A stretch of 58,480 bases of DNA, from contig CAZAPL010000033.1 of assembly GCA_964487495.1 (NCBI GenBank), forward strand, positions 1 to 58,480, in the 5' to 3' direction. The translations under genes were made by a program, and so were the position numbers. This DNA comes from an uncultured Gammaproteobacteria bacterium. GTDB taxonomy: Bacteria > Patescibacteriota > Microgenomatia > CAYGWK01. The notes under the pieces are model-generated. The model had not been told where the DNA came from, made no database searches, and saw only the letters and a program-made list of their open reading frames with translations. This document shows, in pieces, positions 1 to 58,480 of the stretch. Numbering within the stretch: the stretch's first letter is position 1; each line of letters opens with the position of its first letter.

Positions 1-52
1 AATTAAGAATTGCCAAATTCTTGGGCAAGAGCAGGTAAGGCAAATATTTTTA

Positions 53-334
53 ATGGTTTTAAAAGATTTTTTGGAGAATAAGATTAGTTTAAACACTTTC
101 TCTTCGGTTAGTTGTGAGTTATATTATGAACTTAACAAACCTCACGAGATTGATATTTATTATGAAAAGGATTTAGCCAAAGCTTTGTTTGATGCGATAG
201 ATATTTTTTATTACTATTCTCATCAAGATGAAGATCCTGGGAATAAAAAAATTTATGAAGCTCAAATAAAAAATCTTAAGGAATACTACGAAAAAAACAA
301 GCATCTTCTTAAAAATTTTTATTCTGAGATTTAA
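53..334 (+). CDS. small hypothetical protein, possibly colicin-D-type (self-protective colicin-like) immunity protein
   Basis: 93-aa ORF. The FLENKISLNTFS start, LFDAIDIF...DEDP middle and acidic/Tyr-rich tail recall the colicin-like immunity family. Recognised by eye only. Confidence 0.35.
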   Translation: MVLKDFLENKISLNTFSSVSCELYYELNKPHEIDIYYEKDLAKALFDAIDIFYYYSHQDEDPGNKKIYEAQIKNLKEYYEKNKHLLKNFYSEI

Positions 335-474
335 GTTGCCTTTTACTGTGTGGTTTATTTTATTTCTTCCTCCGGGGAAAATTCGGTAAGCAAGTTTATT
401 GATTCTTGAGAGAAAAAACAACAGGTAAAAATTTTAAGAATTCCTCAGTATCTTAAGGAATGGGCCTTTAATGA

Positions 475-1143
475 TTATTCCCCACATCAAGAAACTTTCC
501 GGTAGGCCCTTTTGGGAAATTAGATTTTTGGGAAAGGTTACGAAACATTAATCCTTCTTCTGGTTGGGCTAAAAGAAAAAACTTTAAAAAAGAAAGAGTA
601 AGATATTCTCCTAAAGTTAAAGATTTTGGTTATCTAGAGATAGATACCGCGGTAATGTTTCTTTTGGGAATGAAGTTTTATGTTTACAATGCTTTAGATA
701 TTAAACTGAAGTTTAAGTTTGCCTTAGCTTACAAAAAAGCTAATGTTTCCAATACTTTGGATTTCTTTAGTAAGCTTGAGAAAGTTTATCCTTTAAAGGA
801 TGGCATTAAAACAGTCCAAACAGATAATGGTTCTGAATACTTAGGTTTTTTCCATCAATATCTAACCAAAAAAGGGATTACTCATCTTTTTATCTATCCC
901 AGATGCCCAAAGATTAATAGCTTTGTAGAAAGGGCAAACAGAACCTTAAAAGAAGAATTCTTAAATGAATATCAAGACTTAGCCTTAACTGATATTAATC
1001 TTTTAAACAAGGAGCTTGTTAAATATTTAATTTGGTATAATACTCAAAGACCACATGAAGCACTTAATTACAAATCACCAATTGATTATCTTTTAGAAGT
1101 CTCCCCAGAGTCTCAAATGTATGTGACCTGTACACCCTCTTGA
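475..1143 (+). pseudogene. 5'-truncated DDE (rve/integrase-core) transposase remnant
   Basis: The frame of ORF 655-1143 stays open back to 475 (TGA at 472-474). It carries LEIDT, QTDNGSEY and YNTQRPHEALNYKSPIDYL motifs of the rve catalytic core. No N-terminal HTH region, no long upstream ORF, no inverted repeats recognised. Confidence 0.7.
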
Positions 1144-1193
1144 CAAAATTTTATTTTTTTTATAAAATAGCACTTGCTTGGTAAGATTGCCAA
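1140..1193 (+). promoter_or_regulatory. groESL promoter (TTGACA-17-TAAAAT) with a degenerate CIRCE-like operator
   Basis: TTGACA at 1140-1145 and TAAAAT at 1163-1168. ATAGCACTT-N9-GATTGCCAA at 1167-1193 matches the CIRCE consensus TTAGCACTC-N9-GAGTGCTAA at 14 of 18 positions with correct 9-nt spacing. Confidence 0.45.
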
Positions 1194-1214
1194 GTTATTT
1201 TTTCTCCAAAAATT

Positions 1215-1517
1215 ATGAGCAAGTTAAAAATTAAACCAACAGCAGGATACGTTTTAATTGAGCCGGTAAAGGCGGAAAGGGAAACGCCCTCAGGAATTGT
1301 TTTGCCCGAATCACATGAAGAAAAACCTCAAAAGGGAAAAGTTTTAGCAGTTGGGCCAAGTGAAATTTGTGATTGTGGCAAAGGGAAAAGAGATGCTCCT
1401 TGCAATGTTGGTGAATTTGTGATTTATAAAAAATGGGCAGGAAATGAGATTAAGATTGAAGATAAAGAATATTTGTTTGTAAAATTTGAGGATATTCTTG
1501 CTGTGGAGGAGAATTAA
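1215..1517 (+). CDS. groES: co-chaperonin GroES
   Basis: 100 aa. KIKPTAGYVLIEP...GIVLPES...KGKVLAVGP...FEDILAV is the Cpn10 pattern, and the gene lies 4 nt upstream of groEL. Confidence 0.95.
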   Translation: MSKLKIKPTAGYVLIEPVKAERETPSGIVLPESHEEKPQKGKVLAVGPSEICDCGKGKRDAPCNVGEFVIYKKWAGNEIKIEDKEYLFVKFEDILAVEEN

Positions 1518-3149
<1,632 letters not shown>

Positions 3150-3157
3150 GAGAATTT

Positions 3158-3916
3158 TTAATTAGCCTGTCTAAGATGAAGAATGGTTAAGGGGTTAAGA
3201 TGCCGATTTTCTTCTAAAACTTCAAGATGTAGATGATCACCAGAAGAATTGCCACTTGAGCCTACTTCCCCAATGGCTTTATTGATATCAACTTTATCGC
3301 CTACAGAAACTTCAATTTTGGAAAGATGCCCATAAATTGACCTTAGACCACAACCATGATTTATGATAATGTGATTGCCTAAACCGAAGCGTTTAAAAAA
3401 GACTGCCTCAACCACACCCTCAGCAATTGGGTAGACAAGATCTCCTTTTGAACCGTCAAGATCAATTGCCTGATGAAATAAACTAAATCCTTGAGTAATC
3501 TTTACTTCATCGAGGGGAAAACGAAAACTAGTTTTAGTGGTTAGTTCAATTGTTTTTAGAGAAAGAGTTTTTGTTTCGTTGTCTGAAATCATGTTGAAAG
3601 CAGAAGCCCTTGGGGAGAAAAAGGAAGAAGTTAAAACTAATAATATTAAGTTCCCACCTAAGATAGTTTTGATTTTTCTTTTTTCAAATAGACAGCGAAA
3701 TAATCTAGAAAATTTTGATCCCGAACGGATATTTTTTAAGGTTTCAAAAATTCCCTTTTTAGGATGGCAAGTTTTCCGCTTGGTTAAGCGGCGAGAGGGT
3801 AAATTTAAGAAAGTTTTTGACATCTTTTGGAAAGATTTTATTATGGGGCAGATAAAAAAAATTCTCCGCTTCCGGAGAACTGAAGAAATTTTAGCAAAGA
3901 AAGAAGGCTTTGTCAA
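3158..3916 (-). CDS. M23 (LytM-type) peptidoglycan metallopeptidase, membrane anchored
   Basis: C-terminal HQAIDL...GNHIIINHG...YGHLS...GSSGNSSGDHLHLEV is the M23 pattern, with a TM segment upstream. The true start may be an internal Met. Confidence 0.8.
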   Translation of the reverse strand: MTKPSFFAKISSVLRKRRIFFICPIIKSFQKMSKTFLNLPSRRLTKRKTCHPKKGIFETLKNIRSGSKFSRLFRCLFEKRKIKTILGGNLILLVLTSSFFSPRASAFNMISDNETKTLSLKTIELTTKTSFRFPLDEVKITQGFSLFHQAIDLDGSKGDLVYPIAEGVVEAVFFKRFGLGNHIIINHGCGLRSIYGHLSKIEVSVGDKVDINKAIGEVGSSGNSSGDHLHLEVLEENRHLNPLTILHLRQAN

Positions 3917-3979
3917 ATTTTAACGTAAACCTTTTGGGAATTGTCAATTTTTGGCGAAAATAGAGTATAATTATAAACT

Positions 3980-4459
3980 ATGGGATCAAAAGAGAGAGAT
4001 GGGGGAATATTAGGAAGAGTAAGAAAGGAAATAATGGTAGAAAGATGGAAAAAGATATTAGAAGAGGTTACAAATTTTTACCAAAGTTTTAGGATTGGTA
4101 AGGAGTTAAACCTTAGTGATGTTGAAGATAATTTTTTTATTCTTTGTCTAATACGTGATTTTTTAAGAAAGAAAGGAACTCTTCCTCTTCCCTCTTCTTT
4201 AATTTTTTGGGTTTTTTGTTTTTTTCAAGATCCGGAAAATGACCGCTATCTATTGCTTAGAGAAACAGAGAAAAAGATAGAAAATTTTCCTTCTAATCTT
4301 CTTTCAGATGATAATAAAAGAGAAATTGTTTTGGCTTCTAATTTAATTACTGCTTATCTTTTTGGAAATGCTGCAGAAGATAGTGAAGATAGAAGAAGAG
4401 AAAAAATTTTGGCATTAATTGGAAAAATTAGAGAAAGAAGAGAAAGAGGGGAAAATTGA
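3980..4459 (+). CDS. hypothetical protein
   Basis: 159-aa ORF with no recognisable family. TATAAT at 3966-3971 lies 8 nt upstream of the ATG. Confidence 0.45.
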   Translation: MGSKERDGGILGRVRKEIMVERWKKILEEVTNFYQSFRIGKELNLSDVEDNFFILCLIRDFLRKKGTLPLPSSLIFWVFCFFQDPENDRYLLLRETEKKIENFPSNLLSDDNKREIVLASNLITAYLFGNAAEDSEDRRREKILALIGKIRERRERGEN

Positions 4460-4503
4460 TTTTTTCTCTTTTGATTGATAGAATATTCTTTGAAATAATT
4501 TTT

Positions 4504-4578
4504 GACCTGGTGGCTGAGTGGTTTAAGCATCGGTCTGCAAAACCGATTACGGGGGTTCGATTCCCCCCCAGGTCTCCA
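4504..4578 (+). tRNA. tRNA-Cys (anticodon GCA) with encoded CCA
   Basis: Cloverleaf by eye: acceptor GACCTGG/CCAGGTC, anticodon stem TCGGT/ACCGA with loop CTGCAAA, T arm GGGGG-TTCGATT-CCCCC, discriminator T, CCA at 4576-4578. Confidence 0.9.
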
Positions 4579-5453
4579 TGAAGAGAACGGTTTTTTTGAT
4601 AATTGTTTTGACTTTGATTTTTTTGGTTATTGGTCTTATTGTCAAAAACACATTTTTTAAGCCTGCTAACGCTGCCTTGAAAATTGATTCGATCCCTTCG
4701 GCAAATATTTTCTTAGATGGAAAACCTTTAGGAAAAACTCCCTATGAGGAAAAAAATCTTCCCCCTGGCGAAAAGAACTTAAAACTTGTTCCTGAGGGAG
4801 GAAGTTTTTACCCTTGGGAGACAAAGATAAAGCTTACTTCAAAGACGGAGACGGTAGTTAAAAGAGAATTTAGGGAAAGTGAAGCAAAGTCAAGTGGAGA
4901 AATAATTAGTCTTGAAAAGGGCATTGACAAAAAGACGGCTTCTCTTTCGATTGTTTCTATCCCTGATTCTGTAAGGGTTTCTTTAAATGGAGAAGATAAA
5001 GGTTTTACCCCTTTGGTTTTGGAAAAACTTTCTCAAGATGAGGTTTCAATTCTTTTTTCTTCTCCGGGTTTTAGGGAGAAAACAATAAGAACTAAACTTT
5101 TCCCAGGATTTAGGACGAATATTTTGGTTAAGTTGGCAGAGGAAGAAGAAAAAACAGAAGAAAAAGGAGAAGAAGAGTCAACTGCTGAACCTAAGGCTAC
5201 CTCTACTCCCTCCCCAAAAAGCGTTAGCCCCACCGTTACGCCCCCCCCTCGGCCCTATATTGAAATTAAAAATACACCTACCGGTTGGCTTCGTGTTCGT
5301 CTTGAACCTTCAACATCGGCATCTGAAGCAGCCAAGGTTTATCCTGGAGAAAAATACCCTCTTTTAGAAGAAAAACTTGGCTGGTATAAGATTGAATATA
5401 AAAAGGGAGAAGAAGGTTGGGTGGCTGGTCAATACTGTGAGAAATACGAGTAG
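4578..5453 (+). CDS. membrane-anchored PEGA-domain protein with Pro/Thr/Ser linker and C-terminal SH3b-like domain
   Basis: N-terminal TM and two PEGA-like repeats (IDSIPSANIFLDGKPLGKTPYE; IVSIPDSVRVSLNGEDKGFTPL). An E/K-rich then PT/S-rich linker leads to a GWLRVR...GWYKIEY...GWVAGQY SH3b-like end. Confidence 0.65.
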   Translation: MKRTVFLIIVLTLIFLVIGLIVKNTFFKPANAALKIDSIPSANIFLDGKPLGKTPYEEKNLPPGEKNLKLVPEGGSFYPWETKIKLTSKTETVVKREFRESEAKSSGEIISLEKGIDKKTASLSIVSIPDSVRVSLNGEDKGFTPLVLEKLSQDEVSILFSSPGFREKTIRTKLFPGFRTNILVKLAEEEEKTEEKGEEESTAEPKATSTPSPKSVSPTVTPPPRPYIEIKNTPTGWLRVRLEPSTSASEAAKVYPGEKYPLLEEKLGWYKIEYKKGEEGWVAGQYCEKYE

Positions 5454-5456
5454 AAA

Positions 5457-6395
5457 TTAATCTTTGCCTCCATAGATTATTAAAATTATTAAAGCCCCCC
5501 AGATAAAAGCACTTAAAAGCAGGGGTTTATCTGAAAGAAGAACCCTTTCTGGAGATTCCGCTTTCCCCCCCTCATGGATAATTTTAAGGTATCTCATGAT
5601 TCCATAAATTACAATTGGGATAGTGATCATAAGCCATTTGTTAATTCCGGCAAAAGTTAAAGGGAAACGACTAATGATTGGAAAAAATGGTAAGAAATAA
5701 TTTTGAGGAGGCGGTTCAAAAAAAGTAAAAAGAGCCCAAGAAATCCAAGCCGAAGAGGCAAACATTGAAAGGTAGTTATCCAGGAGAGAAGGAGAATAAA
5801 GAGCCAGTGTTTGGCGATGGGATGGGGCTGCTTCGTTTAGAATTGTCATCTCTGCCTTTCTTTTGCCGACTGCTAAAAAAAGGGCTAAGGAGATAACGCA
5901 AAGGAGGAACCAAACAGAAAGATGAACACCAATGGCTACTGCCCCAGCATAGACTCGAAGAATAAAGGAGGCGGCAATTGCCAAAACATCAAGAACGGCA
6001 ATGTTTTTAAGAAAAAGAGAATAAATTATTTGGAGGGAAAGGTAAGTTAATATAATTAGCAAAAAAAAGAAAGATAAAAAAACTCCTAGATATAGACTAA
6101 GGAAGATACCGGAGATAGCAATAAAAAAAGCCAGGGGGATTGCTAATGTTCCCTTGGCAATTGGGCGGAATTTTTTAAAGGGATGAAGACGATCTTTTTT
6201 TACATCAGCAATATCATTTAAAAGGTAACAGGATGAGGTAAGAATTGTGAAGATAAAGGTTGCCAAAAGAATAATAATAAACTTTTGAAAATCAAAAAGA
6301 TTGCCAGAAAAAACTAAGGCAGCAAAAAGAGCAAGGTTTTTTAACCATTGTCTTGGTCTTGCCGACCTTGCCAGTTCTTTAAGTAATTTAGCCAC
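5457..6395 (-). CDS. UbiA-family prenyl-phosphate phosphoribosyltransferase (DPPR-synthase-like)
   Basis: ARPRQWLKNLALFAALVF and NDIADVKKDRLHPFKKFRPIAKG motifs in a polytopic membrane protein. Start set at GTG 6395, because the ORF-track ATG at 6500 would overlap the upstream gene by 160 nt. Confidence 0.75.
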   Translation of the reverse strand: MAKLLKELARSARPRQWLKNLALFAALVFSGNLFDFQKFIIILLATFIFTILTSSCYLLNDIADVKKDRLHPFKKFRPIAKGTLAIPLAFFIAISGIFLSLYLGVFLSFFFLLIILTYLSLQIIYSLFLKNIAVLDVLAIAASFILRVYAGAVAIGVHLSVWFLLCVISLALFLAVGKRKAEMTILNEAAPSHRQTLALYSPSLLDNYLSMFASSAWISWALFTFFEPPPQNYFLPFFPIISRFPLTFAGINKWLMITIPIVIYGIMRYLKIIHEGGKAESPERVLLSDKPLLLSAFIWGALIILIIYGGKD

Positions 6396-7447
6396 ATCAG
6401 CACTCCTCCAATTAATACTCCAAGCATAATTATTGTATAGAATTTTTGTTTTGAATTCAAATTTAAGGCTAATAATCCTAAAATAGCGGTGGTTAGCCAA
6501 TAAAAGATGGCAATTTTTCTTTTACTCCACCCAAGGTCAAAAAGGCGATGATGAAGATGGCCGCGATCTCCTAAAAAGGGAGAGCGGCGGTGATAAATTC
6601 GGCGAATTATGGTATAGACGCCATCAGTTAAAGGCAAACCAAGAACCAAGATAGCGGTTGCAATTTTTGCCCCAGAAAGAATAGAAAGGACGGCTAGTAA
6701 AAATCCCCCAAGGGTAGAACCACCATATCCCGGCATAATTTTTTGGGGGAAAATGTGGAAGGGGAGAAAACCAAGGTAGGCACCGGCGGTGATGGCTGCT
6801 AAAATAGCAACATTCCATTGAGTGATGTCTTCGGTGAAGCGAGAAGAAAGAAGAGCAATGGTTATAGCGGCTATGGGAATCATGCCTGAAATTTGGCCGT
6901 CAATTCCGGATGACCAATTAACCATATTCATACACCAGACAATCCAAAAAAGAGCAAGAATGTCAGAAAAAAGCCAAATGCTTCTGGTTTTTCCTAATAA
7001 ATTAAAATAAATTTGAGGATGAGAAAGATCGATTATTCCTCCAAAGGGATTGGAGACAAAAGAAATTCCAATTCCTGAGCCAACGACAAAGATTGCCGAA
7101 AGGAAACAAGTAAAGAGTCTAAGGAAGGGGTTAAGGTCGTATTTGTCATCTAAAACGCCAATAAATACCGCCAGGGTGGCCCCGCTTATGATCCCTAAAA
7201 GGTGCTTGTCAAAATTTAGGAAAATTAAAGAAGCGCCAATAAGGGCAAAGAGAATAGGAATTCCTCCTCCTCTGGGGACAGGGTAGGTATGAATAATTTT
7301 TGGATGTTTTTTCTTGCTTGGGTCGTCAATTAATCCTATTTTTTTGACAATTTTAATAACTAAGGGGGTAGAAATTAAAGAGATTAAAAAGGAAATGACA
7401 AGTGGCGGTAAGATATTTTTCCAGAAAACCAAAAAATCAAGATTCAT
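6341..7447 (-). CDS. polyprenyl-phosphate HexNAc-1-phosphate transferase (GT4 family, WecA/TagO-like)
   Basis: PVPRGGGIPI, VLDDKYDL, NMVNWSSGIDGQ and GDRGHLHHRL motifs with about 10 TM segments. The PRGGG and HLHHR motifs favour WecA-type over MraY. Confidence 0.8.
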   Translation of the reverse strand: MNLDFLVFWKNILPPLVISFLISLISTPLVIKIVKKIGLIDDPSKKKHPKIIHTYPVPRGGGIPILFALIGASLIFLNFDKHLLGIISGATLAVFIGVLDDKYDLNPFLRLFTCFLSAIFVVGSGIGISFVSNPFGGIIDLSHPQIYFNLLGKTRSIWLFSDILALFWIVWCMNMVNWSSGIDGQISGMIPIAAITIALLSSRFTEDITQWNVAILAAITAGAYLGFLPFHIFPQKIMPGYGGSTLGGFLLAVLSILSGAKIATAILVLGLPLTDGVYTIIRRIYHRRSPFLGDRGHLHHRLFDLGWSKRKIAIFYWLTTAILGLLALNLNSKQKFYTIIMLGVLIGGVLMWLNYLKNWQGRQDQDNG

Positions 7448-7451
7448 TTGA

Positions 7452-7778
7452 TTAAATCACTAAAATTAAAATTTTAAATAATCCTATAAAAGAAAGAAAA
7501 GAAAAAACAACCACTCCTCCATAGGCTATTTTTAGAAGGAAAAGATCAGGTTTTAGGAATTTAACTAAAATAGTTGTTAAAAGATAGAAAACCAAAGAAG
7601 AAAAGGGAAGAAGTAAAAGATTTAACGGTTTTCCTAATTGTTCTTCACCCCATGGCAGAGAATAGAATAGAGGAACTTCGGGGGGGAGTTTATTCCAGAA
7701 GATTATTAAGGAAAGAAAAGAAATTCCAATAAAGAAAAGAATAATTTTTTTTTCGATATTGACTAAATTATTTTCCAT
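7452..7778 (-). CDS. small polytopic membrane protein
   Basis: 108-aa ORF with three hydrophobic segments, tightly packed between glycan genes. Confidence 0.5.
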   Translation of the reverse strand: MENNLVNIEKKIILFFIGISFLSLIIFWNKLPPEVPLFYSLPWGEEQLGKPLNLLLLPFSSLVFYLLTTILVKFLKPDLFLLKIAYGGVVVFSFLSFIGLFKILILVI

Positions 7779-7780
7779 TT

Positions 7781-9226
7781 TTAATAAAGGGGGGGAATTT
7801 TTTTATGATAAACTTTTGCTTCATCAAAACTATTAAAAAGAAAATAGTTTTCTTCTAGAATTTTTTTCAGTTCAGGGAAGGGTTTTGGTTCGTCTTGAAG
7901 ATCGATTATAAATTTCGGTTTTTTCTCTTTTATTAAAGAGATGGTTTCTGCAAATCCGTTAAAATCGATAATATGATAAGAAACAGTATAACGACCCAAG
8001 GGAAGTCGGCCTGATAAAGCATAAATACAGGCGGAGTCTCCCCAGATAAAAACTCTTTCGTTTTTTGAGGTACTTAGGATAAGAAATTTTGAGATTTCGT
8101 AATTTCTTTTTATCTTTTGACCAAAGGCAGAAAGGTAGCTTTCCCCAAAGTCTTTTTTAAATGTCGCTTTTGCAAATTTCTTGTAAGGTTCAATCGGTGA
8201 ATAAATCCAAAATTGGAAGTAGAAAAAAGAAAAAAGGAAAAGAGCCAAAGAAAAAGAGAGAAGAAGGTGTTCTGTTGGTTTTTTCTTAATTAAAAGAGAT
8301 GATAAAAGAAGGGAAAATGAGGGGAGAACCTGGATTAGATAGTGGGGATATGGCCGTCCAGAGAGAGTGGCACCAAAAAGAGAAAAGGAAAACCAAAGAA
8401 GAAGGAAAAGGAGAGATTCTTCTATTTTTTTTCTTTTGAGAAAAAGAAAAAAGGTAAATAAAAAAAGGAGAATTAATCTTGGATAAGGTGTGCTTCCCCA
8501 TGAAGAGACATAAGAGACGTTTTGGAAGAAAAAAGCAGAAAGATAGTATTTTAAGGCATTTTTTGACCAAAAGAAGATAAAGGTTAAAAAAATAGGAAAG
8601 AGAAAACCAAAAGAAAAAATTAAGGAATTTAAGAAATTGGCCCAATTTCTTTTCGAAAAGTTAAATAGAAAAATAAATAAAAAAATGGCAGCAAAATCAA
8701 AAGCTGCCGGAACTTTGAAGAGAAAAGATATAGAAAATAAAAGCCCGCTTATAAAAAAAATTAATTTTGATTGATTTCTAAAGGGAAATATTAAAATAAT
8801 TCCCAAGATGACAGGGAGAATCATAAAATTTTCCGCATTTGCCACTCCTGCTTCAAAAAGAGGAATCGAAGAAAGAAAAGAAAAAATTAGGGTTGAAATT
8901 TTAACCATTTTTTCATCCTTTGGAAAAAATCTTTTAGCAAGGAGAAAAAACAAAAAAATAGTTAATAATCCAGAAAAAAGAAGAATAGTTCTAAACCAAA
9001 AAAGATTTCCTGAGAAAGCAGCAAGGAGATAAAGGAGAGGGGGTTTGTTATCATGAATATCGCGGTAAAGAAGAAGACCCCTTTTTATGGCGTGGCCTAA
9101 AGTCAGATAAATACATTCATCTCCATAAGAATAGGGTTCCAAAAGCGAGGGCATTCTTAGAAAAAAAGCCATCGCTATTCCTAAAATTAGCCACAGTGGG
9201 AATTTGTGTTTTCCTTTTTGAACCAT
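7781..9226 (-). CDS. GT-C fold glycosyltransferase (ArnT/PMT-like, GT39/GT83)
   Basis: YGDECIYLTLG...DIHDNKPPLLYLL N-terminal loop motif, many TM segments and a soluble C-terminal domain. An alternative Met at 9172 would remove the overlap with the upstream gene. Confidence 0.65.
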   Translation of the reverse strand: MVQKGKHKFPLWLILGIAMAFFLRMPSLLEPYSYGDECIYLTLGHAIKRGLLLYRDIHDNKPPLLYLLAAFSGNLFWFRTILLFSGLLTIFLFFLLAKRFFPKDEKMVKISTLIFSFLSSIPLFEAGVANAENFMILPVILGIILIFPFRNQSKLIFFISGLLFSISFLFKVPAAFDFAAIFLFIFLFNFSKRNWANFLNSLIFSFGFLFPIFLTFIFFWSKNALKYYLSAFFFQNVSYVSSWGSTPYPRLILLFLFTFFLFLKRKKIEESLLFLLLWFSFSLFGATLSGRPYPHYLIQVLPSFSLLLSSLLIKKKPTEHLLLSFSLALFLFSFFYFQFWIYSPIEPYKKFAKATFKKDFGESYLSAFGQKIKRNYEISKFLILSTSKNERVFIWGDSACIYALSGRLPLGRYTVSYHIIDFNGFAETISLIKEKKPKFIIDLQDEPKPFPELKKILEENYFLFNSFDEAKVYHKKIPPLY

Positions 9227-10491
9227 AAGAGATAAAGATTTTTAAAATCGATTTTCTCTTCAAAAGTATATCCTGGTAATTTAATTTTTCCCGGATCTCC
9301 ACTTGATATTACCATAATTTTTTCTTTATTAGGAAGAATTTTTATAATATCTTTTTCTTCCATTAGGGCGGTTCCTGTGTAAAAAGGAAGAGACCCTTCG
9401 GGGAGATAAATTGGAGCATTAAGACCATAATATTTTGATTCAAAAAGATGGTGAGCCTGGTCATTATAGTTAATTAAGCCATATTCTGGTTTAAGATTTT
9501 CTTTAACGTAATTTGCAAGCTCTCTAAACGGTCTTTTAGTTGGATGGGTAAAATAATGCCAATCAATAACCATTAAAGAGAAAATAACTAGAAAAATAAA
9601 AGTTAAGGAAAAAGTTCTTCTTGGTGATACCAAAATAAGAATAATTGGAGGAACACAATAAAGAAGATATCGATCATAGAAGATTGAAGATTTTACCAGA
9701 GAGATAGAAAAGGTAAGAGTAATGGGGATGATTGCCCAGGATAAAAGAAATAAATCCTTTCCCCAATCTTTAAATTTTCGGAAGAAAAGAATAAATAATA
9801 TTCCTAAAAAAACGGCCTTTTGGAGAAAATGTTTTTCTGTTCCCAATAAAAAATTTCCAAAAAGATCAATAACCGATTTAAAGGTTGGTTTGCTTAGCCA
9901 AAACCCACTTTGGACAAGAGAGGTTTGATAGTAAAGAGGGTAAAGCCAAGGAAGATATCCTAAGCCAATGATTAAATAAGGCTTAAGAGAAGAGAAAAAA
10001 TTTTTTCTGGTGATACCTTTTATTATCCAAAATAATTGGGTAAGAACTAAAAAAATAGAAAAATGATGAGTGTAGAGAGCGGCAAGGGTAGAAATGATAT
10101 AAAGGGTCCATTTCTTTTTAAGAAAAAAATACATCGATGAAGTCGTGGTTAAAAGAAGGAGGGAATACATTCTCCCCTCAAATCCATATCGGAAAAGAAA
10201 TGGGTTGAGAAAGGCAAGTAAGAAAGTTAAAAAGGGATATTTTTCTTCCTCCCAGAGACTTTTTCCGATTAAGAAGACGAAGAAGGAGGCAGCAAGAAAA
10301 AAGAGAAAAGAAAGGCAACGGATAGATGGTTCGCTGGTCCCAAAAATTTTCATCCAGATATGGAGCAGAAGATAGTATAAAGGCGGCGAGGTATCCTTTG
10401 AGACAATGGTTATAATTTTCCAAATTGGTTTTACTGCCAAAGTGGCAGCCCAGGCTTCATCACCCCAAAGCGAACTATCAAATTGCGTCAT
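9187..10491 (-). CDS. GT-C fold glycosyltransferase (ArnT/PMT-like, GT39/GT83)
   Basis: SLWGDEAWAA...DTSPPLYYLLLH motif, polytopic, with a C-terminal soluble domain. Confidence 0.7.
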   Translation of the reverse strand: MTQFDSSLWGDEAWAATLAVKPIWKIITIVSKDTSPPLYYLLLHIWMKIFGTSEPSIRCLSFLFFLAASFFVFLIGKSLWEEEKYPFLTFLLAFLNPFLFRYGFEGRMYSLLLLTTTSSMYFFLKKKWTLYIISTLAALYTHHFSIFLVLTQLFWIIKGITRKNFFSSLKPYLIIGLGYLPWLYPLYYQTSLVQSGFWLSKPTFKSVIDLFGNFLLGTEKHFLQKAVFLGILFILFFRKFKDWGKDLFLLSWAIIPITLTFSISLVKSSIFYDRYLLYCVPPIILILVSPRRTFSLTFIFLVIFSLMVIDWHYFTHPTKRPFRELANYVKENLKPEYGLINYNDQAHHLFESKYYGLNAPIYLPEGSLPFYTGTALMEEKDIIKILPNKEKIMVISSGDPGKIKLPGYTFEEKIDFKNLYLLWFKKENTNSHCG

Positions 10492-10499
10492 TTTCTAAA

Positions 10500-11984
10500 T
10501 TATACCTTTTCTGTTACTCGATACTCAAGATATTTTCCAAGCATAAGCCTGGTATGGGCGTCAAGTCCTGGCATTACCCCAAAAATAAATCCGGAAAGAG
10601 GCATAAGGATAAATTCAAAAGGAATAAGAAGGGCACGAAAACGGGGAAAGAATTTTGGTCTTTTTGGTCTTTGTCTGGCATCAATAATTAAGATTATCAG
10701 GAGAAAAGAAAGACAAATCGTTAAAATAAAACTAGAGATTTTTGGTAGGGTATATCCAATGATGGTTCTTGAAAAATCTGGAACAAAAAGGGTGGGAAGC
10801 GTGATCCCCAACGTTATCCAAAACCAGTTAATAGGTGTTAAAAGATGATCTTCAAGAAGACGAATGAGTCTTATTGTTTTATCCCAAAATGGTATTCCTT
10901 TGGTAGTAAAGTATTTTTTAATTACATATGGATCGTCAGAGACTCCCCAAAGCCATCTTTGGTATTGTCTGTAAGTATTTAAAATTGTTTGCCAAGGAGT
11001 ATGGCTTTCGGCGGCATCGGCATGGAGAGGAAGATAAATAGGCTCAACCTCCACCTTCCCTTTAAGTTTAAAATAAGCCTTAAAGAAAATATGATAATCT
11101 TCGGGAATTACCGTTGGATCCCAGTAGCCAATTTTATCCATTAGAAAAAAAGAGGTAGAGTAGTTTTGGCAATTTATTAGTCTGTCGCTTCTTGAGAGGA
11201 TAGCCCCATTCCAAATAGTTGAAAGGGTATTAACCACCCTCGTTAGTGCCGGGAGTTTCCAGAAATTATTATAAAAGAAAACTGCTGGTTGCCAAAAGAG
11301 GAAATATCTTTTGGGAGAATCCAAAAAACGGAAAGAAAGATAAGAAAAATGTTTGGGGTGGAAACTATGATCCGCATCGCAACTGGTTAAGGTCATATAT
11401 TTTATATCGTATCCTCTTTTATTAACTAATTCTTTTTTAACCCAAATAGCAGCATATCTTTCGTTTGAATGCTTACCAACAGTTTCTTTTGGGCTTAGAT
11501 GGTGGACAGTAACAAAAAAATTAGCAAATTTTTTAGCAAATTTTTTTTCAAGAATTTTTGCTTTTTTTGGGGCTTCCGGATCTCTTGCTTCAGTTGCAAG
11601 AACAACCGTAATTTGATTTAAGGGGAAGTCCTGGTTGGATATGCTTTTTAAAGTTCTTTCCAATATATGGAGGGGTTCTTTATAGGTGGTTATTATAATA
11701 ACATGGTGAATTTTCTGCCAATCAGGAAAAAATTTTGCTTCATCAAGCCAATTCAACGCCTCCGAGGCCTTGATTCTAACGTGTGAGATGACCGCGGTAA
11801 TGGCAAAAGTAATTGATTTGTAAAACCAGAAGACGTCAAAAAAAATAACAAAATAGGCCATATAAAGAGGAATGGTTAAACTACCAACGAAGTAGAAAGT
11901 GATCATGCCCCAGGAAAATAATCCCGGAAAAATTTCAAGGAGTCGCTGAATTTTTTTGTCATATTTTAAAAAGATTTTTCGCAT
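10500..11984 (-). CDS. membrane-embedded processive family-2 glycosyltransferase (synthase type)
   Basis: TM segments at both ends. VVLATEARD and SCDADH aspartate motifs plus QYQRWLWG (QxxRW) are typical of processive beta-glycan synthases. Confidence 0.7.
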   Translation of the reverse strand: MRKIFLKYDKKIQRLLEIFPGLFSWGMITFYFVGSLTIPLYMAYFVIFFDVFWFYKSITFAITAVISHVRIKASEALNWLDEAKFFPDWQKIHHVIIITTYKEPLHILERTLKSISNQDFPLNQITVVLATEARDPEAPKKAKILEKKFAKKFANFFVTVHHLSPKETVGKHSNERYAAIWVKKELVNKRGYDIKYMTLTSCDADHSFHPKHFSYLSFRFLDSPKRYFLFWQPAVFFYNNFWKLPALTRVVNTLSTIWNGAILSRSDRLINCQNYSTSFFLMDKIGYWDPTVIPEDYHIFFKAYFKLKGKVEVEPIYLPLHADAAESHTPWQTILNTYRQYQRWLWGVSDDPYVIKKYFTTKGIPFWDKTIRLIRLLEDHLLTPINWFWITLGITLPTLFVPDFSRTIIGYTLPKISSFILTICLSFLLIILIIDARQRPKRPKFFPRFRALLIPFEFILMPLSGFIFGVMPGLDAHTRLMLGKYLEYRVTEKV

Positions 11985-12762
11985 TTTGGGTGGTTTTTTG
12001 AGAAATTTCTTTTGGAGTATTTCCTCTTATTTTTGCTAGAAAATCGGCTATAATCTTAACATTTTTTGGTTCGTTTCGCAAGCCGCGATAAGGGCAAGGA
12101 GAAAGAAAAGGAGAATCTGTTTCGAGTAAAATTTTTTCCAAAGGGGCAATTTTAGCAATTTCCCAAATTTTTTCTGATTTTTCAAAAGTCAAGTTTCCGC
12201 AGAAACCGATATAAAAGTTCATCTTTATAATTTTATTTAAAAAATTTTTATCTCCGGAGAAGCAATGAAAAACTCCGCCGGGGAAATTCTTTTTAATTAG
12301 CGGTTTAATTAATTGAATCATTTCTTTAAAGGCCTCGCGACAGTGGATAATTATTGGTTTTTTTAATTTTTTGGCTAAATTGATTTGTTCCAAAAAGATT
12401 TCTTTTTGTTTCTTCTTAATTTTTTCGGCTATCTTTTTGGATATTTTTTTCTTATTTATTAAATAAAAATCTAATCCGCACTCGCCAATAGCCACCACTT
12501 TTGGATTTTTAGCCATTTTTTCTAAAGAATTTATCGCTATTTCTGGTTTTTTGATATTTTCTGCTTCTTGCGGGTGGATGCCAACGGCGGCGTAAATTTC
12601 TGGGTATTTCTCTGATAAATAAATCGATTTTTTTGATCCTTTAAGCGAAGAGCCTACGTTGATGATTTTTTTAACTCCTGCTTTTTTTGCTCTTTCAATT
12701 ATTTCCTTTTCTTCTTTGGAGAATTCGGGAAAATCTAAATGAGCATGAGTATCGATTAGCAT
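11959..12762 (-). CDS. tatD: TatD-family metal-dependent hydrolase/DNase
   Basis: MLIDTHAHLDFPEF start, IGECGLDFY, IHCREA and ETDSPFL motifs. Confidence 0.9.
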   Translation of the reverse strand: MLIDTHAHLDFPEFSKEEKEIIERAKKAGVKKIINVGSSLKGSKKSIYLSEKYPEIYAAVGIHPQEAENIKKPEIAINSLEKMAKNPKVVAIGECGLDFYLINKKKISKKIAEKIKKKQKEIFLEQINLAKKLKKPIIIHCREAFKEMIQLIKPLIKKNFPGGVFHCFSGDKNFLNKIIKMNFYIGFCGNLTFEKSEKIWEIAKIAPLEKILLETDSPFLSPCPYRGLRNEPKNVKIIADFLAKIRGNTPKEISQKTTQNAKNLFKI

Positions 12763-12778
12763 ATAAATACTTTGCTTA

Positions 12779-14176
12779 TTAAATTCTTGGGAAGAGAGGT
12801 TTTTCTGATTTTATTTTTGTTTTAGAAAATTGGTTTTTAATTTTTTCAGCAGTTTCGGGAAGAAATGGTTTAAGTTGATAGGCAAGGTTAAGAATTTCTT
12901 CGACCAATTTATTTAAGATTTTATTTAATTTCCCCCCCGAAAGACTCCATGGCTCCCAAATATCAATTAATCTGTCAAGGGAGGTAATTTTTTCTTGCCA
13001 GAGGTAGGCAATGGCTTCATCAAAACGAAATTGATCAAGTTTTTTAGCAATCTGTCGGTCGATTTTATTTTCCTTTATTTTTTTCTTAAAAACGAAATTT
13101 GAATTTTGGCATAATTTTGCTATTCTAGCAACAAGATTACCTAGTCCATTGGCTAAATCGGCATTGTAAATTTCTTTGAATTTATCTAGGGTAAAATCAA
13201 TATCATTTCGCAAAGGGCCATAGCGAAGGAAAAAGTAGCGAACTGCATCAGTGCTAAATTTTTTTGTCAATTCGCTTGGTCTTATAATATTTCCTAAAGA
13301 TTTACTAATTTTTTGCCCATTAATACTTATGAAATCGTGGACGAGGATGGTTTTTGGAGGTTCGTAACCGACGCTTTTAAGCATTGCCGGCCAAAAGATA
13401 GCGTGGAATCTTAAATTGTCTTTTCCTAAAATTTGGACATCAGCAGGCCAGCAATTTTTCTCTACGGCAAAGGTTAAATAATTAACTAAAGCATCAAACC
13501 AAACGTAGATAGTTTGATTTGGGTCATCAGGAACAGGAATCCCCCAACTAACCTGTGGTCGGCTAACAGCGAAGTCCTTTAGTCCCTTTTTTATAAAACT
13601 TAGGGTTTCTTTCCTTTTATTTTCTGGAATTATGAAATTTGGCTTCTTTTCAATTAAATTTTCTAAAAATTTTTGGTATTTAGAAAGGCGGAAAAAATAA
13701 TTTTTTTCTTTTATGTAAATCAGTTGGCGATTTGGGTGGAAGGGGCATTTTCCTTTTACTAGTTCTGATTCAGTTAAATATCCTTCGCATCCTTCACAAT
13801 ATAGTCCTTCGTATTCACCTTGATAAATGTCGCCTGCCGCCTTTGCCTTAAGGTAGAATTCTTGAACGAATTTGAAATGATCCTTATCGGTAGTTCTTAT
13901 AAAACGATCGTAGGAAATGTTAAGGCTTTCCCATTCTTTTTTATCTTCAGAGGAGATTTTATCGACGAATTCTTTTGGACTGATTTTTTGCTCTTGAGCG
14001 CTTTTTTCAACCTTTTGGCCATGTTCGTCGGTGCCTGTGAGAAAATATGTTTCATCACCAATTAATCGATGGTATCTTGCTAGAGTGTCGGCTAGAATTT
14101 TTTGATAAGAATGGCCGATATGTACAACATCATTGGTATAGTCGATGGCGGTGGTGACGTAAAATTTTTTCTTCAT
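12779..14176 (-). CDS. metG: methionine--tRNA ligase (short form)
   Basis: HIGHSY (HIGH) and KISKSLGN (KMSKS) motifs plus a Cys/His knuckle CEGCEGY...CPFH. No C-terminal tRNA-binding extension. Confidence 0.93.
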   Translation of the reverse strand: MKKKFYVTTAIDYTNDVVHIGHSYQKILADTLARYHRLIGDETYFLTGTDEHGQKVEKSAQEQKISPKEFVDKISSEDKKEWESLNISYDRFIRTTDKDHFKFVQEFYLKAKAAGDIYQGEYEGLYCEGCEGYLTESELVKGKCPFHPNRQLIYIKEKNYFFRLSKYQKFLENLIEKKPNFIIPENKRKETLSFIKKGLKDFAVSRPQVSWGIPVPDDPNQTIYVWFDALVNYLTFAVEKNCWPADVQILGKDNLRFHAIFWPAMLKSVGYEPPKTILVHDFISINGQKISKSLGNIIRPSELTKKFSTDAVRYFFLRYGPLRNDIDFTLDKFKEIYNADLANGLGNLVARIAKLCQNSNFVFKKKIKENKIDRQIAKKLDQFRFDEAIAYLWQEKITSLDRLIDIWEPWSLSGGKLNKILNKLVEEILNLAYQLKPFLPETAEKIKNQFSKTKIKSEKPLFPRI

Positions 14177-14227
14177 TAAAAGGGATTATATATCATGGCA
14201 GAATTATAGGCAAGAAAGAGGCAATAA

Positions 14228-14587
14228 TTAATTTTTTCTTTTAAAAAGATTTTCTATTCTTTTAGACCATAAAGAAGCCCATTTATCTGCTTCTATTTTT
14301 TGAATAGCTAGGGAAAAACCTTTGGATTTTCTTAGTCTGTCAACCGCGGAAATTGTGGCAGAGGATACTTTTAAATTTTCCCTGATATCACTATAACTTC
14401 GTTTGTGATTAAGATAATAGGCGATTGCCACTCTTTTGGCTAAAGCAACTAGTCCATTTTTTCCTAAAGCATCTTCAAGAAAAATTTTTACTTCTTCTGG
14501 TTTTTTGAGATCGGCTATTAATTGATAAAGCATTTCAAAAATTTCCTTTTCGAGATTTTTATTTATTCCTTTTTTTGAAAGTCTCAT
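14228..14587 (-). CDS. TrpR-like YerC/YecD family DNA-binding protein
   Basis: 119 aa. RVAIAYYLNHKRSYSDIRENLKVSSATISAVDRL matches the Trp-repressor-like HTH of the YerC/YecD family. Confidence 0.6.
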   Translation of the reverse strand: MRLSKKGINKNLEKEIFEMLYQLIADLKKPEEVKIFLEDALGKNGLVALAKRVAIAYYLNHKRSYSDIRENLKVSSATISAVDRLRKSKGFSLAIQKIEADKWASLWSKRIENLFKRKN

Positions 14588-14591
14588 TTAG

Positions 14592-14628
14592 TTTAATTAA
14601 TTGAACTAATATAGTTCAAATAATTAAA
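14592..14628. promoter_or_regulatory. 37-bp near-perfect palindrome (candidate operator) immediately upstream of the yerC-like gene
   Basis: TTTAATTAATTGAACTA-ATA-TAGTTCAAATAATTAAA: 17-nt arms with a single mismatch, inner 8-nt arms perfect. It begins 5 nt from the ATG, and its centre contains a TATATT -10-like hexamer on the gene strand. Confidence 0.5.
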
Positions 14629-14662
14629 TTAACAATATCACGTGGAATAAAATCTGTCAAGG

Positions 14663-14977
14663 TTAAGGCTTATGATTAGCAAAGTATATTTCTGAAGAAA
14701 TAAAAATTCCCAAAAGAATGGCGAAATTTATGATATTTAAGATTTTTATCTGTTTAAGGATGGCTAAAACGATAAGAAATAATGAAAGCATTAATCCTTG
14801 GCGACTATTTGCTAAAATCAAAGAAAAGGTTAGGAAAAAAGAAGTTAAAGCTAAAAAATAAAAAATGGAAATTAAAATTAAAGAGTCAGGGGCAGTAAAG
14901 AGGACAAGATAGGATAAAAGAAGCCAGGATAAAAGTGTTAAGAGAAAAGCAGGGAAAAAATTCTTTCTTTTTCTCAT
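14663..14977 (-). CDS. small polytopic membrane protein
   Basis: 104 aa with three hydrophobic segments. Confidence 0.5.
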   Translation of the reverse strand: MRKRKNFFPAFLLTLLSWLLLSYLVLFTAPDSLILISIFYFLALTSFFLTFSLILANSRQGLMLSLFLIVLAILKQIKILNIINFAILLGIFISSEIYFANHKP

Positions 14978-14991
14978 GATATAATTATATC
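14978..14991. promoter_or_regulatory. perfect 14-bp palindrome carrying TATAAT on both strands (bidirectional -10 element)
   Basis: GATATAATTATATC fills most of the 17-nt gap between divergent starts at 14977 (-) and 14995 (+). On the plus strand it reads TGATATAAT (extended -10). Confidence 0.5.
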
Positions 14992-14994
14992 TAA

Positions 14995-15969
14995 ATGTTT
15001 AATGAGATTTATTTTCTATTTTTTTTAATAATTGGTTTTGTAATTTTTATCTTTTATTTTTTTAACAAACGGTTTTTGGAGATCAAAGAATTAGCAAGAC
15101 CAGATGAAACTCTTAAAGAGTGGTTAAAAAGCCAGCAGGAGGTAACCCAGCAAACATCAAAGGCAATAAACGAAAGGTTAGATCGGGCAGCGCAGGTAAT
15201 TGCAGGAGTTCAAAAGAGCCTTGGCGAAATGAGTGAAATTGGGCGAGGGATGAGAGATCTTCAAGAGTTTCTTCGTTCTCCGAAACTTCGAGGAAATATT
15301 GGGGAACAAGTTTTAAAAGAACTTTTAGGGCAGATGTTACCAAAGCAATCTTTTTATTTACAATATACCTTTCGTTCAGGGGCGAAGGTAGATGCGGCAA
15401 TAAAGACCTCCTCAGGAATTGTTCCTGTTGATTCAAAATTTCCTATGGAGAATTTTCGGAAAATGATGGGAGCCAAAAATGACGAAGAGAAGAAAATGGC
15501 AGAAAAAGAATTCATTAAAGATGTTAAAGATCATATTGAGGCAATTTCTTCAAAATATATTTTGACCGAAGAAGGAACCATCGATTATGCTTTGATGTAC
15601 ATTCCTTCAGAGGCGGTATATTATGAAGTAGTTAATAATCCTGATTTATTTGATTATGCTGGTAAAAAGAGGGTTCTGCCGGTTTCGCCAATGACTTTTT
15701 ATGCCTATCTAAGGGCAATTTTAGCCAGTTTTGAGGGGCAAAAAATTGAGCAAAAAGCAAAACAAATTTTAGCGACTATTCGGGCAATACAGAAAGATTA
15801 TCAAAAAATTGAAGCAAATCTAGGGATTTTAGGCAGGCATATTCAAAATGCTTATAATCAAATGTCAAATGTCATGGGTGGTTTTACTCTTTTAGGGCAA
15901 AAACTTTCTTCAACCTATGAATTGGAAGGTGAAGTTAAAGAAGATCAACTTAGAATTGACCAGGAGTGA
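14995..15969 (+). CDS. rmuC: DNA recombination protein RmuC
   Basis: N-terminal TM and coiled coil, then LRSPKLRGNIGEQVLKELL...VDAAIK...VPVDSKFPMENF, typical of RmuC. Confidence 0.85.
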   Translation: MFNEIYFLFFLIIGFVIFIFYFFNKRFLEIKELARPDETLKEWLKSQQEVTQQTSKAINERLDRAAQVIAGVQKSLGEMSEIGRGMRDLQEFLRSPKLRGNIGEQVLKELLGQMLPKQSFYLQYTFRSGAKVDAAIKTSSGIVPVDSKFPMENFRKMMGAKNDEEKKMAEKEFIKDVKDHIEAISSKYILTEEGTIDYALMYIPSEAVYYEVVNNPDLFDYAGKKRVLPVSPMTFYAYLRAILASFEGQKIEQKAKQILATIRAIQKDYQKIEANLGILGRHIQNAYNQMSNVMGGFTLLGQKLSSTYELEGEVKEDQLRIDQE

Positions 15970-16029
15970 GGAATCTAGCCTTTAGCGTTTTTCTCCTTTG
16001 AAAAATATTTTTTATTTTTTTATTTTTAG

Positions 16030-18987
16030 ATGAGTCTTTTGGGCTATTGGATGTTGGGTTATAATTATTCTGTGGCAGAAGAAAAAAAATTAGATAGTAA
16101 ACAATTAGAGGCAATTAAATATGGCGAGGGGCCGCTTTTGATTATTGCTGGAGCAGGAACTGGGAAAACAACGGTAATTACCGAGCGGATTAAATGGTTA
16201 GTTTCCTCTGGGAAAGCAAAACCTTCAGAAATCTTGGCTTTAACTTTTACTGATAAAGCCGCCCGTGAGATGGAAGAAAGAGTCGATATGGTTATGCCTA
16301 TAGGGTATATCCAAATGTGGATTTCTACTTTTCATTCTTTTTGTGATCGAATTTTGCGGGCTGAGGCTTTTCATATTGGGCTTGATCCAAGATACAATCT
16401 TATGACTGAAGCAGAAACAGTTCAATTTTTACGCCAAAACCTTTTTAGGTTTGATCTTAAATATTTTCGATCCTTGGGGAATCCCAATAAATTTATTGCC
16501 GGCATGCTTCAACATTTTTCTCGGCTTAAAGACGAAGATGTTTCTCCAGAAGAATATCTTCATTTTGTTAAAAAACAAAAATTGAACCTAGAAAAAGAAG
16601 GTTTAAAAACCGAAGAGGCAGAAAAAGAGTTAGAAAAGAATTTTGAATTAGCAAGGGCCTATCAGGTTTATGAAGAATTGAAAAATAAAGAAGGAGTGAT
16701 GGATTTTGCTGATTTAATTTCAAATACTCTTAAACTTTTTCGCACTAGGAAGAATGTTCTTAAGAGATACCAGGAACAATTTAGATATATTCTGGTTGAT
16801 GAATTTCAAGATACTAATTACGCGCAATATGTACTTTTGAAGATTTTGGCACCTCCGGAAAAAAATCCAAATTTGACAGTGGTGGGAGATGATTCGCAAT
16901 CAATTTATAAATTTAGAGGGGCAGCCGTTTCTAATATTTTACAGTTCATGGATGATTATAAAAATGCTTATTTGGTTGTTTTAGTTAATAATTATCGTTC
17001 TACTCAGACAATTCTTGATTGCGCCTATAAAGTTATAAGAAATAATAATCCGGATACTTTAGAAGTAAAGCTTGGAATTAGTAAAAATCTTAAAAAGGCA
17101 AGGCAGGTTGAAGAAGTACCAATTGGGTTTATTCATGCCGATCGAGTGGAAAACGAAGCCGAGGCAGTGGCAAGGGAGATTATAAATCTTAAGACACAGA
17201 AAAATGGAAAATATCAGTGGAAAGATTTTGCAATTTTGGTCCGGGCAAATAATCATGCTGATCCTTTTATTCGGGCTTTTTCTCGCTTGGGGATTCCTTA
17301 TCAATTTTTAGGCCCAGGAATGCTTTTTCGTCAAAGCGAAGTTAAAGATTTAATTGCCTATCTTAAGGTTTTGTATAATTTTGAAGATTCGGTAGCGATG
17401 TATCGAGTTTTGGCAATGGATTTTTGGGAAATTTCCCCTCGGGATTTGGCGGCTATTTCTAATTTTGCCAAAAAAAATAATTTTTCTTTATTTGAGGCCT
17501 GTGAGCAGATTGAAAAAATTTTTGTTTCTCAAAAAACTAAAGAGACGATTAAGAACTTGGTGGGGATGATTCATCGTCATTTAGGCTTGATTAAAAAAGA
17601 AACCGCGGGCCAAATCCTTTACTACTTTCTTCAAGATTCAGGCCTTTTGCGAAAACTGGCAGAGTATAAAACCAAAGCCGAAGAGCGTCGGGTTAAAAAT
17701 ATTTCTAAGTTTTTTGATAAATTAAAAACTTATGAGATTGAGCATGAAGATGCTTCTGTTTTTGCAGTTTCTGATTGGATTGATTTGTCTTTGGAGCTAG
17801 GAGAGTCACCTTTGGCGGCTGATACAGATTGGGCCGAGGTTGATGCCGTTAATATTTTGACCGTTCATTCAAGTAAAGGTTTGGAATTTCCGGTAGTTTT
17901 TTTGGTAAATTTAGTTTCTCAAAGATTTCCTACGGTTGAACGCCGAGAGCAAATTCCCATTCCCGAAGAACTCATTAAAGAAATTTTACCTATTGGCGAT
18001 TACCACTTAGAAGAAGAACGTCGTCTTTTTTATGTAGGAATGACGAGGGCTAAAGACCGCTTGTTTTTTACTGCAGCCGATTTTTATGGTGAGGGAAAAA
18101 GGGAAAGAAAAATTTCTCCTTTTGTTTTTGAAGCTTTGGGGGAGGAAGCAGTTAAAAGCTTGCTTGGTAAAGATAAAAATATTGAAGAAAAACAACTTCC
18201 TCTTTTTGGCTTTGGAAAGAAAGAAGAGGAACAGTTGCCAACTCCAAGTTTTAATTTTCCGGTTAACTATCTTTCTTTTTCTCAAATTGATGTATTTAAT
18301 ACCTGCCCTTTGCAATATCGTTACCGTTTTATCCAAAAAATTCCTATTCTTCCTTCAGCCGCTCAAAGTTTTGGCGATTCGGTTCATCGATCTTTGAGAG
18401 ATTTCTATCAGAAAATAAAGTTTGGAGAAAAACCAACCAAGGACGATTTACTTAAAATTTTGGAAGAAAATTGGATACCTTTAGGTTATGCTAGTCGCGC
18501 CCATGAAGAAAAAGCAAAAGAAACAGGAAGGGAAATGCTTTCCAGATTTTATGACGAACTTGTTTTAGAGGTTATCCCCAAAGATTTAGAAAAATCATTT
18601 ACCATTAAGATTAGCCCTGATCTTAAAATTGGGGGGAAAATTGATCGAGTTGATGAGAAGGAAGGAGTAATTGAAATTATTGATTATAAAACCGGAAAAG
18701 TTTTAGATCAAAAAGAGGTTGATAATTCTTTACAAATGACTGTTTATGCTTTAGCGGCTACCGATAAAGAATTTTATAATAAAAAGCCAGAAGAAGTAAT
18801 TTTGACCTTTTATTTTTTGGAAAACCTGGAGAAAAGATCAACTAAAAGAACAGAAGATCAACTTAAACAGGCAAAAGAGGATTTACTTAAAAAGAAAGAG
18901 GAAATTGAAAAAAGTACTTTTGAGCCGACACCCGGGCCCTGGTGTGATTTTTGTGATTTTAAATTAATCTGTGAGGCCTGGTTATGA
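16030..18987 (+). CDS. UvrD/PcrA-type SF1 helicase fused to a C-terminal Cas4/AddB-like PD-(D/E)XK nuclease with 4-Cys cluster
   Basis: Helicase motifs AGAGTGKT, VDEFQDTN, VGDDSQSIYKFRGA, NYRST, TVHSSKGLEFPVVF, YVGMTRAK. The C-terminal domain has CPLQYRYRF, GKIDRVD, IIDYKTGK, QMTVYA and CDFCDFKLIC. Confidence 0.85.
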   Translation: MSLLGYWMLGYNYSVAEEKKLDSKQLEAIKYGEGPLLIIAGAGTGKTTVITERIKWLVSSGKAKPSEILALTFTDKAAREMEERVDMVMPIGYIQMWISTFHSFCDRILRAEAFHIGLDPRYNLMTEAETVQFLRQNLFRFDLKYFRSLGNPNKFIAGMLQHFSRLKDEDVSPEEYLHFVKKQKLNLEKEGLKTEEAEKELEKNFELARAYQVYEELKNKEGVMDFADLISNTLKLFRTRKNVLKRYQEQFRYILVDEFQDTNYAQYVLLKILAPPEKNPNLTVVGDDSQSIYKFRGAAVSNILQFMDDYKNAYLVVLVNNYRSTQTILDCAYKVIRNNNPDTLEVKLGISKNLKKARQVEEVPIGFIHADRVENEAEAVAREIINLKTQKNGKYQWKDFAILVRANNHADPFIRAFSRLGIPYQFLGPGMLFRQSEVKDLIAYLKVLYNFEDSVAMYRVLAMDFWEISPRDLAAISNFAKKNNFSLFEACEQIEKIFVSQKTKETIKNLVGMIHRHLGLIKKETAGQILYYFLQDSGLLRKLAEYKTKAEERRVKNISKFFDKLKTYEIEHEDASVFAVSDWIDLSLELGESPLAADTDWAEVDAVNILTVHSSKGLEFPVVFLVNLVSQRFPTVERREQIPIPEELIKEILPIGDYHLEEERRLFYVGMTRAKDRLFFTAADFYGEGKRERKISPFVFEALGEEAVKSLLGKDKNIEEKQLPLFGFGKKEEEQLPTPSFNFPVNYLSFSQIDVFNTCPLQYRYRFIQKIPILPSAAQSFGDSVHRSLRDFYQKIKFGEKPTKDDLLKILEENWIPLGYASRAHEEKAKETGREMLSRFYDELVLEVIPKDLEKSFTIKISPDLKIGGKIDRVDEKEGVIEIIDYKTGKVLDQKEVDNSLQMTVYALAATDKEFYNKKPEEVILTFYFLENLEKRSTKRTEDQLKQAKEDLLKKKEEIEKSTFEPTPGPWCDFCDFKLICEAWL

Positions 18988-19087
18988 ATTAAATTTTAAG
19001 GTTTAGAATGTCGTTACTTTCTTATTATATTTTTGGATAGTTGGATTTTATAATTAATTTTTGGTTTAGTAAAACAAGGGGAATGTT

Positions 19088-19900
19088 TTAATTAAAGAAG
19101 GGAATTTTAGAGAAAAACTTGCTCGCCAATTTTAAAAATGGATTATAGAATTTTGTGAAAGAAAGGGGATATTCAATTTCTTTCCCGCCAAAACTTTTTT
19201 TAAAATGGGTAAATCCCTGCCAGGATTTTATTGGAGACCTTTCATCATAAATTCCTTCAAAATCAAAAATTTTGCATCCCTTTCTTTTTGCTAGTTTTAT
19301 TGCTTTAAAAACTACTAAGTATGACGCAGAAAGTTTTCGTCCTTTGGATGTTGAGGCGGCATAGAAATAATAGGCGGTTTTGTCAAAGATTAGAATTAAA
19401 GCCCCGGCTATAGGTTTAGATGATTGCTGATAGGCAAGGAGAAGATAGGCATTTCTACCAAAAGAGCGATAAATACTTCTGATTTCTTTGCCAAAAGGGA
19501 TCCAAAAACCGCGTTTAAAGGCATTTTCGTGCCAGATTTTAACGAAGGCTTCGATATCTAAAGATTGTTTGACTAAGATTTTTTCTCTTTCCGCCTTTCT
19601 AATTTCATATCGACAATCTTTTTTCATTTGTTTTAAAATTTCCTTTTCTGATTTTTTCAAATCTAACCTGAGGGTTTTTGTGGGAGAATAATTTAATTGG
19701 ATAGCAAAAGCCTTATATTTTTTGGCTAAATTTTCAAGTTCTCCTGTTGAAATTTTTACCCCTGGTCTTTGAATTTTTATAAAGTTGCCAAGGATTGGAA
19801 GATGACGGATATAAATTTGAACCCCCTTTTCTTTCTTAACAGTCCAGCCAATTTTTTCCATAAAATGAGCAAATTCAGGAGATTGACGTAGATCTTTCAT
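19088..19900 (-). CDS. FemAB-family peptidoglycan interpeptide-bridge aminoacyltransferase (short paralog)
   Basis: 270 aa with a GNAT-like FemAB pattern (AYYFYAASTSKGRKLSASY...FDFEGI). It lies adjacent to a longer paralog. Confidence 0.7.
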   Translation of the reverse strand: MKDLRQSPEFAHFMEKIGWTVKKEKGVQIYIRHLPILGNFIKIQRPGVKISTGELENLAKKYKAFAIQLNYSPTKTLRLDLKKSEKEILKQMKKDCRYEIRKAEREKILVKQSLDIEAFVKIWHENAFKRGFWIPFGKEIRSIYRSFGRNAYLLLAYQQSSKPIAGALILIFDKTAYYFYAASTSKGRKLSASYLVVFKAIKLAKRKGCKIFDFEGIYDERSPIKSWQGFTHFKKSFGGKEIEYPLSFTKFYNPFLKLASKFFSKIPFFN

Positions 19901-19909
19901 AAAAAACCT

Positions 19910-20929
19910 TTATATTGGCAATCTTGACCTAGCCCTTAAAAACAGCCAGCGAATTTTATCGGTTAAATTATAAAGGAAATAAAGATGAGGGTTTAATACC
20001 AGGTCATAAGTACCGATAAATTCAATAAGTTTTGGGGCAAAGCCAAGTTTGAAGCGGTGGAAACCATACCAAGGATTTAAAGGAGAAGGATTTGGTCCTG
20101 GTGTCCCCCAAAGATCAAAGATTTTGCATTTTTTTCTCTTCCCAAACTGAATTGCCTCCCACATCATCGCATAAGAGGGCATTACTTCTTTATGTTCCCG
20201 AGAAGAACCTCCATATGGATAATATAAAATGTTATTAAAAACAAAAAGAACCCAGGAAACGAGAGGTTTTCCTTTATAAGTGGCCAGCAGAAGATGAGCA
20301 ATTCCTGCAGGATAAAGAGTTTCCCACATCTTTCGGTGATAATCCTTAGTGTGAGAGTAAAATCCTTGTCTTTTGGTAGTTTCAAAAAGAAGTTCTAAGT
20401 GAGTTTCGAAGGCTTCGGTTGAGTTGTTTTCTTTAACTTCAACTCCGTATTTTTGAGAAAGACGTAGGTTATAACGAGTTTTAGGATGCATTGCTTTTAA
20501 GAGTTCTTCATCGTTTTTTTCAAGATCTAGCCAGAAAGTATATTTTGGGAAATTTGGTTTTCCTGGTCTACATTTGTTTTTTAAAAGGAATTGGTTAATA
20601 TTTTCGAATCCAGATCCTCTTTGAACCGCCGGTTCCATTTTTACAAAGATAGCATTTTCTTCTCTCCCAATTTTTTCCAAGGCTTGAAGCATTAACTTGT
20701 CGGGGAGAGGCCCTCGGGGTAAATAGATTATGGCATATTTAGTATGAGGGAGAGGATGAATTGTTATTTGAAATCCAGATATTAATTTATTTTCTTCAAA
20801 AACCCCTAACCTTATTACCTTTTGCCCAATTTTTTTTCTGAATTCTCCCCATTCCCAAGATTGGAGAGGGTGGGAAACCAAAGAATTAAATTTTTCTTTT
20901 TCTTCTTCTAGAACTTCGCGAATAATCAT
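19910..20929 (-). CDS. FemAB-family peptidoglycan interpeptide-bridge aminoacyltransferase
   Basis: 339 aa. HPLQSWEWGEFR start, HPKTRYNLRLSQK and YYPYGGSSREHKEVMPSY...FDLWG are typical of FemX/FemAB. Confidence 0.8.
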   Translation of the reverse strand: MIIREVLEEEKEKFNSLVSHPLQSWEWGEFRKKIGQKVIRLGVFEENKLISGFQITIHPLPHTKYAIIYLPRGPLPDKLMLQALEKIGREENAIFVKMEPAVQRGSGFENINQFLLKNKCRPGKPNFPKYTFWLDLEKNDEELLKAMHPKTRYNLRLSQKYGVEVKENNSTEAFETHLELLFETTKRQGFYSHTKDYHRKMWETLYPAGIAHLLLATYKGKPLVSWVLFVFNNILYYPYGGSSREHKEVMPSYAMMWEAIQFGKRKKCKIFDLWGTPGPNPSPLNPWYGFHRFKLGFAPKLIEFIGTYDLVLNPHLYFLYNLTDKIRWLFLRARSRLPI

Positions 20930-20931
20930 TT

Positions 20932-22752
20932 TCAGTATTCCGTTTCTATAATTTCAAAAAGATTTTTAGGAATTTCCTCGATGAATCTTGAAGGGTAATT
21001 TTCAAGGAAAGTACCGAAATATAATCTCTTTCTGGCATAAGAAAGAAATAGTTTTTCTTTTGCCCTAGTTATTGCAACATAACAGAGTCTTCTTTCTTCT
21101 TCAAGTTCATAAAGATCAAAAAGAGAACGCGAATGAGGAAATAATCCTTCTTCCATCCCAACAATAAAAACAACCGAAAATTCCAAACCTTTAGCAGCAT
21201 GAGCAGTCATAAGACTAACTGCATTTTTGGAATCTTTGTTTTTAGGAGAGTTATCAGGCAAGGATTCTTTTTGAATTAAGGAAACATTTTCAAGGAAAGA
21301 AATTAAATCGGGGAATTCGCTGGCGACTGAGCGAAGTTCTTTAATGTTTTCTAATCGATAAAAATCTTCCTCAAATTGCGGATTATAAAGTTCAAGATAA
21401 TTTGTTTCCTTGATGATTCTATCTAAAATCTTTAGCGTATTTATTTTTTTTATTTCTTTCTTTTTTAAGTCTTTAACCAATTCTAAGAATTTTTCAGTCC
21501 TTTTTTTTCCTAATTTTTCAATTCTCTTATAAGAAATTATATCATTTTGGTTAACTAGGAAGCGGAGAAAGGCTAAGACGTCCTTGATTTCTTTTCTTTC
21601 GTAGAATTTTGTTCCGCCAACTAAGATGTAAGGGATTCCTGCATGCAGGAAGGCTTCTTCGATTACTCTTGATTGGGCGTTAGTTCGGTATAAGACAGCA
21701 CATTCTTTTAGGGGATAGGATAATTTTTTTATAGTTTTAACGATAAATTGGGCTTCGTCGTTTTCATTTTTGGCTTCATAAATTTTGATATTTTCGCCTT
21801 CGGGATTTTTGGTCCAAAGTTTTAGGATTGGGTGGGATTGATTATGCTTTATCACCTCAAAAGCAGCATCCAAAATTTTCTGGGTTGATCGGTAATTTTG
21901 TTCAAGATTGATTATTTTTAAATCAGGGAAGTCTTCTTTTAAATACATTAAATTTCGGAAATCTGCTCCTCTGAATCCGTAGATTGATTGACTGGCATCG
22001 CCTACTACACAAAGATTGCGGAATTTTTGGGCTAAAAGTTTAGCCAAAACATATTGAACTCGGTTTGTGTCTTGCCATTCATCAATTAAGATATATTGAA
22101 AACGATTTTGGTATTTCTCTAGTACTTCTTGGTTATTTTGGAAAAGTTTAACTGTTTCCACTAAAAGATCATCAAAGTCTAAAGCATTTTGATTTTTAAG
22201 GAGTTTTTGATAAAGAGGATATACTCTTAATACCTGTTCTTGAAAAGTACCACGGGCAAATTTTGGATATTCTAATGGAGAGATAAGTTCATTTTTGGCC
22301 TGAGAGATGGAATTAAGAAAAGCACCTGGGCTGAATGTTTTTTGAGAAATATTAAGTTTTTCCATTGCTTCTTTGATTGTTTCTAGTTGGTCATTTTCGT
22401 CAAAGATTACAAAATTAGAAGGAATTCCGATTTTATGACCATCGTTTCGTAAAATTTTGGCGCAAAAAGAATGAAAAGTGCCAGCAAAAGGGGGGTTTAA
22501 ATTTTGGGTTTCATAATTCATTTTTAAAATTTTGCTAATTCTTTTTTTCATCTCTTCTGCGGCTTTATTGGTAAAGGTTAAAAGGAGGATTTTTTCCGGA
22601 TTTATTTTCTTTTCAGAGATAAGATAGGCTGCTTTATAGGTTAAAGCACGAGTTTTTCCCGAGCCAGCACCGGCTAAGATAAGCAAAGGGCCTTCTCCAT
22701 AAAGGACTGCTTCTTGTTGAGAGGGATTTAAAAAAGATATAATATCATTCAT
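20932..22752 (-). CDS. pcrA: UvrD/PcrA-type DNA helicase (compact form)
   Basis: MNDIISFLNPSQQEAV...AGAGSGKT, IDEWQDTN, VGDASQSIYGFRGA, NYRST, TAHAAKGLEFSVVF and YVAITRAK motifs. Start placed at the Met giving the canonical N-terminus; the ORF-track start is 22794. Confidence 0.88.
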   Translation of the reverse strand: MNDIISFLNPSQQEAVLYGEGPLLILAGAGSGKTRALTYKAAYLISEKKINPEKILLLTFTNKAAEEMKKRISKILKMNYETQNLNPPFAGTFHSFCAKILRNDGHKIGIPSNFVIFDENDQLETIKEAMEKLNISQKTFSPGAFLNSISQAKNELISPLEYPKFARGTFQEQVLRVYPLYQKLLKNQNALDFDDLLVETVKLFQNNQEVLEKYQNRFQYILIDEWQDTNRVQYVLAKLLAQKFRNLCVVGDASQSIYGFRGADFRNLMYLKEDFPDLKIINLEQNYRSTQKILDAAFEVIKHNQSHPILKLWTKNPEGENIKIYEAKNENDEAQFIVKTIKKLSYPLKECAVLYRTNAQSRVIEEAFLHAGIPYILVGGTKFYERKEIKDVLAFLRFLVNQNDIISYKRIEKLGKKRTEKFLELVKDLKKKEIKKINTLKILDRIIKETNYLELYNPQFEEDFYRLENIKELRSVASEFPDLISFLENVSLIQKESLPDNSPKNKDSKNAVSLMTAHAAKGLEFSVVFIVGMEEGLFPHSRSLFDLYELEEERRLCYVAITRAKEKLFLSYARKRLYFGTFLENYPSRFIEEIPKNLFEIIETEY

Positions 22753-23695
22753 GGGCGTTTCCATTTTACCAAAAAAGAGGCTCTTTTTGATCATAGAAAT
22801 TTTCTTTTTAATTATTTTTTTTCTTTTTTCTTCTGCTTTTAGTTTTTTTTATTTTTATCAAGGAAAAGAGAAAGTAAATCTTCTTCTTTTGGGCGAATCA
22901 GGCCCTGGACGCGAAGGGGCAACATTAACGGATACGATGATATTTGCTTCTGTTTCTAAAAAGGGAATTATTCTTCTTTCTATTCCTCGGGACATTTGGT
23001 ATCAACCCCTTCAGACAAAGATTAATTCTCTAAATTTCTATGGAGGATTACCCTTGGTCAAAAGGGTGGTTGAAGAAATTTTAGGGCAAAAAATAGACAT
23101 GGTTTTTTTAGTCGATTTTGATTCTTTTGTAGAATTTATTGATGTTTTAGGGGGGATAGATATATATGTGGAAAGAGCCTTTGATGATTTTAAGTATCCA
23201 ATCCCCGGCAAAGAAAACGACCTTTGTAATGGAGACAAAAGTTTCTCCTGCCGATACGAACATATTCATTTTGATTCAGGCTGGCAGCATATGGACGGAG
23301 AAACAACTTTAAAGTTTGTTCGTTCACGTCAAGCCGAAGGGGAAGAAGGAACAGATTTTGCGCGTTCTCTCCGCCAGCAGAAGGTGATTGAGGCTGTTAA
23401 ATCGAAAATTTTTTCTTTTAGTTTTTTGCTTGATTATCAAAAGATTTCTTCTATTTTGAAAATTTTTAGAGAGAAAATCAAAAAGGATATTGGCTCAGTA
23501 AATGATTTGTTTTCTTTAGGGAAAATATTGATTTATCCTTCCTCGAGAAAGGCAAGTTCTTTTGTTTTAGAAGGTAAAGATTCCTCTGGAGAGTTTTTAT
23601 ATCATCCAAAATTTCATTATTCAGGGCAGTGGGTTCTTTTACCTGTTGGCGGAAACTGGGAGAAAATTCAAAAATTTGTTTCCTCAATTTTATAG
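22751..23695 (+). CDS. LytR-CpsA-Psr (LCP) family cell-wall glycopolymer transferase
   Basis: N-terminal TM, then NLLLLGESG...TDTMIFASV...LSIPRDIW and VRSRQAEGEEGTDFARSLRQQ, typical of LCP. Confidence 0.85.
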   Translation: MGVSILPKKRLFLIIEIFFLIIFFLFSSAFSFFYFYQGKEKVNLLLLGESGPGREGATLTDTMIFASVSKKGIILLSIPRDIWYQPLQTKINSLNFYGGLPLVKRVVEEILGQKIDMVFLVDFDSFVEFIDVLGGIDIYVERAFDDFKYPIPGKENDLCNGDKSFSCRYEHIHFDSGWQHMDGETTLKFVRSRQAEGEEGTDFARSLRQQKVIEAVKSKIFSFSFLLDYQKISSILKIFREKIKKDIGSVNDLFSLGKILIYPSSRKASSFVLEGKDSSGEFLYHPKFHYSGQWVLLPVGGNWEKIQKFVSSIL

Positions 23696-25716
23696 ATTTT
23701 AGTTTTCCCGCTTTTAAAAATAATTTTCCCAATTTTAGAGAATTTTTCTTCTGAAATTTTATATTTTTCTCTTTCTTTGCTACCAATGAAAATATAAGAG
23801 ATATTGTATTTTTTTAATAGCGCTAAAGTTTGGTTTTTATCATTTGTTTCGTAAATTGTTTGAACTTCACTTGCTCTTTTTCCTGGTTCTTCAAAACCCC
23901 CTCGCCAAAGCCATTCGTGAACTAACCATCCTTGGATTGTTGGCAGTCCTGTTAAAGAAGAAACGCGATTAAATAGAGTGTAGCTGTCACCTGCTGCCTC
24001 AAGAACTTTTGGTTGGCCATTTATGTTTTTTTTAAGCCAAAGAATTGCTTGGTAATCATCAGGAGATGAATTTTTAAGGAAGGAGATTCCGTTTAACCCT
24101 TGGTATTTTCTTAAACCTTCGTAGTAGGAAAGAATCGCAAAACGGGGATAAATTCCTAAAATGAAAAAGAGAAAGAATAAAATAACAAAAGAATAGAAAA
24201 TTTTCAAGGCCTTGTTTTTAATTTTTTTCAATATTTTGTAAATAATGTAGAAGGTACTTAGATAAAACATTACAAATGCTTGATAAGTAAATTTAAACAT
24301 GGTGTTTGCTCTTTGATAAGAATGGATATAAATGTCTTTAAAATAAAAAACTTCAGGGAAGAGGATTAGAAACCAAGAAAAAGCAAAAATGGTGGCGATG
24401 AGGATTTCTGTTTTTTGGAAACCCCCTTTTTCTTTTACCACTTTAATTAAATAAACTAAAAAACTTAAAGTTAAAAATAAAGGGAACCCCCAAAGAACCA
24501 AAAGCATCCAAAAAGGGGAATGAAAATCTGTTAACCTTATTCCTTGAGTAAGATTTTTAAAATTAAGGTGAAAGGGTAAGGCAAAAATTAGCGAACCGGC
24601 AAAAACGGGAAAGACTAAGGAAATGGTTTTGGTAATTGTTTTTAGAGAGAAACGATTTTTTAAGTAATTAAAAACTAAGATAAGAAGGCTAAACAAAAGA
24701 GTATAAATGGCAAAATCCCAGGCGTTAGTCATATAAAATATAGCCAGAAGAAGAGATAAAAAAAGGAAAGATGGCCAAAAAACTTTTTCTGAATTTTCGA
24801 AAATAATTGCCAGAATTAGGCCTAAAAAGAGCAAGACATTGGGGAGATTTAAAAGATGACCATGGAGATCGGCAACAACGAAACTATAGATTGGGAATTC
24901 ATGAATAGTGTTATCGGCGGCCCCAAATTTTTCGACAATAAAACGAGTGGCATCAGGATACCAATAGCCTTTATAGTTGCCATGGTTTATTAAATACCAG
25001 AGGGGGTGCAAGTTGCCGCCGAGGGTGAGCAAAAAGGCAGTCAATAGCCCGATAATTAGCGATAATTTTTGGTTTTCTTTTTTTGAGTTTAGAAAAACAA
25101 GATTTGCGCCTATTGAAAATGAAGCGCTGAAACTTAAGGCAAATAGACTGGCAATTAGCAGATTATAAGTAATTGCTGAATCAATAGTGGAAAGTTTGGT
25201 TAGGACTGCAGAAACTAGGTGGCCAAAGTAGTAATAATTTATACTTTCTCCAGCAAACCACATATCCTGAGGCGGGAAGTATTTACTTCTAAGAATTGAA
25301 TTAACAAAGCCAAAATCCATAAATTTTTCCAATCCTTCAATATTTGGTTGAAATCCGCGGATACAAGACCAGAAATTTAAGGTTAGCAAAAAAATTATTT
25401 CCTCAAGGACAATAGTTTGCCATTGATTTTTAATTTTTTGGGAGAACTCTTTTTTGAAAATTTTGATAATTAAAAGATTGGGAAACAGCAAGACAATGAT
25501 AATAAGTAAAACCGAGGAAAAAGAAAATGGCAAAATTTTTAAACTCCCCAAAAGCCAGGTTAAATAACTAACCATTAAAACCGCAATTATTTTTGAAAAT
25601 CCATATCCTGAGTCAAAAAAATTTTTAAAGAACCACCAGGTTAAAGGAAAAAAGATTATTCCCAATCCAAAAAGTAAAAACCACCAATAAAAAATTAAAA
25701 AAAAGTCATTTGTCAT
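23668..25716 (-). CDS. DUF2298 (YYY-motif) polytopic membrane protein
   Basis: 682 aa with many TM segments and the signature INYYYFGH. The soluble C-terminal domain contains the motif GWLVHEWLWRG. Confidence 0.7.
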   Translation of the reverse strand: MTNDFFLIFYWWFLLFGLGIIFFPLTWWFFKNFFDSGYGFSKIIAVLMVSYLTWLLGSLKILPFSFSSVLLIIIVLLFPNLLIIKIFKKEFSQKIKNQWQTIVLEEIIFLLTLNFWSCIRGFQPNIEGLEKFMDFGFVNSILRSKYFPPQDMWFAGESINYYYFGHLVSAVLTKLSTIDSAITYNLLIASLFALSFSASFSIGANLVFLNSKKENQKLSLIIGLLTAFLLTLGGNLHPLWYLINHGNYKGYWYPDATRFIVEKFGAADNTIHEFPIYSFVVADLHGHLLNLPNVLLFLGLILAIIFENSEKVFWPSFLFLSLLLAIFYMTNAWDFAIYTLLFSLLILVFNYLKNRFSLKTITKTISLVFPVFAGSLIFALPFHLNFKNLTQGIRLTDFHSPFWMLLVLWGFPLFLTLSFLVYLIKVVKEKGGFQKTEILIATIFAFSWFLILFPEVFYFKDIYIHSYQRANTMFKFTYQAFVMFYLSTFYIIYKILKKIKNKALKIFYSFVILFFLFFILGIYPRFAILSYYEGLRKYQGLNGISFLKNSSPDDYQAILWLKKNINGQPKVLEAAGDSYTLFNRVSSLTGLPTIQGWLVHEWLWRGGFEEPGKRASEVQTIYETNDKNQTLALLKKYNISYIFIGSKEREKYKISEEKFSKIGKIIFKSGKTKIYKIEETNF

Positions 25717-27379
25717 AAGAAAGAATGTTTTTTAAGGTTTGGCTTGAAAAATGGCGAGTATTTTTAAAAATTATGACTTTTGGATGGTCATAGACTTGAA
25801 AGGTTTCTTCGCTTTTATCATCGTTTATGGTTAGACCAAAAAGATTAGGGTAAGAAGAAAATTCGGCAATTTGACTGTAGCCTAATTGGCCTGAAAACAA
25901 AAGTTTGTAATAACGACTAGTTATAGGATATTTTTCCGGAAGATTTATTAAGGTTCCGTAAAGGCGGCGGCTGTTTACGATAATATAGTCTGCCTGAGAG
26001 AGTTTTTCTGAATAATAGTTAATTTTTTGAACTCCGTCTGAGTCATAAATGGTTAATTGTTCAATTTTGTATTGATTTGGGTGAAAAGGAGGAATTTCTA
26101 TTGGTAAACTGTCATCCCAATGTTCAGTTAGTAATTTTTCTCCTTTAGGGATATTTTGATAAATCCAGCGTGAGGCAGTTATTCTTGTTGATTCTTTAGC
26201 ATAAATTGAGAAAAAGGAAATTGCCCAAAAAAAAGTAGTAGTTGCCCCCAGGAAAATTAGGATTTTTCCTGCTTTGGGGAAATGTTTTCCAATTTCGTCT
26301 ATGAACCAGGAAGAAGAAATTATTAAAAATGGCAAAACAGGGAGCATGTAACGGATAAATTTAGTGTGCCATGAGCCAACATAAAGAAAATAGGAAATGG
26401 GGAAGGAAAGAAAAACGAGAAGTTTTTTGTTGCCATTTTTAATGGTCTTTATAAGGATAAGAATCGTCCCTAGAATTCCTAAAAAGGCAATTGGCCCCAT
26501 TTGCCAAAAAAAATTTTTAATTTGGAAAAGATAAGGAAGAGTTTTCTCGAATTGGAGAGTATAAACTACTCTTAGTTTGCCTGTGGCAACACCTGATTCA
26601 TAAATCATTGATTCCCAAAATTTAGGGAAGTCTAAAAAAACATAAGGAGAAAAAAAGGAAAAGACCACAAAAGCTAAAAAAAGAGAAAATAAAAATTTTA
26701 AATGGTTTTTTAAGTATTTAAAGTGATAAAGAAAATGGGCAGCTGAAGGAATTATCAAAAAAGCAAGAGATGATATTTTGGTTGCTGTTGCTAATCCCAG
26801 AATGGTCCCTATTTTAAAATAATTTTTGATTAGCGGTTTCTCGATTATTTCAAAAGTAAAATTTAAAACTAGGAAAAGCCAAAAAACAAGCATACTTTCG
26901 GTTACGCCAAAATGGGCGGTTTGGATAAGAGAAGGGCAAAAGGCAACTAAAAATGCTGATAAAAGGCCAATTTTCTCATTCCAAATTCTCTTGGATAAAA
27001 GAAATACCAGCAAAATGGTAAAGGTTGAAAGAAGAGCAGAGACACTTCGGCCAATAAGATTAATATGGGCCCAATTGGAAATCCAATTTTTATCTCTAGT
27101 TATTAGGAACAAAAAATCGCCAATTGCTCGATAAAGATAAATTGGAAAACTGCCATAGGCAAAAAATTTTGGGTTTAACTGGTCAAAAAAATGGATTCGA
27201 GAAACGGCAAGAGCAATATTTCTCTCATCGGGATGAAAGAAATGACCTTCGTCCCAGTTTAAATTATAAAAGCGCAAGAAACCACCAGAAACAGTAATAA
27301 TTAGTAATAAGTAGAGTGATTTTGATTTAAGGGGTTTAAAAATTTTCAATCTCATTGGCAATTTTTTCTCCTTCTTCAA
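25706..27379 (-). CDS. GT-C fold glycosyltransferase (GT39-like)
   Basis: 557 aa, polytopic, with FHPDERN and PIYLY loop motifs and a soluble C-terminal domain. Its start overlaps the upstream flavoprotein gene. Confidence 0.65.
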   Translation of the reverse strand: MKKEKKLPMRLKIFKPLKSKSLYLLLIITVSGGFLRFYNLNWDEGHFFHPDERNIALAVSRIHFFDQLNPKFFAYGSFPIYLYRAIGDFLFLITRDKNWISNWAHINLIGRSVSALLSTFTILLVFLLSKRIWNEKIGLLSAFLVAFCPSLIQTAHFGVTESMLVFWLFLVLNFTFEIIEKPLIKNYFKIGTILGLATATKISSLAFLIIPSAAHFLYHFKYLKNHLKFLFSLFLAFVVFSFFSPYVFLDFPKFWESMIYESGVATGKLRVVYTLQFEKTLPYLFQIKNFFWQMGPIAFLGILGTILILIKTIKNGNKKLLVFLSFPISYFLYVGSWHTKFIRYMLPVLPFLIISSSWFIDEIGKHFPKAGKILIFLGATTTFFWAISFFSIYAKESTRITASRWIYQNIPKGEKLLTEHWDDSLPIEIPPFHPNQYKIEQLTIYDSDGVQKINYYSEKLSQADYIIVNSRRLYGTLINLPEKYPITSRYYKLLFSGQLGYSQIAEFSSYPNLFGLTINDDKSEETFQVYDHPKVIIFKNTRHFSSQTLKNILSYDK

Positions 27380-28613
27380 TAGCGTAGTTTATTCCCCTAT
27401 CCCAGGGGTAAATTTGCTGCATATTTGCAAGATAGACATTTGGAATTGGAGTTTTATGGGGGAGGATAATTTTTGAATACTCCAAGGGTATTAAAGGTTG
27501 AGCATTGGGAGCAGTAAATAACAAATAGTAGATAGTAAATTTGGAGAAATCAAATCGGGGGTTGATTTTTTGAAGATAAGGAAGGAATTTTTTAAAAATT
27601 TCTTCTTTTCCCATTTTAAAGTAAGGGTGATTTTGGGGATAATAGCCGCCAAGGTAGACAATATAGTTTCCCCCATAGTGTTTTTTATCAATAAAATTTG
27701 TATGTTCCACAAGAGCAACAAAAGGAAAGTTTTTCTCATTGATGCTTAGCCAGTAGGTATTGTCGGTTAGAAATTGTTTTTTTAAAACTAAGATCAAGTT
27801 TAAAGCGCCAAACATTTCAAAACTTTTAAGAATTCTTGCCCATTTTTCTATTTTATCATGGTCTTTACTTAAAAAATTTTTGCTTTTTTGGATAATTTTA
27901 TAAAATTCTGAATTAGGAACAGTAACAATAATTTTGTTAAAATGATTCAAATCATTTAAACTAGAGATTTGCCTGTTTAATTTGATTTCTCCATCATTTT
28001 CTTTTATTTTTTTGATTAACGCATTAATAAGGGTTTGAAATCCACCCTCAAGATATCCTAGTTTCTGGCTTCTTTTTTTAATTCTTGCCCAAAACCAAGA
28101 CATAGAAATTTTTGGGGCACTATTGCCAAATTTTGCTTTAAGTAAAGGCTCCCATAAAATCTTATAGGGTTTTTCTCCATAGTATTTTTTTAACCATTCC
28201 TGAGCAGAGATATTTTCAAATTTTTTCCAGTTTTTGGTTGTTTTAAGATAGAAAGTGGCAAATCCGGCTTGGAGTTTTTCTTTGAAAGAAAGAAAAGGGA
28301 AGTTTAAAAGAGATAAAGGAGAATCAAATTGGGAAATCTTTTTTTGGTAAAAAATCGAAGTTTTTGGTTTTAGGTAAAAAAGTTTCCTTGAAAGATTAAG
28401 CTCGGAAATTAGTTTTTTTGCTTCTTCGTCTGAAGGAAAAAGATGATGGTAAAAATATTCTAAATACCAGCGCCAATTTTTTTCTCGGAAACCGGCGGCT
28501 ATTCCTCCTGGGGATTTTCCTTTTTCAAAAATAAAAACTTTATGTTTTTTTTGGGATAGTTTATAAGCCGCAGTTAAACCAGTAAAACCGGCGCCAATAA
28601 TAGCAATTTCCAT
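27336..28613 (-). CDS. FAD/NAD(P)-binding oxidoreductase (amine-oxidase / phytoene-desaturase-like fold)
   Basis: MEIAIIGAGFTGLTAAYKL...IFEKGKSPGG is a dinucleotide-binding start. 425 aa, substrate unknown. Confidence 0.7.
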   Translation of the reverse strand: MEIAIIGAGFTGLTAAYKLSQKKHKVFIFEKGKSPGGIAAGFREKNWRWYLEYFYHHLFPSDEEAKKLISELNLSRKLFYLKPKTSIFYQKKISQFDSPLSLLNFPFLSFKEKLQAGFATFYLKTTKNWKKFENISAQEWLKKYYGEKPYKILWEPLLKAKFGNSAPKISMSWFWARIKKRSQKLGYLEGGFQTLINALIKKIKENDGEIKLNRQISSLNDLNHFNKIIVTVPNSEFYKIIQKSKNFLSKDHDKIEKWARILKSFEMFGALNLILVLKKQFLTDNTYWLSINEKNFPFVALVEHTNFIDKKHYGGNYIVYLGGYYPQNHPYFKMGKEEIFKKFLPYLQKINPRFDFSKFTIYYLLFTAPNAQPLIPLEYSKIILPHKTPIPNVYLANMQQIYPWDRGINYAIEEGEKIANEIENF

Positions 28614-28643
28614 AAATTATATTTTAGCATTTGGGGAAAGTGA

Positions 28644-29273
28644 TTAGAAAATAAGAATTATTGCCAGCCCAAGGAGTAAAGTGGTAATTCCTCCAAAGAG
28701 AATTCCTAAAGTGGGAGTTAAAAAGCCGGCAGAGGGAAGTTGGGGTGAGGTTGGAGTTGGGGTGGGAGTGGTTGGTCGTGGAGTGGGAGTTGGAGTCGAA
28801 GTTGGTCTGGGGGTTGGAGTTGGAGTTGGAGTGGGAGTTGAAGTTGGTCTTGGAGTTGGAGTTGGGGTTGGTCTTGGAGTTGGAGTTGGGGTAGATTCTA
28901 CTGGACCGAGAGGAGGGGGGGGGCAAATACAGTCTTCATCAAGGGGGCAATCTTCGTTATAACAAATTAATACTTGGCTACAGACTTGGCCAGGCGGACA
29001 GGGTGTTCCGCATTTTAACCCTTCTTGACAATCGGTGTCTTTTGAGCAACCTTCTCGACAACCTTTTTTTTCTATGGATATTTCGAATAATTTGGTGCAT
29101 TGAGGAGCTGGTGTTTCTTCGTAAACTGCAGGGGCTGGTTGGGGGACAGTTGGGGCTATTGGTTGTTTTTTTGTTTGGTAAAGTTTTAAAGCGGTAAAAA
29201 TGGCAACCGATGTTAAAATCAACGTAGCAAAAGAAATCAAAACTAAATGCCAACTTTCTTTTATTTTTTCCAT
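28644..29273 (-). CDS. exported Cys-rich protein with (TP)n-RP repeat linker and C-terminal LPSAG sorting-like signal
   Basis: N-terminal TM/signal anchor, 11 Cys within about 60 aa and a TPTPTPRP repeat. It ends in LPSAGFLTPT followed by a hydrophobic tail. Confidence 0.7.
   Translation of the reverse strand: MEKIKESWHLVLISFATLILTSVAIFTALKLYQTKKQPIAPTVPQPAPAVYEETPAPQCTKLFEISIEKKGCREGCSKDTDCQEGLKCGTPCPPGQVCSQVLICYNEDCPLDEDCICPPPPLGPVESTPTPTPRPTPTPTPRPTSTPTPTPTPTPRPTSTPTPTPRPTTPTPTPTSPQLPSAGFLTPTLGILFGGITTLLLGLAIILIF
28743..28895 (-). repeat. imperfect short tandem repeat encoding the Thr-Pro/Arg-Pro linker
   Basis: The plus strand reads reiterated GGAGTTGGAGTT / GGGGTTGG / GGTCTTGG units. 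It generates spurious ORFs in other frames and on the other strand. Confidence 0.85.
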
Positions 29274-29276
29274 TTT

Positions 29277-30374
29277 TTATTTCCAGCCTGAGTTTTGGTT
29301 ATAAACCATTGCTTCAATTTTGTATTTTCCTGATTTTCCAAATGTATAGGTGATATAAAACTCTCCATTTTGGTTTTTGATTGTTGTTTCTTGCCAAGCG
29401 CCAACCTGACCATCGACTGTTATCCTAAAGCGAGCCTTGGTGATCTTTTGATTGTTTGTTGCTGATCCTTTAGTGGCAAGATAATAATTTTGGTCGGGTT
29501 TTAGAAATGGCTCTGCAACTTCTTTCCAATCAGTTTCGTAAATTTTGACATATTCACATTTGACTGTTATAGGGGGGGTTGGGGTTGGAGAAAGAGAAGG
29601 AATTGTTCCGCTAACAAATCTTACTTTTAGATTATCTCGACAATCATCTTTGTCTTCATCTTTGTCTTTGCCAACAAAGGTTTTAACGATAAGAGTTCCT
29701 CCGACTTTACCGCCATTAAATTTGTTGAATAAATCATTTAAGTTAATGACGTATATTCCTCCCTGGGTTTTTTGAACGGTAAAATCATGTCTGCAGTTTT
29801 TATCACACCCACAAAAACCGTCATAGGCCAAAAAACCATTCCCATAATTGCAATTATCAGTATTTACATAATTTGGTGAATATTCAGCCCAGCGATAGAT
29901 CCCTTGAGGAAGGGGGCCTTGGTTGTCCATAAAAGAGGCAAATTTGAAAAGATAAATACCATTTTCTTGGGGGAATTGATCAATTTTTAAGTATTTATTA
30001 GTTTCCGCTGGGTTGCTTCCTGAGCCTTCACTCCAGCCCTGAAGGGTTAAAACTTTAGTTGCCATTTCACCTCCAGTTATACCTCCACAAGTAACTGTTG
30101 CCTTTTCTCTTATTTCTTGTCTTTGTTGGGTTAAATAAACAGCCAAGGGGATTGAGGCAAGGAGAAAAAATACACCAACTGAAGCCAAAATTATTTGCTT
30201 TTTAGACAGTCTTTTTGGCGGTTTTTTTAAAGATATTTCTTCCGGGTTTTTTAATTGGGCAGGAGGAGGAATACCCGGCGGAGGTTCTGGAGGTGGTGCA
30301 CCTGGAGCAGGAACAATAACTTCTTCCTTTTTATCATCTTGCGGTTGACTTGGATTGTTAGGCAAATCGTTCAT
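29277..30374 (-). CDS. type II membrane protein with Pro-rich cytoplasmic head and Cys-containing beta-rich ectodomains
   Basis: PAPGAPPPEPPPGIPPP N-terminus and a single TM. The ectodomain has CNYGNGFLAYDGFCGCDKNC, a short PTPTPP linker and an Ig-like C-terminal domain. No family recognised. Confidence 0.6.
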   Translation of the reverse strand: MNDLPNNPSQPQDDKKEEVIVPAPGAPPPEPPPGIPPPAQLKNPEEISLKKPPKRLSKKQIILASVGVFFLLASIPLAVYLTQQRQEIREKATVTCGGITGGEMATKVLTLQGWSEGSGSNPAETNKYLKIDQFPQENGIYLFKFASFMDNQGPLPQGIYRWAEYSPNYVNTDNCNYGNGFLAYDGFCGCDKNCRHDFTVQKTQGGIYVINLNDLFNKFNGGKVGGTLIVKTFVGKDKDEDKDDCRDNLKVRFVSGTIPSLSPTPTPPITVKCEYVKIYETDWKEVAEPFLKPDQNYYLATKGSATNNQKITKARFRITVDGQVGAWQETTIKNQNGEFYITYTFGKSGKYKIEAMVYNQNSGWK

Positions 30375-31762
30375 GATTTAGTTTTCCCATAAATTAAACT
30401 TAAAAAAAATAGACCTCCAAAGAGAAGGACTATTCCCATTGTAAAGAGGAGAAAGGTTGGTGTCAAGTAGCCAGAAGTAGGAATGCCGCTTTCTGTTGAG
30501 GGTCGAGAAGTTCGTGGAGAGGGAGTAGGAGAAGAGGTAGCGACAGGAGTGGGAGTTAAGGTTAGAGTAGGTGTTGGAGTTAGAGTGGCTGAGGGGCTGG
30601 CGGTAAAAGCCGGGAGGGTATTTTCGCCGGCAGCCAAAACAGTAAAGGTTCTGGAAATTGTTTTTCCTCCATAACTAACTTTAATAGTATGGGTTCCTGG
30701 TGCGAGGTCCTCTGGAGGAATAAAATTCCATTCTCCATTTTTATTTGTTTTGACGGTTCCTGTATAAATTGGTGATTCAATGGTAATCTGGAGAGTTTGG
30801 TTTGCAGGACCACTTCCTATAATTTCTGGTCTTGAGGTGGCAACTTTTTCGTTTTGCTCCGGGCTTATTATGGTTATTTGATTTGGACTGGCTCCTCCTG
30901 TGGAAATAGGAATTTCTTCAAAAGGGAATTTAGAGGAAGGAGTCGCCTGATTTTCGGATTGACTGGGAGTGGAGGTAGGAAGTAAGGGCGTTTTTTCATT
31001 TGATTGTAAAGAGGAAGTTTGTCGAAAATCGTAGTTTCTCCCTAAAGTAATTTCTGGAATAGGGTTGTCATTTTTAGTGGTAGTTATTATGGTTGATGCC
31101 CCCAAAGAGGCTCCTTGAACAAAAATCTCTAAAATTTGGGCTTCTTTATCGTAGGTTGCATAGTTTGAAAGATTAGAAGATAAAGCGGTGTTTAAGGGGA
31201 TAACGAAACTTCCTGAAGAGCGAACCAGCGTTGATTGAGGAGTTGTGTTGGTAAGGCTTAAATAAACAATTACTCCTTCTGCTGGGGTACCGTCTTGTTT
31301 GAGAATTATACCCGAGACAACATCGCTTGGGGGAGGGGTTCCGGGGATGACTGGGGCGGTAGTTACCTCATAAGGTTTCCCGGAATTATCAAAAATTTTT
31401 CCTCCTGAACTAATTTTGAAAAAATAAATAGTTTTTGGCTTTAGATTTTTTAAAGTCACATGATGAGTTTGGAAGTTACCGGTACTGCCAGATACTTGAT
31501 CTCGATCGTCGGCAAAGGTTTGTCCCAAAGAAGGCGTTTCCCCAAATTGGACAAATCCGCTTGTTTCTTTATCAGTAATCCAAGAAACGGTAAAGGAAGA
31601 AGAAGAAATATTGGTAATTTTTACTTGGTTAGGAGTAATTTCTGGAGAGGCTCTTAAAAGAAATACTTGGTTGTTTTTAATAAGGAACACCCCACTAAAA
31701 ATACCAATGACTAAAAAGAAAATTGCCAAAATTGTTGGAATTCTTTTTTCTTTATTAAACAT
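30371..31762 (-). CDS. exported multidomain surface protein (FN3-like, CarboxypepD_reg-like, Ig-like) with PT linker and IPTSG sorting-like signal
   Basis: Signal anchor and FTVSWITDKETSGFVQFGE...HHVTLKNLKPKTIYFFKI (FN3 / purple-acid-phosphatase N-domain-like), then VSGIILKQDGTPAEGVIVYL. It ends in IPTSGYLTPT plus TM plus GKTKS. Confidence 0.7.
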   Translation of the reverse strand: MFNKEKRIPTILAIFFLVIGIFSGVFLIKNNQVFLLRASPEITPNQVKITNISSSSFTVSWITDKETSGFVQFGETPSLGQTFADDRDQVSGSTGNFQTHHVTLKNLKPKTIYFFKISSGGKIFDNSGKPYEVTTAPVIPGTPPPSDVVSGIILKQDGTPAEGVIVYLSLTNTTPQSTLVRSSGSFVIPLNTALSSNLSNYATYDKEAQILEIFVQGASLGASTIITTTKNDNPIPEITLGRNYDFRQTSSLQSNEKTPLLPTSTPSQSENQATPSSKFPFEEIPISTGGASPNQITIISPEQNEKVATSRPEIIGSGPANQTLQITIESPIYTGTVKTNKNGEWNFIPPEDLAPGTHTIKVSYGGKTISRTFTVLAAGENTLPAFTASPSATLTPTPTLTLTPTPVATSSPTPSPRTSRPSTESGIPTSGYLTPTFLLFTMGIVLLFGGLFFLSLIYGKTKS

Positions 31763-31764
31763 TT

Positions 31765-32100
31765 TTACATCCCCTCAGTTTCAGTTATAGTAGGTGTCTC
31801 GGATTCTGCTTCTGCAATAGTAGGTGTTGGTGTCGGCATTAAGGTTGGAGTTTTAGTCGGCGTGGAAGTTGGCGTTGGCAAAATGAATTCTTCTTCTTTT
31901 ATCTGAAGACGTTTTGAGAGATTTTCTAAAGTTTCCATATCAACTTGAGGATTAAGAGGCGTAAGCTGCTCTTGAACATTTTTTGGAATTTCTACCTTAT
32001 TAAAGGCACGATAGACGTCAAAGCCAATCCAGGTTAAGATAGTAATGGCAGTTAAGATGGCAATATAAAATAAGTTTTTTGAAAATTTTGATTCTTTCAT
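31765..32100 (-). CDS. small membrane-anchored protein with PT-rich tail
   Basis: 111 aa with an N-terminal TM and a C-terminal PTPTSTPTKTPTLMPTPTPT stretch. Confidence 0.55.
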   Translation of the reverse strand: MKESKFSKNLFYIAILTAITILTWIGFDVYRAFNKVEIPKNVQEQLTPLNPQVDMETLENLSKRLQIKEEEFILPTPTSTPTKTPTLMPTPTPTIAEAESETPTITETEGM

Positions 32101-32103
32101 AGT

Positions 32104-32748
32104 TTATTCTAAGAAATAAAATTTTCCTGAAATATTTAGGTTTATAGCTTCTGTTTCTCCACCCTCTGTACTTTCTTTTTTGGAAAAAGACGAGGAATCA
32201 ATAGTAATAATTCTTCTCAGTTGGTTTAAGGAATCAAGGAATTTTTCTAAATCTTCAAAATTTCCGTTTAAAGAAAGGGAAAAAGATAAATTTTGAAGAG
32301 AGGAGGTTTTCTTTGTCTCTTTTTTTGTAGGATCTTTGCCAAGAAGAACAGAAGGCTCAAAGGAAAGGGAATTGATAGTAAGGTTATTCTTTTGGGCTAA
32401 AGTTTCAAACTGGAGAGTTACTTGAGAAAGAGAAGGAGTTGGGGGGATGACTTCGTCAATTAAGGGTAAGTACGGTTCGGCAAGAGTATAATTTGATTGG
32501 GCAGAGGAAAGGGTGTTGATCTTTTTTTGTAATTGATTATTGATTTCTTTTTGGGTTTGGATTTCTCTATATAAAGAAACTATAGTAATGAGTGTGGGTC
32601 TTATGGCAAAAACAGCAAAAAAAGAGACAGATAAAAGAGTTAAGATCAAGCCGGTGTAGACAACCGTTTCTTTTTTTTGATAAATTTTTGGAATTTCTTT
32701 AAAATAGCGACTATAGCGATGATATTCAGTTAAGGTTCTGGGTATCAT
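32104..32748 (-). CDS. PilO-like bitopic membrane protein
   Basis: Short cytoplasmic head, one TM, a coiled coil (QKEINNQLQKKINTL) and a ferredoxin-like C-terminal domain (LSLNGNFEDLEKFLDSLNQLRRIITID). It follows the PilN-like gene with a 4-nt overlap. Confidence 0.55.
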   Translation of the reverse strand: MIPRTLTEYHRYSRYFKEIPKIYQKKETVVYTGLILTLLSVSFFAVFAIRPTLITIVSLYREIQTQKEINNQLQKKINTLSSAQSNYTLAEPYLPLIDEVIPPTPSLSQVTLQFETLAQKNNLTINSLSFEPSVLLGKDPTKKETKKTSSLQNLSFSLSLNGNFEDLEKFLDSLNQLRRIITIDSSSFSKKESTEGGETEAINLNISGKFYFLE

Positions 32749-33305
32749 TTTTGTTTTATCCCTCCAGGTAAATATTTTGCGGTTAAACTAAATTTAATTC
32801 CTATTTCCTCAGGCTTTTTAAAAATACTTGAGAGATTAACATCGGTAAATTCTGGCGAATTAGAAAAACCAGCGACAAAACCTCCAAGCCCTTCTTCTGA
32901 AAGTGCTAATCCGTTTATTTTTATTTCCTTCGTTTCCTTTTCGTAATTTAAAGTGGAGAAAATAATATCCCCAGGAGTAAAAGAAGAAATAGTAGAAATT
33001 ATTGAGGTAATTTTGACTTGATCTTTTTCAAGTTCCTTTATCTTCGAAATTTTTTCCTGAAAAGATTTAAATTCTTTTTCAAAACCTGAATAAGAATTTA
33101 TAATTGCTTGTTTTTGTTTAATTTGCTCATAAAGATTAGTAAGATCTCGATCTAATTTAAAACGAGAGATAAAAGCGATAATAACCACTAATTCGGTAAA
33201 AATAACGATCCATCTACCAACTGAAAGAAGCCAAAGTAAAAATTTACCTAAAGGTTTCTTTTCAAATTCTTCCTTTGGTATGAGATTAATTTCTTTGTTG
33301 GGCAT
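32745..33305 (-). CDS. PilN-like bitopic membrane protein
   Basis: N-terminal EINLIP (the INLLP-type PilM-binding motif), one TM, a coiled coil and a C-terminal alpha/beta domain of PilN size. Confidence 0.6.
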   Translation of the reverse strand: MPNKEINLIPKEEFEKKPLGKFLLWLLSVGRWIVIFTELVVIIAFISRFKLDRDLTNLYEQIKQKQAIINSYSGFEKEFKSFQEKISKIKELEKDQVKITSIISTISSFTPGDIIFSTLNYEKETKEIKINGLALSEEGLGGFVAGFSNSPEFTDVNLSSIFKKPEEIGIKFSLTAKYLPGGIKQK

Positions 33306-33361
33306 GGTTTAGTTTAAGTATATTTTATTAGGAGAGAGTTTGTCAAAGGGTATTTTGAGAA

Positions 33362-33649
33362 TTAACTTTCTTTTTCTTTTTTGGTTTTTTTCCTTTTGAT
33401 TTCTTTATTTCCTTTTTCTTCAATTAATTTTGCCAATCTTGACTTTAGCCTTGCGGCTTTATTTTTATGAATTATTTTCTTTTTAGCTGCTTGATCAAGA
33501 AGGCTTGAAGCTTTTCTGAATGCTTCTTGGCTTTTTTTCTTTCTCGCCAAAGAAACCGCCCTTTTAAGGTTTTTTTTGACCAAAATATTTATTTTGGCTC
33601 TTCGGCGATCTTTTCTTAAGGCTTTTTTAGCGCTTTTAGTTTGTGGCAT
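33362..33649 (-). CDS. rpsT: 30S ribosomal protein S20
   Basis: MPQTKSAKKALRKDRRRAKINILVK... is the S20 pattern. The ORF-track N-terminal extension to 33847 overlaps murJ and is not credible. Confidence 0.9.
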   Translation of the reverse strand: MPQTKSAKKALRKDRRRAKINILVKKNLKRAVSLARKKKSQEAFRKASSLLDQAAKKKIIHKNKAARLKSRLAKLIEEKGNKEIKRKKTKKEKES

Positions 33650-33689
33650 TTTGGGATAAAATATATCACAACTTGGGAGTTTTGCCAAG

Positions 33690-35357
33690 ATGGTAAAAAA
33701 TATTTTAAATAAAGGGAAAATAATTTTCTTAAGAAAACAAAAAAGTATTTTGTCGGCCGCTCTTTTTATAATGGCTACCGTTTTTCTCTCTCGGATTTTA
33801 GGGCTTTTAAGAGATAGGCTTTTGGCAGGTAAATTTTTTGGTGGCAACGAATGGCAACTGGATGTTTATTTTGCCGCTTTTAGATTTCCAGATATGATTT
33901 TTCAACTTTTAGTTATTGGGGCGCTTTCGGCGGCTTTTATTCCTGTTTTTAGTGAATATCTGGAAAAAGATAAAAAAGAGGCTTCTTTGGTGGCTTCTTC
34001 AATTATTAACATTGTCTTAATCCTTTTTTTAATTTTGGGATCCCTAATTTTTATTTTTGCCCCCTATTTTTGCAAAATTATTGCTCCTTCTTTTTCTCCG
34101 GAAAAAATTGTTTTAATGTCTTATTTAACAAGAATTATGCTTTTTGCTCAATTTTTTTTCTGCATTTCAAATTTTTTTACTGGAATTATTCAGTCTAATC
34201 AGCGTTTTTTAGTTCCGGCTTTGGCGCCGGTTGTTTATAATTTTGGAATTATTTTGGGGATAATTTTTTTAACTCCCTTTTTGGGAATTTATGGGCCAAC
34301 ATTTGGGGTAGTTTTGGGTGCCTTTTTACATCTTTTAGTTCAATTTCCTTTGGTTTTAAAACTTGAATTTTCTTATTCTCCCTGGACATGGGCCTTTTTT
34401 CATCCTGGAGTAAGAGAAATTGTTAAATTAATGATTCCCCGGAGTCTGGCTTTAGCGGTTTCGCAGATAGAAGCTACCTTGGCCGTTTTTTTAGCCACCT
34501 CTCTTTCCTCCGGGTCTTTGACGATTTTTTATTTTGCCCAGCATTTGATGAATCTGCCTGTTGGCCTTTTTGGAGCCACCATTGGTCAAGCAGCTTTGCC
34601 TTCTCTTTCTCAAAATATTTCAAGAAAAGATTGGCAAGAATTTAAGAAAACTTTTTTATCATCCCTTTTCCAGGTTCTTTATTTAGTTTTTCCCGCTTCG
34701 GCTATTCTTTTGGTTTTGCGTATTCCTATTGTAAGACTTGTTTTTGGAACTAAAAATTTTCCTTGGCAGGCTACTCTTTTGACAGGAAAAACTTTGGCTT
34801 TTTTTACTTTTGCCATCCTTAGCCAAAGTGCGATTCAAGTTTTAGTTAGGGGGTTTTATGCTCTTCGCGATACCAAAATTCCTCTTTTTATTGGATTGAT
34901 AGGGGTGGCAATTAACATTTTTTTAAGTGTTACTTTTGTTTTTTATTTTAAATTTGGAGTTTTGGGATTGGCAGCTGCAGTTTCCTTGGCGAGTTTGGTT
35001 CATGCTTTTTTACTTTTTTGGATTTTAGAAAGGAAAATTGGGGGATTTAAAAAGAAAGAGGTTTTTATCCCCTTTTTAAAAATAGGTATTGCTACTTTCG
35101 TAACGGCTTGTTTTCTTTGGTTTCCAATGAGGGTTTTAGATAAGTTTATTCTTGATACTACAAGAACTGCCAATTTAATTATTTTAACCATTATTGCCTC
35201 TCTTTTAGGGTTAGGAGTATATTTATTTCTTTCTTTTCTTTTAAAAATTGAGGAATTTAAAATTTTTGTTGATCTTCTAAAGAAAATTGGTCAATGGCGA
35301 AAGATCCTTTCTGAGTCAGAGGAGATGATTGATTCCGTGAGATCTCCGCAAGGATAA
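33690..35357 (+). CDS. murJ: lipid II flippase MurJ
   Basis: 555 aa, about 14 TM segments, with SRILGLLRDRLLAGKFFG and the overall MviN/MurJ pattern. Confidence 0.88.
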   Translation: MVKNILNKGKIIFLRKQKSILSAALFIMATVFLSRILGLLRDRLLAGKFFGGNEWQLDVYFAAFRFPDMIFQLLVIGALSAAFIPVFSEYLEKDKKEASLVASSIINIVLILFLILGSLIFIFAPYFCKIIAPSFSPEKIVLMSYLTRIMLFAQFFFCISNFFTGIIQSNQRFLVPALAPVVYNFGIILGIIFLTPFLGIYGPTFGVVLGAFLHLLVQFPLVLKLEFSYSPWTWAFFHPGVREIVKLMIPRSLALAVSQIEATLAVFLATSLSSGSLTIFYFAQHLMNLPVGLFGATIGQAALPSLSQNISRKDWQEFKKTFLSSLFQVLYLVFPASAILLVLRIPIVRLVFGTKNFPWQATLLTGKTLAFFTFAILSQSAIQVLVRGFYALRDTKIPLFIGLIGVAINIFLSVTFVFYFKFGVLGLAAAVSLASLVHAFLLFWILERKIGGFKKKEVFIPFLKIGIATFVTACFLWFPMRVLDKFILDTTRTANLIILTIIASLLGLGVYLFLSFLLKIEEFKIFVDLLKKIGQWRKILSESEEMIDSVRSPQG

Positions 35358-35417
35358 TTTTTCTTTGTTTAATTTTAAGTTTGGGTATCTAAACCATTTA
35401 CCTTTTGAAAAATCCTC

Positions 35418-35454
35418 TTGACAAATTTTAGCAGTCATGGTATAAAAGTGCTAA
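35418..35454 (+). promoter_or_regulatory. hrcA operon promoter (TTGACA-17-TATAAA) overlapped by a CIRCE operator
   Basis: TTGACA at 35418-35423 and TATAAA at 35441-35446. TTAGCAGTC-N9-AAGTGCTAA at 35428-35454 matches the CIRCE consensus at 16 of 18 positions. Confidence 0.8.
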
Positions 35455-35477
35455 GATAAAAGGAGGTTTTTGGGAAA

Positions 35478-36209
35478 ATGTCTGACTTAACTGAAAGACA
35501 AGCAAAAATATTAAAGGCGATTATAGAAGAATATATTGAAACGGCCGAACCTGTTGGGTCAGAAACCTTAGAAAAAAAATATTCTTTGGGAGTCTCTCCA
35601 GCGACGATTAGGAATGAAATGGTGAGATTGACCACAGAAGGGTTTCTTCGTCAACCTTATACCTCTGCTGGAAGGATTCCCACTTCATTGGGCTTTAAAT
35701 TTTATATTAATTCCTTAATGGAGGAAAAGAAACTTTCGGTAGTTGATGAAGTTTCCGCAAAAGAGGCAATCTGGGATTATCGATTTGAATTTGACAAGTT
35801 AATGCGAGAGACAACGCGGGTATTGGCTCAAAGAACTAAAAATTTAGCCGTTGCCGCTACTAATGAGGGGGAAATTTTTTCATCGGGTTATGCCAATATT
35901 TTGGATATGCCCGAATTTTTTGATATTGATGTGACCAAAAGCGTTTTGCAACTTCTTGATGAATTCGAGAGATTAGAAAATCTTTTTAATAAAGTTTTAG
36001 GCGATGATCCTGTTCATATCCTTTTAGGAGATGAAATTGGGGAAGAATATCTTAAATCTTGCGGACTAGTTTTTACCCATTTTCAGACAGGAAGCAAGTA
36101 CGCAGGAACTTTAGGGGTAATTGGCCCTTGCAGAATTAACTATTCAGAGGTTATTCCTTTAGTTCGCTATTTTGGTAACTTAATTTCAGAAATTGGAAGG
36201 GGATGGTAA
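35478..36209 (+). CDS. hrcA: heat-inducible transcription repressor HrcA (short form)
   Basis: LTERQAKILKAIIEEYIETAEPVGSETL...SPATIRNEM wHTH and C-terminal GTLGVIGPCRINYSEVIPLV. 243 aa, about 100 aa shorter than typical HrcA. Confidence 0.88.
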   Translation: MSDLTERQAKILKAIIEEYIETAEPVGSETLEKKYSLGVSPATIRNEMVRLTTEGFLRQPYTSAGRIPTSLGFKFYINSLMEEKKLSVVDEVSAKEAIWDYRFEFDKLMRETTRVLAQRTKNLAVAATNEGEIFSSGYANILDMPEFFDIDVTKSVLQLLDEFERLENLFNKVLGDDPVHILLGDEIGEEYLKSCGLVFTHFQTGSKYAGTLGVIGPCRINYSEVIPLVRYFGNLISEIGRGW

Positions 36210-36210
36210 G

Positions 36211-36705
36211 ATGGGTAAGAAAGATCAAGAGAAGATAAAGGAACTTGAAGAGAAGATAAAGGAACTTGAGGGATTTTGGAAGAGGGCGTTGGCTGATTAT
36301 CAAAATTTAGAAAAAAGAGTTGAGGGAGAAAGAGAAGATTTTGTTAAATTTGCCAATTCTCAATTAATCTTAAAAATTTTGCCGGCAATTGATAGTTTAG
36401 AAAAAGCAGAGGATTATTTAAATGATGAGGGTTTGGCTTTAGCCGTAAGGCAATTAAAAGACGCTCTTTTTTCTGCGGGGTTGGAGAGAATTGAAGTAAA
36501 AGGGAGAGACTTTAATCCTGAGGAAATGGAATGCGTGGAGGTAGGAGAGGGAGAAGAAGGGAAGGTTTTAGAGGAGGTAAGGGCAGGTTATAAATTTGGC
36601 GGTAGGGTTTTAAGAGTGGCTCAGGTTAAGGTAGGCAAAAGAAAAATTGATAAAAAATCAGAAGAGAAGGCAAAAAAAGAATTGCAGAAAGGAGATTATC
36701 TATGA
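36211..36705 (+). CDS. grpE: nucleotide exchange factor GrpE
   Basis: [11 protein letters not shown]...[20 protein letters not shown]...[19 protein letters not shown] at 36211 lies directly after the hrcA stop; the ORF-track TTG at 36193 is the alternative. Confidence 0.9.
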
Positions 36706-38585
36706 AACCAATAGGAATTGATTTAGGAACCACTAATTCTTGTTGTGCGGTTATGGAAGGCGGAAAACCAAAGGTTATTTTTTCCGCCGAAGGCCGCAAT
36801 GTTTTTCCGTCGGTGGTTGATCCGATTAAGAATTTAGTGGGTGATATTGCTAAAAGACAGATGATTATCAATCCTAAATCGACCATCTATTCAGTTAAGA
36901 GATTAATGGGGCGAAGATTTAAAGACGAATCTGTCCAGTATGATATTAAATTACTTCCTTACAAAGTTTCTGAAGGTCGAGATGGGATGGCGGTAGTGGA
37001 GGTTGAGGGGCGGACCTTTACTCCTCAGGAAATCTCCGCTAAGATTCTTCAAAAAATTAAGACCGATGCCGAATCTTATCTTGGGGGAAAAGTTACCCAA
37101 GCAGTAATTACTGTTCCTGCTTATTTTGATGATTCCCAAAGACAGGCAACCAAGCAGGCAGGAGAAATTGCCGGACTTGAAGTTTTGCGAATTATTAATG
37201 AGCCCACGGCTGCTGCCTTGGCTTACGGTCTTGATAAAAAAGGAGCCCAGACAATTGCTGTTTATGATTTAGGAGGGGGGACTTTTGATATTTCAATTTT
37301 GGAGTTAGGGGAAGGAGTTTATGAGGTTAAGGCAACCAATGGTGATACCCATCTTGGTGGAGATGATTTTGACCAAAAAATCATCGATTTTCTTGCTGAT
37401 GAGTTTAAAAAAGAACACAATATTGATCTAAGAAAAGACCCTCAGGCTCTCCAGCGACTTCGCGATGCCGCCGAGAAGGCAAAAATTGAACTTTCTTCGG
37501 CTCAGGAGACAGAAATAAATCTTCCTTTTATCACTCAAGGTCCGGCCGGTCCACTTCATTTAGTCCAAAAACTAACCCGGGCAAAACTTGAACAATTGGT
37601 TGATGATTTGATTCAAAGGACGATAAAGCCGGTGGAACTTTGTCTTAAAGATGCTAAAAAGAAGGTTTCTGATATTGATGAGGTGATTTTGGTTGGGGGA
37701 ATGACAAGAATGCCAAAGGTCTATGAGACAGTTAAGAAATTCTTTGGTAAAGAACCAAATAGGTCTGTTAATCCTGATGAGGTAGTGGCGGTGGGGGCAG
37801 CAATTCAGGCAGGGGTTTTATCTGGCGAAGTGAAAGATGTGCTTTTATTGGACGTTACTCCTTTGACTTTGGGGATTGAGACTTTAGGAGGAGTAGCTAC
37901 TCCTTTAATTCCTAGAAATACCACTATTCCTACTTCAAAAACTCAGATTTTTTCAACTGCCTCAGATAATCAAACCCAAGTTGAAATAAATGTTTTGCAG
38001 GGAGAGCGGCCGATGGCTCAAGATAATAAATCCTTGGGAAGATTTATTTTAGATGGTATTCCCCCAGCGCCAAGAGGAGTCCCTCAAATTGAGGTTACTT
38101 TTGATATTGATGCCAATGGTATTTTAAATGTTACCGCAAAAGATAAAGCAACTGGCAAATCCCAATCAATAAAAATTACCGGTTCAACCGGGCTTTCTAA
38201 AGAAGAAATAGAAAAAATGACAAAGGAAGCAGAATTGCACGCCGAGGAAGATAGGAGAAGAAGAGAGACTATTGAGGCAAGAAATATAGCCGATAATTTA
38301 GTTTATACTGCTGAAAAAACCTTAAAAGATGTTGGTGATAAAGTTAAACCTGAGGATAAGGAAAAGGTAGAGACAGAAATCAAAAATCTAAAAAGCATTT
38401 TAGAAAAAAGCGAGGCAACAAAAGAAGAGATTGAGGAGGCAGCTAGAAGGCTTTCTGATGAACTTCAAAAAGTTGGGGCAGCAATGTATACCTCTTCGCA
38501 AACAGCAACAGATCAGGAATCACCAAAAACCGAAGAAACAAAAGACGAGAAAAAAGAGGCCGAAGAAGGAGAAGTATTAGACTAA
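36702..38585 (+). CDS. dnaK: molecular chaperone DnaK (Hsp70)
   Basis: [21 protein letters not shown] and VGGMTRMP motifs in a full-length 627-aa protein. Confidence 0.98.
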
Positions 38586-38656
38586 AAATTAAAAAAATAA
38601 AAAAATGAGAAGAAAAGCCGCGTTTGCCGCGGTTTAATTTTGCTAAAATAAAATAT

Positions 38657-39550
38657 ATGCAACCAAAACGCGATTATTATGATGTTTTAGGAATTTCCAG
38701 GAATGCCTCTGAGGAGGAAATCAAGCGGGCCTATCGGAAATTGGCTTTAGAATGGCATCCTGATAGAAATAAATCTCCTGAGGCAGAAAAAAAGTTTAAG
38801 GAGATAAATGAGGCATACGAAGTTTTATCAGATCCGGAGAAGAGGTCCGCTTATGATCAATTTGGTCATGCCGCTTTTGAACCTGGAGGAATGGGAGCGG
38901 GAGGGTTTTCTGGTGGGCCATTTGGAGAAGGGTATACTAGGACTTACCGCCAAGGGCCATTTACTTTTACTTATACTACTTTTGGTAGAGAGTCGCCTTT
39001 TGAAGGTTTTGGATTTGATTTTTCTGATCCGTTTGAAATTTTTGAGCAGTTTTTTGGAACTTCCTCTCCATTTGGGAAACGCCAAAAAATTCCCCGTTAT
39101 GGGCTGACTTTAGATTTTATGGAGGCAGCCAAGGGTTGCGAAAAAGAGATAATGGTTGGGGGAAGGAGGAGAAAAATAAAAATTCCTGCCGGGGTTGATG
39201 ATGGTTCAAGGATTAATTTTGGCGATTTTTATGTGACTATTAATGTTTCTCCCCATCCAATTTTTAAAAGAGATGGATCAGATGTTTACGTTGACGTTTT
39301 GGTTCCTTTTACCCTGGCGATTTTAGGAGGAATGGTGGAGGTTCCAACAATTGATGGGAATTTAAAATTAAGAATTCGGCCTGGGACTCAGCCAGGAACT
39401 TTGGTTAGACTTAGGGGTCGGGGAATAAAGCATCTTCGAGGTTCTGGTCGGGGAGATCAGTATGTTCGCTTAATAGTGACTTTACCTGAAAAATTAACCG
39501 AAGAACAGAAAGAACTCCTGAAAAAATTTGACCAAATTTCTAGATATTGA
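38657..39550 (+). CDS. dnaJ: J-domain co-chaperone, class B (CbpA-like, no zinc-finger domain)
   Basis: DYYDVLGI...HPDRN J domain, a G/F-rich region and C-terminal beta domains. Only one Cys and no CxxCxGxG repeats. ATG at 38657 gives the canonical N-terminus. Confidence 0.88.
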
Positions 39551-39584
39551 GGTCAGACCTCCTCGGAGGTCAGACCTGGTTTTG
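39550..39584 (+). terminator. intrinsic terminator after dnaJ
   Basis: AGGTCAGACCTC-CTCG-GAGGTCAGACCT forms a 12-bp stem with one central A-A mismatch, followed by GGTTTTG. Confidence 0.65.
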
Positions 39585-39611
39585 AGATTGGTTTTGGAAC
39601 TCACATTTTAT

Positions 39612-39640
39612 TTGACTTCATTTAATCTTCGTGATAAACT
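39612..39640 (+). promoter_or_regulatory. nusA operon promoter TTGACT-17-TAAACT
   Basis: Hexamers at 39612-39617 and 39635-39640 with a 17-nt spacer. Confidence 0.5.
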
Positions 39641-39648
39641 TCTAAATT

Positions 39649-39701
39649 AGGAGGTTTAATTGATTTTTGCTGAGGTGGGAAGAACCCACCTTTTTAGATA
39701 A
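39649..39701 (+). promoter_or_regulatory. nusA leader: AGGAGG, 13-codon mini-ORF and embedded terminator-like hairpin (candidate attenuator)
   Basis: AGGAGG at 39649-39654, then a TTG at 39660 opening an ORF that ends at TAA 39699-39701. Hairpin GGTGGG-AAGAA-CCCACC at 39674-39690 is followed by TTTTT. Confidence 0.4.
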
Positions 39702-39715
39702 AAAATTAAAAATTT

Positions 39716-40696
39716 ATGCCTTACATATCAAGAAGCGAATTTGCCGTTGCTCTTTCTCAGGTTGCAAATGAGCGTGGAATTAAACCTGAGGTTGTTTTGG
39801 AAACCATAAAAGCGGCGATTTTAGCCGCTTATCGTCGTGATGCCCGCGAAAGGGGTTTGGCAGTTTCCGAGGAAGAATTGGAGGTTGAGGTTGATCCAAA
39901 AACTGGCGAGGCAAGGATTTTTCAAAAAGAAGAGGAAGGAAGAAAAGATATTACTCCTCCGGGCTTTGGGCGAATTGCCGCCCAAACAGCCAAACAGGTT
40001 ATTTTGCAAAAAATTCGTGAAGCGGAAAAGAATGCGATTCTTGAGGAATTTTCAGGGAGAGTGGGAAACATTATTTCCGGGATTATCCTTCGGTTTGATG
40101 GTCCAAATATATTAGTGGAGATAGGGAAAGCAGAGGCAATTATGCCTCCTCAGGAGCAGGTTAAATCAGAAAACTATAAAATAGGGCAGAGACTAACATT
40201 TTACATTAAAGAAATAAAAGAAGGAGCACGTGGTCAGCAGCAGATTATTGTTTCTCGAACTGATGAAGGTTTGGTTGAAGGGCTTTTTAGACATGAAGTT
40301 CCTGAGATTTCTTCTGGCGCAGTAGAGATTAAGGCTATTGCTCGTGAGCCAGGTTCAAGAACCAAAATTGCCGTTTTTTCCAAGCAGGCGGGTATTGACC
40401 CAGTGGGATCCTGCGTTGGTCAAAAGGGAATAAGAGTTCAACAGGTTATTAACGAGTTAGGCGGAGAAAAGATTGATGTTATTCAATACAGTGATGACCC
40501 GAAAAAATTTATTGCCGCTTCGCTTTCTCCGGCAGAAAATTTACGGGTAGAAATTAAGAAGAAGAATGCTTTAGTGTTTGTTTCCGAGGATCAACTTTCT
40601 TTGGCTATAGGAAAAGAAGGACAGAATGTAAGATTGGCGGCTAAGTTGACTGGTTTTAAGATTGATATTGAGAAGGAAGAGGAAAAAAGTGATTAA
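39716..40696 (+). CDS. nusA: transcription termination/antitermination factor NusA
   Basis: N-terminal domain, S1 (GNIISGIILRFDGPNILVEIG) and two KH domains (GSCVGQKGIRVQ; AIGKEGQNVRLAAKLTG). Confidence 0.93.
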   Translation: MPYISRSEFAVALSQVANERGIKPEVVLETIKAAILAAYRRDARERGLAVSEEELEVEVDPKTGEARIFQKEEEGRKDITPPGFGRIAAQTAKQVILQKIREAEKNAILEEFSGRVGNIISGIILRFDGPNILVEIGKAEAIMPPQEQVKSENYKIGQRLTFYIKEIKEGARGQQQIIVSRTDEGLVEGLFRHEVPEISSGAVEIKAIAREPGSRTKIAVFSKQAGIDPVGSCVGQKGIRVQQVINELGGEKIDVIQYSDDPKKFIAASLSPAENLRVEIKKKNALVFVSEDQLSLAIGKEGQNVRLAAKLTGFKIDIEKEEEKSD

Positions 40697-40748
40697 TTTA
40701 AAAAGAGATAAAAAACACTCTTAGAAAATAGAAAAAAAGTGAGAAAAG

Positions 40749-42191
40749 ATGAATCTTCAGAAAGGGAACAGAGAAAAGGCAGAGTTTTTTTTGAGGCCGC
40801 CTGTGGTTGCGGTTTTAGGTCATGTTGATCATGGGAAAACTACCCTTCTTGATTTTATTAGGAAAACCAATATTGCCCAGAAGGAAGCGGGGGGAATTAC
40901 TCAAAAGATTGGGGCTTACCAAGTAGAGGTTGATTCTCGAAAAATTACTTTCATTGATACCCCAGGTCATCAGGCTTTCTCTAAAATGCGTTCTCGGGGG
41001 GCCCAGGTAGCAGATTTGGTGGTTTTAGTGGTGGCTGCCGATGATGGCGTTATGCCGCAAACAATAGAATCTTTAGACCATATAAATAAAGCCGGCGTTC
41101 CTTTTTTGGTTGCAATTACAAAAGTTGATCTCCCCGGAATAAACCTTGAAAAAGTTAAAAAACAATTATTTGAGAATGGGATTAATATTGAGGAATATGG
41201 AGGAGATGTTGTTTGTCTGCCAGTTTCTGCAAAGACCGGCCAAGGAATAAAAGACTTACTCGAGATTATTATTCTTTTGGCGGAAATGAAGGATATAAAA
41301 GCGTCCCTTTCTGGTCCTTTAGAGGCGATAGTAATTGAGTCAAAATTAGAAAAGGCTGGACCAGTTGGAACAGTAATTGTCAAAAATGGAGTTTTAAGGG
41401 TAGGAGAACAGATTTTAGTTGAGGATGTGCAGGCTAAAATTCGGCGTATGATTGACGAGAATGGGAAAGATTTGAAAGAGGCTTTACCTGGTCAGCCGGT
41501 TGAGATTATTGGCTTTACAAAACCTCCCCCAATTGGGGCAAAAGTTTTTAAAATTGAGAAGTTTAAAGAGGAAGAAAAAATTTCTCAGGATAAGTTAGTA
41601 AAAATTGAAATTCCCAAGGAAGCAAAAGAAAAAATAAAAATTATTCTTCGGGGCGATAATAAAGGTAGTCTTGAAGCAATAAAAGAAAATCTCCCCGAGG
41701 ATGTTTTTGTTACTTATTCTGAGGTGGGAGATATTTCTGAATCAGATGTTTTTTTAGCCCAGGCAATCAAGGCGAAAATTTTTGGTTTTAACGTAAAAAT
41801 TCCTTCAGAAACAGAAAAATTAGCAAAGGCGGAAAGGGTGGAAGTTAAAATTTACAAAATTATTTATGAACTTTTAGAAGATTTAGCCAAGGAAGGATTG
41901 AAGAAAGCCATGGGTGAGGAAGAAAAAAAAGTTTTGGGTAAGGCGGTGATTCTTAAAGAGTTTAATATTTCAGGAGTTAGAATTGCCGGTTGTAAAGTTT
42001 TAGAAGGAAGAATAAATAAGGCGGATGAAATAGTGATTCAAAGAAATGATAAGGAAATTAGAAGAGTTAAAATTCAATCAATGAAGCATCAGAAAACAGA
42101 AATCTCCGAGGCTCAAAAAGACGAAGAGTTTGGGATAGTCTTTTCTCCTCCATTTGACTTTAGGGTTGGCGATGTGTTAAAATCCTACTAG
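40749..42191 (+). CDS. infB: translation initiation factor IF-2 (minimal form)
   Basis: RPPVVAVLGHVDHGKTTLLD begins at about residue 15, followed by DTPGH and TKVD motifs and the C-terminal domains. No N-terminal extension. Confidence 0.92.
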   Translation: MNLQKGNREKAEFFLRPPVVAVLGHVDHGKTTLLDFIRKTNIAQKEAGGITQKIGAYQVEVDSRKITFIDTPGHQAFSKMRSRGAQVADLVVLVVAADDGVMPQTIESLDHINKAGVPFLVAITKVDLPGINLEKVKKQLFENGINIEEYGGDVVCLPVSAKTGQGIKDLLEIIILLAEMKDIKASLSGPLEAIVIESKLEKAGPVGTVIVKNGVLRVGEQILVEDVQAKIRRMIDENGKDLKEALPGQPVEIIGFTKPPPIGAKVFKIEKFKEEEKISQDKLVKIEIPKEAKEKIKIILRGDNKGSLEAIKENLPEDVFVTYSEVGDISESDVFLAQAIKAKIFGFNVKIPSETEKLAKAERVEVKIYKIIYELLEDLAKEGLKKAMGEEEKKVLGKAVILKEFNISGVRIAGCKVLEGRINKADEIVIQRNDKEIRRVKIQSMKHQKTEISEAQKDEEFGIVFSPPFDFRVGDVLKSY

Positions 42192-42243
42192 TTTATTTTT
42201 AATTTGAACTTCGGTATAGATAGAAACTGCCCCGAAAATTATT

Positions 42244-43110
42244 ATGAAAGATTATCCTTTTACTCAGATTAAAGAGCTTTTCGACTCTGCCAAAAATATC
42301 TTAATTTGTCTTCCTCGAAAAGTTTCCTTTGATCAGGTAGCCGCCGCTCTTTCTTTATATCTAAGTTTTGGGAAAACCCAAAAAAATGTTAGCATTGTTG
42401 CTCCAGAGCCAATGACAGTTGGGTTTTCTCATTTAGTAGGAGTGAATAAAATTAAAGATAAAATCGTAGGGACAAATTTAGTTTTAACGATTCAAACCCC
42501 AATTGAAAACATCGATAAGGTTTCTTCTAAAGACGACGGGAAGTATTTAAGTTTAATAATTATTCCCAAAAATGGAGCCTCGCCAATTACTCCCGAGCAA
42601 ATTTCTTTTACTCAGGCAGGCAATGGTTTTGATTTAATTTTTACTATTGGCGCAAGGAAACTTGAAGAATTAGGAAAAATTTATTTGGAAAATCAAGAAA
42701 CCTTTAATACTAAACCCATAATTAATATTGATAATAACAGCCAAAATATCAGTTTTGGTACCCTTAATTTAGTTGATTTAAGCGCCTCTTCTTGTTCAGA
42801 AATTGTGGCTTTCCTTATTTCAGGGTTAGGACTTCCAACTGACGGAGACATTGGTTCTAATTTATTTTTGGGTCTTAAAGAGGAAACAAAAAATTTTCAA
42901 TCTGAGAGGGTTTCGGCAGAGACATTTGAGGCGGCGGCTTTTTCTTTAAGGATTGGGGGGAGTTTTAAGGGGATGGAGTCAAAAATAGGAGAGACAAAAC
43001 CTGGGGCGCCGGCAACAGAAAAACCAGTTGAAGAGAAAAAACCTTCACCCTCCCAGCCTCCTCAGGAATGGCTTGAGCCAAAAATTTATAAAGGTTCCAC
43101 TATTCCTTAA
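42244..43110 (+). CDS. DHH/NrnA-like protein lacking recognisable catalytic motifs, with Pro/Glu-rich tail
   Basis: Its position between infB and rpsO matches nrnA synteny in Gram-positives, and the ILICLPRKVSFDQVAAALSLYL segment resembles DHH motif I topology. No DxD, DHH or GGGH motifs are present. Homology is unverified. Confidence 0.35.
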   Translation: MKDYPFTQIKELFDSAKNILICLPRKVSFDQVAAALSLYLSFGKTQKNVSIVAPEPMTVGFSHLVGVNKIKDKIVGTNLVLTIQTPIENIDKVSSKDDGKYLSLIIIPKNGASPITPEQISFTQAGNGFDLIFTIGARKLEELGKIYLENQETFNTKPIINIDNNSQNISFGTLNLVDLSASSCSEIVAFLISGLGLPTDGDIGSNLFLGLKEETKNFQSERVSAETFEAAAFSLRIGGSFKGMESKIGETKPGAPATEKPVEEKKPSPSQPPQEWLEPKIYKGSTIP

Positions 43111-43120
43111 AAATTTATTC

Positions 43121-43149
43121 TTGCGGAATAACCCTCCTTTTGTTATAAT
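43121..43149 (+). promoter_or_regulatory. rpsO promoter TTGCGG-17-TATAAT with TGn extension, 6 nt upstream of the ATG
   Basis: TGTTATAAT at 43141-43149, ATG at 43156. Confidence 0.5.
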
Positions 43150-43155
43150 TTTTTT

Positions 43156-43425
43156 ATGTCTTTGAAAGCAGAAGAAAAAAAGAAAATAATTGAAAAGTTT
43201 GCCACTGTCAAAGGAGACACAGGTAGTCCTGAAGTTCAAATTGCTCTTTTGACAGAAAAAATTAATAAGTTAGTTGAGCATCTTAAAACCCACAAAAAAG
43301 ATGTTCATTCTCGTCGCGGGCTTTTATCAATGGTTTCTAAAAGAAGAAGACTTCTTTCTTATCTTTTAAAAAAAGACGAAAATCGTTATAAAAAATTAAT
43401 TGATCTTTTAGGACTTCAAAAGTAG
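43156..43425 (+). CDS. rpsO: 30S ribosomal protein S15
   Basis: 89 aa with [38 protein letters not shown]. Confidence 0.95.
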
Positions 43426-43432
43426 TTATCCA

Positions 43433-45550
43433 GTGGAAAAAATCTCTAAATCGATAGAAATCGGCGGAAGAACTTTAACTTTGGAAACTGGGGCGTTGGC
43501 TTTTCAGGCAAGGTCGGCAGTTTTGGCTCGTTATGGAGATACAGAAGTTTTAGCAGCAGTATGTTGTGGTGCAGAAAGAGAAGATATAGATTATCTTCCT
43601 TTGGATATTGAATATATAGAAAGACTTTATGCGGGAGGGAGAATTAAGGGTTCTCGTTGGGTAAAAAGAGAAGGGCGGCCTTCTGATGAAGCCATTTTAG
43701 CCGGTAGATTGGTTGATCGTTCTCTTCGGCCTCTTTTTCCCAAGAATTTTTTAAATGAAACCCAAATAACAATTACCGTTCTCTCGGTAGATCTCGAGAA
43801 TAGTCCGGATATTGTTTCCGTTATTGCCGCCTCAGCGGCGCTTTCCATATCCGACATTCCTTGGAATGGGCCAGTGGGGACAGTTAGAGTAGGATTTAAA
43901 GATGGAAAATGTTTCGTAAATCCCGTAAATGGAGAATTGGAATTTTCTGATTTAGATTTAATAGTTTCTTCAACTTCAGAGAAAGTAGTAATGCTTGAAT
44001 GTGCGGCTAATCAAGTTCCTGAGGATAAATTTTTAGAGGCGATAAATTTTGGTAAAAACGAGGCTTTAAAAATTATTGAATTAATTTCCTCTTTGGCAAA
44101 GGAAGTAGGGATTGAAAAACAGAAAATTAAGGAGGAAAAAGTTAATTCTGAGCTTAAAAAAAGAGTCGAGAAAGAACTTTTAGGTGCCTTTGATCTTATT
44201 TTTTCAGATAAAAAAGAACCTTTTGAGATAAAACAAGCGATTTTAGAAAAATTTTCTGATGAGAAGAAAAAAGAAGTTGGGAGGATTTTCGAAGAGACGT
44301 TTAGAAAAACAGTCAGAAAGAAGGTTCTTGAAGGAAAAAGAATTGATAGAAGAGTTCCGGATGAGATAAGACCAATTGAGATTGAGGTTGGTCTTTTACC
44401 GCGAACCCATGGAAGTGCCCTTTTTTCTCGGGGGCAAACCCAAGTTTTGACGGTAACTACCCTGGGGAGTCCCTCTTTAGAACAGTTAATAGAAAGTCCA
44501 GAAGGAGAGGCGACTAAAAGATTTATTCATCATTATAGTATGCCTCCATATTCTATAGGAGAAGTGGGGAAATTAGTAGGTCCTTCTCGTCGAGAAATCG
44601 GCCACGGTGCCTTGGCAGAGAAGGCTTTGGAACCGGTGATTCCTTTGGAGGATAAATTTCCTTATACGATTCGTTTAGTTTCTGAGGTTTTATCCTCAAA
44701 TGGGTCAACTTCTATGGCTTCGGTTTGTGCTTCGACTTTATCTTTAATGGATGCTGGTGTTCCAATATCTGATCCTGTTGCTGGCGTTGCTATGGGGTTA
44801 GTAACTGATCAGGAGGGAAAATTTATTATTTTAACCGATATTACAGGAATTGAGGATTTCACCGGTGATATGGATTTTAAAATTGCTGGGACAAAGAAAG
44901 GAATTACCGCTGTTCAATTGGATGTTAAAATTCCCGGTCTTGAGGAAAACATAATAAAAGAAACTTTGGAAAAGGCCTATCAGGCAAGGATAAAAATTCT
45001 TGAAAAGATGTCTCAAGTTTTGGATAAGCCTCGAGAAAAGCTTTCTCAATATGCCCCTCGGGTTTTAGTTTTGCATCTTGACCCAGAGCAAATTGGCGAT
45101 ATTATTGGTCCTGGGGGAAAGACTATTAGAAGAATTATGGCAGAAACCGGCGCAACGGTTGATGTTGAGGATGAAGGTACAGTTAACATTTCGGGCATTG
45201 ACGGAGATTCGGTAGAAAAAGCAGCGCAAATGATTAGAGGTTTAGTCCGGGAGGTTAAGCCTGGCGAGATCTATGAGGGAGTAGTTAAAAGAATTCAACC
45301 CTTTGGAGTGTTTGTCGAGATTTTGCCAGGAAAAGAAGGATTAGTCCACGTTTCTCAAATGGGAAGTGGTTTTGTTAAAAATCCGGCAGAAATTGTTTCA
45401 GTTGGTCAGAAGGTTAAAGTGAGGGTAATAGAAATAGATGAAATGAAAAGGATTAATCTTTCAATGGTTTTTGATAAATTTAGAAAAAGAGAACCAAGGC
45501 CTTTAAGAAAAAAGACTTCTCTTTTCTCCCAACGTAGGTTAAAATGGTAA
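43433..45550 (+). CDS. pnp: polyribonucleotide nucleotidyltransferase (PNPase)
   Basis: Two RNase PH domains, a KH domain (GPGGKTIRRI) and an S1 domain (GEIYEGVVKRIQPFGVFVEI). GTG start. Confidence 0.96.
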   Translation: MEKISKSIEIGGRTLTLETGALAFQARSAVLARYGDTEVLAAVCCGAEREDIDYLPLDIEYIERLYAGGRIKGSRWVKREGRPSDEAILAGRLVDRSLRPLFPKNFLNETQITITVLSVDLENSPDIVSVIAASAALSISDIPWNGPVGTVRVGFKDGKCFVNPVNGELEFSDLDLIVSSTSEKVVMLECAANQVPEDKFLEAINFGKNEALKIIELISSLAKEVGIEKQKIKEEKVNSELKKRVEKELLGAFDLIFSDKKEPFEIKQAILEKFSDEKKKEVGRIFEETFRKTVRKKVLEGKRIDRRVPDEIRPIEIEVGLLPRTHGSALFSRGQTQVLTVTTLGSPSLEQLIESPEGEATKRFIHHYSMPPYSIGEVGKLVGPSRREIGHGALAEKALEPVIPLEDKFPYTIRLVSEVLSSNGSTSMASVCASTLSLMDAGVPISDPVAGVAMGLVTDQEGKFIILTDITGIEDFTGDMDFKIAGTKKGITAVQLDVKIPGLEENIIKETLEKAYQARIKILEKMSQVLDKPREKLSQYAPRVLVLHLDPEQIGDIIGPGGKTIRRIMAETGATVDVEDEGTVNISGIDGDSVEKAAQMIRGLVREVKPGEIYEGVVKRIQPFGVFVEILPGKEGLVHVSQMGSGFVKNPAEIVSVGQKVKVRVIEIDEMKRINLSMVFDKFRKREPRPLRKKTSLFSQRRLKW

Positions 45551-45561
45551 TATTGATTTAG

Positions 45562-46638
45562 ATGGTGGAAAAAACACTTTTTAAAGAAATAGAAAAAGTT
45601 GAAGAAATTGTTCAAAAGGCAACCCTTCCTTTCGAACTTAAAGAGAAACTTCAGGAAGAAATTTTGAGATTAAGAAGATTAAGTCAATCGGGAGATTTTA
45701 TTAAAGAATATACTCGATTTTCTTCTTACGTTGAATGGGTAGTTAATTTACCATGGGCAAAAAGAAGTGATGATATCCTCGATTTAGATTTTGCCAGAAA
45801 AATTTTGGATAGAAATCATTATGGTCTTAAGCCCATTAAGGAAAGAGTTTTAGAATATTTGGCAGTTTTAAAACTTAAAAGGGATCAAAAGAGATCAAAA
45901 AAAGACGAGGAGACAATATTGAAATTTATGAGAGCGCCAATTCTTTGTTTTGTAGGTTTGGTAGGGACAGGAAAAACCACTATTGCCTATTCGATTGCCG
46001 AGGCAATGGGGAGAAGGTTTGTAAGAATTCCTTTTGGCGGAATGGGAGATCCTCTTTATCTTCGAGGGCAATCAAGAGTTCATCCTGATGCTGAGCCGGG
46101 GCAGATAATTAAGGCCTTAAGGCGGGCGGGGACAAAAAATCCTGTAATTTTACTTGATGAAATTGATCGGGTAGTTGAGGAGAGCCGAACAACTATAATG
46201 GGAGTTTTGGTGGAACTTCTTGATCCGGAACAAAATATGGCCTTTGTTGATCATTTCATAGATTTCCCTTTTGATTTATCAGAGGTTTTGTTTATTGCTA
46301 CCGCAAATAACACCGTCAATATTTCTACAGCGGTTTTAGATAGACTTGAACCAATGATGATGCCTTCTTATACCGATGAAGAAAAGATTGTTATTGGGAA
46401 AGATTATGTTTTACCAAAGGCGATGGAAGAAGCGGGTTTAACCAAGGAAAATCTTAGAATAAGCGAGGGAGTTTGGCCAAAAATTGTTAGGCCCTTAGGA
46501 TATGATGCCGGAGTAAGAACTTTAGAAAGAACAATTAGCGGAATTTGTCGAAAGGTAGCCAAAATGATTGTTGAAAAAAAGGGAGAAAAATTTTATATAA
46601 CTGAAGAAAATATTAAAGATTTTCTCCCTAGCTGGTAA
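45562..46638 (+). CDS. Lon-like AAA+ ATPase module without N-terminal substrate domain or S16 protease domain
   Basis: YVEWVVNLPW...DHYGLKPIKERVLEYLAV, Walker A GLVGTGKTT, Walker B ILLDEIDR, FIATAN and LDRLE motifs are collinear with the central third of Lon. It ends at 358 aa and the next gene is a UDG. Confidence 0.75.
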   Translation: MVEKTLFKEIEKVEEIVQKATLPFELKEKLQEEILRLRRLSQSGDFIKEYTRFSSYVEWVVNLPWAKRSDDILDLDFARKILDRNHYGLKPIKERVLEYLAVLKLKRDQKRSKKDEETILKFMRAPILCFVGLVGTGKTTIAYSIAEAMGRRFVRIPFGGMGDPLYLRGQSRVHPDAEPGQIIKALRRAGTKNPVILLDEIDRVVEESRTTIMGVLVELLDPEQNMAFVDHFIDFPFDLSEVLFIATANNTVNISTAVLDRLEPMMMPSYTDEEKIVIGKDYVLPKAMEEAGLTKENLRISEGVWPKIVRPLGYDAGVRTLERTISGICRKVAKMIVEKKGEKFYITEENIKDFLPSW

Positions 46639-46761
46639 TTATCTAGGGTAGTTTAATTAATTAAAGTGAATAAGAAAAAGATGGCAGAGGTTTTAAAAAT
46701 TTTGGTATTAGGGGGTGGAATAATTTGAAAGATAAAAAATTCCTCGGGTTGAGTTTAGCGA

Positions 46762-47346
46762 ATGAATCTAAAAGAAAAAGAAAAAAAATTAAAAGAAATT
46801 TCTCAAAAAATTTCTTCTTGCCGGAGATGTCCTCTTTATAAGACTGCCACTTACGCAGTCCCTGGGGAGGGGAATTTAGAGGCAGAAATTATGTTTATTG
46901 GTGAAGCCCCTGGGTTTTTTGAGGATAAAAAAGGAAGACCATTTGTTGGTCAAGCAGGAAAACTTTTAGATAGCCTACTTCAATTAATTAAAGCGGAAAG
47001 GAAAGATGTTTGGATTGGAAATTTATTAAAACATCGTCCTCCGGGAAACCGTGATCCAAAGCCAGAAGAAATTGAGGCTTGTTCAATTTGGATCGATAAG
47101 CAAATAGAAATTTTAAATCCTAAGATTATTGTTGCCTTAGGTAGATTTTCAACGGCAAAGTTTATTCCCTTTGGGAAAATTAGTCGTATTCACGGCCAAA
47201 AATTTAAAATAGAATTTAAAGGGAGGAAAATAGATCTTTTCCCGATGTATCATCCCGCCGCCGGTTTACGCAATAGGGAGATTTTAAATAGATTAAAGGA
47301 GGATTTTAAAAAACTTGGAGAATTTTTGTTAATCAATAATCATTAA
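46762..47346 (+). CDS. family 4 uracil-DNA glycosylase (Fe-S type)
   Basis: CRRCPLY, GEAPGFFED, PFVGQAGKLL and HRPPGNRDP...EIEAC motifs, with a YHPAAGLR end. Confidence 0.88.
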   Translation: MNLKEKEKKLKEISQKISSCRRCPLYKTATYAVPGEGNLEAEIMFIGEAPGFFEDKKGRPFVGQAGKLLDSLLQLIKAERKDVWIGNLLKHRPPGNRDPKPEEIEACSIWIDKQIEILNPKIIVALGRFSTAKFIPFGKISRIHGQKFKIEFKGRKIDLFPMYHPAAGLRNREILNRLKEDFKKLGEFLLINNH

Positions 47347-47358
47347 TAAGAAAAAAAT

Positions 47359-49014
47359 ATGAAGACTAACTTTTTAAGAATTATTTCTCTTGGCGGTTTT
47401 GGTGAGGTAACTAACAATATGTTTGTTTATGAAACGGGGAAAGATATTTTAATTGTAGATTGTGGCGTGGGTTTCCCAACAGAAGAAATGAGAGGAGTTG
47501 ATTTAACCATTCCCGATATTTCTTATCTTTTACCTAAAAAGGGAAAAATTAGAGGAATCGTAGTCTCGCATGGCCATTATGATCATATTGGGGGACTTCC
47601 TTACATTTTGCCAACTCTTGGAAATATTCCTGTTTTTGGCTCAAGATGGGCTTTAGCTTTGACTTCTGAAAAACTTTCCGAATTTGGTCTTAAGGCTAAT
47701 CTTCAGGAGATTTCCCAAGGAAAAAAAATTTTTCTGGGGGAATTTCAGATTGAGTTTATCCAGGTAACTCACTCAATTCCCGAGACAATGCATTTGGTGA
47801 TTTCTACTCCGGTTGGTATTTTTTATCATGCTGCTGATTTTAAACTTGATTTGACACCGGTAATGGGAAAACCTACAGATCAAAATTTGATTTTAAAGGT
47901 AGGCGAAAGAGGGGTTTTGTGTCTTCTTTCTGATTGTCTAAGGGCGGAAAAGAAAGGATTTACTCCCTCTGAGGCGAAAATTAAAGATATGTTTGAAAGA
48001 GAAATTAAAGATTGCCGAGGGAAATTTTTTGTTACCGCCATGTCTTCAGATATTTCAAGATTCAAACAAGCAATTGAAGTTTCTCAAAAATATGGAAGAA
48101 AAATAGTTTTAGTTGGTCGTTCAGTTGAAGATAATATTAAACTTGCTTTAAATCTTTCTTATTTAAACTTTCCTCCCAGTTTTTTTCTCCCAATTAAGGA
48201 AGTTAAAAAAACTCCTTCTGATAAATTGACTCTTCTTGTGGCCGGCAGTCAGGCTCAGGTTGGCTCTGCCTTGGAAAAAATTGTCAATGGCGAACACAGA
48301 ATTAAAATTAAAAAAGGAGATAAAATTGTTTTTTCTACTGATTATATTCCTGGCAATGAACTTTCTATTTATTCTTTGATTGATGAAATTTTGCGCCAAG
48401 GAGGAGATGTTTCTTATCCTGATATAACTGGCGACATTCATGTTTCTGGTCATGGCTATTCTTCAGATCTTAGGAAGTTAATTGAAATGATAAAACCAAA
48501 GTTTCTTTTGCCAATTGGGGGAAATTTTCGCCACATGGTGGCTTATAAAAAATTGGCCCAAAAATTGGGCTATAAGGAGGAGCAAATAATTCTTCCTCGA
48601 GAAAATCAAGTGGTTGATTTTTTTGAAAACGGGAGAGTTAATTTTAAAAAAACCATTAAAATTTCCAAGGTCTTAGTTGATGCGTTGGGGGTGGGAGATG
48701 TTGGCAATGTTGTTTTGCGTGATCGAGAAATTCTTTCCAAGGAAGGAATAGTAGTGATTATTATTTTGATTGATAGATTTGGTTTTAAACTTATTGGCGA
48801 ACCAGAAATTGTAAGTCGTGGTTTTATTTATTTAAAAGACTCTGGATATCTTTTTGAAGAGGCAAAGAAAAAAATAGAGAAACTTTTTAGAAAACTAGGC
48901 AAAAAAAGGAAAAAATTTTATATTCAGTCGGAAATTCAAGATAATCTTGAAAAATTTTTTTTCGAAAGAACTGGTCGTCGCCCTTTAATTTTGGTTCAAA
49001 TAATTGAAATTTAA
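47359..49014 (+). CDS. rnj: ribonuclease J
   Basis: Metallo-beta-lactamase motif SHGHYDHIGG, a beta-CASP region and a C-terminal domain. 551 aa. Confidence 0.9.
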   Translation: MKTNFLRIISLGGFGEVTNNMFVYETGKDILIVDCGVGFPTEEMRGVDLTIPDISYLLPKKGKIRGIVVSHGHYDHIGGLPYILPTLGNIPVFGSRWALALTSEKLSEFGLKANLQEISQGKKIFLGEFQIEFIQVTHSIPETMHLVISTPVGIFYHAADFKLDLTPVMGKPTDQNLILKVGERGVLCLLSDCLRAEKKGFTPSEAKIKDMFEREIKDCRGKFFVTAMSSDISRFKQAIEVSQKYGRKIVLVGRSVEDNIKLALNLSYLNFPPSFFLPIKEVKKTPSDKLTLLVAGSQAQVGSALEKIVNGEHRIKIKKGDKIVFSTDYIPGNELSIYSLIDEILRQGGDVSYPDITGDIHVSGHGYSSDLRKLIEMIKPKFLLPIGGNFRHMVAYKKLAQKLGYKEEQIILPRENQVVDFFENGRVNFKKTIKISKVLVDALGVGDVGNVVLRDREILSKEGIVVIIILIDRFGFKLIGEPEIVSRGFIYLKDSGYLFEEAKKKIEKLFRKLGKKRKKFYIQSEIQDNLEKFFFERTGRRPLILVQIIEI

Positions 49015-49061
49015 ATTTTTATTTTTGATCGCAAAACAAAGGGGATGATATAATAAAATTT

Positions 49062-51161
49062 ATGGATGCGTCAAAACTGCCAATAAAAATTTCTTCAAGG
49101 AAAACTTACCGTCGTTCTTACAAAATTCGTCTTAAAAAATCAACCATTTTTTCTATTGGAAGCGTTTTGTTCCTTTCTTTTTCTTTTTTAACGATTCTTT
49201 CCTTTTTAAGACAAGGAATTTTACTGGTTAAATTGAATAATCTTCTTTTGAATAATTTTGGTTTTGGTTCTTTTTTTATTCCGTTTATTTTTTTGGTAGC
49301 AGGTTTAATGTTAACTAAGATTAAATCTCCGGTAAACGAACCTCATATTTTAGTTGGTTCTTTTCTTTTAATGTTTTCTTTTATGGGAATTTTTAGAAGC
49401 GGAAATTTAGGGGAGGAAATTTGGTTTGGGATGGTGGGGATGATTACCAAGGTTGGGGCATTTTTAGTTCTTTCTGGGGGAATTTTAATTGGGATTATGG
49501 TTTTATTTAATACTTCTCTTGACCAAATAATTATTTTTTTTATTAATTTCTTCAAAAATCTAAAAAAATTTTTTATTGCCTTACCAAAGAAAGAAATATC
49601 CCATTTGAGGGTAGAGGAAAGTTCGGCTTTACGTTTATCAGAAACAAGAGAGGAAAAAATTTCTCCTTCGCTTAAAGAAAAAGAAGAAATTTCTCCAACT
49701 ATCCCAATTCATTCTTTTGCTCAAGATAAAATTTGGGAATATCCCCCCCTTTCTCTTCTTCAAGATATTGCCGGGGGCAAGGCTGATCGGGGGGATGTAA
49801 AGACTAATGCGGCTATTATCGAAAAAACACTTGAGTCATTTGGTATTTCTGCCAGTGTAGTTGAGGTAAATCCTGGTCCAGCCGTTACTCAATATGCTTT
49901 GGAGGTGGCGCTGGGGACAAAACTCTCAAAAATTACCACCTTGGCTGATAATTTGGCTCTTGCTTTGGCTGCTCCTCATGGTCAAATAAGAATAGAGGCA
50001 CCCATTCCCGGAAGATCTTTAGTTGGAATTGAGCTTCCCAATCGTTCTATAGAATTTGTTACCTTAAAGAAAATGCTTGAATCTGATGTTTTGAAAAATG
50101 CTAAAAGCAAACTTACTGTGGCCTTAGGTCTTGATGTTTCTGGAAAACCGGTAGTAGCCGATATTGCGCGAATGCCCCATGTTTTGATTGCTGGTTCAAC
50201 CGGAAGTGGGAAAACAGTTCTTCTAAATTCTTTTATTGCTACTTTGCTTTTTAGAACTACTCCAAACGAAGTTAAACTTATTTTGGTTGATCCAAAAAGA
50301 GTGGAACTTGTTCAGTATAATGGTGTCCCCCACCTTTTAACCCCAGTTATTGTTGAACCAGAAAAAGTTCTTTCTGCTTTAAAATGGGCAATTTCTGAAA
50401 TGGATCGCCGCTATAAACTTTTTGCTGAGGTGGGGGCAAGAAATATTGATTCTTATAATGAACTTTCCGGGTTTATGGCAATGCCTTATATTGTGATTAT
50501 TATCGATGAGTTAGCCGATATTATGCTTTTTGCTCCAGTTGAAGTTGAGGATACCATTTGTCGAATTGCCCAAATGGCTAGAGCCACTGGGATCCATTTG
50601 GTTATTTCTACCCAAAGGCCATCAGTAGATGTTTTAACTGGGCTTATTAAAGCCAATATTCCCTGCCGAATTTCTTTTGCTGTTTCTTCAATGGTTGATT
50701 CTCGGGTTATTTTAGATCAACCTGGGGCAGAAAAACTTTTGGGGCGAGGAGATATGCTTTATATTCCTCCAGATCAGGCCAAGCCAACCAGAATTCAGGG
50801 AGTATTTGTTTCTGACCCGGAAATTCAAAGATTAATCGAGTTTTTAAGGAAAAAGGCATCGCCTTCTTATACCGAGGAGGTAGTTACAATGCCTGTTAGT
50901 GTAAAGCGTTTTGGCGAAAAGGGAGAAATAGAAGAGAAAGATGAACTTTTTGAAGAAGCATTAAGAACTGTTTGCCAGTATGACAGGGCTTCTGCCTCTT
51001 TGCTTCAAAGACGTCTTTCAATTGGATATGCCAGAGCAGCCAGAATTTTAGATCAACTTGAGGAAGCAGGTGTTGTTGGGCCGGGTGAAGGATCAAAGCC
51101 CCGGGAGGTATTAATTAGAAATCCTGAAGAATTTTTAACTTCCAAAGATCAATCCTCATGA
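49062..51161 (+). CDS. ftsK: DNA translocase FtsK/SpoIIIE
   Basis: N-terminal TM segments, motor domain with GSTGSGKT and IIIDELADIM, and a C-terminal gamma wHTH (SASLLQRRLSIGYARAARILDQLE). Confidence 0.95.
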   Translation: MDASKLPIKISSRKTYRRSYKIRLKKSTIFSIGSVLFLSFSFLTILSFLRQGILLVKLNNLLLNNFGFGSFFIPFIFLVAGLMLTKIKSPVNEPHILVGSFLLMFSFMGIFRSGNLGEEIWFGMVGMITKVGAFLVLSGGILIGIMVLFNTSLDQIIIFFINFFKNLKKFFIALPKKEISHLRVEESSALRLSETREEKISPSLKEKEEISPTIPIHSFAQDKIWEYPPLSLLQDIAGGKADRGDVKTNAAIIEKTLESFGISASVVEVNPGPAVTQYALEVALGTKLSKITTLADNLALALAAPHGQIRIEAPIPGRSLVGIELPNRSIEFVTLKKMLESDVLKNAKSKLTVALGLDVSGKPVVADIARMPHVLIAGSTGSGKTVLLNSFIATLLFRTTPNEVKLILVDPKRVELVQYNGVPHLLTPVIVEPEKVLSALKWAISEMDRRYKLFAEVGARNIDSYNELSGFMAMPYIVIIIDELADIMLFAPVEVEDTICRIAQMARATGIHLVISTQRPSVDVLTGLIKANIPCRISFAVSSMVDSRVILDQPGAEKLLGRGDMLYIPPDQAKPTRIQGVFVSDPEIQRLIEFLRKKASPSYTEEVVTMPVSVKRFGEKGEIEEKDELFEEALRTVCQYDRASASLLQRRLSIGYARAARILDQLEEAGVVGPGEGSKPREVLIRNPEEFLTSKDQSS

Positions 51162-51802
51162 AGACTGTTGGTGAGATTTTGAGAGAAACCCGAGAAAGAA
51201 AAAAAATCTCTCTTTTAGAGGCAGAAAAAGCCACTAAAATTAAGGCTCGCTTTTTGGAAGCCCTAGAGAGAAATGATTTTTCAGAAATTAACGAGGCAAC
51301 AGTTATTAAGGGATTTATTAAAAATTATGCTGAGTATCTTGGTCTTTCTTCTTTTGAGGTGATGGCGGTATTTAGACGAGATTTTGCAGAAAATAAAGAT
51401 GGTCAAATTTTACCTCACGGTCTTTATAAACCTTTATCCCAAGTAAAATCTATTTGGACGCCAAGGCACACATTTGGATTGTTAATTGGCTTTATTTTTT
51501 TATCTCTAATTGGCTATTTACTTTTTCATTTTTTTGGCTTTTTTAGCCCCCCTCTTTTGGAAATTTATTCTCCTTTAGAAGGTGAAGTTTTAGAAAGTTC
51601 CGAAGTTATAGTTAAAGGGAAAGTTGATCCCGACGCTAGTGTTTCAATTAACGGAGATTTGGCTTTTGTTTTTGGAGACGGCTCTTTTGAAAAAAAAATT
51701 TCTCTATCAAAAGGAAAAAATAAAATTTTGGTTGAGGCTGTTTCCAGACAGGGTAGAAAAAATACTAAAGAAATAACAGTTGAAATAAGACCACCAGATT
51801 AA
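51158..51802 (+). CDS. RodZ-like HTH membrane protein
   Basis: N-terminal HTH (VGEILRETRERKKISLLEAEKATKIKARFLEALE), one TM and a beta-rich C-terminal domain. Confidence 0.65.
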   Translation: MKTVGEILRETRERKKISLLEAEKATKIKARFLEALERNDFSEINEATVIKGFIKNYAEYLGLSSFEVMAVFRRDFAENKDGQILPHGLYKPLSQVKSIWTPRHTFGLLIGFIFLSLIGYLLFHFFGFFSPPLLEIYSPLEGEVLESSEVIVKGKVDPDASVSINGDLAFVFGDGSFEKKISLSKGKNKILVEAVSRQGRKNTKEITVEIRPPD

Positions 51803-51883
51803 GATTAAATTTTAAAAAATGTAAATTTGACTATTGACAGAGGGTTATTAGCAATTGTAAATTTTGAATAGGGGGACACCTTT

Positions 51884-52255
51884 ATGGAGATTATTCAAAT
51901 AATTTTAGTTTCGGTGGTTTTTATTTTGACCTTAATTTTGTTTGTTATTGGTTTCGAGGTATTTTTGGTTTTTGGAGAATTTCGTCAGTCAATTAGAAAA
52001 ATTAATAAGATCCTAGACGATATGGGAGTTATTTCTGAATCAATTGCCAAACCAATTTCTGGTTTTTCTGATTTAACAAGTGGAATGCGATTTTTGGTTG
52101 ATTTAGTTAAATCTTTTGCCGGCGGAGGCAAAAAAGAAAATAAAAAAGAAGAAGAGACTGAGGAGACAATTAAAGAAATTAAAAATCCCGAAGAAAAAGG
52201 CGGAAGTTCTCCGGTTAGGCGTTTCTTCTTAAGAGCAGGGAAAAAACTTTCTTAA
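51884..52255 (+). CDS. small membrane-anchored protein (DUF948-like?)
   Basis: 123 aa with an N-terminal TM, a helical segment and a K/E-rich tail. Confidence 0.4.
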   Translation: MEIIQIILVSVVFILTLILFVIGFEVFLVFGEFRQSIRKINKILDDMGVISESIAKPISGFSDLTSGMRFLVDLVKSFAGGGKKENKKEEETEETIKEIKNPEEKGGSSPVRRFFLRAGKKLS

Positions 52256-52325
52256 TCTTCTAGGAATAACTTAAAGTTTTTTTATTAGTTGAGATTGAAG
52301 GCAGGAGAAGATATAATATTTCAAA

Positions 52326-54071
52326 GTGATAGCCAAAAATCTTCGGAATAAATTTCTAGATTTTTTTGTTAAAAGAGGGCATAGGGTAATTCCCAACGTT
52401 TCCCTAATTCCCGAAAATGATTCAACCGCTCTTTTTATCTCGGCGGGAATGCATCCTTTGGTTCCTTATCTTTTGGGAGAACCTCATCCTTTGGGTAAAA
52501 GGCTTTGTTCAGTCCAGCGGTGTTTGCGGACTGATGATATAGATTTGGTGGGAAGTTCTTGGCACCATACCTTCTTTGAAATGCTTGGTAATTGGTCTTT
52601 GGGTGATTATTGGAAAGAGGAGGCCATTTCTTGGTCTTTTGAATTTTTGGTAAAGGAACTTAATCTTGATCGGAAAAGAATTTATGTTTCTTGTTTTGGC
52701 GGAGATAGAAATATTCCTCGTGATGAAGAATCGGCAAAAATTTGGCAAAAAATTGGAATTCCTAAGGAGAAAATTTATTTTTATGGAAAAAAGGAAAATT
52801 GGTGGGGACCGGTAGGTGAATTTGGCCCTTGTGGGCCTGATACGGAAATTTTCTACGATCTTACGGGAAATCCTTGTGGTTTGGATTGTCGACCGAATGA
52901 TAACTGTGGTCGATTTTTAGAAATTTGGAATAATGTTTTTATGGAATATGAAGTAAATAGAAAAGGAGAGGTTGTTTTTTTAAAACAAAAAAATGTAGAT
53001 ACGGGAATGGGTTTGGAAAGGATGGTTTCTATTCTTTCTAAATTGGGAGATGATTATCAAACAGAGCTTTTTAAGGGGATAGTTCAATTAATTGAATCGC
53101 TTTCCGGAGAAGATTATAGAAAGGAGAAGAATCAGAGACCAATAAGAATTATTGCTGATCACGCAAGGGCGGCTACATTTTTAATTGCCGATGGTGTTTT
53201 TCCTTCTAATTTAGAAAGAGGTTATATCTTGAGAAGATTAATAAGGCGAGCAGTAAGATTTGGGAGAATGATTAATTTGAAAAAACTTTCTATTCCAAAA
53301 ATTGCCGAAGAAGTAATTCAAAAGATGAAAGATGAATATCCAAAATTGGAAGAACATAGAGAAAAAATTATAGAAACAATAGCCAATGAAGAAGAAAAAT
53401 TCCAAAAAACCTTAGAAAAAGGGCTTAAAGAAGTAGAAAGGTATGAAAAAATTGACGGCAAAACCGCTTTTTATCTTTATGAAACTTATGGTTTTCCTTT
53501 GGAGATGAGTGAGGAAATTGCTTTTGAAAAAGGACAGAAAATTGACAAAAAAGAGTTTGAGAAGGAATTTAGGAAGCATCAGGAGATTTCAAGGTCTGGA
53601 GCAAACAAAAAATTTGCTGGGGGATTAGCCACCCATTCCCAAGAAGCAATAAAACTTCATACTGCTACCCATCTTTTAAATGCCTCCTTACGTTATGTTC
53701 TTGGGTCGCACGTTTTACAGAAAGGTTCAAATATAACTAATTCAAGGCTTCGTTTTGATTTTCTTAACCCAAAAAAACTTACCCCTGAAGAATTAAGGAA
53801 AGTCGAGGATTTAGTGAATCAGAAAATCAGGGAAAACCTTGAAGTAAAGATGGAAATAATGAGATTTGAGGAGGCCAGAAAAAAAGGGGCGATATCTGTT
53901 CCTGGCGAAAGTTATCCGGAAAAGGTTAAGGTTTATTCAATTGGCGATTTTTCTTGCGAGATTTGCGGCGGTCCCCATGTTAACTTTACAGGGGTTTTAG
54001 GAAGGTTTAAGATTATAAAAGAAGAGGGGGCAGGAGCAGGAATTAGAAGAATCTATGCTGTTTTAGAATGA
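52326..54071 (+). CDS. alaS: alanine--tRNA ligase (short form lacking C-Ala domain)
   Basis: LRNKFLDFFVKRGH, FISAGMHP, QRCLRTDDID and WNNVFMEY motifs, with editing motifs HTATHLL and CGGPHV. 581 aa, GTG start. Confidence 0.93.
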   Translation: MIAKNLRNKFLDFFVKRGHRVIPNVSLIPENDSTALFISAGMHPLVPYLLGEPHPLGKRLCSVQRCLRTDDIDLVGSSWHHTFFEMLGNWSLGDYWKEEAISWSFEFLVKELNLDRKRIYVSCFGGDRNIPRDEESAKIWQKIGIPKEKIYFYGKKENWWGPVGEFGPCGPDTEIFYDLTGNPCGLDCRPNDNCGRFLEIWNNVFMEYEVNRKGEVVFLKQKNVDTGMGLERMVSILSKLGDDYQTELFKGIVQLIESLSGEDYRKEKNQRPIRIIADHARAATFLIADGVFPSNLERGYILRRLIRRAVRFGRMINLKKLSIPKIAEEVIQKMKDEYPKLEEHREKIIETIANEEEKFQKTLEKGLKEVERYEKIDGKTAFYLYETYGFPLEMSEEIAFEKGQKIDKKEFEKEFRKHQEISRSGANKKFAGGLATHSQEAIKLHTATHLLNASLRYVLGSHVLQKGSNITNSRLRFDFLNPKKLTPEELRKVEDLVNQKIRENLEVKMEIMRFEEARKKGAISVPGESYPEKVKVYSIGDFSCEICGGPHVNFTGVLGRFKIIKEEGAGAGIRRIYAVLE

Positions 54072-54090
54072 TAATTTCTTAATTTTAAAT

Positions 54091-56322
54091 TTGAAATTAA
54101 AAATGGAACTGCCTAACATTATTGAAAAAATAACTCATCAAGAAGAAAGAGAAAAAAGAGAGTATTTTTTTGCTTTGCAAATCTGGGATGAAGGAGTAAA
54201 AAGTGCTATTTGGACAATAGAAGAAAAGGGGATAAAGGTGGTGGTTTTGGGAAGCCAGGAAGAATGGGAGGGGGGAGTTGATGAGCTGATTGCTGCTGTT
54301 GATAAAAGTCTTTCCGTTGCTTTTGAACGTTTCGAAGGGATAGGAGAGGAACCTTCGCGTGTTATTTTTGGTCTTTCTGATGATTGGATAAGTGGGGATA
54401 AAATAATTCCCGAAAAGCAAGAAATGCTTTCTGCTCTTTGCCAAAGATTAGACCTTAAACCAATTGGTTTTGTCTCCATTTTTGATGCTTTAAATTATCG
54501 AATTAAAGAAATCGAGGGAGTCCCCCCTTCAATGATTTTAATTAATTTAGGTAAGAAAGCCATTAATTTAGCGGTAATAGAGGCAGGGAAAATTTATAAA
54601 GTGGAAAAAGTTTTGCGGAGTGATAATCTTGGGGCAGACGTTTATGAAGGGCTTTTAAGATTTGAAGAAGTAGAAAATCTACCCTCAAGAATGGTTCTTT
54701 TCAATGGTGAGGAGACAGAAGAAGCAAGACAGATATTAATTAGTTTCCCTTGGCAAACTCCCTCTCCGGAAGGAAAAGAACTTTCTTTTCTTCATTTTCC
54801 AAAAGTTGAAATTTTGCCCTATGATTTTGATATTAATGCCATTTCTTTAGTTGGCGGGAAAGAAACCGCGGCGTTTTCAGGTTTTAAGGTTGATTTAGAG
54901 CCGAAAGAAAGAGAAAAAAAGGAAAGTTTGGAATTTTCTAAAGAAAAAGAATTTGAGAAAGGAGAGAAGGAAGATAATTTGGGCTTTGTTAAAGGCAAGG
55001 ATGTGGCTTATTTTACTCCTAAAATGCCAAAAGAAGAAGAAATTCAGGAAGAAGGGGCGGCCAAAAAAACTGATTTTTTGATTGAGGAGGAAAAACCAAA
55101 AACAAAACCTTCTTTTGAATTTATAAGGGGGAATTTTTTTGGCAAAAAAATTTTTGGTTTTTTTTCTTCATTCCTTCGGCCACTTGAGATAGGAGGGGGA
55201 ATAATATTTTTAATCGCTTTAAGTTTATTGTTTTTTCTTTGGAATATTCCCCAGGCAAAAATAACTGTTTTTTTCTCACCACAGGTTCTTGAAAAAGAAT
55301 TAGAAATTATTATTGATCCAAATCAAGAAACGATTGATGAAAAAAATTTAATTTTGCCAGGTCAGGTAATTGAGGTGGAAATAGGAGGAGAAAAAAACAT
55401 TTCTACTACTGGTAAAAAAACTGTAGGAGAAAAAGCCCGAGGAGAAATAACTATTTATAATCGAACAGATACCAAAAAGGTATTTCCCGAGGGGACAATT
55501 ATTATTGGCCCTGGCGAATTAAAATTTGTTCTTGATAGAGAAGTTGAAGTGGCTTCAAAAACTCCTAATTTAGAAACAGGAGTGGATGAATGGGGAGAGG
55601 CAAAAGTTGAGGTTAGTGCCTTTGATATTGGTGCTCAATATAACTTGGCAGCAAATTCCCAATTTCGTTTTAAAGATTTCCCCACCACTTCTTTTTTAGG
55701 AAAAAATGAATCTGCCTTTACTGGAGGGAGTAGTCGCGAGATTTCTGCAGTTTCAGAAGAAGATCAAAAAAATCTTCAGAAAAAACTTCTAGGCGAATTA
55801 GAAGAAAATGCCAAAAATGAAATTTTATTAAAAGTCCCCCAAGGAAAGAAATTGGTGGAAGAGGCAATTTCTTCTTCGATTACGTCTGTTTCTTTTGATC
55901 ACAAGGTAGGGGAAGAAGCACAAACTTTGAATTTGAAATTGAAAGTTAAGTTTTCTGGTTTGGTTTTTGATCAAAAAGAATTACTTGGTCTTATTAAAAA
56001 TTCTTTATCCTCCCAAATCCCAGAAAATTTCGAATTTAAGGATGAAGAGATTTTAACTCGTTTTGAGTTTAAGGAAAAGAAAAATGACGGCAGCGTCTTG
56101 TTTAGCGTTTTTCTCCAGGCAAATTTACTTCCAAAATTGGATACGGCAGAGATTATTAAAAATATTAAAGGTAAAAGACCTAAAATGGCAAAGAGTTATT
56201 TTTCTAATATTTCTGGCTTTTCCGATTTGGAAATTTCTTTTAGTCCAAAACTGCCTAAAATTTTGGAAGTTATTCCAAAGCAAGAAGATAAAATTTCTTT
56301 GGAGTTAAGGAGTAGAAAATAA
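54091..56322 (+). CDS. bitopic membrane protein: actin-like (PilM/FtsA-like, degenerate) cytoplasmic domain, E/K linker, TM, beta-rich ectodomain (possibly baseplate-J-like)
   Basis: ALQIWDEGVKSAIW and ILINLGKKAINLAVIEAG resemble ASKHA phosphate-1 and phosphate-2 strands. TM is GGIIFLIALSLLFFLW. The ectodomain has TTGKKTVGEKARGEITIYNRT...FPEGTII. The ORF-track start is TTG 54091, with an ATG at 54103. Confidence 0.45.
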   Translation: MKLKMELPNIIEKITHQEEREKREYFFALQIWDEGVKSAIWTIEEKGIKVVVLGSQEEWEGGVDELIAAVDKSLSVAFERFEGIGEEPSRVIFGLSDDWISGDKIIPEKQEMLSALCQRLDLKPIGFVSIFDALNYRIKEIEGVPPSMILINLGKKAINLAVIEAGKIYKVEKVLRSDNLGADVYEGLLRFEEVENLPSRMVLFNGEETEEARQILISFPWQTPSPEGKELSFLHFPKVEILPYDFDINAISLVGGKETAAFSGFKVDLEPKEREKKESLEFSKEKEFEKGEKEDNLGFVKGKDVAYFTPKMPKEEEIQEEGAAKKTDFLIEEEKPKTKPSFEFIRGNFFGKKIFGFFSSFLRPLEIGGGIIFLIALSLLFFLWNIPQAKITVFFSPQVLEKELEIIIDPNQETIDEKNLILPGQVIEVEIGGEKNISTTGKKTVGEKARGEITIYNRTDTKKVFPEGTIIIGPGELKFVLDREVEVASKTPNLETGVDEWGEAKVEVSAFDIGAQYNLAANSQFRFKDFPTTSFLGKNESAFTGGSSREISAVSEEDQKNLQKKLLGELEENAKNEILLKVPQGKKLVEEAISSSITSVSFDHKVGEEAQTLNLKLKVKFSGLVFDQKELLGLIKNSLSSQIPENFEFKDEEILTRFEFKEKKNDGSVLFSVFLQANLLPKLDTAEIIKNIKGKRPKMAKSYFSNISGFSDLEISFSPKLPKILEVIPKQEDKISLELRSRK

Positions 56323-56324
56323 AT

Positions 56325-57017
56325 ATGCATTATCTTTATATTAAAAAAATTCCCAAACAAACATCGGTGGCTATAAATTTAAAATTTTTGCCATTTTTTT
56401 TACTTTTTTTAGGTTCGTTTTTAATTTTGAGTGTTAGCAGCCCAATTATTTTTTATCAATTTTTTCTTTCACCTTCTTTTTCGGAAGTCCTAGAGCCGGT
56501 ACCTTCCGGCATGGAGGTACTTGGTGAATATGAAGAGGAAGATTATACAAAAATTTCTAATTGGTTTATTAACGATCAACCCCTTCCTCCCTTACCCTCA
56601 AAAATTACTCATTATAAGATTTCTATTCCTAAACTTAAAATTAGTGATGCCGTAGTTCAAGTAGGAGGAGTTGATCTTAAAGAAAGTCTTATTCATTATC
56701 AAGGAACTGCGTTTCCTGGTCAGTTTGGGAATACGGTTATCTTTGGGCATTCAGTTTTGCCTCAATTTTTTAATCCTACAAACTATTTAACTATTTTTTC
56801 TACTTTGCCAACCTTAAAGGTTAAAGATGAAATTTTTGTTGACTTTGATGGGGTTCGTTATAAATACGTAGTTGAAGAACTTAAGGAGGTTTCTCCTTCA
56901 GATATTTCGGTTTTGGAGCAAAGATACGATGATTCTTATCTGACTTTAATTACTTGTGTCCCTCCTGGTACTTACCTTAAAAGATTGGCTGTTCGGGCAA
57001 GACTTGAAAAAATATGA
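56325..57017 (+). CDS. sortase-family transpeptidase
   Basis: N-terminal TM, GNTVIFGHS (His), LTLITCVPPG (TLxTC Cys) and RLAVRA (Arg). Confidence 0.85.
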   Translation: MHYLYIKKIPKQTSVAINLKFLPFFLLFLGSFLILSVSSPIIFYQFFLSPSFSEVLEPVPSGMEVLGEYEEEDYTKISNWFINDQPLPPLPSKITHYKISIPKLKISDAVVQVGGVDLKESLIHYQGTAFPGQFGNTVIFGHSVLPQFFNPTNYLTIFSTLPTLKVKDEIFVDFDGVRYKYVVEELKEVSPSDISVLEQRYDDSYLTLITCVPPGTYLKRLAVRARLEKI

Positions 57018-57370
57018 AGATGCTTGGCATAGATTTTGGGAAGAAAAAAATAGGATTGGCAATTTTTAATGGTTTTCTTGTTGAACCCTTGATGGTGATA
57101 AGGGATAAAAAAAGAATTTTAGATATTTGCCAGGAGGAAAAAATAGAAAAAATTGTTTTGGGAATTCCTGAGGGAAAGATGGTTCAAAAAATTAAGAAAT
57201 TTAAGGGATGGCTTGAGCAAAAAACCGGTCTTCCAGTTGATTTTCAAGATGAGACCTTGACGAGCAAAGAAGCAGTTGCTAAAATGAAAGAGATAGGCAG
57301 AAAAATTAAAGAGGAGGATGCTATTTCAGCGGCTTTAATCCTTGAGGCCTATCTTGAGAAAAATGTTTAA
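57014..57370 (+). CDS. ruvX: Holliday-junction-resolvase-like nuclease RuvX/YqgF
   Basis: MLGIDFGKKKIGLAI start and a DETLTSKEA motif. 118 aa. Confidence 0.85.
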   Translation: MKMLGIDFGKKKIGLAIFNGFLVEPLMVIRDKKRILDICQEEKIEKIVLGIPEGKMVQKIKKFKGWLEQKTGLPVDFQDETLTSKEAVAKMKEIGRKIKEEDAISAALILEAYLEKNV

Positions 57371-57563
57371 AAAAATTATTGCTCCGGTTCAAGCCTGGCT
57401 TTTATCTCAAGGAAAATGTGTTGGTTGCGGAGCACCTCTTGCTAAAGGTAAAAGAGAAAAAAAGAATAAAGATCAAGAAAAAGTAACTTGTAAATGCGGG
57501 CGAATTTATATTTTTGACAAAAACACCCAAAAATACCGCCGCGCCCTCTTTGAGGAAGTGTGA
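57363..57563 (+). CDS. small zinc-ribbon protein
   Basis: CVGC...CKC pairs in a 66-aa basic protein. ATG at 57363 overlaps the ruvX end. Confidence 0.45.
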   Translation: MFKKIIAPVQAWLLSQGKCVGCGAPLAKGKREKKNKDQEKVTCKCGRIYIFDKNTQKYRRALFEEV

Positions 57564-58480
57564 GAAAGATAAAGTCTTCAATTATTTTTTTGGTTTTTTT
57601 GGTTTTTTTATTTTTGGTCTGTTTTTCTTGGTGGCAATGGGCAACAGCCCCTTTGTGTAAAAACAATTGTCAATCAAAAATTTTTGTTATCTCCAAGGGA
57701 GAAAGTCTTTCTTCAGTTGCTAAACGTCTTGAAGAAGAAAATTTAATTCGTTCTTCCTTTGCTTTTCAGATTTTGGCAACCAAAGAAGGAATAGTTCGAA
57801 AAATTCAGGCTGGAGATTTTAGATTAAATCCTCAAATGACGCCTTTGAAAATTGCCAGAGAATTAACTCATGGAACTCTTGACCGTTGGGTAACGATTAT
57901 TGAAGGTTTGAGAAGAGAACAAATTGCCGAAAAACTTGAGGAAGCAGGTTTTGAAAATTTCCAAAAAGAGGATTTTTTAGAAGGATCGAAAAATTTAGAA
58001 GGAAAACTTTTCCCCGATACCTATCTTATTCCCAAAGATGCCAATGCCCAAAAAATAATTGAGATTTTGACTAAAAATTTTACTAAAAAAACACCTATGC
58101 CTTCAAAGGAGGTTTTAATTTTATCTTCAATTGTTGAACGGGAGGCAAAATTTGAAGAAGACAGGCCAATTGTGGCAGGAATTCTTTTAAAAAGACTTAA
58201 AAATGGTTGGCCGCTTCAGGCAGATGCAACCGTTCAGTATGCGGTTGGGAGCAAAAGGTGTGGAAGTCAGAATAAAGGTTGTGAATGGTGGCCAAAAAAA
58301 CTAACTAGAGAAGATTTAAAAATAAATTCTCCTTACAATACCTATGTTTATTCTGGTTTACCTCCTTCCCCTATTTGCAATCCAGGTCTTAAGGCAATAG
58401 AGGCAGTTTTAAATCCGGTTGAAACCGATTTTTGGTTTTACCTTTCGGATAAAGAAGGGAAAATGCACTATGCCAAAACC
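57560..58480 (+). CDS. mltG: endolytic murein transglycosylase MltG (YceG-like), 3' end beyond the window
   Basis: Not in the ORF track because no stop occurs before the window end. Hand translation from GTG 57560 gives a TM, then LSSVAKRLEEENLIRS, GKLFPDTY, SIVEREA and SPYNTYVYSGLPPSPICNPG. Confidence 0.88.
   Translation, partial: MRKIKSSIIFLVFLVFLFLVCFSWWQWATAPLCKNNCQSKIFVISKGESLSSVAKRLEEENLIRSSFAFQILATKEGIVRKIQAGDFRLNPQMTPLKIARELTHGTLDRWVTIIEGLRREQIAEKLEEAGFENFQKEDFLEGSKNLEGKLFPDTYLIPKDANAQKIIEILTKNFTKKTPMPSKEVLILSSIVEREAKFEEDRPIVAGILLKRLKNGWPLQADATVQYAVGSKRCGSQNKGCEWWPKKLTREDLKINSPYNTYVYSGLPPSPICNPGLKAIEAVLNPVETDFWFYLSDKEGKMHYAKT

Follow-up and report, generated by a model that had tools for sequence, protein, structure and literature searches.

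In classical type IVa pilus systems, the pilMNOPQ operon is separate from pilB, pilC and pilD. The INLLP-type motif at the N-terminus of PilN is responsible for PilM binding in the known systems (PMC5805733). Components of type IV pili (T4P), including PilM, are widespread in CPR bacteria (PMC6744442), and in many CPR genomes the pilus genes (PilM/B/C/T/D) co-localise, with pilM, pilN and pilO being adjacent in Saccharibacteria (PMC6744442, PMC12206443). In the Microgenomates locus described here, a PilN-PilO pair sits with genes of putatively wall-anchored surface proteins and sugar-adding enzymes rather than among pilus genes. This arrangement points to a so far undescribed form of an assembly complex that spans the envelope. 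Our literature searches found no description of this cluster.

Organization of the cluster

The window comprises 58,480 nt of contig CAZAPL010000033.1 (assembly GCA_964487495.1). Nine ORFs, g1 to g9, occupy positions 23668-33305 of its minus strand. These ORFs and the elements flanking them are as follows:

33690-35357, plus strand: murJ, lipid II flippase (TIGR01695, 319 bits)
33362-33649, minus strand: rpsT, ribosomal protein S20 (translation; PF01649 annotated on the identical gene in locus L001)
33317-33346, minus strand: promoter-like site TTGACA-18-TATACT (11/12 consensus match)
32745-33305, minus strand: g1, PilN-like bitopic protein, 186 aa (Pfam PilN, 35.5 bits; cut-off 22.8)
32104-32748, minus strand: g2, PilO-like bitopic protein, 214 aa (Pfam PilO, 31.8 bits; cut-off 22)
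31765-32100, minus strand: g3, small bitopic protein, 111 aa (TM prediction)
30371-31762, minus strand: g4, conserved FN3 protein, 463 aa (Pfam Pur_ac_phosph_N, fn3 and Big_13)
29277-30374, minus strand: g5, type II membrane protein, 365 aa (weak Filamin and Y_Y_Y matches only)
28644-29273, minus strand: g6, small Cys-rich (11 Cys) surface protein, 209 aa (sequence and TM prediction)
27336-28613, minus strand: g7, soluble FAD flavoprotein of the amine-oxidase/phytoene-desaturase fold (Pfam Amino_oxidase, 87.8 bits)
25706-27379, minus strand: g8, GT-C glycosyltransferase of the PMT_2 type (PMT_2, 42.8 bits; cut-off 26.1)
23668-25716, minus strand: g9, DUF2298 / Chlor_Arch_YYY polytopic membrane protein (PF10060, 343.8 bits; TIGR03662, 533.6 bits, cut-off 300)
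22751-23695, plus strand: LCP (LytR-CpsA-Psr) glycopolymer-to-peptidoglycan transferase (PF03816, 104 bits; TIGR00350)

The original prediction had described this co-directional run with its overlaps and small gaps, and its coordinates turned out to be exact upon checking. The ORFs overlap by 4 nt at both the g1/g2 and g4/g5 junctions, by 44 nt at g7/g8 and by 11 nt at g8/g9, and they are separated by 3, 2 and 3 nt at g2/g3, g3/g4 and g5/g6, respectively. The 30-nt gap at g6/g7 is the only one of such size. The g8 ORF was called with a TTG start; as an ATG sits 8 codons inside, it is probably over-extended at its overlap with g7.

The run is a composite of three units arranged end to end: A (g1-g4), B (g5 and g6) and C (g7-g9), which are probably co-transcribed in the source genome. 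The promoter-like site is located in the 56-nt spacer between rpsT and g1 and ends 11 nt before the g1 ATG. It is a consensus match only, and such sites are in total no more numerous in the region than in shuffled sequence.

The PilN-PilO pair

The first two products are genuine homologues of PilN and PilO by both profile and fold, as had been proposed from the sequence. The g1 protein carries an EINLIP motif at its N-terminus, followed by a TM helix (residues 26-44) whose Glu38 is conserved, the invariant juxtamembrane motif SRFKLDRDL, a long helix and a C-terminal domain with the beta-beta-alpha-beta-beta topology. The profile of its family (A1) matches Myxococcus xanthus PilN (3jc8) with an E-value of 1.7e-6, and the INLLPxE N-terminal motif is kept in most of the 23 aligned PilN homologues. 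Foldseek matches of the AF2 model (pLDDT 81.9) include the periplasmic domains of PulL, EpsL and XcpY as well as Thermus thermophilus PilN and PilO, with TM-scores, normalised to the target, of 0.55-0.80 for the GspL and PilN periplasmic domains. The g2 protein has a TM helix at residues 29-47 and a conserved FAIRPT motif, and its family profile (A3) matches PilO of M. xanthus (E=2.9e-15) and of Pseudomonas aeruginosa (E=3.5e-7 and 4.9e-5).

Surface proteins and their sorting signals

The g3 protein consists of a basic N-terminus, a TM helix containing a conserved Trp residue, a PLxPxhD segment that is likewise conserved and a PT-rich tail, and has no family match in Pfam or NCBIfam. The much larger g4 protein begins with a TM helix and is modelled as a stalk of three beta-sandwich domains (residues ~45-134, 148-250 and 297-375), which leads into a PT linker (382-436) and a C-terminal sorting signal. 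Foldseek matches of its AF2 model (pLDDT 80.5) are generic tandem FN3/Ig arrays. There are 391 g4 homologues, the best 120 listed of which share 47-69% identity and are thus conserved as much as or more than the PilN homologues (most ~33-65% identical).

The two products of unit B are lineage-variable, fast-evolving exported proteins. The g5 protein, which forms a family of its own in clustering and shares only the C-terminal part with its relatives, contains a Pro-rich N-terminus, a TM helix (61-79), 7 Cys residues and a C-terminal Ig-like domain, and lacks a sortase-type sorting signal. Its Pro-rich stretch had been taken for a surface linker, but it is probably cytoplasmic because it lies N-terminal to the TM helix. 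In g6, a long PT linker is encoded by an imperfect 24-nt repeat.

The presence of PT-linker proteins was recognised correctly at the outset, whereas the view of g4 and g6 as merely signal-anchored does not hold, since both end in sortase-type signals. These signals, together with a sortase gene in the window, had been overlooked, and they call for a different view of the way in which the downstream products are displayed:

30374-30514, minus strand: g4 C-terminal sorting signal, residues 417-463 (RTSRPSTESG-IPTSG-YLTPT, hydrophobic helix, KTKS)
28647-28742, minus strand: g6 C-terminal sorting signal, residues 178-209 (QLPSAG, then a hydrophobic helix)
56325-57017, plus strand: sortase with the TLITC active-site motif (PF04203, 88 bits; TIGR01076, 56.7 bits, cut-off 39.35)

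The g4 signal reads R..(M)PST..G[VI]PxSG.LTPT and precedes a TM helix; 49 loci share it, and its columns are nearly invariant in the alignment of the family (A2). The g6 protein lacks a basic tail. Its family is found in 7 loci, and all seven members end in ELP[EKSV]AG and a TM helix. In all, LPxAG/LPxTG tails occur in 34 proteins besides g4 in the fetched loci, mostly at the variable positions after g4, where relatives' proteins often carry this motif together with a hydrophobic tail. Apart from the g6 family, 25 single-member or small families have such tails. Neither the [VI]PxSG nor the LPxAG tails match any curated sorting-signal model.

The sortase, which passes no class-specific model, is the only candidate enzyme for both signals in the window. 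Its gene is located 23 kb away from the cluster and is unlinked to it in every compared locus. Sortase is near-ubiquitous in Microgenomates (PMC6744442).

Conservation across Microgenomates

We compared 80 species-level Microgenomates loci, searching the neighbourhood within 10 kb and deriving gene frequencies from 51 loci. The order PilN-PilO-g3-g4 recurs in ~80 species-level genomes, far beyond chance, and the median gaps are 0, -1 and 51 nt. The g3 family directly follows PilO in 67 loci and the g4 family is found in 69; PilO, g4 and g3 are present in 51, 47 and 43 of the 51 loci, respectively. Next to PilN lies rpsT in 68 loci, as it does in the window, where it is directly upstream of g1 on the same strand. 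The murJ gene is divergent from the cluster in the window, but is adjacent to PilN and co-directional with it in 33 other loci. The conserved neighbourhood may in part be a product of general synteny in small CPR genomes.

This core, beside MurJ and rpsT, is the only class-wide part. Downstream, a GT-C gene is found in 26/51 loci, the amine-oxidase flavoprotein in 19/51 and DUF2298 in 8/51, while other lineages have Bac_transf, Wzy_C, GT1 or carbamoyltransferase genes in place of the g7-g9 module. Surface proteins and glycan enzymes do occur repeatedly downstream of the PilN-PilO pair, in line with the original prediction. However, its expectation of a conserved gene order is borne out for g1-g4 only, and the idea that all nine genes form one conserved dedicated system has to be abandoned, as the glycosylation genes are replaceable.

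Relation to type IV pili

Unit A contains the PilN and PilO homologues, and g3 is found at the position that PilP has in pilMNOPQ operons. We tentatively interpret the locus, with a probability of roughly 0.45, as encoding a PilNOP(Q)-like alignment complex of a monoderm cell, one partner of which is anchored to the wall; sortase cargo and enzymes that glycosylate the linkers would follow. Unit A, an ancient operon found across Microgenomates, would then correspond in monoderms to the alignment subcomplex of type IV pilus or type II secretion machines. PilN and PilO would dimerise in the membrane via their TM, coiled-coil and ferredoxin-like parts, and the cytoplasmic INLLP-type N-terminus of PilN would dock a PilM-like ATPase-fold protein encoded elsewhere. 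With g3 in the place of PilP and g4 in that of PilQ, g4, fixed to the wall or membrane, could tie this platform to the cell wall and so replace the role of the outer-membrane secretin, which is absent from these bacteria. The distant sortase probably attaches the g6 protein to the wall for display.

Alternatively, the pair may belong to a surface-assembly machine independent of pili. ORF and profile searches agree with the earlier observation that the window contains no pilM, pilB, pilC, pilT, pilD or prepilin-type ORF, and none of the 80 loci has PilM, PilB, PilC, PilT or PilD within 10 kb of the pair, even though such genes co-localise in many CPR genomes. Furthermore, no similarity could be detected between g3 and PilP, or between g4 and secretins or any other T4P component. 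In two loci (L009 and L085), what follows the PilN-PilO-g3 trio is not g4 but arrays of VirB2-like pilins, so the trio can pair with non-T4P cargo. Nevertheless, the missing pilus genes, on which the argument for a non-pilus system had been built, are insufficient alone, because the classical pilMNOPQ operon also stands apart from pilB/C/D and because the PilN-like protein retains the PilM-binding-type motif. The wide occurrence of T4P components in CPR also argues for the alignment-complex interpretation, as does locus L064, where the cluster has a bona fide prepilin gene (GFTLIELMVV) next to it.

The flavoprotein and GT-C genes

The initial assignments of unit C were confirmed by the Amino_oxidase, PMT_2 and DUF2298 models. 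The g7 protein matches the PRK07233 family (NCBIfam NF005560, 416.6 bits; cut-off 252), and among solved structures it is closest to the uncharacterised PF1083 protein and to protoporphyrinogen oxidase. The g8 protein has a DE motif in its first loop (WDEGHFFHPDER) and weak matches to Agl23/TIGR03663 and LA_3751; with the PMT model (PF02366) it scores 20.7 bits, under the cut-off of 22.7, so that only PMT_2 passes. The g9 protein, with at least 13 TM helices and a YYYFG motif, is presumed to be GT-C-like.

Both g8 and g9 would use lipid-linked sugars outside the membrane, and unit C would most plausibly either add O-linked glycans to the Pro/Thr linkers in g3, g4 and g6 or build a wall glycopolymer that is then attached by the adjacent LCP enzyme, whose gene is convergent with g9 (28-nt overlap) and comes after DUF2298 in the closest relatives. 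In support of such lipid-linked sugar chemistry, the g7 family adjoins, in two loci (L040 and L043), genes of a decaprenyl-phosphate phosphoribosyltransferase (DPPR-synthase)-like UbiA protein and of GT-C enzymes. A UbiA gene of the DPPR-synthase type is also present in the window.

The nine-gene run and its surroundings

ORF calling reproduced the nine minus-strand ORFs of the original prediction exactly, both in coordinates and in junctions. In transcription order they encode a PilN-like protein (g1), a PilO-like protein (g2), a small bitopic protein (g3), an FN3 protein (g4), a type-II membrane protein (g5), a Cys-rich surface protein (g6), a flavoprotein (g7), a GT-C glycosyltransferase (g8) and a DUF2298 protein (g9). 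Neighboring genes overlap by 4 nt at g1/g2 and g4/g5, by 44 nt at g7/g8 and by 11 nt at g8/g9, and are elsewhere separated by 2–3 nt, with one gap of 30 nt. The g7/g8 overlap hinges on a TTG start; an ATG is found eight codons further in. The family assignments proposed for the run also held in Pfam and NCBIfam searches (PilN, PilO, amine-oxidase flavoprotein, PMT_2 GT-C and DUF2298/YYY). The idea of one coupled nine-gene system survived only in part: the gene order is kept in closer relatives, but the conserved unit comprises g1–g4 alone. The run is a composite of this core (unit A), unit B (g5 and g6) and unit C (g7–g9).

The window is a complete contig of 58,480 nt, and the loci of relatives were seen to 10 kb either side of the PilN/PilO pair. 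The features of the contig discussed here are as follows.

655–1143, plus strand: truncated transposase fragment of the integrase-core type (rve_3), close to where the contig begins and upstream of groES-groEL
5457–11984, minus strand: second glycan cluster, with UbiA (5457–6500), a GT4 (WecA/MraY-like), two GT-C (one of them PMT_2) and a GT2
19088–23695: tandem pair of genes of the FemAB family, which forms peptidoglycan cross-bridges, and the gene of an LCP glycopolymer transferase, all at the 3' end of the run (murJ is at its 5' end)
23668–33305, minus strand: the nine genes g1–g9
54091–56322, plus strand: gene of a 743-aa protein, adjoining the sortase and overlapping the start of the sortase gene region
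56325–57017: sortase

The murJ gene diverges from the run, the LCP transferase gene converges on g9, and the FemAB pair lies beyond a UvrD helicase on the downstream side. Upstream of g1, on the same strand, is rpsT, and the 56-nt spacer between the two genes contains a promoter-like site (11/12). As the run is flanked by two FemAB genes, LCP and murJ, the whole stretch from 19 to 35 kb is one of wall assembly and decoration, interrupted only by the UvrD helicase and rpsT. A terminator scan gave no convincing minus-strand intrinsic terminator inside the run, the number of sites being no higher than in shuffled sequence, and Rfam and tRNA scans returned nothing relevant in this region.

With every ORF of the 58 kb accounted for, the window was indeed found to be without pilM, pilB, pilC, pilT, pilD or a prepilin-type N-terminus. 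The sole GSGKT Walker-A motif among the ORFs of the window and the homologous loci belongs to FtsK.

g1 and g2 are homologues of PilN and PilO

The identification of g1 and g2 as true PilN and PilO homologues is borne out by profiles and, for g1, also by the predicted fold. g1 scored 35.5 bits against the Pfam PilN family (PF05137, cut-off 22.8), and a profile built from 23 g1 homologues matched Myxococcus xanthus PilN (3jc8) with E=1.7e-6. g2, the gene of which overlaps that of g1 by the 4 nt mentioned, scored 31.8 bits against PilO (PF04350, cut-off 22), and a profile of 25 g2 homologues matched the PilO proteins of M. xanthus (2.9e-15) and Pseudomonas aeruginosa (3.5e-7). Matches of g2 to T2SSM_b and GspM were weak. 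Single-sequence PDB searches with g1, g2, g8, g9 and the 743-aa protein gave nothing useful, and the matches for g1 and g2 appeared only via profiles.

In the AF2 model of g1 (pLDDT 81.9), the TM segment (residues 26–44) continues as a long helix spanning residues 18–109 in total, which is followed by a beta-beta-alpha-beta-beta domain. The predicted topology is of the PilN type, with a short cytoplasmic N-terminus, one TM helix, a coiled coil and an alpha/beta ferredoxin-like domain. The best Foldseek matches of the model were the periplasmic domains of PulL, EpsL and XcpY, Thermus thermophilus PilN, and PilO; TM-scores against GspL/PilN periplasmic domains were 0.55–0.80 when normalised to the target. 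The predicted fold has more in common with the single-repeat type, seen in GspL and T. thermophilus PilN, than with PilO and its double alpha-beta-beta type.

The N-terminus of g1 reads EINLIPKE and the consensus of the 23 homologues INLLPQE, with IEFIP and ISLLS variants in some clades. In known systems, PilM binds PilN at a conserved motif of the PilN N-terminus (PMC5805733). The g1 family has kept this putative PilM-docking motif. Its TM and juxtamembrane region also carries an invariant signature peculiar to the family, GR[WY]IVxxTEL...SRFKLDRDL, and in a full HMMER scan with 8170 PilN-like matches, the g1 clade stood apart with 392 clusters (50% identity) at E<=1e-30. A profile search for more distant PilN relatives or paralogues on the same long contigs gave, in the 120 best matches listed, members of the same subfamily only.

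Both proteins have a conserved polar feature at the membrane. Residue 38 of g1 (window ~33192) is the invariant Glu of the TEL motif in the PilN-like TM helix, and a conserved FAIRPT (g2 residues 47–52, window 32593–32610) closes the PilO-like TM helix. An intramembrane contact between the g1 Glu and the g2 Arg is possible.

Conservation of the gene neighborhood

Homologous loci were gathered by exact-protein look-up of homologues and by a scan of one genome per GTDB species, and their ORFs were called and clustered. This resulted in 80 species-level Microgenomates loci, the record titles of which include Shapiro-, Pace-, Beckwith- and Woesebacteria. The expected conservation of gene order was found for the core, in which the succession PilN-PilO-g3-g4 is essentially universal (PilN in 83 loci, PilO in 80, g3 in 67 and g4 in 69; the median gaps are 0, -1 and 51 nt). 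Unit A is an old, class-wide operon. Directly upstream of it there are nearly always rpsT and MurJ, the latter adjacent in 76 loci. In 33 loci murJ is co-directional with PilN, at a median gap of 53 nt, and the two murJ-rpsT arrangements differ by one inversion of this gene pair.

Downstream of g4, we took a census of the 51 non-redundant loci for which 8 kb or more of downstream sequence was available. Glycan genes of any kind follow in 34 of them (GT-C in 26, flavoprotein in 19, LCP in 11 and DUF2298 in 8), and the other 17 have non-glycan genes instead. Loci of the Pacebacteria type carry Bac_transf, Wzy_C, GT1 and carbamoyltransferase genes in place of unit C. The full nine-gene order holds in closer relatives, as in L004 and L005 (PilN identity 64% and 55%), and in L006 (45%) a second PMT-type gene takes the place of DUF2298. 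Unit C is a replaceable glycosylation module.

The proposed absence of pilus machinery extends to the relatives: a T4P ATPase, platform protein, peptidase or PilM was encoded within 10 kb in 0 of the 80 loci. One locus (L064) has, at about position 8000 on the minus strand, a 122-aa ORF between rpsT and murJ with a canonical type IV prepilin N-terminus (LLGFTLIELMVVVAIMGIV), beside murJ-PilN-PilO. Its prepilin motif reads GFTLIELMVV, and no other ORF of this type occurs in the 89 fetched loci (roughly 1.4 Mb).

Two further arrangements were seen among the loci. Across murJ, both L004 (6803–8029) and L005 (5448–6650) encode a second g4-related FN3/Big_13 protein, together with glycoside hydrolases (GH39, Cellulase and GHL15); the window has none of these genes on that side or elsewhere. 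A paralogous context occurs in L009 (5431–10904) and L085 (9929–14557), where a sigma-70 factor gene is followed by PilN-like, PilO-like and g3-like genes and then by arrays of 5–7 small two-TM proteins with GGD..K loops (PF18895 T4SS_pilin, VirB2-like). A 2025 survey of T4SS/VirB2 arrays in Patescibacteria does not mention PilN or PilO (PMC12102498).

Surface proteins, sorting signals and the sortase

The small bitopic protein g3 matched no Pfam or NCBIfam family. The Trp in its TM helix and a PLxPxhD segment are conserved, and its PT tail is disordered. We considered g3 as a pilin and rejected this assignment, as the protein lacks a class III signal, the Gly at -1 and Glu5.

g4 matched the Pur_ac_phosph_N, fn3 and Big_13 families of Pfam and has 391 homologues, the best 120 of which are 47–69% identical to it. 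Its confident model (pLDDT 80.5) begins with a TM helix and ends with another helix; the remainder consists of three beta-sandwich domains and two disordered linkers. By fold it resembles generic tandem FN3/Ig arrays, including those of bacterial adhesins and of the S-layer stalk SlaB. A purple acid phosphatase was dismissed, since the match covers only the non-catalytic N-terminal FN3-like domain of that family.

The original description of the surface proteins had missed the C-terminal signals of g4 and g6 and the sortase encoded in the window. g4 homologues end in a conserved 20-residue motif, R..(M)PST..G[VI]PxSG.LTPT, followed by a helix and often by basic residues; in the window this tail reads IPTSG, helix, KTKS. 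g6 ends in LPSAG and a helix, with no basic tail. In other loci, ELP[x][AT]G with a hydrophobic helix (LPEAG, LPSAG, LPETG, LPQTG and others) terminates many unrelated proteins at variable positions, and the fetched loci encode 34 proteins with LPxAG/LPxTG tails, most of them at equivalent positions after g4. The sorting-signal models of NCBIfam and Pfam matched neither the [VI]PxSG nor the LPxAG tails. Judged by their sequences, the tails of g4, g6 and the positional equivalents of g6 are probable sortase-type sorting signals. Unit B consists of variable exported surface proteins, with such a putative signal in g6 and none in g5.

The window sortase scored 88 bits against PF04203 and 56.7 against TIGR01076 (cut-off 39.35), while no model specific to one sortase class was passed. 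A sortase is near-ubiquitous across Microgenomates (PMC6744442), and LPxAG and [VI]PxSG, to which the core drew attention, are the likely sorting signals of this enzyme. The adjoining 743-aa protein has a cytoplasmic N-terminal domain of ~360 aa, one TM helix (365–383) and an extracellular part with a borderline Baseplate_J match. Checked as a hidden PilM or GspL, its N-terminal 360 aa gave no Pfam or NCBIfam match even at E<=10. By eye, this domain resembles the actin-like fold of FtsA, PilM and GspL, and if the resemblance is real, the 743-aa protein could supply the cytoplasmic partner that is missing for the PilN-like protein.

The putative glycosylation module

g7 matched Amino_oxidase and, with 416.6 bits against a cut-off of 252, the uncharacterised PRK07233 family NF005560. 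Its FAD-binding GxGxxG motif is IIGAGFTG (residues 5–12). The solved structures nearest to it are those of a Pyrococcus protein, likewise uncharacterised, and of protoporphyrinogen oxidase. g8 scored 42.8 bits against PMT_2 (PF13231, cut-off 26.1) and 20.7 against PMT (PF02366, cut-off 22.7). As only the former is above its cut-off, g8 is a GT-C of the broad PMT_2/ArnT-like group and not a demonstrated GT39. The acidic DE motif of its first extracytoplasmic loop, NLNWDEGHFFHPDERN, comes after the first hydrophobic segment. g9 is a full-length member of its family (343.8 bits against DUF2298, PF10060; 533.6 against TIGR03662, cut-off 300), is, with its length of about 700 aa and at least 13 TM helices, a polytopic membrane protein, and carries SINYYYFGH with the YYYxG motif.

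In two loci (L040 and L043), the same flavoprotein gene is directly followed by the gene of a UbiA enzyme and by GT-C genes. The UbiA of L040 is of the decaprenyl-phosphate phosphoribosyltransferase type, and the UbiA in the second glycan cluster of the window is above the NCBIfam cut-off for the same enzyme. This second cluster suggests that a CPR bacterium may have a mycobacterial DPA-type pathway for a polyprenyl-phosphate pentose donor. From the UbiA and GT-C neighbors of the flavoprotein we infer that g7 may act on a polyprenyl-phosphate sugar donor for g8 and g9. In Actinobacteria, PMT (GT39) glycosylates Thr/Pro-rich regions, and TfpW of P. aeruginosa adds D-arabinofuranose to pilins. 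By analogy with these enzymes, the Pro/Thr linkers of g3, g4 and g6 would be the obvious acceptors of g8/g9 sugars. Alternatively, the acceptor could be a wall glycopolymer, which would be passed to the adjacent LCP enzyme.

Comparison with known systems

The T4aP systems PilM-PilN-PilO-PilP(-PilQ) of P. aeruginosa, M. xanthus and T. thermophilus contain homologues of g1 and g2 in both sequence and fold. Their alignment subcomplex shares with the core the bitopic topology, the coiled coil, the C-terminal alpha/beta domain and the INLLP-type N-terminus of PilN, as well as an operon set apart from the ATPase and platform genes and, after PilO, a small membrane-tethered protein and then a larger beta-rich one (the PilP and PilQ positions). 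However, no pilM precedes pilN here, and g3 and g4 have no detectable homology to PilP and PilQ. Further differences are the monoderm host, the build of g4 (an FN3 stalk of three domains that carries a PT linker and, at its C-terminus, a putative sortase-type signal) and the continuation of the cluster into surface-protein and glycosylation genes. In type II secretion (GspL-GspM-GspC), the periplasmic domains of PulL, EpsL and XcpY are the best fit to the C-terminal domain of g1, and g2 resembles T2SSM_b/GspM weakly. In contrast to that system, g1 has no cytoplasmic GspL domain, and no GspC, D, E or F genes or pseudopilins are found nearby.

Similarity to the LPXTG proteins and sortase pili of Gram-positive bacteria is of a different kind. 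g4, g6 and many equivalents end in [LVI]Px[AST]G and a hydrophobic helix, sometimes with a basic tail, Ig-like or FN3 domains are present in the cluster proteins, a sortase is encoded in the genome, and the neighboring MurJ (lipid II flippase) and FemAB (cross-bridge) make and flip the acceptor substrate. Yet the variant motifs LPxAG and [VI]PxSG fall outside the curated models, the sortase gene is outside the cluster, and we identified no pilin motif or E-box in the cluster proteins. To our knowledge, PilN/PilO have no association with sortase-anchored proteins in Gram-positives.

Unit C recalls GT-C O-glycosylation (PMT/GT39 and TfpW) in that a PMT_2-type g8 with a DE loop adjoins exported Pro/Thr-linker proteins and a decaprenyl-phosphate phosphoribosyltransferase-type UbiA is present in the window and, in L040 and L043, within the cluster itself. 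One difference is that g8 is below the PMT model cut-off. Another is the fold of g7, which is that of an amine oxidase and not that of DprE1 (VAO). TIGR03662 and TIGR03663 are uncharacterised families that tend to co-occur. The TIGR03662/TIGR03663 (Agl23-like) pair of Chloroflexi and Archaea is mirrored by g9, a full TIGR03662 member, and the adjacent g8, a weak TIGR03663 match, whereas the score of g8 (16.6 bits) is well short of the TIGR03663 cut-off (126), the host is a CPR bacterium and a PRK07233 flavoprotein has been added.

Our literature search (DUF2298, TIGR03662/3, PilN/PilO in CPR, sortase/LPXTG in Patescibacteria) found no account of a PilN-PilO-g3-FN3 cluster and no description of LPxAG or [VI]PxSG signals for Patescibacteria. 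The individual families are known, but the architecture is undescribed, and the module is real and deeply conserved. That it works independently of pili is a hypothesis, and the conserved unit is limited to four of the nine genes.

Function of the core

In classical T4aP systems, operons of the pilMNOPQ type normally lie apart from pilB/C/D. We favor the reading of unit A as a monoderm version of an alignment complex of the PilNOP(Q) type, because the homology is specific, the putative PilM-docking motif is kept, g3 and g4 occupy the PilP and PilQ positions, such operons sit apart from pilB/C/D anyway, and T4P genes are widespread in CPR (PMC6744442). The argument is weakened by the systematic absence of PilM from the neighborhood, by g3 and g4, which have no homology to any pilus part, by the L009 and L085 loci, where the trio g1–g3 precedes VirB2-like pilin arrays, and by the company of the unit, namely sortase cargo and wall and glycan genes.

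A rather unlikely alternative is that functional coupling ends with g4. In this case, g5–g9 would simply sit in a syntenic envelope neighborhood, and their tight spacing would reflect genome compaction. The turnover of downstream families by lineage (flavoprotein in 19/51 loci, DUF2298 in 8/51, Bac_transf/Wzy_C elsewhere, non-glycan genes in 17/51) speaks for such an arrangement, as do the housekeeping genes hrcA-grpE-dnaK-dnaJ, lepA, rpsT and murJ, which are equally syntenic on the other side, and a second strong promoter-like site within the 3' end of g4, upstream of g5. However, despite this turnover two thirds of the loci again have surface or glycan genes after g4, PT linkers typical of O-glycosylation substrates are present in g3, g4 and g6, and stop and start codons overlap along the entire run.

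It is unlikely that PilN, PilO and g3 have been repurposed as a stand-alone, pilus-independent scaffold for the export, sortase anchoring and glycosylation of g4 and variable cargo, with a paralogue serving VirB2-like arrays. In 0 of 80 loci is the trio found beside T4P genes. Sec-exported surface proteins with putative sorting signals come after it in every case and glycan enzymes in 34 of 51 loci, and its neighbors MurJ, LCP and FemAB assemble the wall. VirB2-like arrays after the trio in L009 and L085 and the invariant TM/juxtamembrane signature of the 392-cluster PilN clade point in the same direction. Nevertheless, the PilM-binding-type motif is retained, a separate placement of pilNO is normal in classical T4aP systems, the trio encodes no enzyme and no energy source, and coupling to glycosylation is loose, as only the first four genes are conserved. 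Unlikely as well is the more specific proposal that the trio forms a PilM-less membrane platform, a surface-assembly apparatus of a new kind, which would hand Sec-exported proteins to the sortase and the GT-C enzymes and so build a wall-anchored glycoprotein structure with the g4 stalk at its base, its paralogue doing likewise for VirB2-like pilin arrays.

It is quite improbable that g4 anchors a glycoprotein coat resembling an S-layer, or forms its stalk, after the model of Sulfolobus SlaB or the haloarchaeal S-layer glycoprotein with its Thr-rich O-glycosylated stalk and processed C-terminal anchor, and that PilN, PilO and g3 are insertion or organising factors. The succession of beta-sandwich domains, Thr/Pro linker, conserved motif and C-terminal TM helix in g4 fits this model, as do its high, class-wide conservation, the adjoining glycosylation genes, a weak match to the HVO_2072-type S-layer glycoprotein model (E=0.0022) and the presence of SlaB among the fold matches. 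However, these matches are weak and stem from low complexity or generic folds, g4 is small (463 aa), we identified no lattice-forming partner and saw no archaeosortase or exosortase, and we know of no system that links PilN/PilO to S-layers.

A role of g1 and g2 as FtsL/DivIC-type divisome or elongasome factors working with MurJ in wall synthesis is highly improbable, since the matches of g2 residues 29–90 to DivIC (E=0.0055) and FtsL (E=0.011) fall far short of the cut-offs and are confined to the TM and coiled-coil part, the matches to PilN and PilO are specific in both profile and fold, and the adjacency of MurJ (76 loci, 33 of them co-directional at a median of 53 nt) reduces to one murJ-rpsT inversion and is missing from L009, L085 and L024.

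Microgenomates are uncultured and ultra-small, and their surface structures are thought to mediate host attachment. If the core is a T4P alignment complex, as we favor, it would show how a monoderm couples a pilus to its wall without a secretin, through a wall-anchored FN3 stalk absent from model systems. If it is pilus-independent, the PilN/PilO scaffold would have found a new use in the display of proteins that are sorted by sortase and probably glycosylated. In both cases, the core is a concrete, conserved and testable envelope set, represented by ~400 PilN clusters (50% identity) and at least 80 species-level genomes.

Assembly breaks and record titles

In three other assemblies of the same organism (L001, L002 and L003), the contigs end inside or just after g4, g5 and g6. 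The PT linker of g6 (window 28750–28889) is encoded by an imperfect 24-nt repeat in 6 copies. Breaks of assemblies at these linkers probably hide the downstream genes in many metagenomes. Many of the GTDB-representative MAGs with the cluster (L010–L089) are titled uncultured Gammaproteobacteria, Pseudomonadales, Nevskiaceae, Methylococcaceae or Bathyarchaeia archaeon; such titles are evidently placeholders or wrong taxonomic labels.

Follow-up and report, generated by a model that had tools for sequence, protein, structure and literature searches.

Two surface proteins encoded on a 58,480-nucleotide stretch of DNA (the whole of which is referred to as the window) from an ultra-small, uncultured bacterium of the Microgenomates (CPR/Patescibacteria) end in C-terminal tails that are probably this lineage's version of the LPXTG cell-wall sorting signal known from Gram-positive bacteria, relaxed at position 4 of the pentapeptide. 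A sortase encoded in the same window is the most likely enzyme to process both tails. A preliminary description had placed the tails LPSAG-FLTPT and IPTSG-YLTPT, each followed by a transmembrane (TM) segment, on these two proteins, and both minus-strand open reading frames (ORFs) are indeed present:

28644..29273, minus strand: 209-aa surface protein (ORF) with an N-terminal TM helix, one Cys-rich module, a PT linker and a putative C-terminal sorting tail
29187-29246, minus strand: N-terminal TM helix of the 209-aa protein
28740-28895, minus strand: PT linker of the 209-aa protein
28725..28739, minus strand: pentapeptide LPSAG of the 209-aa protein, the LPXTG equivalent with Ala at position 4
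28710..28724, minus strand: FLTPT of the 209-aa protein, predicted spacer and helix cap (general form in relatives x3-P-T)
28647..28709, minus strand: C-terminal hydrophobic segment, at which the 209-aa protein stops with no basic residues
30371..31762, minus strand: 463-aa surface protein with an N-terminal TM helix, fn3, a second beta domain, an Ig-like Big_13 domain, a PT linker and a putative sorting tail
30485..30505, minus strand: RPSTESG directly upstream of the pentapeptide of the 463-aa protein, the form in which the window has a further conserved element of the family, R-x-S-[ML]-P-S-T-E-x-G
30470..30484, minus strand: pentapeptide IPTSG of the 463-aa protein, the LPXTG equivalent with Ser at position 4
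30455..30469, minus strand: YLTPT of the 463-aa protein, predicted spacer and helix cap; the membrane helix begins at P435
30374..30454, minus strand: hydrophobic segment FLLFTMGIVLLFGGLFFLSLIY and basic end GKTKS of the 463-aa protein

The 209-aa protein ends ...SPQ-LPSAG-FLTPT-LGILFGGITTLLLGLAIILIF-stop, its last residues being ...AIILIF, and the 463-aa protein ends ...RPSTESG-IPTSG-YLTPT-FLLFTMGIVLLFGGLFFLSLIY-GKTKS-stop; the window stretches TSPQLPSAGFLTPT and ESGIPTSGYLTPT are the candidate sortase substrate sequences. LPSAG lies 31 and IPTSG 37 residues before the stop. As had been described, a Pro/Thr-rich linker precedes and a single hydrophobic segment (21-22 residues) follows the motif in both proteins, and both also possess an N-terminal hydrophobic helix. 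Compared with an LPXTG signal, positions 1, 2 and 5 of the window tails fit and position 4 does not. Classical sorting signals are defined in part by a basic C-terminal end; the 463-aa protein has one (GKTKS) and the 209-aa protein does not (...AIILIF). Both tails fall below the cutoff of 15.9 bits of the TIGR01167 LPXTG_anchor model (no match at E up to 10), and the Pfam and NCBIfam sorting-domain models likewise gave no match to them, even at E up to 10. A six-frame scan of the window yielded no third tail of this kind. The window contains two matches to back-translated P-x-x-G-[FY]-L-T-P-T, where 0.00 are expected from 100 shuffles. The two DNA copies of the motif are identical at 21 and different at 15 of 36 bases, with different codons at 9 of the 10 motif positions; since only 21/36 bases are alike, the likeness is kept at the protein level and does not reflect a recent DNA copy.

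Relatives of both proteins retain the tails. In the 209-aa family, LP-x-A-G-x3-PT is kept in approximately 25 orthologues; syntenic orthologues harbour 0-4 Cys-rich modules with the tail type unchanged, and the near-identical public protein P0175 corresponds to the 209-aa protein with a longer linker. In an alignment of 13 tails, 12 of them from orthologues of the 209-aa protein and one from a cohesin protein, L and P each occur in 12/13, A in 12/13 and G in 13/13, and the linker flanking LPxAG varies across the same sequences. Conserved pentapeptides beside varying PT linkers indicate that the tails are under selection. The C-terminal helix of this family contains a conserved GG, and distant 209-type orthologues are found without the pentapeptide Pro (LEQAG in the related loci L008 and L011, and LQQAG).

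The 463-aa protein matches PF16656, PF00041 and PF19077 in Pfam, its AlphaFold model has a pLDDT of 78, and the Foldseek matches are strings of fn3/Ig domains. More than 590 homologues were found, and [VI]P-x-[SPTA]-G-x-LTPTF is kept in more than 116 orthologues. Among 116 family members, position 1 is V in 74 and I in 32, Pro is invariant (116/116), Gly is present in 112, and position 4 is distributed as S72/P31/T6/A5/V2. The upstream element is retained as well (R in 107, P in 112, S in 105, T in 113, E in 92 and G in 108 of the 116), and in P0158, P0162 and P0169 R-x-S-[ML]-P-S-T-E-x-G stands before a canonical VPTTG/VPQTG. Because this second element, MPSTE-x-G, is the better conserved, the true cleavage site is uncertain. 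Within the helix P435 is invariant, T436 nearly so, and G443 invariant again; the last 12 residues contain on average 2.2 K/R. Distant orthologues have lost the pentapeptide Pro and kept 'TPT' and the helix (NVVAGSTTPTY in L014 and L015).

The preliminary description regarded a conserved G[FY]LTPT extension as a signature, a view that did not hold up: relatives show G-x3-P-T (TDLPT, ISLPT, ISWPT, VSTPT), and that the window proteins match as exactly as FLTPT and YLTPT do is in part coincidental. In the AlphaFold model of the 463-aa protein the helix comprises residues 435-462 and begins exactly at the Pro of 'PT', which would place the pentapeptide just outside the membrane. Judged from this model, FLTPT/YLTPT appears to be a spacer and helix N-cap and no separate signal.

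A possible restriction of the motif to two paralogous tails had been raised, and the results speak against it: unrelated proteins of Microgenomates (cohesin, Big_13 and other Cys-rich proteins) have the same tail at their very C-terminal end, the passenger domains including fn3/Big_13, Cys-rich, cohesin-like and other unrelated ones. LPSAG itself recurs in P0148 and P0186, both unrelated to the 209-aa protein. The tails are not private to two paralogues. In the ORFs of 34 related loci, 188,268 aa in total, 25 of the 26 matches to a 10-residue regular expression lie in C-terminal tails; this sample is biased by the collection of loci via the 463-aa family and the sortase. When 1.84 billion proteins were searched exhaustively with a profile, all 22 significant matches ended at the last residue of the protein; these matches inform on position and diversity and are not a census. 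A profile of 13 Ala-type tails retrieved 2 fragments only from an index of 5.8 billion proteins, a size at which a 40-residue profile is underpowered. In a genome scan for ELPEAGxxxPT, 14 of the 120 matches listed continue into a TM segment and a stop, and approximately 106 are chance matches in other genomes. All 14 tails among the matches listed are of low GC (0.38-0.51) and, where named, derive from Woesebacteria, Patescibacteria or the same sources as the Microgenomates loci. By these sequences, the tail seems to be restricted by lineage.

The tails grade into canonical LPXTG signals at position 4. Among 42 tails from homologues of one Big_13 protein, this position is T in 25, A in 10 and S in 7, and closely similar tails differ there only (IPVSG in P0152 vs. 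IPVTG in P0156 and P0163). LPATG-FLTPT is found in P0131 and P0133, and canonical tails of relatives pass the TIGR01167 model with 20.2, 19.8 and 17.1 bits (cutoff 15.9). A few relatives have a pentapeptide without Pro at position 2 (LAETG in P0161, LEEAG in P0157). With the 463-aa family left out, K/R is missing from the last 12 residues in 35 of 40 Ala-type tails of relatives, and 14 Thr-type tails have a basic end and 11 do not. Since Thr-type tails without (P0131: LPATG...LGLAL) and Ala-type tails with a basic end both occur, the tails form a continuum and not two classes. The preliminary description had stressed the departure from LPXTG; Ala and Ser at position 4 stand for the window, but there is precedent, as T, A and S alternate at this position within the family of staphylococcal SasF/SssF-like proteins, and SasF (LPKAG) has been reported to be wall-associated (PMC3398289). 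LPXAG and LPXSG proteins were also found on the surface of S. haemolyticus (PMC7137321). In staphylococci, however, such pentapeptides are rare exceptions beside an LPXTG majority, whereas in Microgenomates, an entire CPR class, two core families have Ala/Ser as their conserved state, Pro is found as well and many tails lack the basic end.

The sortase gene noted in the preliminary description is a genuine one by its PF04203 and TIGR01076 matches and lies 25.8 kb from the tail of the 463-aa protein:

56325..57017, plus strand: sortase with an N-terminal TM anchor, candidate processing enzyme (PF04203, TIGR01076)
56742-56753, plus strand: catalytic His142 (FGHS)
56943-56957, plus strand: catalytic Cys211 (TLITC)
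within 56325..57017, plus strand: Arg220, third residue of the triad

It scores 88.2 bits against PF04203 (cutoff 26.6) and 56.7 against TIGR01076 (cutoff 39.35), and the H/C/R triad (FGHS, TLITC, R220) is invariant in 13 orthologues. An invariant EQRYDDSY-TLITC block characterises the Microgenomates sortase family, which has been reported to be near-ubiquitous in Microgenomates (PMC6744442). Among the NCBIfam sortase classes A-F and GN, no class cutoff was reached by the window sortase: its best class score is 59 bits for C (cutoff 160), followed by D with 48, E with 47 and F with 25. The nearest solved structures belong to class D/C, at an E-value of only 1e-10; a single-sequence AlphaFold model of the sortase had a pLDDT of 42 and was not used. 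The gene looks single-copy, and its housekeeping synteny is fixed across 12 related loci, none of which has a substrate gene beside it. Besides the window, two assemblies contain both the sortase and the 463-family cluster, namely PFLE01 (L012, L025) and VGLL01 (L009, L027).

Both tail-bearing genes belong to a conserved cluster headed by a pair of pilus-like genes, and genes of wall building are located in the same window:

32745-33305, minus strand: PilN-like gene (Pfam PF05137/PF04350 pair), at the head of the conserved cluster to which both tail-bearing genes belong
32104-32748, minus strand: PilO-like gene (Pfam PF05137/PF04350 pair), heading the cluster with the PilN-like gene
31765..32100, minus strand: 111-aa cluster member with an N-terminal TM helix and a PT-rich end
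29277..30374, minus strand: 365-aa protein of the cluster, encoded between the genes with tails, with an N-terminal TM helix, weak Ig-like matches and no C-terminal tail
19088-19900, minus strand: first FemAB-family gene (Pfam), wall-building context
19910-20929, minus strand: second FemAB-family gene (Pfam), wall-building context
20932-22794, minus strand: UvrD-type helicase gene between the FemAB and LytR_cpsA_psr genes, part of the conserved gene order only
22751-23695, plus strand: LytR_cpsA_psr gene (Pfam), wall-building context

The order rpsT-pilN-pilO-small-463-x-209 is also found in the related loci L001 and L003, as are the same wall-gene neighbours, and 463-type and 209-type tails are adjacent again in most of L004-L019. 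The FemAB, LytR and MurJ genes indicate only that a wall is made and that cross-bridges are possible. Genes for GT-C/PMT_2 and DUF2298 membrane glycosyltransferase-like proteins adjoin the cluster. Because PilN/PilO head the cluster, a 'G|F' site for a peptidase, as in type IV prepilins, was considered and rejected: a C-terminal helix at the outer face has the wrong topology for PilD, and Glu at +5 is absent. An outer-membrane secretin has been reported absent from a Microgenomates genome (PMC7143001). A paper on the CPR 'Pam' pilus describes an fn3 protein with a C-terminal helix and no sorting motif, and no link to the present proteins is established (10.64898/2026.03.03.709456).

In the mechanism that we propose, both proteins would enter the membrane via their N-terminal hydrophobic segment and be held there by the C-terminal helix from the conserved Pro-Thr onward. 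The pentapeptide [LIV]-P-x-[A/S/T/P]-G would sit at least 4 residues outside the bilayer, where the membrane-anchored sortase (Cys211, His142, Arg220) may cut between position 4 and Gly and then join the protein to a peptidoglycan cross-bridge as acceptor; that such a cross-bridge exists is suggested by the two FemAB genes. Position 4 would be relaxed in this lineage and accept Thr, Ala, Ser and sometimes Pro. Thr contributes to the oxyanion hole in SrtA and SrtB, and we know of no precedent for Pro as a sortase P1 residue.

The best surviving alternative, which we consider unlikely, regards the tails as uncleaved C-terminal membrane anchors, where P..G...PT and the in-helix Gly are structural (hinge, cap or packing, perhaps against the PilN/PilO-like partners) and no transpeptidation takes place. 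Such anchors would agree with the location of both window genes in a conserved operon headed by bitopic PilN/PilO-like proteins, with the invariant in-helix Gly, with the lack of Thr at position 4, where a quarter of the 463-aa family has Pro, with the missing basic end of the 209-aa family, and with distant orthologues that drop the pentapeptide Pro yet keep 'TPT' and the helix. A hinge, however, fails to explain a near-invariant L-P-x-A-G beside a freely varying linker; moreover, the same tail is borne by unrelated proteins encoded outside the operon and grades into LPXTG tails that pass a curated model, and the conserved sortase would be left without other visible substrates.

Clearly less probable is a different, unrecognised enzyme, such as an intramembrane protease or an exo/archaeosortase-like protein, which would read at least the Ala-type ...LLLAL/F tails and leave only canonical LPXTG signals to the sortase. 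The predominance of Ala-type tails without a basic end and the mixed state of the Thr-type ones could be taken in this sense, and the Thr/Pro-rich linker ahead of the tail is reminiscent of PGF-CTERM substrates. A Gly conserved at a constant depth in the helix, as here, is more typical of signals for intramembrane enzymes, and membrane glycosyltransferase-like genes lie beside the cluster. Yet no PGF-, PEP-, GlyGly-, VPDSG- or other CTERM model matched at E up to 10, exosortase, archaeosortase, rhomboid and CPBP were not found among the approximately 30 proteins scanned in the 58-kb window or in the annotated neighbourhoods, and the continuum of Thr- and Ala-type tails in basic-end presence speaks against two enzymes. 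The preliminary description had offered sortase and exo/archaeosortase substrates side by side; the sortase type fits a widespread, portable C-terminal tail, but the other finds neither a model match nor an enzyme among the window proteins scanned. That the motif arose by chance, or as a side effect of Pro/Thr-rich sequence of low complexity, might be proposed as PT-rich linkers precede both tails and 'TPT' is a linker-like word, but this reading is already refuted by the conservation of the motif across hundreds of orthologues with differing codons, its confinement to the extreme C-terminus and its absence from the shuffles.

The favoured reading, a relaxed LPXTG-type signal, can be set against known systems, and no description of CPR sortase motifs was found in the literature. 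LPXTG signals (TIGR01167) share with the window tails L/I-P at positions 1-2 and G at position 5, a short Pro-bearing spacer and a single hydrophobic helix, the presence behind a linker on multi-domain adhesin-like proteins, and an H/C/R sortase in the same genome. They differ in position 4, which is Ala (209-aa) or Ser (463-aa) in the window and S, P, A, T or V in orthologues; the window tails are below every threshold, the 209-aa family is without a basic end and the sortase lies outside classes A-F. Class E sortases of Actinobacteria, which are linked to LAXTG, likewise combine a lineage-wide shift at one pentapeptide position with a distinct sortase class (PMC5148588), but the shift affects position 2 and not 4, and the window sortase remains far below the class E cutoff (47 vs. 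160 bits). PGF-, PEP-, GlyGly- and VPDSG-CTERM signals resemble the tails in a Thr/Pro-rich linker, a short signature and a C-terminal helix with a conserved glycine. In contrast, they end in Arg/Lys clusters, their models do not match the window tails, no cognate enzyme was seen among the window proteins scanned or in the annotated neighbourhoods, and the window organism has Gram-positive-type wall genes. Several 463-family members contain a literal 'VPDSG'; an identity with VPDSG-CTERM was rejected, as no model matched and position 3 varies freely. Finally, the tandem [ML]PSTE-x-G and [VI]P-x-S-G before one helix in the 463-aa family recall the doubled-motif LPXTG anchor NF033073, whereas the upstream element ends in Glu and not Gly, and the tail of a relative scores 12.1 bits vs. 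a cutoff of 48.

A large part of bacterial diversity falls within the CPR/Patescibacteria, whose members are found attached to other cells and have hardly been cultured; to our knowledge, little is known about their display of surface proteins. The tails provide a predicted substrate set and a motif, [LIV]-P-x-[T/A/S]-G-x3-P-T followed by a helix, for the near-ubiquitous Microgenomates sortase, and they connect two predicted substrates of the sortase type with a conserved envelope cluster that has PilN/PilO at its head. Annotation models now in use miss the tail, so that its carriers are labelled 'hypothetical' or 'fn3 domain-containing'. It is doubtful, although worth stating, that the Microgenomates possess a sortase with a relaxed or shifted P1 (Ala/Ser/Pro/Thr) that needs no basic end, or else a separate CPR enzyme for Ala-type tails ending in ...LLLAL-COOH. 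Either would be a new branch among prokaryotic C-terminal sorting systems; should the sortase not accept Ala/Ser/Pro, the tails would be merely a lineage-specific flavour of a well-known system. Acceptance of Ala/Ser/Pro at P1 would make the enzyme interesting for practical use in sortase-mediated ligation, and a relaxed-P1 sortase might provide protein ligation with an orthogonal enzyme of natural origin. Until now, directed evolution has been the route to LPXSG and LAXTG specificities (reviewed in PMC8248031).

One further gene accompanies the sortase:

54091..56322, plus strand: 743-aa membrane protein abutting the sortase gene, with a weak Baseplate_J match only and no C-terminal sorting tail

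No sequence match to the 743-aa protein was obtained in the PDB, and its N-terminal half is without a Pfam match; its pairing with the sortase gene is conserved in 11 of the 12 sortase loci.

The two surface-protein ends singled out in the preliminary description are both present in the window, whose GC content is 35%. Positions 28725-28739 encode exactly LPSAG, the pentapeptide of the 209-aa protein (numbered 1-5 hereafter), and positions 30455-30484 encode IPTSGYLTPT of the 463-aa protein. The features concerned are:

28644-29273, minus strand: 209-aa ORF, ending ...SPQ-LPSAG-FLTPT-LGILFGGITTLLLGLAIILIF
30371-31762, minus strand: 463-aa ORF, ending ...RPSTESG-IPTSG-YLTPT-FLLFTMGIVLLFGGLFFLSLIY-GKTKS
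30485-30505, minus strand: RPSTESG, the upstream element of the 463-aa protein (family consensus R-x-S-[ML]-P-S-T-E-x-G)
30099-30128, minus strand: charged motif, residues 83-92 of the 365-aa ORF at 29277-30374
54091-56322, plus strand: 743-aa membrane protein, abutting the sortase gene

The window contains two matches to the back-translated pattern P-x-x-G-[FY]-LTPT, versus 0.00 expected (100 shuffles); a six-frame scan of the window found no third such tail. Only 21 of 36 bases are common to the two motif copies, and thus the likeness of the tails is kept at the protein level.

Based on Pfam, AlphaFold (mean pLDDT 78) and Foldseek, the 463-aa protein has a membrane helix at its N-terminus, followed by an fn3 domain (PF16656/PF00041) and a second beta domain; a disordered stretch then leads to an Ig-like Big_13 domain, which a disordered Pro/Thr linker connects to the C-terminal helix. 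Its Foldseek matches are strings of fn3/Ig domains. The 209-aa protein comprises an N-terminal helix, a single Cys-rich module (0-4 copies in orthologues), a PT linker and the tail. The PT linker (28740-28895) is polymorphic in length, and the homologue P0175 (267 aa) is the same protein with 58 additional linker residues.

Rather than being private to two paralogues, a restriction that would have refuted the reading according to the preliminary description, the motif is kept in orthologues and also occurs on unrelated proteins. The tail is retained in 116 of the 120 top-ranking homologues of the 463-aa protein, with the consensus R-x-S-[ML]-P-S-T-E-x-G-[VI]-P-x-[S/P/T/A]-G-[Y/N/F]-L-T-P-T-F followed by the helix and a basic end. 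The pentapeptide Pro is found in 116/116 and the Gly in 112/116 of these tails, and position 4 is occupied by Ser (72), Pro (31), Thr (6), Ala (5) or Val (2). Syntenic orthologues of the 209-aa protein keep [LIV]-P-x-A-G-x3-P-T and the helix (LPEAG, LPTAG, LPPAG, LPSAG, LPKVG, IPQAG). Whereas L, P, A and G hardly change, the neighbouring linker is free to vary, and the proteins stop directly after the helix (...LLLAL/F) without a basic residue. Unrelated carriers include a cohesin-domain protein (ELPEAG-IPTPT; related locus L003, 4093-4902), another Cys-repeat protein (L039) and one of 370 aa (L083), besides cohesin-like proteins carrying LPDAG and others carrying LPKSG.

Its position is strictly C-terminal: a regex gave 26 matches in 188,268 aa of ORFs from 34 related loci, 25 of them in helix-bearing tails, and when 1.84 billion representative proteins were searched exhaustively with a profile, all 22 significant matches reached the final residue. 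In GTDB genomes, ELPEAGxxxPT is followed by a helix and a stop in 14 among the 120 matches listed. These 14 are all low-GC records (0.38-0.51), and those with a title shown are either named Woesebacteria or Patescibacteria or coincide with Microgenomates loci already in the comparison. The remaining listed matches, mostly from higher-GC genomes of other phyla, lack the helix-stop context and are chance.

The link to canonical sorting signals emerges from a neighbouring tail-bearing Big_13 protein of locus L001 (4002-5204; tail GS-LPATG-NVSLT, helix and KK), whose homologues were searched. Their tails form a graded series of canonical (LPATG, LPQTG, LPVTG), LPXTA-like (IPVTA, LPTTA, LPVTA) and variant forms (LPDAG, LPSAG, LPEAG, LPDSG, IPVSG, IPSSG). 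Across 42 non-redundant tails, position 4 is Thr in 25, Ala in 10 and Ser in 7, and position 5 is Gly in 37 and Ala in 5. Position 4 is the sole difference between the near-alike tails with IPVSG (P0152) and IPVTG (P0156, P0163), and LPATG-FLTPT in P0131 and P0133 places the "extension" of the window tails behind a canonical pentapeptide. Canonical tails of the series score 20.2, 19.8 and 17.1 bits, above the cutoff of the NCBIfam model TIGR01167 LPXTG_anchor (15.9), while the window tails matched no NCBIfam or Pfam model even at E up to 10. Given the graded series and the canonical relatives above the cutoff, the window tails are predicted by comparison to belong, as variants, to an LPXTG-type family that spans the lineage, instead of forming a signal of their own. 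The sorting-signal interpretation is largely borne out for an LPXTG/sortase-type tail common to unrelated proteins, but presenting it as a new signal overstates the case.

Across families the residues after the Gly follow x3-P-T (TDLPT, ISLPT, ISWPT, FTLPT, VSTPT, YLTPT). In the 463-aa family P435 is invariant and T436 nearly so, and the modelled helix starts exactly at P435; we read "PT" as capping the N-terminus of the membrane helix and the preceding three residues as a spacer. In many signals of Firmicutes, a Pro likewise follows LPXTG at a distance of a few residues (LPxTGExxNP...). Several families share a Gly seven residues past the Thr (invariant G443 in the 463-aa family, GG in the 209-aa one), for which helix packing is the one explanation we can offer.

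The sortase gene reported at 56325-57017 was confirmed (PF04203, 88 bits; TIGR01076, 56.7 bits versus a cutoff of 39.35). The enzyme harbours an N-terminal anchor, and His142 (FGHS), Cys211 (TLITC) and Arg220 are invariant in 13 orthologues. An EQRYDDSY block directly precedes the catalytic TLITC (together 56916-56957) and is likewise invariant in 13/13; we know of no such block in sortase classes A-F. None of the class models A-F and GN reached its cutoff (top: class C, 59 bits versus 160), and the closest solved structures are class D/C sortases (E 1e-10). The synteny runs ftsK, an HTH protein, a 123-aa protein, alaS, the 743-aa protein and the sortase; downstream comes a short ORF that, from the look of its sequence alone, we take to be ruvX. 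The alaS-743-sortase core is found in 11/12 sortase loci and the remaining genes in most. Since this synteny is fixed and no tail-bearing gene was found near the sortase in the 12 loci, the pattern is that expected of a general, housekeeping sortase. The adjoining membrane protein (720-800 aa across loci; pairing kept in 11/12 Microgenomates sortase loci) consists of a cytoplasmic N-terminal half, which matched nothing in Pfam or PDB, a single TM segment and an outer half with a weak Baseplate_J match, and may be a functional partner of the sortase. Sortase and 463-family cluster occur together in the window, in PFLE01 (L012 and L025) and in VGLL01 (L009 and L027), and the sortase family is reportedly near-ubiquitous in Microgenomates (Meheust et al., PMC6744442). 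Two loci with this sortase family are present in the single MAG CAYTZO01 (L030, L034); some genomes may have two copies, or this bin may be mixed. That the organisms build a Gram-positive-type wall is shown by two FemAB genes and by those for LytR_cpsA_psr, MurJ and an M23 peptidase. By analogy with FemXAB of S. aureus, the FemAB enzymes could supply a cross-bridge nucleophile.

Overall, sortase processing with wall transfer is the likely fate of these proteins. The protein would be exported via its N-terminal segment and retained in the membrane by the C-terminal helix, displaying the pentapeptide just outside the membrane; Cys211 would then attack the peptide bond that joins position 4 to Gly, after which the protein would be handed over to the wall. 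Tail anatomy and comparative pattern are observed; the pairing of this enzyme with the tails, the bond it would cut and the acceptor are inferred. Several features fit this scheme poorly and keep two alternatives alive: Pro at position 4 in the 463-aa family; the missing basic end outside that family in 35/40 Ala-type, 11/25 Thr-type and 6/15 Ser-type tails (named by position 4); the loss of Pro at position 2 or of the entire pentapeptide in some distant orthologues, which keep "TPT" and the helix; and the conserved upstream MPSTE-x-G. An uncleaved anchor with structural motifs is accordingly conceivable but unlikely. A different, unrecognised processing enzyme, at least for Ala-type tails, is more doubtful still. 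Chance as the origin of the common motif is excluded.

For sortase processing, the upstream element raises the question of which site is equivalent to LPXTG. Each of its Pro, Ser and Thr residues is retained by 105-113 of the 116 family members, near the conservation of the pentapeptide Pro and Gly and above that of the other pentapeptide positions. In P0158, P0162 and P0169, which are relatives of this family, the canonical-type VPTTG or VPQTG lies beside the helix while an upstream P-[SD]-T-S-S-G is still kept, which argues for the helix-proximal pentapeptide as the LPXTG equivalent. The upstream element may serve as a second site of recognition, be a target of glycosylation or represent a doubled motif.

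The nearest known system is the LPXTG signal with its sortase, and Ala or Ser at position 4 has direct precedent in staphylococci. In ten SssF/SasF-like proteins position 4 is Thr in four, Ala in five and Ser in one, and the Ala-bearing SasF (LPKAG) is reported to associate with the wall (PMC3398289). On the surface of S. haemolyticus, both LPXAG and LPXSG proteins have been detected (PMC7137321). A lineage-wide motif shift tied to a sortase class is documented for class E (LAXTG; PMC5148588). In contrast to these systems, two core families of a CPR class conserve the variant residue at position 4, this position can also be Pro, many tails lack a basic end, the sortase falls into none of the classes, and the window tails are missed by current models. 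No account of CPR sortase motifs came up in our literature searches.

The tail-bearing genes belong to a minus-strand run of rpsT, PilN-like, PilO-like, a 111-aa TM/PT protein, the 463-aa protein, a 365-aa N-anchored protein and the 209-aa protein, followed by amine oxidase, PMT_2/GT-C and DUF2298 membrane proteins, LytR_cpsA_psr, UvrD and two FemAB (Pfam). The complete order is annotated in L001 and L003, and 463-type and 209-type tails are adjacent in most loci fetched via the 463-aa family. Homologues carry the lineage names Shapirobacteria, Woesebacteria, Amesbacteria and Gottesmanbacteria. GTDB records with the Microgenomates cluster or sortase synteny are also titled "uncultured Gammaproteobacteria" or "uncultured Pseudomonadales" (many of L004-L016, L024, L030-L031, L034); on low-GC CPR records, such titles are probably mislabelled bins.

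Several GT-C/PMT_2-like glycosyltransferases and a DUF2298 protein adjoin the genes with Thr/Pro-rich linkers (23668-27379, 7781-11984), an arrangement kept in relatives (L001, L003) that suggests O-glycosylation of the linkers. In many surface proteins of the lineage, with and without a C-terminal tail, the N-terminal membrane helix is directly followed by a conserved charged motif, [QK]-x-R-Q-[EDQ]-[IL]-R-x-x-A(A) (examples: VYLTQQRQEIREKA, VYLVKQRQEIRKRA; also P0123-P0173, P0179, P0180, P0193, P0195), which a strict regex finds in 24/51 proteins. The motif does not look like a classical signal-peptidase site and may be a lineage-specific export or anchor feature. Finally, an integrase-core (rve_3) fragment of 162 aa is located at the start of the window (655-1143).

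Follow-up and report, generated by a model that had tools for sequence, protein, structure and literature searches.

What does the gene inserted between alaS and ruvX-mltG encode, and why does a sortase gene follow it? In the window, the whole 58,480-nucleotide stretch of DNA analysed here, alaS, a gene that we refer to as X, a sortase gene, ruvX and mltG form a head-to-tail array, the junctions of which include a 2-nt gap and 4-nt overlaps:

52326..54071, forward strand: alaS, the upstream neighbour, a short-form alanine--tRNA ligase of 581 aa (NCBIfam NF002436, 806 bits, above cutoff; Pfam tRNA-synt_2c, 1.6e-139)
54103..56322, forward strand: gene X, 739 aa, a fused ASKHA-linker-transmembrane (TM)-baseplate-J-like ectodomain protein (ORF, homologues, AlphaFold (AF2) model)
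56325..57017, forward strand: membrane-anchored sortase, 230 aa (Pfam Sortase, 88.2 bits; cutoff 26.6)
57014..57370, forward strand: ruvX, a YqgF-type nuclease (Pfam RuvX, 81 bits; TIGR00250 above cutoff)
57342..57563, forward strand: small zinc-ribbon-like ORF, 73 aa, in the ruvX/mltG interval (CxxC...CxC)
57560..58480, forward strand: mltG/yceG endolytic transglycosylase, 5' part, continuing past the window end (tblastn, 76% identity, E=9e-157, to YceG of locus L005)

This layout agrees with a preliminary description made from the letters alone, which had alaS ending at 54071, the sortase gene starting 2 nt after the X stop codon and a 4-nt overlap of the sortase gene with ruvX; the overlap reads ATGA, and the peptides that the description quoted (IWDEGVKSAIW, ILINLGKKAINLAV and GEKARGEITIYNRT...FPEGT) were all located in the sequence. 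The mechanically called ORF of X runs from TTG 54091 to 56322 and spans 743 aa, and ATG 54103 is the likelier start because it is favoured by the homologue consensus and by a 100%-identical database protein of 739 aa (P0001). GTG 57560, which is preceded by GAGGA, is probably the mltG start, and locus L004 has a 66-aa gene at the position of the zinc-ribbon-like ORF. Since searches with X yielded over 110 full-length homologues and 12,455 representative matches at E<=1e-3, the gene order around it is kept in 80 species-level genomes, and the GC content of the X and sortase genes (0.30-0.38) is like that of their flanks, the arrangement is not due to chance.

The AF2 model of X (mean pLDDT 85.5) shows an ASKHA core that a disordered linker connects to a single TM helix, followed by an ectodomain of ~350 aa; these parts correspond to the following segments (743-aa numbering):

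54148..54888, forward strand: cytoplasmic minimal ASKHA core, residues ~20-266 (AF2, Foldseek, hhalign)
54910..55170, forward strand: E/K-rich disordered linker, residues 274-360 (AF2 pLDDT <50)
55177..55245, forward strand: single TM helix, residues 363-385 (AF2 helix; hydrophobic sequence GGGIIFLIALSLLFFLW)
55252..56313, forward strand: extracytoplasmic baseplate-J (gp6/gp47)-like ectodomain, residues 388-741 (Pfam, PDB profile, Foldseek)

The linker and the single TM helix had been anticipated from the sequence and agree with the model; linker length differs between homologues. The cytoplasmic head consists of two beta-beta-beta-alpha-beta-alpha-beta-alpha (RNase-H-like) halves predicted at pLDDT >90, corresponding to subdomains 1A and 2A only; the head and the ectodomain of X are similarly conserved (mean column identity 46% and 45%). 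Foldseek matched the head with probability 1.0 to PPX/GppA, BT_3980, EutJ, HgdC, FtsA and PilM, which together with the model bears out the suggestion that the N-terminal domain adopts an actin-like fold. Subdomain 1C (SHS2) is absent, the model having no insert between the 1A elements and hhalign leaving a gap over 1C; 2B is likewise missing as an insert in 2A, again with an hhalign gap. The phosphate-1, phosphate-2 and adenosine motifs for nucleotide binding have been lost. It had been proposed that the second Asp is replaced, which is correct, but it is not the second alone: in the alignment of X homologues the phosphate-1 Asp column reads E25/Q15/K5 and the phosphate-2 Asp column G16/N14/S7, with variable motif glycines. 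In the proposed search with family models, neither the FtsA models PF14450 and TIGR01174 nor PilM_2 matched the window protein or any of 53 relatives, and the N-domain profile recovered no solved FtsA, PilM or MreB from the PDB.

Outside the membrane, the suspected likeness to baseplate J is supported by Pfam, by profile comparison with the PDB and by fold. Pfam Baseplate_J (PF04865) matched residues 446-550 (nt 55426-55740) with E=6e-4 and 19.6 bits, just short of the gathering score (21.1), and 40 of the 53 relatives matched at E<=0.01 (best 2.9e-7). The X profile reached the diffocin protein TRI-2 (8v3w_E) at 0.0016. With probability 1.0 over ~350 columns, Foldseek aligned the ectodomain to baseplate chains of phi812 (9euf_I), diffocin (8v3w), A-1(L) (8kea) and XM1, and many Baseplate J proteins in BFVD matched it as well; its sole structural neighbours are the baseplate-J (gp6/gp47) wedge proteins of phages and contractile injection systems (CIS) and the GlxA barrel. 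TM-scores against the baseplate proteins were low (~0.2, rmsd ~30 A): the individual domains match those of baseplate proteins but may be arranged differently relative to one another.

The origin of this combination becomes apparent outside Microgenomates. There, in Saccharibacteria and further CPR lineages, two genes and no sortase lie between alaS and ruvX-mltG, one for an FtsA-family protein and one for a membrane protein with the ectodomain; such pairs include SEML1_0656 and SEML1_0655 of Southlakia epibionticum, which we equated with the loci studied by identical synteny, lengths and annotation rather than by sequence alignment, and matching pairs in loci L085-L089 and L091. Among ten sampled split-form loci, the FtsA-like gene lies directly upstream of the ectodomain gene in six and RuvX/YceG directly downstream in seven; the complete order, FtsA-like gene then ectodomain gene in the interval from alaS to ruvX, is present in L085, L087, L089 and L091. 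The X N-domain aligned with the slot FtsA-like protein of Saccharibacteria at an hhalign probability of 97.6% (E=4e-12), the alignment being gapped where the latter has 1C and 2B. The corresponding hmmsearch gave 7e-16 to 1e-12 while MreB and DnaK controls stayed silent, and a reciprocal HMM of the slot protein recovered X in 56 loci. The ATP motifs are invariant in the split-form FtsA-like protein and gone in X. The ectodomains of the two forms match at a profile E of ~1e-34 with 24-27% identity, and in place of the actin core of X the membrane protein of the split form has a small STAS-like domain on its cytoplasmic side. As judged from these comparisons, gene X is a Microgenomates-specific fusion of two genes that are adjacent in the same slot of other Patescibacteria. 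The two-gene module that the preliminary description saw inserted here, X plus sortase, is therefore to be redrawn: the unit is the actin-like and ectodomain pair and the sortase came later, although the sortase pairing itself is conserved.

The split form has fitness data attached to it. In the published Southlakia Tn-seq, the ectodomain gene SEML1_0655 was called NE/ES/ES, that is, essential after T0. SEML1_0656, which encodes the FtsA-like protein, was called NE/NE/GD, a growth defect; both genes were flagged as core and Patescibacteria-enriched. In the same data set the canonical FtsA-FtsZ pair is essential and mltG is non-essential, so the ectodomain protein and MltG are not simply co-dependent. 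NCBI labels SEML1_0656 "PilM" and SEML1_0655 and its relatives "baseplate J/gp47 family protein". Neither gene is taken up in the text of the Tn-seq paper, we found no study of either, and the searchable literature yielded no description of an actin-like head combined with a J-type ectodomain and a sortase, in keeping with the initial impression that the combination was unfamiliar.

The NCBI name, and the restriction of the ectodomain's structural relatives to baseplate proteins of phages and CIS, might suggest that the ectodomain gene is a prophage or CIS remnant with no cellular role and a coincidental neighbourhood. This reading is effectively excluded by its conservation across CPR classes (the 12,455 representatives), by its setting among housekeeping genes of matching composition, by the membrane anchor and by the Southlakia essentiality call. 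In ~90 loci, moreover, no contractile tail, CIS or further phage gene was found near X, the neighbours being housekeeping genes only.

The labelling of SEML1_0656 as PilM raises the separate question of which actin-like family the head belongs to, and with it a reading of X as a pilus or secretion platform in which a PilM-type head is fused to a PilN-type part. The architecture is GspL-like, PilM is among the Foldseek matches, the split-form head scores above the Pfam PilM_2 threshold, and the window encodes an orphan PilN/PilO pair (32104-33305) whose PilN-like protein has an N-terminal INLIP motif and no adjoining PilM, for which X had been put forward as the missing partner. The evidence does not support this proposal. 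PilM binds PilN in a groove formed by 1C, of which X is devoid; the PilN/PilO pair lies 21 kb away on the opposite strand; and pilus ATPase, pilin or PilC genes occur near X in 0 of ~90 loci. The split-form head is far better described by FtsA than by PilM models (126 vs 45 bits for NCBIfam, 60 vs 36 for Pfam). Southlakia encodes canonical FtsA-FtsZ and PilM-PilN pairs elsewhere than the slot gene, which makes the slot FtsA-family protein a third paralogue beside divisome FtsA and pilus PilM, and in a complete Microgenomates genome the type IV pilus locus includes a canonical PilM. We thus regard a pilus or secretion role as quite unlikely.

If the head is related to FtsA, X could be the divisome FtsA of Microgenomates, a permanently membrane-anchored FtsZ tether with an added outer domain. 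The homology to an FtsA-family protein, the FtsK gene upstream and a TM helix that could stand in for the amphipathic membrane helix of FtsA are consistent with this. FtsA binds the FtsZ tail through subdomain 2B, which X does not possess, just as it does not possess 1C or the ATP motifs; and in Southlakia the split orthologue, itself called a growth defect only, coexists with an essential canonical FtsA-FtsZ pair. A divisome FtsA is accordingly a very unlikely identity for X. Among the window ORFs scanned there was no ftsZ.

We next consider the sortase. Its catalytic residues, His142 (56748-56750), Cys211 (56955-56957) and Arg220 (56982-56984), are conserved in at least 90% of 76 orthologues, and in the PDB it is closest to 4d70 and to class C pilus sortases; against the NCBIfam class models (A-F) it scored far under every cutoff, the best being class C with 59 bits vs 160. 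The survey across genomes upheld the pairing with X: the sortase adjoins X in 75 of 80 species, usually with translational coupling (a -4 overlap in 37 of the 75), and the other five have no sortase at the locus. Judged by its distribution in sequenced genomes, the sortase is a later addition specific to Microgenomates, its catalytic triad intact. X does not need it, since those five species and all sampled split-form (non-Microgenomates) loci have no adjacent sortase. Two candidate substrates are encoded elsewhere in the window:

28644..29273, reverse strand: candidate sortase substrate, 209 aa, with signal/anchor, Cys-rich domain, PT-rich stalk, LPSAG and TM helix (sorting-signal scans, translation)
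30371..31762, reverse strand: candidate sortase substrate, 463 aa, with fn3/Ig-like domains, PT-rich stalk, IPTSG, TM helix and KTKS tail (sorting-signal scans; Pfam fn3, Big_13, Pur_ac_phosph_N)

These observations would also fit a dedicated sortase partner, in which the J-like ectodomain presents substrates, or forms the base of a sortase-built fibre or protein layer, under control of the head. The prevalent adjacency with mostly overlapping stop and start codons, the class C pilus sortases among the nearest solved relatives, the PT-rich stalks of both candidates and the near-ubiquity of a sortase in Microgenomates reported in published work all speak for it. Nevertheless, the ectodomain protein is fitness-critical in Saccharibacteria without an adjacent sortase, the five Microgenomates species retain fused X with none at the locus, and no pilin-like gene neighbours the pair. 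X itself has no C-terminal sorting signal, and its near-invariant Lys443 is also kept in sortase-less lineages. We therefore consider a dedicated role as sortase partner unlikely.

Our preferred reading, to which we assign a probability of about one half, is that X is a fusion of the slot FtsA-family and J-like membrane proteins and serves as a trans-envelope scaffold tied to the cell-wall machinery. Because alaS-ruvX-mltG is an old conserved neighbourhood, location in this slot by itself says little about a link to the cell wall. The cell-wall neighbours comprise a fixed mltG, LysM/CHAP genes, and RodZ-like and FtsK genes upstream; mreBCD-PBP2 sits beside the module in one lineage only. Given the mltG association, the RodZ-like and FtsK genes and the single mreBCD-PBP2 case, the most likely task of the module is to organise or position the assembly of the cell wall or envelope. 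The existence of the fusion further implies that the actin-like and membrane proteins normally bind each other, for which PilM-PilN and GspL offer a parallel. The degenerate head of X would then have a passive part in the cytoplasm, mediating dimerisation or docking instead of working as an ATPase, and the J-like ectodomains might self-associate outside the membrane, in the manner of wedge proteins, into a scaffold in the wall zone. To the sites of this scaffold the sortase probably brings the anchoring of surface proteins, the LPSAG and IPTSG proteins being candidates.

More tentatively, and with the odds against it, the actin-like protein and the membrane-anchored, phage-baseplate-derived ectodomain could constitute an unrecognised, Patescibacteria-specific envelope-spanning machine, in which a J-like ring or lattice outside the membrane is positioned from inside by its actin-like partner and is needed for the wall to grow or for the epibiotic cell surface. 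This would be a cellular exaptation of the baseplate wedge without counterpart in the known divisome, elongasome, pilus or secretion systems.

Patescibacteria account for much of bacterial diversity, and the construction of their envelope is little understood. The X family, for which we found no study, is common in these ultra-small CPR bacteria and includes, in the one genetically tractable relative, a gene called essential after T0. The Microgenomates fusion provides Rosetta-stone evidence that the actin-like and baseplate-like membrane proteins act as a unit, which is testable in Southlakia; the family may show a phage baseplate fold employed by the cell itself; and the locus suggests a possible site of action for the near-universal sortase of Microgenomates.

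Several known systems share parts of this architecture. In its fold, its His-Cys-Arg triad and its membrane anchor at the N-terminus the window sortase resembles class C and class D Gram-positive sortases, but it falls below the cutoff of every curated class model and sits in a housekeeping operon behind X, without pilins or substrates beside it and with LPSAG and IPTSG as candidate motifs. With gpJ, T4 gp6, Mu gp47 and diffocin TRI-2 the ectodomain shares a multi-domain fold of ~350 residues, a barrel and the region of the GG(T/S) motif, the sequence signal being weak and consistent, whereas X is cellular, membrane-anchored and part of a housekeeping locus without sheath, tube, gp25 or gpI, and its domains may be arranged differently. 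PilM-PilN and GspL likewise couple or fuse a cytoplasmic actin-like domain to a bitopic protein with an outer domain, and the actin-like domain of GspL, too, is not known to function as an ATPase; their outer domain is ferredoxin-like, however, while that of X is J-like, and X, with no 1C and no linked ATPase, pilin or PilC, has a head nearer to FtsA-like proteins than to PilM. FtsA has the 1A/2A ASKHA core in common with X, whose head descends from an FtsA-family protein, but retains 1C (SHS2), 2B and an amphipathic helix, where X has none of these, has lost the ATP motifs, carries a fused TM helix and ectodomain and does not lie beside ftsZ. The SEML1_0656/0655-type pairs differ in being two genes without a sortase, in the STAS-like cytoplasmic domain of the membrane protein and in a full FtsA-like head with 1C, 2B, ATP motifs and C-terminal helix, and resemble X in occupying the slot from alaS to ruvX-mltG and in joining an actin-fold head with a J-like ectodomain behind one TM helix.

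The ORF map matched the coordinates assigned to alaS, X, sortase and ruvX in the preliminary description, which had proposed that a two-gene module separates alaS from ruvX. We use X for the gene between alaS and the sortase gene, and for its product. The locus contains the following features:

49062-51161, FtsK, with a 4-nt overlap with the RodZ-like gene
51158-51802, RodZ-like protein (HTH_25, TM helix and Glucodextran_B-type beta-sandwich)
52326-54071, alaS, above curated thresholds
54091-56322, X, 743 aa as a mechanical ORF
56325-57017, sortase, above curated thresholds
57014-57370, ruvX, above curated thresholds
57342-57563, zinc-ribbon-like ORF of 73 aa (CxxC...CxC), between ruvX and mltG and overlapping both
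57560 onwards, mltG (yceG), probable GTG start with GAGGA ahead of it, extending past the window end

A 2-nt gap separates X from the sortase gene, which overlaps ruvX by 4 nt (ATGA). Since the consensus of X homologues starts MEL... and a database protein of 739 aa matches X at 100% identity, the true start of X is, from these alignments, most likely the ATG at 54103 and not the TTG at 54091. The window's mltG product is 76% identical to YceG of the closest related locus. At one homologous locus from another genome, L004, a 66-aa gene (7825-8025) occupies the same place as the 73-aa zinc-ribbon-like ORF. A promoter and terminator scan gave no result above chance. The base composition of X and the sortase gene matches that of their flanks, and on this ground, together with the clade-wide arrangement, we rejected a recent horizontal insertion.

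An exhaustive search with an X profile counted 12,455 representatives at E<=1e-3, of which 4,447 reached E<=1e-30, and the best 150 matches were all full-length fused proteins. X has over 110 full-length homologues; those with a source name were all labelled hypothetical or uncharacterised and came from Patescibacteria/Microgenomates. Gene order was compared across 80 species-representative loci, found by a genome scan with 16 closer sequences, of which the informatively named ones were Shapiro-, Ames-, Chisholm- or Daviesbacteria or 'Microgenomates'. The sortase gene directly follows X in 75 of the 80 loci, and ruvX does so in five, the most divergent ones. The X-sortase junction is a -4 overlap in 37 of the 75 and lies within 30 nt in 67. 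The clade-wide order is FtsK, RodZ-like, small genes, AlaS, X, sortase, RuvX, YceG, and in most Microgenomates loci the FtsK/RodZ-like pair is conserved ahead of alaS-X. Many species-representative MAGs with a clearly Microgenomates-type locus (L005, L007, L011, L013 and others) are TPA records titled 'uncultured Gammaproteobacteria' or 'Pseudomonadales'; these titles appear to be placeholders or taxonomic errors.

An AlphaFold2 model of X built on 53 homologues had a mean pLDDT of 85.5, with values >90 in both folded parts, and is divided as follows:

residues ~25-262, ASKHA/actin-like core of two consecutive beta-beta-beta-alpha-beta-alpha-beta-alpha units
residues 274-360, disordered, E/K-rich linker
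residues 363-385, single TM helix
residues 388-741, ectodomain

Using Foldseek against the PDB, the head matched PPX/GppA, BT_3980, EutJ, HgdC, FtsA and PilM, and the whole ectodomain matched baseplate wedge proteins of phi812, diffocin, cyanophage A-1(L) and XM1, with the GlxA barrel also among its matches. Dozens of 'Baseplate J' proteins in a viral structure library matched X over ~350 aligned columns; the TM-scores of the baseplate matches were low (~0.2), so that the domains correspond and their mutual arrangement may differ. The Pfam Baseplate_J model scored 19.6 bits on X itself (cutoff 21.1) and matched 40 of 53 X relatives. Searched against PDB sequences, the X family profile found the diffocin triplex protein CD1371 (E=0.0016) and no ASKHA protein. 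The ASKHA assignment therefore rests on structure prediction and on the hhalign comparison with the split form described below. That the ectodomain is a phage or prophage remnant is scarcely credible: phage genes are absent nearby and the context is housekeeping. X was also rejected as a sortase substrate, as no sorting signal is present at its C-terminus, which instead folds back into the ectodomain.

The X head is a minimal core from which the 1B/1C and 2B inserts are absent. Its nucleotide-binding columns are unconserved, with the phosphate-1 Asp replaced by E/Q/K and the phosphate-2 Asp by G/N/S. Mean column identity is nevertheless 46% in the head versus 45% in the ectodomain, a conservation pattern which suggests that selection acts on the head for some property other than catalysis.

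Searching with a profile restricted to the ectodomain, we reached ~540-640-aa proteins in Saccharibacteria and other CPR (E ~1e-34, 24-27% identity). In the model of this membrane protein, a small alpha/beta domain is followed by a linker, a TM helix and an X-type ectodomain; baseplate proteins and GlxA are again its only structural neighbours. Its gene occupies the same slot as X, in the order alaS, FtsA-like gene (420-430 aa), membrane protein, ruvX, yceG and a LysM/CHAP gene; we refer to this two-gene counterpart of X as the split form. No sortase gene was present in this slot in the Saccharibacteria and other CPR loci examined. In one lineage (L088:4725-12623) it is mreB-mreC-mreD-PBP2, rather than ruvX-mltG, that comes immediately after the pair. 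In other split-form lineages RuvX and YceG are fused, and the FtsA-like gene is a few genes away or absent. The fused RuvX-YceG/MltG ORF lies directly downstream of the ectodomain gene in some CPR lineages (L092:5529-6917, L090:7700-9325), which hints at a functional link between two seemingly unrelated proteins.

Aligned by hhalign, the X N-domain and the split-form FtsA-like protein gave 97.6% probability (E=4e-12), and the alignment gaps coincide exactly with the 1C and 2B regions; an N-terminal peptide and a PW..LPF motif are common to both. Using hmmsearch, the X N-domain matched four split-form FtsA-like proteins (7e-16 to 1e-12) and neither the MreB nor the DnaK controls. The reciprocal FtsA-like HMM matched only the X N-terminus in 56 Microgenomates loci, with no stand-alone FtsA-like copy in their flanks. 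The matches listed for an FtsA-like profile homology search were dominated by Saccharimonadia orthologues. The split-form FtsA-like proteins retain the DIGT, DxGGGTTD and GGGA motifs and the C-terminal helix; their best curated match is FtsA (126 bits versus an equivalog cutoff of 176), and they score much more weakly as PilM. The structural and evolutionary part of our explanation, in which X is a fusion of the counterparts of the split-form FtsA-like protein and membrane protein, is very probable.

In published tables for Southlakia epibionticum (Tables S1, S2; Wang et al. 2023, PMC10633639), the listed genes match the split-form slot in both order and length. We equated these genes with our loci by synteny, length and annotation, SEML1_0656 being the FtsA-like gene. 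The published Tn-seq calls for it and its neighbours are:

SEML1_0657, alaS, ES/ES/ES
SEML1_0656, 'PilM' (FtsA-like), NE/NE/GD
SEML1_0655, 'baseplate J/gp47 family protein', NE/ES/ES, normalised reads 373, 34 and 24 at T0, T1 and T2
SEML1_0654, RuvX, NE/ES/ES
SEML1_0653, MltG, NE/NE/NE

SEML1_0655, called essential only after T0, falls under that paper's definition of class II essential genes, and both it and SEML1_0656 are flagged as core family and Patescibacteria-enriched, although the main text mentions neither (PMC10633639). The published parse of SEML1_0655 into a SpoIIAA/STAS-like N-domain, a barrel and a gp6 C-terminal domain III (PMC10633639) agrees with our split-form model. As Southlakia also encodes a canonical, SHS2-containing FtsA beside FtsZ (SEML1_0174/0175) and a canonical PilM beside a PilN-like gene (SEML1_0104/0105; PMC10633639), the slot protein is a third paralogue. 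X is very unlikely to be the Microgenomates FtsA itself, given that it has lost 2B and its split orthologue coexists with canonical FtsA-FtsZ.

The window sortase is, by its domain score and catalytic triad, predicted to be a genuine enzyme. His142, Cys211 and Arg220 are each kept in >=90% of X-linked sortases, its nearest relatives of solved structure are 4d70 and class C pilus sortases, and no curated class model reached its cutoff. Published work reports sortase as near-ubiquitous in Microgenomates and encoded in one complete Microgenomates genome. Its coupling to X could mean that X is a dedicated sortase cofactor or platform. We consider this unlikely, as Saccharibacteria and five Microgenomates species have working X-like proteins with no sortase gene next to them.

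Two candidate substrates lie on the minus strand of the window, and in each a PT-rich stalk leads to LPSAG or IPTSG followed by a TM helix; a sorting-signal scan of all fetched loci found no convincing substrate beyond these. A short way upstream of them is an orphan pair without PilM beside it:

32745-33305, minus strand, orphan PilN with an N-terminal INLIP motif
32104-32748, minus strand, orphan PilO

Within this cluster (28644-33305, minus strand), the genes after the pair encode a PT-rich membrane protein (111 aa), an fn3/Ig protein (463 aa) with IPTSG and a TM helix at its end, a 365-aa protein and a Cys-rich protein (209 aa) that ends in LPSAG and a TM helix. A PilN/PilO pair heading a sortase-type substrate cluster is unusual. 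Large membrane glycosyltransferase-type genes (DUF2298, two PMT_2, GT2, GT4/MraY-like and UbiA) flank the cluster at 23668-27379 and 9187-11984 (minus strand), which suggests that the PT-rich surface proteins are glycosylated. The preliminary description had raised X as the missing partner of this PilN; that, or a pilus or secretion platform, is quite improbable. X lacks the 1C groove, has affinity to FtsA over PilM and has no pilus genes nearby, and canonical PilM genes exist in Southlakia and in a complete Microgenomates genome. X as PilM was rejected on the same evidence. The CPR Pam pilus described in a preprint is a different locus.

We propose that X is a fused trans-envelope module acting with the cell-wall machinery, an explanation to which, taken whole, we assign a probability of about 0.5; its functional part is considerably less secure than its structural and evolutionary part. 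Because they are fused in X, the actin-like protein and the membrane protein would bind each other. The X head may be a passive docking or dimerising module, and the J-like ectodomain may self-associate outside the membrane. A role with the cell-wall machinery is suggested by the constant mltG link and by genes found nearby in particular genomes: mreBCD-PBP2 in one lineage, LysM/CHAP in the Saccharibacteria, and FtsK and a RodZ-like gene ahead of alaS in the window. The sortase, a Microgenomates addition, would be co-expressed with the module and so could direct surface-protein anchoring to the module's sites.

In the searchable literature we found no description of a membrane-anchored cellular baseplate-wedge ectodomain with a third FtsA-family paralogue, or of the fused, sortase-linked form, and nothing relevant on baseplate J with sortase or CPR. 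That X and the split-form pair are a categorically new envelope machine is doubtful. The folds of the parts are known, and coupling between an actin-like protein and a bitopic membrane protein is likewise a known principle. The split form and X parallel PilM-PilN and GspL, respectively: PilM binds PilN, and GspL is one chain.
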